Source of the DNA: an uncultured Saprospiraceae bacterium
GTDB lineage: Bacteria > Bacteroidota > Bacteroidia > Chitinophagales > Saprospiraceae
Assembly (NCBI GenBank): GCA_964419315.1
Contig: CAYQRA010000001.1
Location: 1 to 33,662, forward strand
DNA: 33,662 bases
Direction: 5' to 3'
Numbering within the stretch: the stretch's first letter is position 1; each line of letters opens with the position of its first letter. The position numbers and the translations under genes are program-made. A model generated the notes under the pieces. It was not told the DNA's origin. It saw nothing but the letters and a program-made list of their open reading frames with translations, and made no database searches. Shown in pieces: positions 1-33,662 of the stretch.

Positions 1-490
1 GTCCTTTGGTTCCTTTGAGTACCGGACTGTCTACTTTTCGGATAACCAATAAAGGCGTTTCAACGATGTAAGGATCTGTGGTAGTAGAGGTATTTCCTCC
101 CGCAAAATTTAGGATCAAGGTATTGGAAAAAAGCGTTCCTGCATTGATACAGGTAAGCGCATCACAAGGAGCCTTGATTCGGACATTCATAAAAGCCGTT
201 TGACCTACTGGAATATTGGTCAAATCAAATACGGGATTACTGAGATCACTAATGTTGGATTCTGTAGCCCCAAAAATACTTCCGGGTTCATACTCTACCG
301 CACATGGTAGATTAAGCGTAAGCGTGACATCGGTCAATTCGCTGCCACTATTATTTTGTACGGTAAATTGAAAGGTGGCATTCTCACAGACCGTTAGGTC
401 ATCTGGATTGGTGTATCCGATGACTTGTGAGCTTGAAATAAATGGTATTAATAAAAGACCCGGAAGGAGAAGAAGGATTATACGTTTCAT
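1..490 (-). CDS. Secreted repeat-domain surface protein, N-terminal fragment (gene continues past the left edge of the window)
   Basis: It is absent from the ORF track because it has no stop in the window. I translated the minus strand from the ATG at 490..488: MKRIILLLLPGLLLIPFISSSQVIGYTNPDDLTVCENATFQFTVQNNSGSELTDVTLTLNLPCAVEYEPG... I checked codon by codon down to position 2 and found no in-frame stop. There is a hydrophobic signal peptide. The TVxNxGxxxLTxVxLxxxLP pattern resembles the DUF11/conserved-repeat fold found at the N-termini of very large Bacteroidota surface proteins. Confidence 0.7.
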   Translation of the reverse strand, partial: MKRIILLLLPGLLLIPFISSSQVIGYTNPDDLTVCENATFQFTVQNNSGSELTDVTLTLNLPCAVEYEPGSIFGATESNISDLSNPVFDLTNIPVGQTAFMNVRIKAPCDALTCINAGTLFSNTLILNFAGGNTSTTTDPYIVETPLLVIRKVDSPVLKGTKG

Positions 491-869
491 GCTTTAGGTT
501 TTAACAAAAGAAATTACAAATTCCCGATTCCACAAAACTCAATCAAAGAGCTTTGTAGGGATTATTTTTGGAAATAGAATTTGATTTTCTTTGCAAAAAG
601 GATTCATATTAAATAATATGATAATTTATCCTCTTTTTAAGAAAAATATCTGTTGCATACCGGATAGCGCATAAAGGACAAGTATAAGGAAAAAGTCCTA
701 AAAGCCGTTGCTTGATCCTAGAAATTATTATGATTTTCTGCGTATTTGTTCGATTTGGTATTCAATTCGCTATTAATGTTTGCGAATTGACGGTTCTATT
801 GTTCTTTTTATACTTTGTCGATCCCTGTACACTTTAAGGATTAATAGTGTAGGTTTTTAAATTATATGC

Positions 870-877
870 TACTTTTG
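870..877 (+). promoter_or_regulatory. Candidate Bacteroidota sigma-A -7 box (TACTTTTG)
   Basis: The sequence matches the TAnnTTTG consensus and lies 55 nt upstream of the ATG at 932. I found no convincing -33 TTTG partner, so this is weak. Confidence 0.25.
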
Positions 878-931
878 GGAGCCCGAAATCATTACAAAGA
901 CTAAAATTCTAATAAACTTTACAAAATTAAC

Positions 932-3343
932 ATGAGATCAAATTTATTACTATTCGCTTTTCTTTTCTTTTTCAGTGCGGTCCATTCCCAAGAGAACATC
1001 AATATGAACCTCTTATCTCAGGTCGATTATCCTGAAAATTGCAATGATGTTTGGGGTTATGTGGCGCCAGATGGCACTGAATATGCCATTTTGGGAACGG
1101 TGGAAGCGACTGCTGTTATTAGTCTAGCTGATCCGCTCAATCCGACAGAAGTTAAATATATTCCTGGTACTACCTCCACTTGGAGAGATATGAAAAACTG
1201 GGGAGATTTTGTCTATGTCACTACTGATAGAGGTGCCGACGGCTTGCTCGTTATAGATATGAGTGGCGCACCGACGGACATTACTTTTGAGTATATCAAT
1301 TTGGAAGTAAACGTCAATGGTAATATAAGTGATATTGGCAAATGCCATAATATCTATATCGACGAAAATGGTTTTGCCTACCTGTCGGGATGTGATGATA
1401 TCAATAATAATGCGATAAATAATGGAGGAGTACTGATCATTGATGTACATAGCACTCCTGGCGTACCGGTGCATGTAGGACAAGGTAGAGCAGTGTATTC
1501 TCACGATAATTATGTGAGAGGGGATACGCTTTGGAGCTCTGATATTAATGCGGGGGTTTTTTCTGCTCAAGATGTAAGTGATAAAGATGATCCTGTTGTA
1601 TGGACGACCGAAGCGACGACCTCCAATTTTACGCACAATGCTTGGCTTTCAGATGATGGTGATTTTTTATTTACGACCGATGAAAGACCAAATGCCTTTG
1701 TTGATGCTTATGATGTTTCTGATTTGGACGAGGTGGATCGCTTGGATTCCTACCGACCTAAAGCAACAGAAGGAACGGGAGTGATTCCGCACAATACCCA
1801 TTATGATGATGGTTACATCGTCACTTCTTGGTATACCGATGGAATCATTGTGGTCGATGCCAACCGACCGAACAATTTGGTTCAAGTAGGAGCATACGAT
1901 ACTTATGAGCCCACTGATATTGGTGATGGATTCAGAGGTTGCTGGGGAGCTTATCCTTTCTTGCCTTCTGGTTTGATCTTGGCTTCTGATATTCAAGAAG
2001 GTCTATTGGTCTTTGGAACTACTTATGAACGAGCTTGCTACCTTGAAGGTCAAGTAACTTCTTCGCTCGATGGTTTGCCAATCAATAATGTGTCTGTCAA
2101 TGTACAAGATATTGTAGAAGCAGGAGTCAATTCTGATTTTATGGGAGATTACAAAACGGGATATGCCAATGCCGGAACTTACATGGTCACCTTTACGAAG
2201 TCTGGATATATTCCTAAGACCGAAGAAGCGACTTTGGTAAATGGAGAAGTTACTATTTTAGATGTAGTATTGGAGCCAATGAATACCTTGTCTATAAAAG
2301 TAGTGGATGAAGATAGTGGAATGAATATTCCAAATGGTCTGGTAAAATTCTTCAATAATGCAGATGAATTTAATGTCAATGTTGGAGCAGGAGGGGAAAG
2401 TACCATTGCTTTTGCTTTAGGAACTTATTCGGTTTATGCAGGTGCTTGGGGATACCAAACGAAAAGCATGAGTTTTGATTATGATCCGATGAATAATTCT
2501 TTAGTGATTGAATTGGCTCCTGGTTATAAAGATGATTTTGTTTTGGACTTGGGTTGGGCACAAGACAATATTAATGCTAGCTCAGGAGACTGGGAGCGTG
2601 GAGTGCCAATCGCCACTACTTTCAACGGTGAGTTTAGTAATGTCAATGAAGATATTGAGGATGACCTTGGAGAGGAATGCTACATGACGGATAATAGAGG
2701 TGGCCAAGCAGGGGCTGGTGATGTGGATGGAGGAAGTGTAATTTTGATTTCTCCAGTTATGAACTTAAGCACTTACACAGAACCAACGGTTTCTTATTAT
2801 ACTTGGTTTTATAACCAAGGTGGTGGTGGTACTACTTCCCCAGATGATTCTTTGATCGTTTCTTTGGACAATGGAATGGAAGAGGTCATCCTAGAAGTCA
2901 TCACCGAAAGCAATGGTGCTTGGCGCGAAAAATCGGTATTCAAAGTAGCGGATTTTATTACACCAACAGATAATGTGACGATCCGTTTTCGTACCATGGA
3001 TCAACAGGGATCCGGTCACCTTGTTGAGGCAGGCGTAGATGCGTTTTTGGTAACAGAAGCGGGTACAGTTGGCTCTGATGAGGTAGAAAACCTCGCAAGT
3101 CAATTGAGTGTTTTCCCTAATCCATTTGATAATTCTTTTTATTTGCAGTATGATGTTTCGCTTGAGCAAGCAGAAGCTAAAGTATTGGTATATAATGTTT
3201 TGGGGCAAGAGGTTTATCAGGAACGTTTGGCCAAAAGTGCTGGTACTTTGGAATTGGGAGCGAATTTGCAGAAAGGCATTTACTTTGTGATGATTGCTTC
3301 TAATGATAGTCAAAGCAAGGTGCTGAGAGTCGTGAAGGAATAA
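932..3343 (+). CDS. T9SS-secreted LVIVD-repeat / choice-of-anchor-B-like beta-propeller protein with CarboxypepD_reg-like domains
   Basis: The track ORF is 803 aa and starts at the ATG at 932. The signal peptide is MRSNLLLFAFLFFFSAVHSQ. The N-terminal DVWGYVAPDGTEYAILGT motif plus repeated blade ends (GLLVIDMS, GGVLIIDV, DGIIVVDAN, EGLLVFG) are typical of LVIVD/choice-of-anchor-B propellers. Two carboxypeptidase-regulatory-like beta-sandwiches follow (e.g. GQVTSS...KSGYIPKTEEATLVNGEVTILDVVLEP). The C-terminus (about 3092..3340), LSVFPNPFDNSFYLQYD...KGIYFVMIAS...VLRVVKE, fits the T9SS type A sorting domain. Confidence 0.9.
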   Translation: MRSNLLLFAFLFFFSAVHSQENINMNLLSQVDYPENCNDVWGYVAPDGTEYAILGTVEATAVISLADPLNPTEVKYIPGTTSTWRDMKNWGDFVYVTTDRGADGLLVIDMSGAPTDITFEYINLEVNVNGNISDIGKCHNIYIDENGFAYLSGCDDINNNAINNGGVLIIDVHSTPGVPVHVGQGRAVYSHDNYVRGDTLWSSDINAGVFSAQDVSDKDDPVVWTTEATTSNFTHNAWLSDDGDFLFTTDERPNAFVDAYDVSDLDEVDRLDSYRPKATEGTGVIPHNTHYDDGYIVTSWYTDGIIVVDANRPNNLVQVGAYDTYEPTDIGDGFRGCWGAYPFLPSGLILASDIQEGLLVFGTTYERACYLEGQVTSSLDGLPINNVSVNVQDIVEAGVNSDFMGDYKTGYANAGTYMVTFTKSGYIPKTEEATLVNGEVTILDVVLEPMNTLSIKVVDEDSGMNIPNGLVKFFNNADEFNVNVGAGGESTIAFALGTYSVYAGAWGYQTKSMSFDYDPMNNSLVIELAPGYKDDFVLDLGWAQDNINASSGDWERGVPIATTFNGEFSNVNEDIEDDLGEECYMTDNRGGQAGAGDVDGGSVILISPVMNLSTYTEPTVSYYTWFYNQGGGGTTSPDDSLIVSLDNGMEEVILEVITESNGAWREKSVFKVADFITPTDNVTIRFRTMDQQGSGHLVEAGVDAFLVTEAGTVGSDEVENLASQLSVFPNPFDNSFYLQYDVSLEQAEAKVLVYNVLGQEVYQERLAKSAGTLELGANLQKGIYFVMIASNDSQSKVLRVVKE

Positions 3344-3362
3344 GGCATCTTAGTGCTGTTAT

Positions 3363-3406
3363 AAAAAAAGCTCCATTTCAAATCTCTTGAAATGGAGCTT
3401 TTTTTA
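3363..3406. terminator. Bidirectional intrinsic terminator between convergent genes
   Basis: There is a perfect 12-bp stem, agctccatttca (3369..3380) / tgaaatggagct (3388..3399), with a 7-nt loop. An A7 run lies on the left and a T7 run on the right, so either strand reads a hairpin followed by a U-tract. It overlaps the TAA stop of the minus-strand gene (3404..3406). Confidence 0.8.
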
Positions 3407-5524
3407 TAGTTCTTTTAGGTATCCTTTTTTACCTTTAAAAATGCGTTCCAATAAAGTCTGTTCCTCCTCCGGATCTTCTAAGATATCTGTGGATTCAAAA
3501 ATTTTGGGTGCTTCTTTCCCTTTCTTTTTCTCTACCAAAATCCGATGAGGTTCGCTTTTTTCCACTACGATATATTTATTTTCTGTACTGTTTAAACGAA
3601 GCTGAAATAGGAGGTAATTCCAATCTGCTTTATTCTCTAGCAAGACCACTTTTTTGAAGATCGGTAAAAAGTCTTCTTTAAAAGCGAGCCAACTTTTTTT
3701 CTTTTTGATCGAAAAAAGTATTTCTCCTTCTTTGCCATCTTCTAGCAGCGTATGGGCGCCAATCATTCGATGGTGACCAATGTGAAAATTATTATCAAGA
3801 CTAAAAGATTTGAAACTCGTCACGAGTTCATTGCGGTGATTAGCGCCTTCTAAATGCAAAGGACGCTTATTGATTTCTTCGATCAGAATATTCCTAGGCG
3901 ACTCATCATAAGGCAAAAACAGTCCTTTGAAAAAAGTAGCACCTGCTACAATTATCGGCTGCAAAAAATCTAGTTCGATCACTGGATTGTCTCTAAAAAT
4001 AGATGGGGTACTTTCGTCTGGAAAAGAAGTGAGGTCTTGCGGTAGCCTAAAAGTCTTAAGCGAGGCTTCATTGAGATCAATGACTCTTTTTTGACTTCCT
4101 CCTAAGGTTTTTAACCGCGCATTTTGTAATACCCCAGAACCTACATTATAGCTTTTTCCAAAAACTTCTACGATGGCTTGTTCGCCAGAAAAGGCCACTT
4201 GTAATTTGTCTAAACCAAGTCGTGCATCAAGTACGATTTTTTCGCCATTGCTTGCCGTGGCATTCAATAATTTGTATTTTGCATTTTCCTCAATTCCTTC
4301 GATGTCTATTTCCAAATCAGGAAAGGAAACCGTTTGCTTGGTTTTTTTATAGAATAAAACCTTTCGATCGCCCAGGTCCGCTAGCGCAAGGTACTTGCTC
4401 AAAGCCGGAACTTCTTGGATCGCATGGGGACTAAGACTTCCATCGTTGAGGCGAAGCATTTCTTGCGTGGTCTCATTATAACAAAAATGTTGATCCCCAG
4501 CAGCTAGATTGCGAATGTCTTCACCATTGATACGGATACTTTTTAAGTCGATGTGGGTGATGGGTTCGTTGCTGATATCGGAGAGGTAGAAAGTGGAACT
4601 TTTATGGAGATCCATGTAATGCCTATGATCCGCATGTTGGCATTTTACCAATTCCAATTTTCCAAGTTTAAGATACGTATCAAAATCTACGGAGACCAGA
4701 TGATTGTCGCAGTGTACCACTTCTTGGCTATTGATGTGGAGGACGTACTCTTGTTGATTGCTACTAAAAACCTCATAGCGTTGTGTCCCTTTTTTTTCAG
4801 AGCGCAAATGTTTGCTGATCGGGGTCTTGTGTATTAAAAAAGGCTTTAAGGTAGATTCAATAATAAAACCAGTTTGGTTTAAGCCCAATTGAACTTCTTG
4901 CACTTTTTTATCTTGGTCGATCTGTATGTTTTTAGAACCAATGCCGGTTATTTTTTCGCCGAAATATTGGAGGAGATTTAATTGTAGATCAAAAACCAAT
5001 TTGCCAACTTGAATCAACTGCTTTCCGGTACTCATCCGTATAGCGGCTCCTCGAAAGACCAAGGATTGTTTGCTTGTTTTGCCGGGCAAAGAGATCAAAA
5101 CATCATCTTGCAGAAATACGGTCGATTCCATTCGATTGCCCTCGATATCATACCAATAGCCACGACCATCTTTTCTAAAAAAGCCACCTAGGATGGGATC
5201 AGAATAATGGTCTTCCCAATGTTCTGAATTTTTTATCGGAAGATTATTATAATCTCGATAGTAAAACTGATCTGCCGTTTTTAGAATGATCAATTGATGG
5301 TTTTTGGGTAGAAAAACTTCCTCGATTTCTGTTTTGTCGATCTGATAAATTTTAGGTTTTTTACGAGCTTCCAGACTTTCTTTGTGATAGACCGCACAAG
5401 CTCCTCTTGTGCCCCATACGACCACAATATTTCCAAAAATATGGAAAAAAGAACAAGTCAAATCTCCAATCTTTTGACCCGCTTCCAAGGCAATATTTTC
5501 TTGCTGTTTGCTTTGATTTGACAT
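3404..5524 (-). CDS. Hypothetical 706-aa cytoplasmic protein, translationally coupled to the upstream vWA gene
   Basis: The track ORF is 706 aa. Its ATG (5524..5522) overlaps the TAA stop of the upstream gene (5526..5524) as TAATG. There is no signal peptide or TM segment. Composition looks beta-rich. Two His-rich patches are present: QHADHRHYMDLH (about 4600..4650) and HIGHHRMIGAH (about 3750..3790). I recognise no family motif. Confidence 0.85.
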   Translation of the reverse strand: MSNQSKQQENIALEAGQKIGDLTCSFFHIFGNIVVVWGTRGACAVYHKESLEARKKPKIYQIDKTEIEEVFLPKNHQLIILKTADQFYYRDYNNLPIKNSEHWEDHYSDPILGGFFRKDGRGYWYDIEGNRMESTVFLQDDVLISLPGKTSKQSLVFRGAAIRMSTGKQLIQVGKLVFDLQLNLLQYFGEKITGIGSKNIQIDQDKKVQEVQLGLNQTGFIIESTLKPFLIHKTPISKHLRSEKKGTQRYEVFSSNQQEYVLHINSQEVVHCDNHLVSVDFDTYLKLGKLELVKCQHADHRHYMDLHKSSTFYLSDISNEPITHIDLKSIRINGEDIRNLAAGDQHFCYNETTQEMLRLNDGSLSPHAIQEVPALSKYLALADLGDRKVLFYKKTKQTVSFPDLEIDIEGIEENAKYKLLNATASNGEKIVLDARLGLDKLQVAFSGEQAIVEVFGKSYNVGSGVLQNARLKTLGGSQKRVIDLNEASLKTFRLPQDLTSFPDESTPSIFRDNPVIELDFLQPIIVAGATFFKGLFLPYDESPRNILIEEINKRPLHLEGANHRNELVTSFKSFSLDNNFHIGHHRMIGAHTLLEDGKEGEILFSIKKKKSWLAFKEDFLPIFKKVVLLENKADWNYLLFQLRLNSTENKYIVVEKSEPHRILVEKKKGKEAPKIFESTDILEDPEEEQTLLERIFKGKKGYLKEL

Positions 5525-8163
5525 TAGCGATTCGCTTTAATTTTCCTAAGTTTTTTTAGTTTTTGTTCCTGTTTAAATACTCTTCTTTGCTTTTTATAAG
5601 TCAAACTCATCACATAGACCAGATCGCTGATGGCTTGGCTAAATTTATAGCTTTCTACAAAGTTATCCTTTCCAAAAATTTCTTCCATAAAACTTTGGCG
5701 AGTACCTAGCTTTAGCAAATGATCGTGCCCATTATAAACAGGCGGTCCTTTTCTTTGGTCGGCATCCTCGTCGTCGTCTGCACGCAGAAAAATGCCATTA
5801 ATCGCCAATTTGCCTTCCTCCCTTCTTGCCTGAATATCTTTGTTTAAGGCCTCCTTAGAAATGATGCCCATCGAAGGTTCTCCATCCGTAATGACAAAAA
5901 TAGATTTTAAATGATTAATCTCTGGATTTTCTTTTTCCAAAGCCGCCGAAAATTCATTGATGCGAATATGGCATTGTTTGACCCCTTCTCCTAGGTTGGT
6001 GCCACCACCACCGCCATACAAAATTCCACGATGATGGATTTTAGCTATTTTTTCCAAAACAGAAAAGAGCAAAGAACGATTGGTGTAATTGCTGCTAAAA
6101 TTGGCCCCTTCCATAAAATTAGTGCCAAAAAAATGAAAGGCATCATAAGACTTACGATCCTCCAAACCCAGTACCAAAATATAAAGGATTTTAAATAAAT
6201 TCCGCATCCTAGGATGATTCATCGAGCCAGAACTGTCGAGTGCAAAGGCATTGATTTGCACCACTTCTCCACGGGTAACTTTAGTTCGCAGCGTTTTCAT
6301 GACTTCCCCGCTCATCCATTTGTTTTGATCCTGTACGGTGTCTGGGTCAAATTCAATTCCATCCGTACTGTGTCGAAAGGGATCAAACTCCGTAGATTTT
6401 CGATTGGGTAGGGCAGACTGAAAAATGTTTTTGACAAATCCAATATAGGGACTCACCTCTTTTTCAATTTGCATCATTTCATCCAACCAAAGCTCTTTAT
6501 TTTTATTGGCTTGCGAAGCGTGTTCGATGATGCCATATTCTTTCATCGCATTGATGCGAAAATTAATTCTATTTTTAATCGCTCTAGCTTGGAGGGAAAA
6601 AGCATTGAACCACTCTTCCTGAAAAACAGGGATGGTAAAGGGGGCGTTCAGATTTGTGATTTTTTCCAAATCTTCCATTTCTTCCGCCTCCTTCAGTACC
6701 AGGAGTAACTTATCCAACTTTGCTCTTTCTTGGCTTTCTAAATCTCTGTTTTCTTCAAACTCCTTATGCAATAAAAAACTAACTTCGGGAGATAATATAT
6801 TCCATCTTGGAACACTCCGGCTATCTTGTATTTCCCAACGAATAACCGGACAAGTAAGTGGATTCAAAAGATTGGATAATAGTAGCTCTAAGCGCGCTTG
6901 TGCAAGTTCTTTTAGTAAGGCCAAGGAGTTTAATGTTTTTGCATGCGCTAAGATTTTTTTCCTGCGCTCTTCTGGGATTTCCCACCATTTGATGGCCTCT
7001 TTTACCTGATATTCCAAGGCGGGCGGATGGTATTGAACCAACTCCCTATTGGGCTTTTTATCTGCGGAACTATAGATGCGATCAATGATACTTGATTTTT
7101 CCAAAGAGGCTTGGATTTGCTCGATCTCTGGCTTTTTTTCGGGTGCTTCCTGTAATTTTTCTCGCCTTTCCTCCGGGAAAAACTGTAGTAAGTTTTTTCC
7201 ATGAAAATCATCGAGCAGTTCTTGGACTTTCATTTTTTCGATATCCTCTTGGTAGAGTTGAAAAAATAATTTGGTGATGACCTTTTCGGAATGGAAGGCT
7301 CTATTTTTTTGAGTAAAATTCTTCTTCTTTTTCTTATTGCCCTCTAAGGAATAGTTGAAACCGTATTGGCAATGATGCTGGATGGAAGCGCCAAGTATTT
7401 TCCAAGCCTCCTGAACTTTGGGGTCAGAAATATCGACCAAAGAATTGATAGTGGTATTACTAATGCTTGGGAAAAACGTTTTTTGTAAAGCCGTTTGGAG
7501 GAGTATATAAAACTGTTCGAAGGCCAATTTGTAGCGAAAACCAGAATAATCAATTCGCTCTTCCAAGACAAAAAGAATTGCTTCTTCTTCTAATGGCTTG
7601 GCTTTAACTAAGTTTTTATAAAAGGAAATGGAGTGCCTAAATGTTACCCATAAACCTATAATGGATAAAGGTATTTCCGCATGAATTTTCTGATCTTTAG
7701 TCTCTTTTAATTTTCTGATATAGTCTATCCAGAAAAATTTTTCTTGCAAGAGAAAGGCATAACGGATATAATGGCCTAAGTTTTTATTGGAAAAACGATT
7801 TAATTCAGGAATAGGAAGGAAAAAACCTTTTGGAATTATTTTTTTCATTTGTTTCTTCCAAAAGGTAGGAGTTGGATGAAAACTAGGCTGCAAAATTCTT
7901 TGCAAATCATCATTGGGCGTTGGAGCTGCCTCCTCCATGCCCGGAATAGATTCTTGATCAGATTCCTCTTTCTTAAAGAAAGGTTCATAATTGGCCAAGT
8001 CAATGTGCCAAGCCCAAAAACTATCTGCCTTATCATTTGGATAAAATTCGATGAGTATCTTTTGCTGTTGATACCAAGTGGATTGTACCCTTCTCCAGTT
8101 TTCTGCCCAGCGTCGCTCAGGAGAAGTATTCGGATCTTCAGAAGTTGTTTTAGTTTCTGACAT
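5524..8163 (-). CDS. vWA (von Willebrand factor A) domain protein with intact MIDAS; large helical N-terminal region (CbbO/NorD-like layout)
   Basis: The track ORF is 879 aa with its ATG at 8163..8161. The C-terminal third carries MIDAS motifs in canonical order: D-S-S-G-S-M (DxSxS, 6220..6237), GGGGGTNLGEG (Thr motif) and FVITDGEPS (Asp motif). The N-terminal 630 aa or so are Lys/Glu-rich and helical, with no motif I recognise. Confidence 0.9.
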   Translation of the reverse strand: MSETKTTSEDPNTSPERRWAENWRRVQSTWYQQQKILIEFYPNDKADSFWAWHIDLANYEPFFKKEESDQESIPGMEEAAPTPNDDLQRILQPSFHPTPTFWKKQMKKIIPKGFFLPIPELNRFSNKNLGHYIRYAFLLQEKFFWIDYIRKLKETKDQKIHAEIPLSIIGLWVTFRHSISFYKNLVKAKPLEEEAILFVLEERIDYSGFRYKLAFEQFYILLQTALQKTFFPSISNTTINSLVDISDPKVQEAWKILGASIQHHCQYGFNYSLEGNKKKKKNFTQKNRAFHSEKVITKLFFQLYQEDIEKMKVQELLDDFHGKNLLQFFPEERREKLQEAPEKKPEIEQIQASLEKSSIIDRIYSSADKKPNRELVQYHPPALEYQVKEAIKWWEIPEERRKKILAHAKTLNSLALLKELAQARLELLLSNLLNPLTCPVIRWEIQDSRSVPRWNILSPEVSFLLHKEFEENRDLESQERAKLDKLLLVLKEAEEMEDLEKITNLNAPFTIPVFQEEWFNAFSLQARAIKNRINFRINAMKEYGIIEHASQANKNKELWLDEMMQIEKEVSPYIGFVKNIFQSALPNRKSTEFDPFRHSTDGIEFDPDTVQDQNKWMSGEVMKTLRTKVTRGEVVQINAFALDSSGSMNHPRMRNLFKILYILVLGLEDRKSYDAFHFFGTNFMEGANFSSNYTNRSLLFSVLEKIAKIHHRGILYGGGGGTNLGEGVKQCHIRINEFSAALEKENPEINHLKSIFVITDGEPSMGIISKEALNKDIQARREEGKLAINGIFLRADDDEDADQRKGPPVYNGHDHLLKLGTRQSFMEEIFGKDNFVESYKFSQAISDLVYVMSLTYKKQRRVFKQEQKLKKLRKIKANR
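5674..6261 (-). other. vWA/MIDAS domain of the 879-aa protein
   Basis: Residues about 635-830: VVQINAFALDSSGSMNHP ... YGGGGGTNLGEGVKQC ... SIFVITDGEPSMG. The order and spacing are those of a metal-ion-dependent adhesion site. Confidence 0.8.
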
Positions 8164-8225
8164 AAAGGAGTGTCGGGATTAGCCTTTCTTTTGTAAATTA
8201 ATTTTGCATTCGACTAAGTTATATT

Positions 8226-8233
8226 TATGTTTG
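8226..8233 (+). promoter_or_regulatory. Candidate -7 box (TATGTTTG) in the 190-bp divergent intergenic region
   Basis: The sequence matches TAnnTTTG. A second match, TAATTTTG, lies at 8199..8206. Both are upstream of the ATG at 8354. There is no experimental support and the choice between them is arbitrary. Confidence 0.2.
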
Positions 8234-8353
8234 TTAAAATTCAACAATGTCGAGAATAAAAAGAAAATAAGTAAGTGCTTGGACCAAAGATTTCCTAAAT
8301 TAAACACAATTGACCTTCCTGTCAAAATAAATCGCTATAAAACCTAAAATACA

Positions 8354-11300
8354 ATGCCCTCCATTAAAGAACAGTTTTCTTTCCAACAATTGCCCGATCA
8401 TTTCGAAAAGGATACCCATATCGGAATAGAAGGTTTGGCCATCCAAGAGTTGCGTTTGCTTGCGGGCGAAAGCCCCAAAGAAGATCTTCTGGTTGTGATC
8501 TATAAAAAAAGTCCTTACCTGAGTTTCTATGATACACAAGGAGAGCTGATTGATGTAGATCATTATCTACCAGATACTTACAAAAAAGAAGATACTTATG
8601 GCGCGGATAGCCTGATGGCCAATTTGCGGAATTTTAATGTCGCTGAATCTAAGAAAAGCAAAGTCTTTTACCACTTAATCACTGAAGTCTTATCAATTGA
8701 TGGAGGAACTAATCTCGCAAAAGGACTTCGAAGTCGCTATGGATTTGAAACCAGTAGCGGAATCCTAAAACAATTTTTTCGTGCAGAAGGAATCACTGGA
8801 GACATCAGAGATGGTTTATTAGATAAATTTACGAGCTTTTATGCTTTTTTAGAATCCTTGATTCTTTTTCAACAACAAGGTAGAAATAGTTATGTGCACA
8901 TCACCGCTCAGGATAATATCGTTATCACGCCTTTGCAAAAGAGAAGTGGGATTGCGGTGATGATGGAAACCCAAAATATCAAAGGTCATCTTTTACCGCC
9001 CAACCAGTGGTTGATTACCCGCACCAATGACGTCGACTCCTTAGAGCAAGCGCTGATTTTTAGAACCAAAGATATCCAAGACTTTTTTGAAGCGGAGGCG
9101 GATGATGAAGTGATCGAAACGGATCGTTATAAATTATACCACACCCCCGGAGAGGTGGAGATAGATAGTTTATTGGACAACACTGGGAATCTTTTAAAAT
9201 TGGCTGCGCTGAACGACTGTCTACAGATTTTACCTTCTGATAATAACATCATCGTTGTATTAAGTAACGAAAGAGAAGTCACGGTGGTGAATACCCATCG
9301 TTCGATCGTTCCGCACAAATGGCCAAAGAAAATTATCTTGCCAGAAGCAAGTCATTGGGTGCGGGCGGATGAAAATATACAAGTTCTTTTTGTACAAAAT
9401 AAAATAGGAACGATCAGTGCTTATGATATTATTGGAGACCATCCGGAGTTGCTGCAGGAGATCGGAACCTTTGCCTTGGGTTTTGAATTGGACCAAAATG
9501 CTTCTTTGATTGTCAAAGAAAAAGAGAGTCGAGGCCTTCTAAAAATTACGACGAATACCGTGGATATAGAAGTACCTGCGGAGCAACAAAACTTCAAAGC
9601 AATCTTGGAAAACTTGTCTTATCTTTTTAAAGGAGAAAGTCTGTTTACCGAAACGCAGTTTGCTAAAGTAGTCCAGGAAGAAGCACCAGAAGAAACAAAA
9701 ACGCCCAGTGTTTTTGAATCTGCTCGCTTTGACTTTGAAGCCAATGTAGAGCAAATGCTGATGGAAGCTGGAAAGAGTTATGAAGAATTATTATTGGTGC
9801 AAAATAAAGTCGCTATTTCCCGACAAAACCTTGGAGAAGAACTAACGGCTTACGCGGAAAAAGAAGGCATCTTTTTGGTGGGACAAAGACTACAAGCGGC
9901 GATCAACGCCATCATCAAACCTTCAGAAAAGAAAGTTCGAAACTTGGTGGAAGAATCAAGATCTGCTTTGATTCTCGAGGAAGTTAAAGGTTTTCGAGGG
10001 AAGATGGAAGACCTATCAGATCCTAATGCTTATCGAGAAATTTTGAATGCCTTACGGCAATTTCAAGAGGAACTCAATGCCATGTTGCCCGATAATACCA
10101 CGCGGATGATGACGGAATTTAAGAGCATAAAGAATGAACTCAATCTTGCTTTTTCTGACCAGATCGCAAAAGATGGTTCTGCTCTCCAAGAGTTTATCAA
10201 TGGAGAAATCAATCAAATAGAAAAGGCGATAAAAGACACCCATGATCCCCGACAACTGGAGACTTTACTGAGCACCCATCCGGCTTCTTTGGAGTTGATG
10301 AATTTGCTGAAGCAACCCTTCCTTCTACAGAATATCGCGCGTGAACGAAGCCTATCACCGGCTGGCATTCAGAGCCGTTTATTTGCTTCTGTAGCTGCTC
10401 GGAAAATTGAATTGAAAAAAGAATTGGAAGCCAAGGAAGCGGAAAAAGGAATTGCCAAAAAGCAATTCGCTAAAATGATTCAGGAGAGCATCGACTTTTT
10501 TGTAAAAAATCATACCAAAGATTTTTCTGACCTTTCCCTTTCTGTCAATGCTGCTTATCAGCAAATATTAGGAGACATTCAGCGCTTGGAAAAAACGTAT
10601 CGCGATGTTCGTTTGGCTACCGATCTGCGGAGAAAATTAGAGCGAAGAATCTTGGAGCGCAATCGCGCAGACTTAGAAAAAATGGTCGCCTTTGAAGGAA
10701 AATATGCCTTTATAAAAAATGACCCTGATTTATATGTGGACTTAGAATCTACTGTTCGAACTTTTCCAGTTTGGAGCATGCGCTTGATAGAGAAAAAAGG
10801 TTTTTCTGGAACCTATATGGTGACTTTTATGAGAAATACCGACCGAAATGTTTTTCGTCCTGGCGCTACTGAAAATTTAGCTTCAGGAAAAGCCTTCGAG
10901 ATTAACGAAGAGGAGTATGGTACTTTTGCGGAAAGTTATGAAGCTTATTGTACGGGAGATGTTCCTTACGAATTGGCCGATATCCTTTGGGAGATTTACC
11001 AAGGAAAATCTTTGGCGGAGAATTTTCCACAATATTCTAAAATACGAATTGAAAACCTTTTACCAAAATCCAAAGAAGCCGCTAAAGGTTTGCGTTGTGC
11101 TTTGGAGAAGAAAAAAAGAGATCATTTAGAACGAAACCGAAAGCGCTTTGTACCAAGAATTAGTCCTGAGTTTATAGATGAGACTCCTTATTTTCAAAGT
11201 AAGTTGCAAGAGTTTGTCATCAAAGCCAAATTGCAATTGGTGAGTGGGTCGGGAGCGATTTTATTATCAGGGCCACCGAGTACTGGAAAGTCTGCCTTTT

Positions 11301-12274
11301 TAAAATTTGCGAGTGCCATTATGAATCGGGAATATTTTGAGCATGCCGCAGATAAATGGCAAACCAAAAATAGTTTGATCACTGCGATTAAATTTGGAGA
11401 GAATGGCCCTTATGCTACTCCCGCAGGTTTTACCGTGGCGATTACTACTCCGCATAGTTTGATCAGCATCGAGGAAATCAAGGAATGGCCGGAGGCTTTG
11501 CGGAAGTCATTGAATCCTTTCTTTGCAGGCAGTAAAATCTTCGTTGCACCGGATGGGACCAATTATGATATTGGAGAAAATATTTTGCTTTGTGCGGCTG
11601 CCAACCTTGGTGCCATGTATCGCCAAGACGATGAACCGTTTACCTCTGATTTTTGGTCGCGGATAGAAGTTGTGGAATATAGTTATGCTCCGGAGCAAGT
11701 AGATCGAGAGTATTATGAAGACTTGCATGATATGAAAATCCGACAGTTTTTGACCATGCAGGATTTGATAAAAGAAAAGTTTAAAGTCAATGCTGCTCCG
11801 AAGGAAGTGGTCGCGCGAGCACAACATTTTGCGAAACTATTTTTAGAATTTATTTTGCTGCCCAAAGCAGATGAAAATGTTAAGCGTGGCAATTTGCAGG
11901 GGTACATCAGAGAATATTTTGAAGATCCAGATGCTTTTGAAGGCAACCAATACAGCCCAGAGGAAGCCGCCAAGGTGGCGCTTCGCCGCCTAAAAGATTT
12001 CCAAAAATTTTCTGCCAAAGAATTCTTCGACCTCTACGATCATTTTGTCAATCAACAAAACATCAGAACCAAGCGGATAAAACGCTTGCAAGCTGGAGAT
12101 ATTGATCGCTACAAGCAATTGAAAGGTTTGATTCTTACGGTCCGCTATTTAGAAGGTTGTTTGCGTCATTTGCGGAAAAAGTTTTATGCCACTGCTGGCC
12201 AAACGGAAATTGAAGGAACCAATCGAGAGTTTATCAAGTGTGTTTATTTATTAGGGATGATTGGGAAGTTTTAA
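8354..12274 (+). CDS. Giant AAA+ ATPase (single C-terminal AAA_5/MoxR-like module) with about 970-aa non-ATPase N-terminal region
   Basis: The track ORF is 1306 aa with its ATG at 8354. Walker A is GPPSTGKS (aa 973-980, 11270..11293). A Walker-B-like strand is SLISIEE (aa 1035-1041, 11456..11476). The sensor-1 region is ILLCAAANLG. FWSRIEVVEYSYAPE corresponds to the LLDRF...YP element of MoxR/AAA_5 ATPases. The N-terminal 440 aa or so look beta-rich, and aa 450-800 or so are a long helical, coiled-coil-like Glu/Lys/Leu-rich stretch. Confidence 0.9.
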   Translation: MPSIKEQFSFQQLPDHFEKDTHIGIEGLAIQELRLLAGESPKEDLLVVIYKKSPYLSFYDTQGELIDVDHYLPDTYKKEDTYGADSLMANLRNFNVAESKKSKVFYHLITEVLSIDGGTNLAKGLRSRYGFETSSGILKQFFRAEGITGDIRDGLLDKFTSFYAFLESLILFQQQGRNSYVHITAQDNIVITPLQKRSGIAVMMETQNIKGHLLPPNQWLITRTNDVDSLEQALIFRTKDIQDFFEAEADDEVIETDRYKLYHTPGEVEIDSLLDNTGNLLKLAALNDCLQILPSDNNIIVVLSNEREVTVVNTHRSIVPHKWPKKIILPEASHWVRADENIQVLFVQNKIGTISAYDIIGDHPELLQEIGTFALGFELDQNASLIVKEKESRGLLKITTNTVDIEVPAEQQNFKAILENLSYLFKGESLFTETQFAKVVQEEAPEETKTPSVFESARFDFEANVEQMLMEAGKSYEELLLVQNKVAISRQNLGEELTAYAEKEGIFLVGQRLQAAINAIIKPSEKKVRNLVEESRSALILEEVKGFRGKMEDLSDPNAYREILNALRQFQEELNAMLPDNTTRMMTEFKSIKNELNLAFSDQIAKDGSALQEFINGEINQIEKAIKDTHDPRQLETLLSTHPASLELMNLLKQPFLLQNIARERSLSPAGIQSRLFASVAARKIELKKELEAKEAEKGIAKKQFAKMIQESIDFFVKNHTKDFSDLSLSVNAAYQQILGDIQRLEKTYRDVRLATDLRRKLERRILERNRADLEKMVAFEGKYAFIKNDPDLYVDLESTVRTFPVWSMRLIEKKGFSGTYMVTFMRNTDRNVFRPGATENLASGKAFEINEEEYGTFAESYEAYCTGDVPYELADILWEIYQGKSLAENFPQYSKIRIENLLPKSKEAAKGLRCALEKKKRDHLERNRKRFVPRISPEFIDETPYFQSKLQEFVIKAKLQLVSGSGAILLSGPPSTGKSAFLKFASAIMNREYFEHAADKWQTKNSLITAIKFGENGPYATPAGFTVAITTPHSLISIEEIKEWPEALRKSLNPFFAGSKIFVAPDGTNYDIGENILLCAAANLGAMYRQDDEPFTSDFWSRIEVVEYSYAPEQVDREYYEDLHDMKIRQFLTMQDLIKEKFKVNAAPKEVVARAQHFAKLFLEFILLPKADENVKRGNLQGYIREYFEDPDAFEGNQYSPEEAAKVALRRLKDFQKFSAKEFFDLYDHFVNQQNIRTKRIKRLQAGDIDRYKQLKGLILTVRYLEGCLRHLRKKFYATAGQTEIEGTNREFIKCVYLLGMIGKF
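11201..11713 (+). other. AAA_5/MoxR-like P-loop ATPase module
   Basis: The Walker A, Walker-B-like, sensor-1 and Arg-containing elements listed for the parent CDS all fall in this interval. Confidence 0.75.
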
Positions 12275-12314
12275 GGGGCCCATAATTTGCATGGCGGGAT
12301 TATAAGAATTGATT

Positions 12315-12361
12315 TTGTCGCTTTCGCAGGGCTTCAAAAATCAGAGCGCGGGAGGCGACAA
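12315..12361 (+). terminator. Possible stem-loop terminator downstream of the ATPase gene
   Basis: ttgtcgctttcgc (from 12315) pairs with gcgggaggcgacaa (ending 12361). That gives about 13 bp including two G-U pairs and one bulge, with a loop of about 18 nt. Only a weak CTTTTG follows. It lies 40 nt after the stop at 12274. Confidence 0.35.
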
Positions 12362-12505
12362 GCTAATCTTTTGCGGATATCCATTACCAAAAGTTTAGTC
12401 TAATAAATCTATTTAAAATATTAATCTCCTTCCTTGCAAGAAAAAGCTAGTAAATAAACTCTATTAAAACGATTGCTTATTTATTGAAAGTTTTAAACCT
12501 TGAAA

Positions 12506-13336
12506 ATGAAGATTAGATTATTACTTGCCTTTGTTCTAAGTCTCTCTTTGTACACTTCTAAACTCCTTGCTCAAGAATCGACTCCTTTTCCTTTTGGGGT
12601 GGTAGATCAGGTGGAATCCAAAGAACTCTCGGAAACTCGAATCCTCAATATTTATTTGCCACAAGGCTATGAAAAAGATAGTCTAGCGACTTATCCAGTA
12701 ATTTATCTTTTGGATGGTTCGGCTCAAGAAGACTATCCGCACATGGCGGGGCTTGTGCAGTATTTTCATATGTATCAATTGATGCCGCAGTCCATTTTGG
12801 TGGGCATTGCAAATATAGATCGATATCGAGATTTTACCACGCCTTCGGCCAACAAGAAAGACCAAAAGGCTATTCCCAATGCGGGAGGTACTGCCAAGTT
12901 GATGGCTTTTATGGAAAAGGAACTCCAACCACTTATTCGGCAAAAATATCGTGGTACTGGCGAGCAAACCATTATTGGGCAGTCGCTCGGCGGTCTGTTT
13001 GCTGCCGAAGTTTTATTTACCAAACCCCATTTATTTGATAATTACCTCATCGTGAGTCCTAGCTTATGGTGGAATGATCAGGCTTTGGTGAAAAGGGCGG
13101 GCGCTTTTTTACAGAAACACCCTAATTTGAAAAAGAAAGTCTACTTGGCTTTGGGCAGCGAAGGCTCAGAAATGAAAGATGGAATGGATAAATTATTGGC
13201 GGTCCTAAATGGAAATGAAGCCAAGCAAATGACCGTTCATTTCGAACCTTTTCTCAAAGAGTCTCATGCTACGATCATGCATCGTGCGACCTATCGGGGA
13301 TTTGAAGTATTATTTGAAGGGAAGAAATGGGATTAG
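12506..13336 (+). CDS. Secreted alpha/beta-hydrolase, 'putative esterase' family (Fes/IroE-like fold)
   Basis: The track ORF starts at a TTG (12500), but the ATG at 12506 two codons later is the more likely start. The signal peptide is MKIRLLLAFVLSLSLYTSKLLAQ. YPVIYLLDG is followed by the nucleophile elbow GQSLGG (GxSxG) and a C-terminal His (KESHAT). Confidence 0.85.
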   Translation: MKIRLLLAFVLSLSLYTSKLLAQESTPFPFGVVDQVESKELSETRILNIYLPQGYEKDSLATYPVIYLLDGSAQEDYPHMAGLVQYFHMYQLMPQSILVGIANIDRYRDFTTPSANKKDQKAIPNAGGTAKLMAFMEKELQPLIRQKYRGTGEQTIIGQSLGGLFAAEVLFTKPHLFDNYLIVSPSLWWNDQALVKRAGAFLQKHPNLKKKVYLALGSEGSEMKDGMDKLLAVLNGNEAKQMTVHFEPFLKESHATIMHRATYRGFEVLFEGKKWD

Positions 13337-13357
13337 GAAAACGTGGTTGGTACCGAT

Positions 13358-13393
13358 AAAAATGGCTTGTTGAATGCTCAACAAGCCATTTTT
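13358..13393. terminator. Bidirectional intrinsic terminator between convergent genes
   Basis: There is a perfect 16-bp stem, aaaaatggcttgttga (13358..13373) / tcaacaagccattttt (13378..13393), with a 4-nt loop (atgc). The A/T runs form the stem ends, so a U-tract is available on both strands. Confidence 0.85.
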
Positions 13394-13415
13394 AAATAAT
13401 TTTTTTAGCTAAAAA

Positions 13416-14504
13416 CTAGCTGTCTTGATCTTTTTCCTCCGTTGGATCTTCCGATCCCTCTTGCTCTTTTTTATCCTCCTCTAATACGATGGCATCGTCA
13501 ATTAATTCGTTAGGATCAGGCGCGGGTGGGGGAGTACTTCCCAATAGATCATTGAGCTGATTTTTGTCGATATTGATCTCCTCTGGCTTTGGATCGGTGA
13601 CGATTTTCATTTCTTCGCTGGGTGATTTGGGACCTTCATTATGGTAATCACCACGTGCAAAACGATCTGCTTTGGCAAAGAAATCATCGGTGCCGTCGAG
13701 TAGGCTTTTATCATTGTCTTCGATTCGAGGAGCTTCGGAGAAGCCAGCGCGGCGTTCCTTGGCTTTAGCATCTATTTTATCTGCCAAATCTTTGGCCTTT
13801 TGCACCATGTCATCCATGTTGCCATCTTGGGCAATTTTCGCATTGGCTTGGTCAACGGCGTCTGGCCCTTCAAAAGGATCTAAACCTTTGGCTTCGCGAG
13901 CGGCCGCTTCTTGCGCTTCATCGAAGAAGCCTTTTGCCTTTTTACCCACATCCTCTCCAACTTCTTTGAATCGTTCCATGGCATCTCCTCCTACGTCCAT
14001 GACTTTGCTACCAATATCTTCTGCTACTCCTTTGGTTTTTTCTAGAATTGGTCCTGCTGCTTCAATGACTTTTCCACCCACATCTTCCGCTACATTTTTG
14101 GCCTTGTCCATGGCATCTCCAGATTTATCGAGGATGCTAGCCCCCAAATCTTCCGCTACCGTTTTGGTCTTGTCGACTAGTGGTGCAGTGGCATCTATCA
14201 CTTTTCCGCCGACCTCTTCCGTAAAATCTTTAGCTTTGTTTACTACTGGTCCCGCAGTTTCAGAAAAGTTCTCTCCGAGGTTGTCCATCACCTCTTTTGC
14301 TTTGAGCAAAGCATCAGAAGCGGCATCCTTGGCGGTGTGGAGTACATCCCCCGCGATATCTTTGGCACCATCTAAGGCGTCTCCACTTTTGTCGACTAAT
14401 TTGCCACCGGCCTCCATTCCAGAGTCGACGACTTTATTTCCAGCTGACTTAGCGACAGATTTAGCTCCAAAGAGGAGTTTTTTGACATCATTAAAAAAAC
14501 CCAT
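13416..14504 (-). CDS. LEA/apolipoprotein/perilipin-like amphipathic 22-mer repeat protein with acidic disordered tail
   Basis: The track ORF is 362 aa with its ATG at 14504..14502. There is no signal peptide. Aa 24-195 or so are tandem 22-residue units (TEEVGGKVIDATAPLVDKTKTV / AEDLGASILDKSGDAMDKAKNV / AEDVGGKVIEAAGPILEKTKGV / AEDIGSKVMDVGGDAMERFKEV). The C-terminal 100 aa or so are Pro/Glu/Asp-rich. Confidence 0.8.
   Translation of the reverse strand: MGFFNDVKKLLFGAKSVAKSAGNKVVDSGMEAGGKLVDKSGDALDGAKDIAGDVLHTAKDAASDALLKAKEVMDNLGENFSETAGPVVNKAKDFTEEVGGKVIDATAPLVDKTKTVAEDLGASILDKSGDAMDKAKNVAEDVGGKVIEAAGPILEKTKGVAEDIGSKVMDVGGDAMERFKEVGEDVGKKAKGFFDEAQEAAAREAKGLDPFEGPDAVDQANAKIAQDGNMDDMVQKAKDLADKIDAKAKERRAGFSEAPRIEDNDKSLLDGTDDFFAKADRFARGDYHNEGPKSPSEEMKIVTDPKPEEINIDKNQLNDLLGSTPPPAPDPNELIDDAIVLEEDKKEQEGSEDPTEEKDQDS
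13920..14435 (-). repeat. In-frame tandem coding repeats (66-bp / 22-aa unit, about 8 diverged copies)
   Basis: The periodicity is visible in the protein. It also shows in the DNA at 132-bp spacing (e.g. tgacttttccacccacatcttccgctac vs tcacttttccgccgacctcttccgtaaa). Confidence 0.7.
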
Positions 14505-14725
14505 GATTGTATTATTTTTTCAATTTAAATAATGAATGACCTAAGAATAGGACAGTAGAAAGTAAAATACCATTAACTCATTCCCGTTTATCTTTTGTCC
14601 TGCAATTAGATAATATTTCCTTCACTAACAGGGTAGAAATTAGGGAATATTTAGGAAATATAAAAATACACTCTACCAGACCGCAGTTTTTCCAGACATA
14701 AATAATGAAAAATTAATGATATGCC

Positions 14726-15520
14726 TTAGAAAGAGAAGCCAGGGTGCTTTCCTTTTCCACTATTTTTATCTCCCAAAAGATATTCTCCTTTGACTTTTTC
14801 GTCTGGTATTTGTAAAAAGTTTTCGATTTCTTGTTCAATGTATTGCGCTTGCTCTAGATGCATAATGCCTTTAATGAGTTTTTCCCTTTTGCCATTTTTA
14901 AGAATAATACTGACCGAAAAGGCATGGTTGGGAACATCATTGGTGGTACTTTCTACATACTGTTCGACAAAGATTTGTTGGATATCTTGGTTGAGAATAC
15001 TTTTGTCGTTATAAAACGGAAGCTTGAGCGGGCGATGTTCAATAAGAGTGCGGTCGTGGTCAACGATAATATTTGTCCGATTAAGCATAAGGGTTAGCTG
15101 GTTATAAAGCAAACCAATACCTACGGCAATGTGTAGCCCCATAAAAAGGAGCGCAATGAAATTTCCGGAAATGATGGCTCCAGCAGCAATAACAAACATA
15201 ATACTATTCCAAAAGATGGTAAAGAAAAGTAGACCAGATTGTATGGATCTTTTCCAACTTAATTCAATATCCAATTCATTGGTCAAGTGAAGTACTTCAA
15301 TACCATTGGGCATAAAAGATTCCGGCTTGTGGCGAAATGGCATGGCATTATGCAATTGGTAAATGGACTCACATTTATGGCACTTGGCGAGGTTATGATC
15401 GATGTTGATGTGTTCGGTTTCTATCGGAGATTGGCAGCCCGGGCATTTGACTTTGATTGGGGTCAGCTCTGGGAATACCGGCTTGTAAATTCCTTCGGGG
15501 GCTAAATAGGCTTTCTTCAT
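14726..15520 (-). CDS. Membrane protein with N-terminal CxxC...CxxC zinc ribbon and uncharacterised C-terminal domain
   Basis: The track ORF is 264 aa with its ATG at 15520..15518. The zinc-ribbon signature is CPGCQSPIETEHINIDHNLAKCHKCES. Two or three hydrophobic helices follow (LLFFTIFWNSIMFVIAAGAIISGNFIALLFMGLHIAVGIGLLY), then a soluble tail of about 110 aa with no motif I recognise. Confidence 0.8.
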   Translation of the reverse strand: MKKAYLAPEGIYKPVFPELTPIKVKCPGCQSPIETEHINIDHNLAKCHKCESIYQLHNAMPFRHKPESFMPNGIEVLHLTNELDIELSWKRSIQSGLLFFTIFWNSIMFVIAAGAIISGNFIALLFMGLHIAVGIGLLYNQLTLMLNRTNIIVDHDRTLIEHRPLKLPFYNDKSILNQDIQQIFVEQYVESTTNDVPNHAFSVSIILKNGKREKLIKGIMHLEQAQYIEQEIENFLQIPDEKVKGEYLLGDKNSGKGKHPGFSF

Positions 15521-15664
15521 TTTTAAATACTTTTACCTTCGTATTCTTTCTCGATTTTTCGATCGGCAATTAACAAATAATCGTCCTTTCTACTTTATCC
15601 ATATTCTAAGATACTATTTTGCCAGGAAATGGTTGCAAAATAAACTGCTTTCGCTGCAAGACCT

Positions 15665-16576
15665 CTAGCGCGGAGCTGATTCTTTTAACCATTGCACCAG
15701 TGCTTGACGAACCTCATTATCGCTATGTACCCAACTGGCAGAATCAATATGCGAACTGTTTTCTAGTATTTTAAAATGCAAAATACCACTGTGTATAGGT
15801 TTTATTTTGTCAATAAATCTGGCCGCCGCTGCGAGTGGAACCATTCCGTCTTTGTCGCCATGTACACAACAAATAGGCAAGTTTTCTTTTTCTTGTAAAT
15901 GAAAAACCGGATTAGCCTGTTGGAATTGCTCCGCATCTTTTTTCCCTGCAAACCAATACAAGGGTAAAGAGGCATACATGCCTTCCAAAGCTAGGGGAGC
16001 ACCAAAAAGAAAAGCTCCAGAAATCAGTTGGTCAGAAAGTCCTAATCTGGCAAGTCGCTTACGATCAAAGGCGATGAGTGCCGCTAGATTGGCGCCTGCC
16101 GACATCCCGCCGACGAGTAAGCGAGCATTGGGTAAATTCTTTTTTGCTTTAAGGGATTCAATCAATAAAAGGCTAGCTTCTAAGTCTTCATTGATGGCTG
16201 GGTAACTGAAAAAAGGAATTCTTCTATACGAAGGAACAAAAACGGTATAACCTCGATCTACGAAAAATTGAGCATTGGATTGAAATTTTTCTGGGGTGCC
16301 AAGCATCCAAGCACCACCGTGATAATAAACCACCACCTCATTGGGATTGGACTTTCCCTCGATGGGTTCACAGCACAAAAGGTATTGACGCGAGTGCGGA
16401 CCAAAGCGATGTTTGGTGACGCGCATCTGATCTCTAGGCGAATTCCAGACTTTCCACCAAAAGTAAGGTATGGCAATCAATTCTTGCAATAAATTTCCTT
16501 TGGGGAAAACAGCGAGCAATAAAAGATAGCCCAAAAAAGAAGCGATTAAGGCCAAGACCATCCAAAGCAAAATCAT
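15665..16576 (-). CDS. Membrane-anchored alpha/beta hydrolase, hormone-sensitive-lipase-like (family IV) esterase
   Basis: The track ORF is 303 aa with its ATG at 16576..16574. The N-terminal TM anchor is MILLWMVLALIASFLGYLLLLAVF. The oxyanion motif is YYHGGAW (HGG), the nucleophile elbow is GMSAGANLA (GxSxG), and the later HGDKDGMVP and SSHID supply the Asp/His candidates. Confidence 0.85.
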   Translation of the reverse strand: MILLWMVLALIASFLGYLLLLAVFPKGNLLQELIAIPYFWWKVWNSPRDQMRVTKHRFGPHSRQYLLCCEPIEGKSNPNEVVVYYHGGAWMLGTPEKFQSNAQFFVDRGYTVFVPSYRRIPFFSYPAINEDLEASLLLIESLKAKKNLPNARLLVGGMSAGANLAALIAFDRKRLARLGLSDQLISGAFLFGAPLALEGMYASLPLYWFAGKKDAEQFQQANPVFHLQEKENLPICCVHGDKDGMVPLAAAARFIDKIKPIHSGILHFKILENSSHIDSASWVHSDNEVRQALVQWLKESAPR

Positions 16577-16798
16577 AGTTTTAATTTTGTTGGAAAGTTA
16601 GGGAATCTAAAACTTAATAAAGAAGTTGTTTTAAAATAGACAGATGATTTTTTTGCAAGTCATTGATCTCCAACACTTCAGCTAATTATTTTCACCGTAG
16701 CTTTGGCTACGAAAAAATAATGGAGCTTCGTTTTGAAAACCAAGCACTTACAATAATTCTCAACCTCCATTTCAACACAACTTCAAAGCATAGTGCCA

Positions 16799-16830
16799 TA
16801 AAAAAAGGGTGCACCTTTTTGGGTGCACCC
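16799..16830 (-). terminator. Intrinsic terminator of the 2187-aa gene
   Basis: A 9-bp G+C-rich stem, gggtgcacc (16807..16815) / ggtgcaccc (16822..16830), has a 6-nt loop. On the minus strand it is followed by a T8 run (plus-strand A8 at 16799..16806). It lies 62 nt downstream of the stop at 16892. Confidence 0.75.
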
Positions 16831-16891
16831 ATCCTTCCTCTCATAACCGTGTTAAGGCTATGTTTTACTTTTCAAGTAGATAAAGGCTGAA

Positions 16892-19800
16892 CTATATTCG
16901 GGTAACTTTGAATTTTTTGGTAATCACCATATCCGGTAATTTGATGTCTATATAGTAAATTCCAGAAGGCCAATTACTGACATCGACTGTCGTTTTTTGT
17001 TTTGGGAAACGTTCCTCATGAAGTTTTTGTCCCAAAACATTGTATACGGTCACCATCCTCATGTCCACTGGATTATAGTTGTGAATATTGAGAATGTCAG
17101 TAGTTGGAACAGGGAATACCGCTAGTCCATCTAGGTCTTTATTGTCTTCTATATCGGTAGAAATAATTCCTGGGGAATCTGGTGCATAAAGGACCAGTGC
17201 TTCTTCCATGGCATTGATGGCTTTGATGTGGGTGACCTTGACGGAAGTTGGCGCTTCTTTGCCAACAATGTCATCAATTACACCGATGAAATTTCCAATT
17301 TCTCCAAAACCTCCGGTACTTAGTTGATCGATTCTGCTGATGGCAATTTCTATTCGGCCATCCGCCATATCGCTCCGGTCAATACTCAAAAGATCTACAC
17401 TAGGCGTTCCAAACCAACTTTCAATGGTTTCAAATTCGATCGAACTTGGAAGGATCATTTCTGGATCATATTCTAGAGTAAAGGCAATTCCATAAATGTC
17501 TTCCATTGGAATATCGAAGGAACCCAAAACAAGGGGAGCACTAAGCGTTTGTCCCGGCGATAAAGTTCCTAAAGATGCCAGATCAACATAGATCGGTGGA
17601 TCATTCGGAGTGCCCGGTAAGCTTACTACGGGTTCTACTGGACCATGTTCTAGTCCGTAATTTTCTTGAATAACTTCGAGGTCTTTCTCGTCGATAATAC
17701 CATCTCCATTACAGTCGCTGTGCTTATAGTTGGTCACGCCATCTGCAAAAAATGCTGGCCAATCTTCGGCGGCTAGGCCATCCCAGTCGGTGCTTTGGTT
17801 GGGTCTAGAAAATCCTTGTTGACCAAAGGCAATTCCTAAGTTGAGTAGGTCGCAATGGTTAGCGATGTTATCCGAATTGGCATCGCCGGGCCAGACCTGA
17901 GCCACTTGGATCGAAGTGTAATAGCAGACATTGTCTATGGCTAATTCTACGCCACCGATCACCATATTTTCTACTTCTCCAAAAAGGCTGATATTACCTT
18001 CCGAGGTATTCGTAGCATCTCTATTGAAGAACATGGTGATACCCGGTGCAATAAATAAAACGGTATCTGGAGTGTCGAAATCAAAAGAGAAGACGTTTCC
18101 ACCATTGACGATCAATTCATTGTCAATGCCACCAGAGAAATCAAAACTGACAAATTCAATTGGATCACCGACACCAGAAAAATCAAATGCTAGCTCTCCT
18201 CCCAAGAAGATATGCAGACCGGAAGCGGCATTAAACATGGTCCATTGGGGAGTGCTGACCGCTTCTGCATAACTGATGTCATTTAGCATCGTCACCTCCA
18301 CACCATTAGATTCTAGTAGCAGTGCATCGTGGTTATTGAGGTTGTAGCTGAAGCCTTCTTCTAGTTCTTCGAAAGCCACACAGTCATTATTGGGAGTAGG
18401 AGGAGAGCTATTGATACAGATATTGTCAAAAGTAGATTCTACCCCACAGATGGTCAGTTCTTCTACTGCCCCAGTAATGCTTACCGTTCCTGCGATCGAA
18501 TTTGGGCCATAGGGTTCAATGATGATTTCATGTCCTGTACCTAGGCTAATGGTATTGGCATTTGCATCAAAGAAAATGGAATCGCTAACTCCGGCAATGC
18601 TAAGATAACCTTCATTGCAAAAGTCAAATGAAACGGAACTAGGAATTGGACTGAAGCCCGTAAAATCTAAACTGATTCCTGCGTTTTGTAAAAACAACGT
18701 TTGTCCACTATTGGTGACACTTCCACAATTGGTGCCATTTTGATATTCCCCTCTGACTTCGAAAATACTACTATTATTCACTTCATAGCAATCGCCAAAG
18801 CTGACGTCCATTCCTGCGGACTCGAAGACAAAATTACCGGGGATGATTTCATTGCCATTGAAAACCATATTGGGAGATAATTCTTCAAAGTCGATACAGG
18901 TATAATCCATTGGGCAAGGAAGGATATCAAAATCCATCTCTACACAACAGTTTGGATTATCATTGATGCAAATTTTTAGGACATCAAAACCTTGGTTGTG
19001 ATTGATATTAGGGAAGTTGTGTATCGTGATGGGGAGTTGGTCTAACTCATAGGTTCCAATATTTTCTCCTTGGAAGAATACATCGAATAGGTCATTATTA
19101 GGATTTTGGTAATTGAAGTTGAGAAACAAATTACTGGTTCCGTCTAGATTACAACCTTCCCAATTGATCCCAACATCTGTGATGCTACAATCTTGGTTGC
19201 AAAGCGGGGAGTCCAAGCCAGTTTCGAGTTGACAGTCAGTCGCAACAAGATCACTTACCAGGAATTCTAAAACGGTACTACCGTCGCCATCGAATGGTCC
19301 GAGTTGGATGGGAAGATCTGTATAGTTAAAGTTTCCGTAGTTGCTTCCATTGCCAATGACACTAAAAGAATCGCTGCCATTATTTTGATAATCAAACTCT
19401 AGATTTACAAAAAACTGGCCATCGGCATTACAGTCGGTAGGATTGACAATAAGATCCGTGATTTCACAAGGATCACCACAGTCTAAGGATTGGAAGTCCG
19501 TTTCTGTGCAGCAGTTGCCACTGCCATTGATACAGACTAATAAGAAATCACCACTAAGACCTGACTCAGGATAGTCGGTAATCGTCAAAGGTAGATCTGC
19601 AAGATTATAAGTATTGAATACCGCATTACTACTGGTGAAAATCGTGAATAAATCACTATTCGTATTTTGGTGTTCAAAATCAATTTGAATAGATATGGTG
19701 TTAGGGCCCGTACATTCTAGAGGAATGACTTCTAGGTCGCTGATTGAGCAGACCAAAGGACAATTTGGAATTTCAACTTCACCATAGAGGGAACAGTCAA

Positions 19801-22800
19801 ACATCGGATCTTGCACTTCTACTTCCATAATTGCTGGAGTAGAAGAAGCGGGAAATGGCCCGATTAGTTGAGGGAATTGCGTATATGGAAATGGACCGTA
19901 TAAAGTATTATTGATAACCACCGTATATTCAGGGCTATTGATATTTGGATTTTTTTCTACATAAACCAAGGTATAGAATTCGCCATTATAACACTCTATA
20001 GCTTCTACTTCCACATTTAAGATAGGGCAGTCCGGGTTGCAATCTCTTACTTCTACTAAACCAGAAATACAACAATTGGGGTCTACTAAATCACAGATTT
20101 GGATAGTTGCTCCTTGGCTGACATTGGCATTGTATTCAATATAAATGGGGAGCTCTGTATACGCGAAGGTGCCAAGAATTTCTCCCAATAAAGTGACTTC
20201 AAAACTATCGCCTCCAGGATTATTGGCATCAAAGTCAATCTTGTATTTATTGACTCCATTTACACAGCCCAAATCCTCAATCAACAGAGTGTTAAGTTCG
20301 CAAGTACTATTACAATTTACGGCCTCAATATTTACGACACCAATGCAGAATGGATCTGCTGCATCAAAAACATTGAATTGTAAATCATTGCCTGTATTGC
20401 CCGGAAATGGACCGAGGGTAATTGGAAGGGCGGCGTAATCAAAAGTTCCATAAAAGACACCATTGCCAACGATCATAAAGCCACCTAGCCCCGGGTTTTG
20501 TACCTCAAAATCTATATCGACCGTAAAGTTACCCGTAGCATCACAATCGGAGGCTTCTCCGATTAACTCGTGTATATTACAAGCGTTAGTACAGGAAACA
20601 GTTCCTAATTCAAATACAGCTTTACATTCTTGGTCGTTTTGGTCGATCACTATAAATTCATATTCGGTAGTGCCATCGCCAGGGAAGGGGCCGATCGTTA
20701 GCCATAGGTCGGAGTAGGCATAGGTGCCATGATTCATCCCATTGCCCGTGATATAAAAGGAATCACTAGTTCCAGTATAGTTGAAGTTGAGATCAACCAA
20801 GAAATTTCCATCTTGATCACAATCCCAAAACTCTACAATCAGATCATTGATTTCGCAATCATTGATGGAGCAGTTGACTGGGCCAAATCCTATAAATTCT
20901 TTACAATCTGGATTGGCTAGGTCATAAAAACCTAGTTCGTATTCCGTAGTGCCATTCCCAACAAAAGTACCAATGATAGGAAGTGGATCAGCATAACTAA
21001 AGTGGCCATAATTTTGGCCATTGCCGATGATGCCGAAGGAATCAGCATTATTGGTGATGTCTAATAATTCGACCTGAATACTAAATGTTCCATTGGGGGT
21101 ACAAGGGAGTATTTCAATGGCTACTTCAATGTCATTGAGGTCACATGGATTACAGCCCTCTGGGATAATCTCTACCCATTCGCTACAGTTAGTGGGATCA
21201 CTGTCTTTGACACAAACTTTTGCCACTTGGTAGATCGGTGATCCACTCGGTAGATTAATGCTAAGTGGGAGCGCAGAAAAAAGATAAGTACCAAAAGTAA
21301 CACCATCTAAATATAGTTCGAAGAATTCGTTGCTAGGATTATTAAAGTCAAAGTCTACCTCTAAAACGGAGTTGTCGCAAAATTGGACAACAGTTGGATT
21401 GCCTATAAAAGTACTACAGCCGCTTTGCTCAACATCTACAAGCTCAGAACAACAACTCGGATCGTCTTTTACACAAACCTTTGCTGTATAAAAAGCATTC
21501 GTATTTGGAAGTTGTTGGAGGCCAAGTGGTAAAGCAGAAAATGGATAAGATCCATAAACGGTACCATTCAAATACAGATCAAAAGAATCACCAGTCACAT
21601 TGGTATGATCAAAATCAATTTCAAAGTAAAAGTCATTACAGTAATGGATCGCGTTTACGTTTTCTATCGCACAGTTGCTTTGGAAACCAGTGGTATAACA
21701 CATCTCAATGAATTGTAAATCCGCCCCTCCAAAAGTGACCGAACTTAGAGCAGGATCAGAGATCGTGATGATATAATAATTGCTGCCGGGAATCAGTTCC
21801 TTGCTTACCTTGGCACCACCTGCTAGGGTAGTAGGTAGAATACTGATATCATTGATGTAAAGAATGCTTTCTCCATTGGCTGCAAAATTAAAACCAGCAG
21901 CGCCACCATAAGCAAAGCTAAAGCTCGTTACTGTTTCCGCAACATTTGTAAAATCAACTTTGACATTGATACTATTAGAAAGGTAGAAAGCCGAATTGTT
22001 TGGGTTTTCAAGATTTCCAAAGACTGGATTTGCTCCAGCACCGGGAAGGTATTCCTCCAAAGTGATTTTTAGATCGCTATTGGTACTGCTGATTTGAAAA
22101 CCTGGGTTTTGCCCGCCACCTTCTCCATAGAAAGTACCTGCTGGAAAGTCCGTAAAACTAAAACAGCTCGTTTCAGTTACCGCAGCATCAAAGCAGAAGT
22201 CTTGGAGTGCCAAACCTTCCGTACCACCGATGGTGATGGTTTCGAAGATGGGGCCTTTTAGGCTTAAGTAATATTTTGAATCTGACGGAATAGAAGAATC
22301 AATGGTCATTATGACCACGGTACCATCAGGAAGTACACTAGGTACCTCCTCGATATTTTCAAAATAAAAGGTAGTTCCATTATTGATTTGTAGATTTAAA
22401 CCCTTTCCACAACAACTAGGAAGTAAAGTGAAGTTCACCTCCGCAATAGGATCGGGGAGTCCTGAAAGGTCGACTTTCATTCCAATGTCATCAAAGGCGA
22501 AGAGATCATTATCTACTCCAAGGTAGCCATGTAAAGTTAAGTTGCCGAATTGACTATTATTGTTTTGATCTATCCAATTTTCTAGAGTTAGTTTGATGTC
22601 GTCCGTTAGTACAAAGAAGGGATCAACGGTAGCACCTGGCTGGCTATTGGAGGCAGAAAAAATAAAGGGACTATTGTCATATTGTACATCCAAGCAAGTT
22701 GGAGAAATGATGAGTTCGCAATCCGAATCTAATCCATAGAGTTCTGCAACATCATTTAGATTAAGGGCACGGTCATAGACTCTTAAGTCATCAATAAAGC

Positions 22801-23455
22801 CTTGGAAATCTCGTCCGATATAATAGTCGTCAGGATTGTCTCCAATTTGAAAATCATAAGTATCATCAGCGTTTCTCAATTGTCCATCGCGGTATAAGAA
22901 AATTTCGTTTTGGGCATTACGTACAAAAACCAAATGATGCCAATTTTGGTCATTCCCTAAATTTGGATCTTGGTTCCATTCATTGTCCCAAAGTCCGTAT
23001 CCAGAAGTACGATCTCCGGCAAGTGGCGTGTTTCCGTCAAAGAGACCTACTTCAAAACCTCCCGTTACATTGGGACCTTTACTGATGATTCTTTGGAAAT
23101 TATTACTGGTAGATAATGTTTTGAACCATACGCTTACCGAAAAAGCATCACCACCCGCCAAGGCATTTTCAGTAGTGGAAGCTACAGAAAGATAATCCGT
23201 AAACATTCCTGAAAGCCAAAGCGCACATCGATTGCCCCCCATTCTACCTTCCCCGTAAGAGAGATTTCCATACTCCGTCACTGCGGCATTTCCAGCTTTT
23301 TCCTCTAGATTCTCACTAAAACCCATTTGCAAGATTACTCCATCATCAATAGATTGAGCAGGCAAAATGGAGGCCATGCAAAAGCATAAAGCTAGAGACT
23401 GGAGTAGCCTTAAAAACATTTGATTAGGTTTGATTAGGGTAAGCGTAATTTTCAT
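16892..23455 (-). CDS. Giant modular T9SS-secreted surface protein (LamG-like, repeated beta-modules, 10 Cys-bracketed repeats, dockerin-like and cohesin-like modules, T9SS CTD)
   Basis: The track ORF is 2187 aa. The start is either ATG 23455 or the in-frame ATG at 23419, which gives a cleaner signal peptide (MFLRLLQSLALCFCMASILPAQS). Aa 35-240 or so look like a LamG/concanavalin-like domain (...FIDDLRVYDRALNLNDVAELY). EF-hand-like dockerin loops are GDANSDNIANHCD and DCNGDGIIDEKD (about 17660..17898). A cohesin-like segment is PGQTLSAPLVLGSFDIPMEDIYGIAFTLEYDPEMIL. The T9SS CTD (about 16895..17128) is LAVFPVPTTDILNIHN...SGIYYIDIKLPDMVITKKFKVTRI. Confidence 0.9.
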   Translation of the reverse strand: MKITLTLIKPNQMFLRLLQSLALCFCMASILPAQSIDDGVILQMGFSENLEEKAGNAAVTEYGNLSYGEGRMGGNRCALWLSGMFTDYLSVASTTENALAGGDAFSVSVWFKTLSTSNNFQRIISKGPNVTGGFEVGLFDGNTPLAGDRTSGYGLWDNEWNQDPNLGNDQNWHHLVFVRNAQNEIFLYRDGQLRNADDTYDFQIGDNPDDYYIGRDFQGFIDDLRVYDRALNLNDVAELYGLDSDCELIISPTCLDVQYDNSPFIFSASNSQPGATVDPFFVLTDDIKLTLENWIDQNNNSQFGNLTLHGYLGVDNDLFAFDDIGMKVDLSGLPDPIAEVNFTLLPSCCGKGLNLQINNGTTFYFENIEEVPSVLPDGTVVIMTIDSSIPSDSKYYLSLKGPIFETITIGGTEGLALQDFCFDAAVTETSCFSFTDFPAGTFYGEGGGQNPGFQISSTNSDLKITLEEYLPGAGANPVFGNLENPNNSAFYLSNSINVKVDFTNVAETVTSFSFAYGGAAGFNFAANGESILYINDISILPTTLAGGAKVSKELIPGSNYYIITISDPALSSVTFGGADLQFIEMCYTTGFQSNCAIENVNAIHYCNDFYFEIDFDHTNVTGDSFDLYLNGTVYGSYPFSALPLGLQQLPNTNAFYTAKVCVKDDPSCCSELVDVEQSGCSTFIGNPTVVQFCDNSVLEVDFDFNNPSNEFFELYLDGVTFGTYLFSALPLSINLPSGSPIYQVAKVCVKDSDPTNCSEWVEIIPEGCNPCDLNDIEVAIEILPCTPNGTFSIQVELLDITNNADSFGIIGNGQNYGHFSYADPLPIIGTFVGNGTTEYELGFYDLANPDCKEFIGFGPVNCSINDCEINDLIVEFWDCDQDGNFLVDLNFNYTGTSDSFYITGNGMNHGTYAYSDLWLTIGPFPGDGTTEYEFIVIDQNDQECKAVFELGTVSCTNACNIHELIGEASDCDATGNFTVDIDFEVQNPGLGGFMIVGNGVFYGTFDYAALPITLGPFPGNTGNDLQFNVFDAADPFCIGVVNIEAVNCNSTCELNTLLIEDLGCVNGVNKYKIDFDANNPGGDSFEVTLLGEILGTFAYTELPIYIEYNANVSQGATIQICDLVDPNCCISGLVEVRDCNPDCPILNVEVEAIECYNGEFYTLVYVEKNPNINSPEYTVVINNTLYGPFPYTQFPQLIGPFPASSTPAIMEVEVQDPMFDCSLYGEVEIPNCPLVCSISDLEVIPLECTGPNTISIQIDFEHQNTNSDLFTIFTSSNAVFNTYNLADLPLTITDYPESGLSGDFLLVCINGSGNCCTETDFQSLDCGDPCEITDLIVNPTDCNADGQFFVNLEFDYQNNGSDSFSVIGNGSNYGNFNYTDLPIQLGPFDGDGSTVLEFLVSDLVATDCQLETGLDSPLCNQDCSITDVGINWEGCNLDGTSNLFLNFNYQNPNNDLFDVFFQGENIGTYELDQLPITIHNFPNINHNQGFDVLKICINDNPNCCVEMDFDILPCPMDYTCIDFEELSPNMVFNGNEIIPGNFVFESAGMDVSFGDCYEVNNSSIFEVRGEYQNGTNCGSVTNSGQTLFLQNAGISLDFTGFSPIPSSVSFDFCNEGYLSIAGVSDSIFFDANANTISLGTGHEIIIEPYGPNSIAGTVSITGAVEELTICGVESTFDNICINSSPPTPNNDCVAFEELEEGFSYNLNNHDALLLESNGVEVTMLNDISYAEAVSTPQWTMFNAASGLHIFLGGELAFDFSGVGDPIEFVSFDFSGGIDNELIVNGGNVFSFDFDTPDTVLFIAPGITMFFNRDATNTSEGNISLFGEVENMVIGGVELAIDNVCYYTSIQVAQVWPGDANSDNIANHCDLLNLGIAFGQQGFSRPNQSTDWDGLAAEDWPAFFADGVTNYKHSDCNGDGIIDEKDLEVIQENYGLEHGPVEPVVSLPGTPNDPPIYVDLASLGTLSPGQTLSAPLVLGSFDIPMEDIYGIAFTLEYDPEMILPSSIEFETIESWFGTPSVDLLSIDRSDMADGRIEIAISRIDQLSTGGFGEIGNFIGVIDDIVGKEAPTSVKVTHIKAINAMEEALVLYAPDSPGIISTDIEDNKDLDGLAVFPVPTTDILNIHNYNPVDMRMVTVYNVLGQKLHEERFPKQKTTVDVSNWPSGIYYIDIKLPDMVITKKFKVTRI
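18911..21673 (-). repeat. Ten tandem in-frame repeats of a roughly 92-aa four-cysteine module (about 276-bp period)
   Basis: Aa 595-1515 or so. Each unit follows C-x(10-12)-C ... F.Y..LP ... C-x(9-12)-C, e.g. CEINDLIVEFWDCDQDGNFLVDLNFNYTGTSDSFYITGNGMNHGTYAYSDLWLTIGPFPGDGTTEYEFIVIDQNDQECKAVFELGTVSC. The copies are well diverged at the DNA level and I saw no long identical stretches. Confidence 0.8.
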
Positions 23456-23497
23456 ATGTCTATTTTCATTTATAGGTTGAAGGTCACATGGAGCTTA

Positions 23498-23549
23498 CCA
23501 CGATTAAATAGTCATTTCCTTGTGTAAGATAATGCCGATTTAATCGTGG
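23498..23549. promoter_or_regulatory. Perfect 12-bp inverted repeat upstream of the giant T9SS gene
   Basis: ccacgattaaat (23498..23509) and atttaatcgtgg (23538..23549) are separated by 28 nt. The repeat lies 43-94 nt upstream of the ATG at 23455, inside the 291-bp divergent intergenic region. It could be an operator or a 5'-leader hairpin. Confidence 0.35.
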
Positions 23550-23746
23550 ACGTTTCATAGAGAAACGTGTTTAGGTCGGTTATTACTTATTGACCTTACA
23601 ATAATCGAGAAAATCCTGATTTGGAAAAAGAACATTTATGCTTGATTTTTGGATTTTTTTTGACGAAATTTAAGTTTTGGAAATATTAATTCATTGATTA
23701 ACAGGTGTTTATGGTGTTTTGGGTTTTGTAAAAATTGTGAAAAAAA

Positions 23747-25204
23747 ATGTTGTCGAATCGTTTAATCCAACTTTTATCGGTATTTACCCGCAAAGAAATG
23801 ACCCGTTTCTATGAATTTAGCCATTCTCCTTACCACAATAAGCATGAGGAAGTACAAAAGTTAGTCGCTCATTTTAACCAAATTTACCCTGATTTTTCGG
23901 AAAATAAGGTCAATCGAACGGCCCTTTTCAAGCTTTTGTTTCCAGGGCAAAAGCACGAGCAGCCTAAGTTGGCCTTGATTTTTACTTATTGTCTTCGTTT
24001 GGTAGAGCAATTCTTAATTACAGAGCAGTTTAAGGGAAAGGAGGGAACACATCGGGTATTATTGCTACAGAATTTACGACAAAAAGCGCAGAATCGCCAG
24101 TATGAGAAGGTATTAAAAACCCAAGAAACTTGGTTGGATAAAAATGAATTGCGCGATGGCGAACATTTCAACTGGCGCTTTCAAACGCTTTCGGAGGCGG
24201 ATCAATATTTTTCCCTACAAGCCCGATATGCCAAAGGAGATAGTTTGCAACGCAAACAAGATAGCCTCGATCATTTTTATCTATCCGAAAAACTAAAGGC
24301 AGCTTGTGAAATGGCCGTTCGCCGGCGAGTCACGCACCAAGAGTACGATAATGCTTTGATGGAGGCTTTGCTAAAGGAATTGGAACAAGACTTTGAAAAG
24401 TATTTGGAAGTCCCACCTGTTTTGGTGTATTATCAGTTGCATAAATTGATTCTTTCGGAGGAAAATGAGGATTATCAAAAAGCATTGGTCGTGGTGCGAG
24501 AGCAGGCTCGATTTTTTCCGATCAAGGAATTACAGAATTTGTATAATTATTTACAAAATCACTGTATCCAGCAAATCAATCAAGGAAAACTCGATTTCTT
24601 GGAAGAAATTTTTAAACTCTATAAATTCCAATTGGAAGATCGGCTTTTGTTTCTCAATGGAAATTTACCAGAGTGGAATTATAAAAATATAGTCACCACT
24701 GGTTTGCTTTTGGGCGAACAGGAATGGGTGAAGGATTTTATCGAAAAACACAAAACAGATTTGGTACCAGAAGTAGCCGAAATTGCTTATTCCTATAATC
24801 TCGCCTATTATTTTTACAGCACCAAACAATACGATAAAGTATTGGAACTCCTCTTGCATTTAGAGTACAGCGACATTCGTTATGCGCTCAGCGCCAAATT
24901 ACTTTTGCTCAAAACCTATTTTGATTTAGACGAATACGAAGCGCTTCTTTCCCTGAGTGATTCTTTTCGCCAATACCTACAACGCAAAAAAGAAATCAGC
25001 GATTTTAATCGCCGAGGCTATTACCAACTGTTGAAATTTACGCGAAAGATTTTTCAAATAAAAATGAAGGTGACTTATGCGACAAAGGAGCGCTCTTTGA
25101 AGGATATTGAAAAATTGCGATTGGAAATGGCAGAAGGAAAAGTCCGTTTTAGTCGAGCTTGGTTAGAAGGGAAAGTGGAGGAAGTTTATCAAATGGTAAA
25201 GTGA
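23747..25204 (+). CDS. Hypothetical all-helical (TPR-like) cytoplasmic protein
   Basis: The track ORF is 485 aa with its ATG at 23747. There is no signal peptide or TM segment. The sequence looks helical throughout, with TPR-like hairpin periodicity in the C-terminal half (YSYNLAYYFYSTKQYDKVLELL...). I recognise no catalytic motif. Confidence 0.8.
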   Translation: MLSNRLIQLLSVFTRKEMTRFYEFSHSPYHNKHEEVQKLVAHFNQIYPDFSENKVNRTALFKLLFPGQKHEQPKLALIFTYCLRLVEQFLITEQFKGKEGTHRVLLLQNLRQKAQNRQYEKVLKTQETWLDKNELRDGEHFNWRFQTLSEADQYFSLQARYAKGDSLQRKQDSLDHFYLSEKLKAACEMAVRRRVTHQEYDNALMEALLKELEQDFEKYLEVPPVLVYYQLHKLILSEENEDYQKALVVVREQARFFPIKELQNLYNYLQNHCIQQINQGKLDFLEEIFKLYKFQLEDRLLFLNGNLPEWNYKNIVTTGLLLGEQEWVKDFIEKHKTDLVPEVAEIAYSYNLAYYFYSTKQYDKVLELLLHLEYSDIRYALSAKLLLLKTYFDLDEYEALLSLSDSFRQYLQRKKEISDFNRRGYYQLLKFTRKIFQIKMKVTYATKERSLKDIEKLRLEMAEGKVRFSRAWLEGKVEEVYQMVK

Positions 25205-25273
25205 AAATGAAGTACCAAGAAGCGAGAAAACAGGATATTTATCCAACGTAAAAGAAAGCAATCAAAGCTCTTA

Positions 25274-25759
25274 CTACTTCCCCGGTTTTAATTGATCCAA
25301 AACCTTATACATATCTCCTTTAGAGATGCGACAACCCTGTTCCATCATTTCAAAAAGCTCCATTTCGCGCGTTTTTTTATACGTTTTTTCGGCACGGTAA
25401 ATTTGCAGTTCTGCATTAGAAGTTTGTAGTTGTTGCATCATTTGTTCGGGCGAATCATTGCGGGTAAAATCAATGTCCGATTGACCTTCCACGCGAAGAC
25501 CACGAAGTTTGATTTGGTCAGGGAGGCAGGAAAAAATCTGCAATTCATTGGGAGTTCGATGCTCTAGAAAATTAATCTTTTCCAGCGTTTGTTGAAATAC
25601 GATATCACTAAAAAGTACGATCAGTTTTTCTGCCTTCGGCAAATCCGTCTCTTTCAGTTTTTTCCAATCCTCAGCGGTGACCGTATTGGAAGCCAAAAAA
25701 CGAATGAATTGAGCTTCCAATTCTTGCAATTCTTGAGAGTTCAAACGACGGTATTTCAT
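25274..25759 (-). CDS. Small hypothetical cytoplasmic protein (161 aa)
   Basis: The track ORF has its ATG at 25759..25757. It is a clean ORF that fills the gap between flanking genes. I recognise no motif. Confidence 0.75.
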   Translation of the reverse strand: MKYRRLNSQELQELEAQFIRFLASNTVTAEDWKKLKETDLPKAEKLIVLFSDIVFQQTLEKINFLEHRTPNELQIFSCLPDQIKLRGLRVEGQSDIDFTRNDSPEQMMQQLQTSNAELQIYRAEKTYKKTREMELFEMMEQGCRISKGDMYKVLDQLKPGK

Positions 25760-25861
25760 GTATCTATATTTATTTTTCGAAGAACGATTTATTTTAGCGG
25801 CGTAAATTTAAGTAAAACCTCCATTGCAAGGTATTTGCTTTGGTCTTTTTTTACTGGTTTT

Positions 25862-26545
25862 CTAAAGAAGGTCCAGCAATTGAGAAAGAGACTGAATGGT
25901 ATGAGTCGCTTGGATGGAGGTAGGGGTTTCCAAATTATTGGGATTGTACCAACAAGTATCCAATCCAAAATTTTGACCGCCTTTTATATCTGAGTTGAGG
26001 CTATCGCCAATGACCAAGACTTCGTTTTTGGGGGGCTGGTCAATTTGTTGAAAAGTATAATTGAAAAAAGCCGGATTCGGTTTGGCAAAACCAATTTCAT
26101 CCGATACTATAATGGCATCAAAGTAGTGGCCAATCCCCACTTTGGCAATCCGGGGCCTTTGGACTTCTTTGAGTCCATTGGTGATGATTGCCAAGCGATG
26201 CTTTTTATGGACGGCCTCAAGTAGCGCTTTGGCGCCATCCAAAAGACGAGCATGATCAGTCAAACCTTGCAGGTAGCCCGCATTCATTTTTAGTGGGTCA
26301 CCAGATAAGCCTGTCGCTTCCAGAAAAAGTCGGAAACGTTTAGACCGTAGTTCGATGGCACTGATCTTGCCTTCTTCGAATTCGTGCCATACTTGGGCAT
26401 TTCCTTTTTTATAAATCGCATAAAGCGCTGACTCAAAAGAATGCCCCTCTTGTTCCATCATTTGCGCAAATGCCAAAGGAGAAGTTCCCGTAAAATCCAA
26501 TAAAGTATTGTCGATGTCAAAAAGAAGCCAAGGGTATTTCATCAT
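25862..26545 (-). CDS. yjjG: HAD-superfamily noncanonical pyrimidine nucleotidase, YjjG family
   Basis: The track ORF is 227 aa. HAD motif I is LLFDIDNTLLDF (DxDxT), motif II is IITNG, and motif III/IV is AKPNP ... VIGDSLNSDIKGG. From memory it is collinear with E. coli YjjG (WVDYQNGAITSLQLQHGRF vs WHEFEEGKISAIELRSKRF; GLATCWLN vs GLDTCWYN). Confidence 0.8.
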   Translation of the reverse strand: MMKYPWLLFDIDNTLLDFTGTSPLAFAQMMEQEGHSFESALYAIYKKGNAQVWHEFEEGKISAIELRSKRFRLFLEATGLSGDPLKMNAGYLQGLTDHARLLDGAKALLEAVHKKHRLAIITNGLKEVQRPRIAKVGIGHYFDAIIVSDEIGFAKPNPAFFNYTFQQIDQPPKNEVLVIGDSLNSDIKGGQNFGLDTCWYNPNNLETPTSIQATHTIQSLSQLLDLL

Positions 26546-26585
26546 TTTGTTTTATTGCGAATGTTCGAAATTAGTGTGCAAGCAT

Positions 26586-27608
26586 TTAGACTTCCTTTGC
26601 CAAGAAAATATGCTTAAATCCAGCCCAGCTACCAAAGCCATAGCTGATGTGCAAAACTAAAAAAGCCACTAAACAATGAAAGAATAAAACTGGTTTTTTT
26701 TCTTGCCAACTAATCTGTAAAGCAACCAAAGCAATCCCCAAGCCATAAAAGGCAATAGGAACCAAGAGTAAATAAAAAATCCACGATGGCACCCAATTTA
26801 GATAGGCCATAAAGCCCCAAAGCAAGAGGTCAAGTAAGTAGGCTACAAAACCCATTGGAATAAAATGTCGGAGCGATAAAGCGTCCAGCGTTCCAGTATA
26901 TTTGGCGGCTCTTACGACCCATTCTCCATTGCCAAAATTGTTTTGCCAAAGTTGGCGATAAGTAGCTCGGGCAAAATAAGTGAGGTGGACATCTGGAACC
27001 AAAAGCAATTTTCCACCCTGGCGTTTGATGCGTCGATTGTGTTCGATATCTTGATTGCGAATCAGGCGTTCGTCAAAATAACCAAAGCGTTCGAAAACAT
27101 CTCTTCGGTAACAACCAAAAGGAACGGTATCCGCTTCGCGGGCGCTTGTTATACCCGTTCGAAAAGAAGAATTGCCAACGCCCAAGGGATGGGAGAGTAC
27201 GCTGGCGATGGCTATTGCTGCCGCTCGATTGGTGCGAGGCTGGGTTTTCATGAGTCCTCCAACATTGTCAGCTCCAGACTTTTCCAACCAATCCAATAAT
27301 CGAGAAATATAAAAACTAGGATAAGCGGCATGTGACCCCCAAATATAAATGACAGCACCAGAGGAAGCGCGGATACCGCGATTAAAAGCCTGCGGCGCGA
27401 AACGATCCGGATTGTCGATCAAGCGAACATTAGGTTTTGCAATGGCAATGTTCTCAACAATACTTTTGGTCTGATCTGTACTGTTTCCATCCACCACAAT
27501 AATCTCCATATGATCCATTGGATAATCTTGATCAAAGGCATTTTGTAAGACACCTTCGATGAAAGCTTCTTCGTTATAACAAGGGATGATGATGCTGATT
27601 TTTTTCAA
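26586..27608 (-). CDS. Family 2 glycosyltransferase with C-terminal membrane segments
   Basis: The track ORF is 340 aa. Its start codon is TTG (27608..27606). No in-frame ATG is available before the GT2 signature ISIIIPCYNEEAFIEGVL...EIIVVDGNSTDQT, which begins at residue 4. The C-terminal 100 aa or so are hydrophobic (about 4 TM). Confidence 0.85.
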   Translation of the reverse strand: MKKISIIIPCYNEEAFIEGVLQNAFDQDYPMDHMEIIVVDGNSTDQTKSIVENIAIAKPNVRLIDNPDRFAPQAFNRGIRASSGAVIYIWGSHAAYPSFYISRLLDWLEKSGADNVGGLMKTQPRTNRAAAIAIASVLSHPLGVGNSSFRTGITSAREADTVPFGCYRRDVFERFGYFDERLIRNQDIEHNRRIKRQGGKLLLVPDVHLTYFARATYRQLWQNNFGNGEWVVRAAKYTGTLDALSLRHFIPMGFVAYLLDLLLWGFMAYLNWVPSWIFYLLLVPIAFYGLGIALVALQISWQEKKPVLFFHCLVAFLVLHISYGFGSWAGFKHIFLAKEV

Positions 27609-27664
27609 GGAAGCAGGTTGATGTTTTTTAGTGAGGTAATAAAAATGACTTGGGGTTTACTGAA

Positions 27665-28759
27665 TTAGAGCGCTTGGTAAAGCGCAATTAGTTTTTCTTT
27701 TTCGCTATTCCAATTGTATTTTTCTAAAAATGCTTTTTGACCGTTTTGGCCCATGCTTTTGGCTTCCTCTTCATTTTGCAATAGATAATTGATGGCCTTT
27801 GCAATGGCACTTGGATTTAATGGATCTACACAAATTCCACAATTATTTTGCTCGACAATTTTTTTCCATAAGGGAAAATTCGAGGCAATCATTGGAATGC
27901 CATTGGCCATGTATTCAAACATCTTTACCGCATAGGCGACTTGGTAACTTTCGATTGGATGTAAGGTCACCAAGCCGATTTTTGATTGAGACAATACCTT
28001 TTCTACTTCGCTTTTATCAATATATCCCAAAGCATTGACCTTGTTCCATCCGGCAGATTGGAAAACTTGTTTTTTATAATCCTCTTCCCACCAATGTCCA
28101 GCGAGATTTAGTCGACTGTCTACCGCTTTTAGAGCTTCAACCATTTCTAAAATACCTCTCACCTTGGTCAAGCTGCCTATATAACAAAGTTCATTTTTTC
28201 GCTTAGTCCAGTCTGTTTTTTTTAATACTTTTTGGGGATAATTACAGACCTCTACAGAGTGCTTATTGATTTTGGAAAATCGATTTTGTATATGAGGAGT
28301 AGGAGAGACTACAGCATCTAATTGGCGTACCGTATGGTTTTCCATTCGCTCATAAATTTTGGAAATCATTGGTCGGATAAAACGAGGAATATAACTTTTG
28401 TGTAAGATTTGACGAGGTACATCTTCATGGCTATCATAGATGACTTTCTTTCCAAGTTGTTTTAATTTTTTGCCCACTGGCAATAACTCCGGATCGTGAA
28501 AATGATAAATACTGGCTTCTAGTTTTAGCGCGGCCGCTAAGACTGTTTTTTTAGAAAATAGGAATCGGGGAATACGAGCTTTTGATAGATTGATATTGTG
28601 TAAATTCACCCCTTCTTTTACTCCTGTTTTTTCTGTTTGGTTGGCTATTAATAAATGAACCTCATAACCTGCCTGTGCCAGAGACACACATTCTCTATAG
28701 AAAATCCGATTGTCAAAAGCCGGATGTACGGTGGTGATATGACAAACTTTGATGCTCAT
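27665..28759 (-). CDS. Family 4 (GT-B, GT1-fold) glycosyltransferase
   Basis: The track ORF is 364 aa. Its ATG (28759..28757) overlaps the upstream gene's TGA as ATGA. The N-terminal ITTVHPAFDNRIF and the C-terminal FEYMANGIPMIAS motif are typical of GT4 enzymes. Confidence 0.85.
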   Translation of the reverse strand: MSIKVCHITTVHPAFDNRIFYRECVSLAQAGYEVHLLIANQTEKTGVKEGVNLHNINLSKARIPRFLFSKKTVLAAALKLEASIYHFHDPELLPVGKKLKQLGKKVIYDSHEDVPRQILHKSYIPRFIRPMISKIYERMENHTVRQLDAVVSPTPHIQNRFSKINKHSVEVCNYPQKVLKKTDWTKRKNELCYIGSLTKVRGILEMVEALKAVDSRLNLAGHWWEEDYKKQVFQSAGWNKVNALGYIDKSEVEKVLSQSKIGLVTLHPIESYQVAYAVKMFEYMANGIPMIASNFPLWKKIVEQNNCGICVDPLNPSAIAKAINYLLQNEEEAKSMGQNGQKAFLEKYNWNSEKEKLIALYQAL

Positions 28760-29886
28760 TTGATCGTAGCGTTTGCGGTCTGTTCCGAGTATACTTTTTT
28801 ATAGATTTCAATCATCCGATCCAAACACTTTTCTTTACTGTATTTTTTCAAAACAAATTGCCGTCCGGCTTTGCCCATTTTTTTTCGCAAGGTAGCATTT
28901 AAAACCAATTCTTCTATCTTTTGTAAGCAAAACTCAAGATTATCTGAAGGAATCAAAAATCCAGTTGTTCCCTCCACAACAACCTCGGGTAAGCCCCCTA
29001 CTTTTGTCGCGACCACCGGAATTTCCATCGCGGAAGCTTCCAAAACGGCTACCCCAAAACTTTCTCTTTCCGAGAGGTTGAGTAAAATATCAATCTCTGC
29101 TAAATATTGGGGAACCAAGGAATGCGCAATGGCCCCCGTAAAGGTAAGTTCAGGAAGAATCCCTAGTTTCTTGGCAAGTGTTTCTAATGCGGCCCTTTGC
29201 TCACCATCTCCAAGCAATAAAAACCGCAAAGGAAGATTTGGATGTTTGGCTTTTAGTTGGGCAAAATAGTGCAAACTCCGATGGTGCTGATAAATCGTTT
29301 TAAGCCCTTTTACCGATCCCAAAACTATTTCCTGTTGGGTAAATAAATTCTTTTTAATGGAGGGGTTAAATTTTTGCACATTGATTCCAAAGGGGCTAAG
29401 TAGGACTTTTTTTGTGGTGTATTTACTGGTTTCTTGGGCGAGACTTTCGCTGGTCGCTAAGATATAATCTGAATGTTTTAGGGCATACTTTACAAAGTAG
29501 CGATGCAAAAAACTTTTCTTTGGATGGGCCATGATATCTGAGCCCCAGGCAGAACTGAGGAGTACTTGTTTTCTGGAAAGTTGGGCAGCGACTAATCCGT
29601 GATTTCCTACACCGTGGGCATGTAAAATATTGGGTTTGAAATCTTGAATGATTTTAGCCAATTTGCTTTGGTAAGTGAAGAGGTCAAAATTATTGAGTAG
29701 TCCGAGGAGGGGGATTCTTGGTTGATCTTTGGCGTAGAGTATTTGGATATTGGGATGGGCTTTTGTCCACGGATATTTGTTTTTTCGTAAGCTAAAAATT
29801 CCGATGGTCAATCCGCGTTCTGCAAGTCCAATCGCCCATTGCTGGGTATGAGAAGAATTGGCATCACTGAGTAAAAGGATTTTCAT
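28756..29886 (-). CDS. Family 4 (GT-B) glycosyltransferase
   Basis: The track ORF runs to 30027 (423 aa), but its first 47 residues (MRWQESWRRRYCGW...) look non-genic. The ATG at 29886..29884 gives MKILLLSDANSSHTQQWA..., a typical GT4 N-terminus (376 aa). The C-terminal ESFGVAVLEASAMEIPVVATKVGGLPEVV is the EX7E-type GT4 signature. Confidence 0.85.
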   Translation of the reverse strand: MKILLLSDANSSHTQQWAIGLAERGLTIGIFSLRKNKYPWTKAHPNIQILYAKDQPRIPLLGLLNNFDLFTYQSKLAKIIQDFKPNILHAHGVGNHGLVAAQLSRKQVLLSSAWGSDIMAHPKKSFLHRYFVKYALKHSDYILATSESLAQETSKYTTKKVLLSPFGINVQKFNPSIKKNLFTQQEIVLGSVKGLKTIYQHHRSLHYFAQLKAKHPNLPLRFLLLGDGEQRAALETLAKKLGILPELTFTGAIAHSLVPQYLAEIDILLNLSERESFGVAVLEASAMEIPVVATKVGGLPEVVVEGTTGFLIPSDNLEFCLQKIEELVLNATLRKKMGKAGRQFVLKKYSKEKCLDRMIEIYKKVYSEQTANATIK

Positions 29887-30261
29887 GGCGGATAAGGAAA
29901 GTGGAGATAAAATATTTAAATTGGGAAATAATATATTAATAAAAATGAGGTGTGATTGAGGCATAGCCACCTCTTGGGGTGGGACCCACCCACAGTACCG
30001 CCGCCGCCAGCTTTCCTGCCATCGCAAATTTAGGCATTCGCCTATCTGCCATGTCAGACCAAGTGCTGCAAGGTTGTGGTGTTTTAAATTTTCGATAGCT
30101 CTTTTCGCGAAGGTATACCTTGATTAAATCGATACATAGACGCAAAAGGGACTTGGATTCCATAATTGATGTTTGAGAAAATAGAATTTTGAAAGAAAAC
30201 CGAGTTTTAATTATTTGATTATCAGTTTGTTGTAAAGGTGAAAATAAAATTAAAAAAATCT

Positions 30262-30382
30262 CGTTCTTGGACAAATCTCGTGGTCAACCAAAAATAAGAA
30301 CCAAAAAGCGACTAAAAGGCCTGTGACAAGCTTGCCTAGTTAAGCGTTTGTTCTTCTTTTTGGTTGACTCACACACGAGATT
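30262..30382. repeat. Palindromic intergenic element, copy 1 (long imperfect hairpin; REP/MITE-like)
   Basis: The left arm (30274..30301) pairs with the right arm (30350..30382). A 19-bp segment with one mismatch and a 9-bp segment are separated by a 5-nt bulge (tcaca), around a 48-nt loop. The first 40 nt (30262..30301) recur at 33623..33662 with 39/40 identity. Confidence 0.6.
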
Positions 30383-30489
30383 GAGTTCACTCCGTTTATG
30401 AACCTCCGTTGTCGGTTTGTCAGAGAATCAAAAATCTTAAAATGATCCTTCACCAAAATTAAAGGTACTCATTATTGCTAGATGTCTGC

Positions 30490-31746
30490 TTATTTTTCAA
30501 GAGAAGAAATTTGCCAATAAAATACTAAAACTAAGAATTGGTAAATGGCTGCCCCGACACAAAGGTACATAAAGGCAGTTGTACCATCTAGCTCATTTAT
30601 TCCTGCTAAAATTAGTGCTCCAAGTTTTAAAAATAATCCTAAGATAGCCATAAAAAAAGCTTGTTTCTGTTGGTGGACAACCAGTGGCAATTGACTGACT
30701 GGATTGGCCAAAAAATTGAGGAAGAGCCAAGGGCTTAATATCCGAGCGATCTGACCCGCTTCGCGCCAATTTTCTCCAAATAGAAAAGCAAAAAGATCAG
30801 GAGCAAAAATAAATAGGAAAGCAAAAGCGGGAAGCCCTATCAGAAATAATTTTTGGAGAATAGACTTTAGTAATTCGCGTAAGGCTTTTGGGTCTTGCTG
30901 ATAAAGTTCTGATGCTTTTTGATAAAAAACAGGGGTAATTGCTTTGCCGATTAAACCCAATGGTGCTTTGATGATGCGCAAGGCAAAGGCATAACTGCCA
31001 ACTAAACTTGCGGTAAAAAAATAGGCTAAGAAAAAAATGATCCCTTCATTGAGCAAAAGGTCTACTCCGACATGCGGGGTATTGACTAAGGGAAATGCGC
31101 GATATTCTTTGGCGACGGATTGTAGTTTTTCTTTTTGGATTTCCTTGCGGAAAAAAGGCCATTGGGGCCAGCATTTTTTTAGGAAAAATAAAAACCCAGT
31201 CCCTAGTCGAATCAAAAAACCAAGGATTAATCCAAGGCTTGGCCATAAGGTGGAAAAACCTATTTGGGCGAGTAGCCCGGTTGAGGTTTGAGCGATTTGT
31301 GTTTTGGCGATATAGGCAAATTCTTTTTTTCTAACCAACCAATTTTGCAAACTATTAAAACTACTCAGTAAAAATATGCCCACCGGCAAACCATAAATCA
31401 ACCAACCCAATTTTTCCATTTCCATCCATTGCAATAATGGCCTTTTAAAAACCAATAATAACAATAAACTTAGAACACTGAAAAAGAGGTTTAGGATCAA
31501 GGCAAGTCCCAGAACTTGTAAGCCTCGCTCTGCTTTGGCGGGTAAAACTACCGCTAATTCATAACGCAGGCCCGCCAAACCAACGAACATCATCATCAAA
31601 GAGGTAAATAGCGCCAATTGTCCAAAATCTGCTTCAGTATACAACCTTGCCAAAATCAAAGCGCCCAGAAAGTTGATTCCTTGAGCGAGGCTAGTACCGC
31701 CCATCATTTTTCCAACATTGCGTGCAAATTCTGATTTGACAAACAT
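30490..31746 (-). CDS. Wzx-like polysaccharide/oligosaccharide flippase (MOP superfamily)
   Basis: The track ORF starts at a TTG (31779). The in-frame ATG at 31746 (MFVKSEFARNVGKMMGGTSLAQGINFLGALILARLY...) gives a typical Wzx N-terminus (418 aa). About 12 hydrophobic helices run throughout, and the gene sits in a glycosyltransferase locus. Confidence 0.8.
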   Translation of the reverse strand: MFVKSEFARNVGKMMGGTSLAQGINFLGALILARLYTEADFGQLALFTSLMMMFVGLAGLRYELAVVLPAKAERGLQVLGLALILNLFFSVLSLLLLLVFKRPLLQWMEMEKLGWLIYGLPVGIFLLSSFNSLQNWLVRKKEFAYIAKTQIAQTSTGLLAQIGFSTLWPSLGLILGFLIRLGTGFLFFLKKCWPQWPFFRKEIQKEKLQSVAKEYRAFPLVNTPHVGVDLLLNEGIIFFLAYFFTASLVGSYAFALRIIKAPLGLIGKAITPVFYQKASELYQQDPKALRELLKSILQKLFLIGLPAFAFLFIFAPDLFAFLFGENWREAGQIARILSPWLFLNFLANPVSQLPLVVHQQKQAFFMAILGLFLKLGALILAGINELDGTTAFMYLCVGAAIYQFLVLVFYWQISSLEK

Positions 31747-31869
31747 GGGGTAAAGATAAGGGACTTTATAAGGCTTCAAAATTGTCTAAGTACTAAATGA
31801 ACTTTTAGCACAACTTCAATTATTTAATTTGATTACAAGATTCACAAGTAAGTGCTTATCTTCGACCCG

Positions 31870-33621
31870 ATGGAACAAAATAGGAAAAGGGAAATTTATT
31901 TTTGGTTGATTTTGGGAAGCTTGAATTTCTTGCTTTTTCTTCCTGCTTATATTGCGGATATGGATCGCAGTAGTTTCTTTCCATGGCAAAGTTTTTGGCA
32001 AAACTCCATCTTGCAAATAGGGAAAGATTTGTTCTATAATCGACCCAATTTGGATGTCTTTCGGTGGAGTATCGAATTTTCCCTTTTATTGTTTTTGTCT
32101 AGTTTTTTATTGCCCGAAAAACTTAGGAAAGCAAAGGTTCTCCTAAGTTTCTTTTTTCCCTTTTACTTGCTTTTATTGTTCTATCAGATTTACCATCAAT
32201 CTTTTTATGCGATCTACCAAACGCCTCCATTTTTTTATAATGATTGGGGCTTATTGAAAGTAGGTTGGAAAATATTTCTCCATGATTTTAATGGGCGTTT
32301 TGCGGTGCTACTGCTACTGGCTATTTTGGGATTGATTTTGATTTATTTTGCCTTGCGGTTTTTAGTTCGATTTTTGTCGAAATCTGTTTTTTCTATTGTC
32401 TCAAAAAGCGTGATGCTCTTTTTTTTATTGGAGAGTTTGGTCTTACTTTTTCGCTGGGGATACCAAGCTTGGCCCGAGCATTTTTTACAATTTCATATCG
32501 CCCCCATTATCAAAAATATCAAGGAATCCAAAGAAGCCCATGCCCAGATGAAAGCGATGGATATCCCACGTCTGGTAGCACATCAACCCTATAAGGAGTT
32601 GGAGTTAAAACAATGGCCTAATTTCTTTTTTATTTTTATAGAGTCTTATGGCAGAGTACTTTATGATGAGGAAAGTTTGCGGAAAGATTATCTTGCTTAC
32701 TTACCGGCTATCAATAATTCGCTAGCAGAAAGCGGCTGGTACAGTCGTTCGATTCTAAGTACCGCTCCTGTTTCTGGAGGTGCTAGTTGGGTGTCTTATT
32801 CTACTTTTTTAAATGGCTTTGATTTTCAAAATCGAGGAACTTATTGGGCTTTGCTAAATGATACTTTATTCAATCGGTATCAACATTTTCCACGTTTACT
32901 ACAAACCAAAGGCTATCGAAATTATCGCCTCAGCGCGATCGGTGGTTCAGCGGATATGGAAATTCCTTGGGAGACCTATACGCAGTTTTATGCCGTAGAT
33001 GAATGGATACTCAATGAAGATTTTGATTACAAAGGTTTGCTCTACGGCTGGGGCCCTTCGCCCCCCGATCAGTTTTCTCTGAATTTTGCCAACCAACTCA
33101 TTCGAGAAAAACAAAATGGCGATCCCTTTACGCTGTTTTTTATTACCCAAAATTCTCATAATCCCTTTCTTTGTCCAGAGGAAGTTGCGGAAGATTGGCG
33201 CAGCCTAAATGATGTTACCGTAAACCAATCTCAGGATTCCAGAATCTTTGAAAAACCCAATCTTGAAAGTTACCAAAAGTCCATCCAATATCAATTGGAA
33301 TTTATTGCTGATTTTATTCAAAAAGAGGGAAGGCCAGAGGATATTTTTGTAGTCGTTGGAGATCATCAGCCGCCTTTGTTTCCAAAATCAGGGGCAGGCT
33401 TTGAAACACCTTTGCATATTATTGCTAAGGATTCTTTATTGCTCCAGCAGTTGGAAGAACAAAATTTTAGTTCCGGATTGGAAGTTAAGGATACCTCAAA
33501 GTATATGAAACACGAAGGCTTTTATTCTCTCTTCCTGCATCATTTGACCAAACGTTATGGACAAGATTTGCAAAAACAGCCGACCTATTTACCAAATGGC
33601 TATCCCATTTATAAAAAATAA
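31870..33621 (+). CDS. Membrane-anchored alkaline-phosphatase-superfamily transferase (LtaS / sulfatase-like)
   Basis: The track ORF starts at a GTG (31852). The ATG at 31870 is more likely (583 aa). About 5 N-terminal TM helices precede a soluble domain with FFIFIESYGR (metal-ligand Glu), SGGASWVSYST (candidate Ser/Thr nucleophile region) and VVVGDHQPP (Asp-His metal ligands). This is the layout of LtaS/phosphoglycerol- or phosphoethanolamine-transferase-type enzymes. Confidence 0.75.
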   Translation: MEQNRKREIYFWLILGSLNFLLFLPAYIADMDRSSFFPWQSFWQNSILQIGKDLFYNRPNLDVFRWSIEFSLLLFLSSFLLPEKLRKAKVLLSFFFPFYLLLLFYQIYHQSFYAIYQTPPFFYNDWGLLKVGWKIFLHDFNGRFAVLLLLAILGLILIYFALRFLVRFLSKSVFSIVSKSVMLFFLLESLVLLFRWGYQAWPEHFLQFHIAPIIKNIKESKEAHAQMKAMDIPRLVAHQPYKELELKQWPNFFFIFIESYGRVLYDEESLRKDYLAYLPAINNSLAESGWYSRSILSTAPVSGGASWVSYSTFLNGFDFQNRGTYWALLNDTLFNRYQHFPRLLQTKGYRNYRLSAIGGSADMEIPWETYTQFYAVDEWILNEDFDYKGLLYGWGPSPPDQFSLNFANQLIREKQNGDPFTLFFITQNSHNPFLCPEEVAEDWRSLNDVTVNQSQDSRIFEKPNLESYQKSIQYQLEFIADFIQKEGRPEDIFVVVGDHQPPLFPKSGAGFETPLHIIAKDSLLLQQLEEQNFSSGLEVKDTSKYMKHEGFYSLFLHHLTKRYGQDLQKQPTYLPNGYPIYKK

Positions 33622-33622
33622 A

Positions 33623-33662
33623 CGTTCTTGGACAAATCCCGTGGTCAACCAAAAATAAGAAC
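33623..33662. repeat. Palindromic intergenic element, copy 2 (truncated by the window end)
   Basis: cgttcttggacaaatcCcgtggtcaaccaaaaataagaac matches 30262..30301 at 39/40 in the same orientation. It starts 2 nt after the TAA stop at 33619..33621. Confidence 0.6.

Follow-up and report, generated by a model that had tools for sequence, protein, structure and literature searches.

Which function is served by three neighbouring genes of an uncultured marine Saprospiraceae bacterium that encode a giant ATPase, a vWA/MIDAS protein and a 706-aa third protein? The window that we analysed is the whole stretch of 33,662 nucleotides (assembly GCA_964419315.1, contig CAYQRA010000001.1, positions 1 to 33,662 of the forward strand). 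As the original prediction had it, the ORF list contains a 1306-aa ATPase ORF on the plus strand (8354..12274) and two ORFs on the minus strand, coding for the 879-aa vWA protein (5524..8163) and the 706-aa protein (3404..5524). The divergent vWA and ATPase genes are separated by a spacer of 190 bp (8164..8353). A sigma-70 scan of this spacer retrieved sites no more numerous than in shuffled sequence, and no promoter was established. The vWA gene ends in a stop codon that overlaps the ATG of the 706-aa ORF, as CATTA at 5522-5526 (TAATG when read from the minus strand) shows. A terminator-like hairpin (3361..3407), with a 20-bp stem between A and T runs, overlaps the stop codon of the 706-aa ORF and closes both the minus-strand pair and the converging upstream gene. 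Overlap, spacer and terminator are thus all present in the sequence as previously described. Read by eye, none of the three N-termini resembles a signal peptide.

The ATPase begins with a beta-propeller, continues with long helices (about 370 residues) and a small alpha/beta domain, and ends with one AAA_5 module followed by a helical C-terminus. The AAA_5 core occupies aa 963-1110 (11240..11683, plus strand). The original prediction expected an AAA_5 match at about aa 950-1130, and Pfam AAA_5 is indeed matched at aa 969-1087 (E=6e-5; 23.5 bits, cut-off 22 bits), as it is in all 27 tested members of the ATPase family (best E=1.8e-7). The translation contains the quoted motifs, namely Walker A GPPSTGKS (973-980), Walker B LISIEE (1036-1041), CAAANLG and FWSRIEVV, and the core further includes sensor-1 N1084 together with R1090 and R1103. 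K979, E1040, E1041, N1084, R1090 and R1103 are invariant in the family alignment, the mean column identity of which is 63%. Walker B has the form hhhhEE instead of canonical hhhhDE. Throughout the superfamily, the residue that ends the P-loop and the first acidic residue of Walker B covary (GKN/DE, GKD/NE, GKS/EE), an indication that the nucleotide site is under selection. Motifs and profile matches together show a single predicted AAA_5 module with conserved nucleotide site in this 1306-aa protein.

The AF2 model has pLDDT of 30-50 precisely across the AAA core, and comparison of the family's own profile with PDB gave no direct MoxR-type structure, the best matches being Lon and MCM9 (E about 0.015). 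The AAA+ fold is therefore assigned on the basis of motifs, the marginal Pfam match and transitive homology. In a search space of 1.84 billion sequences, the window ATPase matched P0115 (E=1.9e-36) and P0126 (E=1.8e-10). P0126 in turn matches midasin (E=1.5e-28), CbbQ (1e-11) and NorQ (2e-8), and P0115 matches CbbQ (E=1.5e-5). A joint AAA-region profile retrieves midasin with 2.6e-47, CbbQ with 1.3e-16 and NorQ with 4.5e-13; its best midasin stretch includes residues immediately before the P-loop module. The window family itself gave no direct match to midasin. On sequence grounds, the AAA module is thus tied to midasin, CbbQ and NorQ only via intermediate sequences.

The 879-aa protein consists of a variable N-terminal part (up to about aa 380; 26-32% identity among homologues), a conserved helical linker (about 380-630) and a C-terminal vWA domain (about aa 632-860; 5584..6270, minus strand). 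Motifs DSSGSM, GTNLGEG and ITDGEPS are found in its translation as originally quoted, and all five MIDAS residues (D643, S645, S647, T722, D760) are invariant in an alignment of five sequences. A vWA domain had been expected at about aa 635-830. Pfam VWA is matched at aa 640-772 with E=1.5e-4 and 22.5 bits, slightly under its cut-off of 23.8 bits, and also in four of five homologues, so that the assignment holds. The linker and vWA region is homologous to partners of the distant ATPases (hhalign 98.9% and 98.2%); among solved chains, NorD included, no sequence similarity was detected. A comparable build was described for CbbO: its roughly 770 aa start with a poorly conserved region, and the vWA domain lies at the C-terminal end (Tsai et al. 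2015, PMC4660213). Alignment and domain order show that the 879-aa protein has the predicted layout of a CbbO/NorD adaptor with an intact MIDAS site. Of the proposal that all three proteins are oversized, only the unusually large ATPase stands; the vWA protein fits the CbbO layout and is not oversized.

Most of the ATPase extension, previously regarded as unassignable, is now assignable from AF2 and Foldseek as propeller and long helices. The N-terminal 400 residues (8354..9553, plus strand) form a predicted beta-propeller-like domain (pLDDT about 80-93) into which helices are inserted at about aa 76-177. In Foldseek this domain matches WD40 and propeller-plus-helical proteins (G-beta, IFT-A, GATOR2, Utp proteins), with TM normalised to target of 0.43-0.47 for G-beta, and the distant relative P0171 is alignable across it. 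Residues 408-781 (9575..10696, plus strand; pLDDT about 65-83) are modelled as helices as long as about 50 residues (e.g. 510-553, 669-719), probably a coiled coil. They are followed by the small alpha/beta domain at aa 807-927 (10772..11134, plus strand; pLDDT 81-92), which gave no family assignment. The 706-aa protein, formerly a presumed orphan with no recognised motif, has an all-beta model with pLDDT of 88. Its Foldseek matches include the double-WD40 proteins Utp21, COPI beta-prime, Gemin5 and DDB1 (E about 1e-8), and we are confident in predicting a tandem (double) beta-propeller. A sequence search gave 29 homologues of this protein. Foldseek matches of the ATPase and propeller models are local (rmsd 25-60 Å, TM-scores 0.1-0.2) and specify the fold class only.

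Since the best matches of both models are eukaryotic scaffolds (IFT-A, COPI, GATOR2, CORVET and SSU-processome Utp proteins), the proteins might build a cytoskeletal, coat-like or motor-like lattice of double propeller and propeller-plus-helix ATPase, assembled or disassembled by the AAA module. The roughly 370 residues of long helices would suit such an assembly, and strong sequence conservation is compatible with a housekeeping structural role. However, with matches that convey fold class only, helices that are long and coiled-coil-like instead of a short-helix solenoid, and no linkage to membrane or cytoskeleton genes, we consider this explanation improbable.

The trio matches no characterised family. 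It appears to be related, in enlarged form, to the small CbbQ/CbbO and NorQ/NorD remodelling machines. CbbQ-CbbO Rubisco activase (PMC4660213) likewise combines an AAA_5-type motor with a separate adaptor (about 770-880 aa), encoded by adjacent genes, and CbbQ is, via intermediates, among the nearest solved relatives of the window AAA region. The likeness to CbbO lies in described layout, not in sequence match to a solved chain. In contrast to CbbQ (about 270 aa), the window ATPase of 1306 aa carries propeller, long helices and alpha/beta domain; further differences are the EE of its Walker B, a dedicated double-propeller third gene and the lack of a nearby Rubisco gene. NorQ-NorD is a MoxR-class hexamer acting through a vWA partner (Kahle et al. 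2026, PMC13036017), and the window ATPase, matched to NorQ by the joint profile, would also be a hexamer. NorQ lacks the giant N-terminal extension, and no NO reductase gene is present at the locus. As originally noted, genes for Rubisco, NO reductase, CO dehydrogenase and chelatase H are all absent from the window.

Midasin (Rea1) acts in eukaryotic 60S biogenesis on the WD40 substrates Ytm1 and Rsa4. It shares AAA_5 modules with the window ATPase, whose distant relatives match it best, and likewise brings a MIDAS domain together with WD40 beta-propeller proteins and a motor with a long helical element. Midasin has six AAA modules per chain, whereas the window ATPase has one and its MIDAS sits on a separate protein; unlike Ytm1 and Rsa4, the window protein is a double propeller in which no ubiquitin-like domain was recognised.

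By analogy, we favour with a probability of roughly 0.55 that the locus encodes a cytoplasmic, lineage-specific MoxR-class protein-remodelling machine of the CbbQ/NorQ/midasin branch of AAA_5, with the propeller protein as partner or client. Modelled on CbbQO, NorQD and Rea1, C-terminal AAA modules would form a hexameric ring onto which the vWA protein docks, and the MIDAS metal ion would capture a carboxylate side chain of the target. ATP hydrolysis would then exert a pull or twist through the adaptor and so alter the target's conformation or state of assembly. Of direct partners, the double-propeller protein would be the likeliest, serving as the client or as the platform on which a client is presented, and the ATPase propeller with its long helical arm may provide a second binding site distant from the ring.

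Is the third gene a true member of this machine? Full-length homologues of all three proteins (26-82% identity) occur in dozens of genomes. Of 30 Saprospiraceae loci with sufficient flank, about 26 have the same arrangement, and since flanking genes vary among genomes, the trio is a conserved unit. The predicted synteny thus holds in most relatives, but the ATPase gene is unlinked in one Lewinella/Neolewinella persica subclade (L018, L022, L036, L047) and the propeller homologue in a marine metagenome locus (L070). These comparisons show that the three genes are inherited together across part of Saprospiraceae and in most cases lie together. A two-gene core of giant AAA_5 ATPase and large vWA protein, with no propeller gene, is also found in distant bacteria, some of whose neighbouring genes are Patescibacteria-like. 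The proposed three-gene unit therefore stands for Saprospiraceae, but judged from this distribution the deeper conserved core is ATPase plus vWA, to which the propeller gene adds a third, lineage-specific member.

Such propeller-less pairs would suit a two-component machine in which the propeller gene is a co-transcribed, functionally separate passenger, as would the solitary homologue in L070 and the unrelated genes between vWA and propeller in L044 and L067. On the contrary, the propeller gene adjoins the vWA gene in nearly all loci with both (in about 20 of 34, its start overlaps the vWA stop or is no more than 2 nt away), and even in Neolewinella antarctica, where it is inverted with respect to the ATPase, the pair stays together. 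Moreover, the propeller homologues found were confined to sources that are Saprospiraceae-type, unclassified Bacteroidota or marine metagenomic, one source being labelled Polaribacter. We thus regard a passenger as rather unlikely. Within the remodelling machine, the loss of linkage in one subclade and the lack of a propeller gene in distant relatives mean that the propeller may be accessory instead of client.

A defence role, raised with reservation in the original prediction, drew no support from PADLOC, PHROGs, plasmid or viral-contig comparisons, in which the locus had no match. Beta-propeller MoxR-vWA ternary systems without conventional effectors were nevertheless described in Bacteroidetes (Kaur, Burroughs, Iyer and Aravind 2020, PMC7159879, section 22). 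Like the trio, they combine MoxR-class ATPase, vWA protein with long helical N-terminus and propeller-bearing component. Propellers of the trio could accordingly sense invaders, with an unrecognised effector in the vWA N-terminus or helical arm. Variable flanking genes fit such an anti-phage system, and a gene with membrane segment and TPR repeats inside the locus of some relatives echoes the third component of the Kaur systems. The pace of evolution fits as well, since the vWA N-terminus and the propeller protein change faster than the ATPase. In the same genomes, identity to the window is 53-63% (ATPase), 32-38% (vWA protein) and 35-46% (propeller), so by sequence the ATPase evolves much more slowly than both partners, a disparity that also tells against the remodelling machine. 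However, features defining the class are missing. The window vWA domain has no propeller fused behind it, the P-loop is GPPSTGKS and not GxxxTAKS, and the third protein has neither membrane segment nor TPR. The trio also differs in its ATPase, which is giant with a propeller of its own. Domain searches of the trio revealed neither a nuclease or protease nor a TIR or pore domain. The genes around it have housekeeping functions or concern secreted proteins or polysaccharides, and mobile or defence genes are not among them. The trio genes persist when dispersed, which is atypical of horizontally moving defence cassettes. All 56 loci are Saprospiraceae-type, with one match per assembly except in a single assembly whose gene is split across two contigs. 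We hold a conflict system to be unlikely, and the trio appears cytoplasmic, chromosomal and vertically inherited in character. Architecture is the same throughout the 70 or so ATPase homologues (about 1300 aa, 41-72% identity), and the ATPase propeller, the presumed sensor, is highly conserved with many invariant residues.

An ATPase of 1306 aa (8354..12274, plus strand) is encoded divergently, across a 190-bp spacer, from an 879-aa protein with a vWA/MIDAS domain (5524..8163, minus strand). The stop codon of the latter gene overlaps the start codon of a 706-aa reading frame (3404..5524, minus strand) at 5522-5526, where CATTA reads as TAATG on the minus strand. A hairpin with a 20-bp stem and flanking runs of A and T is located at 3361-3407. 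The three reading frames agree in coordinates, strands and lengths with the original prediction, and the overlap, the divergent spacer and the hairpin with its A/T runs were all found in the window. All motifs quoted there, GPPSTGKS, LISIEE, CAAANLG and FWSRIEVV in the ATPase and DSSGSM, GTNLGEG and ITDGEPS in the 879-aa protein, are read in the translations. The prediction of an AAA_5-vWA system is right on essentials. The locus is real and conserved, and it is a previously uncharacterised form of the MoxR-vWA theme.

The expected Pfam AAA_5 domain was detected at aa 969-1087 of the ATPase (E=6e-5). The score is marginal in the window protein (23.5 bits, cut-off 22), with matches in 27 of 27 family members, the best of them at E=1.8e-7. 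The Walker A signature GxxxxGK[ST] is present as GPPSTGKS (aa 973-980, window 11270-11293), and all 27 sequences compared share G973, P974, P975, T977, G978, K979 and S980. Walker B is represented by LISIEE (window 11459-11476), with glutamate in place of the aspartate of hhhhDE; both E1040 and E1041 are invariant. The same holds for R1090 and for sensor-1 N1084 (CAAAN) and R1103 (FWSRI), the latter two being aligned with MNP...SRA motifs of relatives.

Searches of PDB sequences with the single ATPase sequence and with the family profile reach only Lon and MCM9 (E about 0.015). Using HMMER against 1.84 billion representative proteins, the window ATPase matches two distant giant AAA_5 ATPases, P0115 (1242 aa; E=1.9e-36 over ~800 residues) and P0126 (E=1.8e-10). 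A third one, P0171, can be aligned with it end to end, propeller included (hhalign 99.3%, E=2e-20). Among solved structures, P0126 matches midasin (1.5e-28), CbbQ (1e-11) and NorQ (2e-8), and P0115 matches CbbQ (E=1.5e-5). A joint profile of the AAA region retrieves midasin at 2.6e-47, CbbQ at 1.3e-16 and NorQ at 4.5e-13; the best-matching part of midasin falls within the N-terminal third of that protein (i-Evalue 1.6e-15). The ATPase would accordingly be a MoxR-class AAA_5 protein by transitive homology, joined to CbbQ, NorQ and midasin via intermediate sequences and not directly. In McrBC, an AAA_5 GTPase has McrC as its partner, whereas the partner of the window ATPase is a vWA protein; Pfam searches for McrC in the trio and in the other large reading frames of the window revealed no such family.

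Across the giant AAA_5 superfamily (P0115-P0171 together with the window family), the residue that ends the P-loop and the first acid of Walker B vary together, with one exception. GKN pairs with DE in 25 proteins, GKD pairs with NE in eight, including P0115 and P0171, and GKS pairs with EE in the Saprospiraceae family. The pattern suggests that Mg2+ coordination was rewired in a compensatory manner and, read in this way, provides indirect evidence for a functional nucleotide site. The three compensating versions set the family apart from classical pairs.

To describe the architecture of the ATPase, aa 1-1199 were modelled with AlphaFold2 from 39 sequences (mean pLDDT 72.8). The model consists of a beta-propeller-like domain (aa 1-400, pLDDT 80-93) with a helical insert at ~76-177, long helices (aa 408-781, pLDDT about 65-83), a small alpha/beta domain (aa 807-927, pLDDT 81-92) and the AAA core (aa 967-1110), the last in low confidence (pLDDT 30-50). 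Since the model does not confirm the AAA fold, the AAA assignment rests on invariant residues, Pfam and transitive homology. In Foldseek searches the model resembles propeller and propeller-plus-helix proteins, with a target-normalised TM-score of 0.43-0.47 to G-beta. A protocoatomer-like reading (propeller plus solenoid) was abandoned in view of the long helices and the poor Foldseek superpositions.

In the 879-aa protein, the expected vWA domain was located by Pfam at aa 640-772 (E=1.5e-4) and in four of five homologues, although its 22.5 bits are under the cut-off of 23.8. MIDAS residues D643, S645, S647, T722 and D760 are invariant in an alignment of five sequences, while overall identity of the homologues is 26-32%. 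About 630 aa precede the vWA domain, and the protein stops ~20 residues past this domain and a short conserved tail, with no propeller fused there. Word-index search retrieved one homologue only; the others were drawn from neighbouring reading frames. Among PDB sequences, the single sequence gave nothing of use and the family profile hit no chain with E of 1 or less; homology to CbbO or NorD was not found by this approach. The layout, a long variable N-terminus followed by a C-terminal vWA domain, matches that of CbbO (~770 aa), in which ~550 poorly conserved residues precede a vWA domain whose MIDAS site is perfect (PMC4660213). Of the original claim that all three proteins are oversized, the part concerning the ATPase holds, as it is ~5 times the size of the usual motor, whereas the vWA partner is of classical size. 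For an adaptor of CbbO/NorD type, a client gene (Rubisco or NO reductase) would be expected nearby; in line with the original observation, no classical MoxR client gene, these two included, is found among the genes of the window. Behind the vWA core, an insertion of ~23-27 residues, DADQRKGPPVYNGHDHLLKLGTRQ (window 5680-5790, about aa 792-828), is shared by the window protein and its 75%-identical homologue P0072 and is absent from the other three aligned homologues.

The 706-aa protein had been regarded as an orphan with no recognisable motif. Neither Pfam nor searches of PDB sequences with the single sequence and the family profile gave a match of use. Its AlphaFold2 model, built from 26 sequences, is all-beta with mean pLDDT of 88, and its Foldseek matches in PDB (E about 1e-8) are double-WD40 proteins: Utp21, COPI beta-prime, Gemin5, DDB1 and IFT-A subunits. 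On the strength of this model and these matches, the orphan is a tandem beta-propeller. Its homology to the N-terminal propeller of the ATPase is unsupported (hhalign probability 1%).

We examined the distribution of these proteins in other genomes. Homologues of the ATPase number 70 (~1300 aa, 41-72% identity), the few named ones belonging to Neolewinella or Saprospiraceae MAGs, and those of the propeller protein number 29 (35-82% identity). A scan of 185,579 species-representative genomes yielded 56 loci, labelled Saprospiraceae, Saprospirales, Lewinella, Neolewinella or unclassified Bacteroidota/Bacteroidia, with one match per assembly except for one assembly with the gene split over two contigs; since the scan was keyed on two invariant peptides, it reaches the close family only. 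The HMMER search of 1.84 billion representative proteins gave only 73 matches at E up to 0.001, with the close family collapsed to a few representatives; roughly 40 of the proteins retrieved are distant giant AAA_5 proteins. The nearest relative of the window is a Saprospiraceae genome bin (loci L005 and L059; 89-97% amino-acid identity).

Synteny was determined by tblastn of the three window proteins over 60 loci, with gene calls read in three. The divergent order propeller <- vWA | -> ATPase is kept in ~26 of the 30 loci whose ATPase gene is preceded by 5 kb of sequence or more, and the vWA and ATPase genes are neighbours in most loci. In ~20 of 34 loci, the stop codon of the vWA gene overlaps the start codon of the propeller gene or is no more than 2 nt away from it. 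Neolewinella antarctica has the vWA-propeller block in reverse orientation, which makes all three genes co-directional. Because flanking genes vary from genome to genome, the trio is the conserved unit. This bears out the predicted neighbourhood in most loci, with exceptions. The ATPase stands without partners in L018, L022, L036 and L047 (N. persica), where ~7-8 kb upstream and 1-8 kb downstream were examined, and no partner is present in the 2.6 kb upstream of the ATPase gene in L025; all five loci are Lewinella-type, with 55-57% identity. Conversely, a separate metagenome scan centred on the propeller protein detected three full trios and one lone homologue (L070:3277-5469, plus strand; 36% identity). 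This gene lies between genes for a PALP enzyme and DUF4340/ABC-auxiliary proteins, and neither vWA nor ATPase gene occurs in 3.4 kb upstream or 10 kb downstream. The 356-aa reading frame upstream of it was considered as a vWA remnant and ruled out, being the PALP enzyme.

Several loci display local deviations. On a 3.1-kb metagenome contig (L069:434-3115), fragmentary ATPase matches are found on the opposite strand directly beside the propeller gene, and a vWA gene is missing; rearrangement, deletion or misassembly could account for this. Only at L011:5929-7536 (minus strand) and L020:346-1950 do the vWA and ATPase genes enclose a gene for a 535-aa protein, which has a single N-terminal membrane segment and TPR repeats; decaying remnants of this gene are left in L015 and L032. 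In two loci, vWA and propeller genes are separated by an unrelated gene: one for a 1138-aa apparently secreted protein with N-terminal signal-like sequence (L044:1823-5239, minus strand) and one of the AAA-ATPase_like/PDDEXK_9 type (L067:2757-4382, plus strand).

The distant ATPases P0115, P0126, P0127 and P0171 have vWA-type neighbours as well. The region aa ~380-860 of the window vWA protein (helical linker and vWA) is homologous to the 955-aa neighbour of P0115 (hhalign 98.9%) and the 910-aa neighbour of P0171 (98.2%). VWA/CobT_C proteins of 656-773 aa are encoded beside P0126 and P0127, and the 773-aa neighbour of P0126 can be aligned over the vWA domain (hhalign 96%). Sequence comparison thus points to a conserved core of two genes, giant AAA_5 ATPase and large protein with C-terminal vWA, that extends far beyond Saprospiraceae. 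The propeller gene was not seen in these distant two-gene loci. The trio was originally taken as one functional unit, which agrees with the prevailing synteny, except that the propeller gene is a lineage-specific addition to the older pair. Some of the two-gene relatives neighbour DUF4012 and MreB genes, which we take to be common in Patescibacteria.

The closest published category is that of beta-propeller-containing MoxR-vWA ternary systems described by Kaur et al. 2020 (PMC7159879). In those systems, the propeller is fused after the vWA domain, the P-loop is frequently GxxxTAKS, and the third protein consists of variable N-terminus, membrane segment, TPR repeats and propeller (PMC7159879). 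By contrast, the window vWA protein has no such propeller, the ATPase has GPPSTGKS, and the third protein is all-beta, with neither TPR repeats nor membrane segment. Lewinella and Saprospira are not mentioned in the supplement of Kaur et al. The 535-aa protein of L011 and L020 recalls the third component of those systems. A paper on contact-dependent predation deals with Bdellovibrio adhesins and has no bearing on the trio.

The original prediction also raised the possibility that the trio is a defence cassette. Nothing supports this. PADLOC-DB 2.0 contains no model matching any trio protein at E up to 0.1, none of the three is matched by NCBIfam or PHROGs, and the viral-contig scan and plasmid tblastn revealed no relatives. 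Neither mobile elements nor defence genes are found among the genes of the window. Moreover, the ATPase is strongly conserved, propeller included, the architecture is uniform with one match per assembly, and the genes persist when dispersed. With these features a vertically inherited cellular function is in better agreement, and a defence cassette is the less likely reading.

ATPases of the MoxR class that have vWA partners are widespread, but to our knowledge only a few have known clients: Rubisco, NO reductase, lysine decarboxylase or respiratory complexes, chelatases and pre-60S particles. Compared with classical pairs, the present motor is far larger and carries its own propeller and helical arm, and a dedicated double-propeller protein is co-encoded as candidate client. 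The family could reveal how a MIDAS adaptor passes force to a defined partner. It is open to experiment, since the cultured Neolewinella antarctica DSM 105096 has the complete trio.

The components that our data support are an AAA_5-type ATPase with conserved nucleotide site, a CbbO/NorD-style MIDAS adaptor and a double propeller, and the three genes are co-inherited, mostly with operon-like coupling. The established mechanism of Rea1 was used as an analogue of their action. By analogy with it and with CbbQO (PMC4660213) and NorQD (PMC13036017), the AAA modules are predicted to form a hexamer. On the same analogy, a single vWA adaptor would dock onto the hexamer, its MIDAS metal would bind a carboxylate of the target, and the force of ATP hydrolysis would pass through the adaptor linker. 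The most likely target, or platform presenting the target, is the propeller protein, and the ATPase's own propeller on its long helical arm may serve as a second binding site. To such a remodelling machine, with the propeller protein as target or platform, we assign a probability slightly above one half (about 0.55), by analogy. We are more confident of the motor-adaptor pairing than of the part played by the propeller protein.

Midasin/Rea1 combines six tandem AAA modules and MIDAS in one polypeptide, whereas the window ATPase has one AAA_5 module and MIDAS resides on a separate protein. Some distant relatives of this ATPase, on the other hand, resemble midasin more than any bacterial MoxR with solved structure. 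It is conceivable, if rather improbable, that the trio and its two-gene relatives represent an unrecognised prokaryotic lineage of midasin-like machines. Here a single-module AAA_5 ATPase with propeller and long helical arm, acting with MIDAS in trans, would extract or install a WD40-type double-propeller protein in a large assembly, mirroring Rea1 on Ytm1 and Rsa4. If true, this would bear on the origin of midasin and represent a new kind of bacterial housekeeping remodeller.

Other genes of the window code for type IX secretion sorting-domain proteins, esterases, hypothetical proteins and polysaccharide synthesis; tRNA, Rfam and tandem-repeat scans gave nothing relevant. C-terminal sorting domains of type IX secretion occur in proteins of 803 aa (932-3343, plus strand) and 2187 aa (16892-23455, minus strand), which fits a Bacteroidota chromosome. 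Such proteins flank the trio in other genomes too and are not conserved partners. A 362-aa acidic protein (13416-14504, minus strand) contains ~33-residue repeated segments (..AEDVGGKVI.A.GP..EKTK..) and has no Pfam match; a 286-aa antisense reading frame overlapping its gene looks spurious. The 485-aa reading frame at 23747-25204 has no Pfam match either. Finally, three glycosyltransferases, a Polysacc_synt flippase-type protein, a HAD hydrolase and a sulfatase-family protein constitute a polysaccharide-synthesis cluster at 25862-33621.
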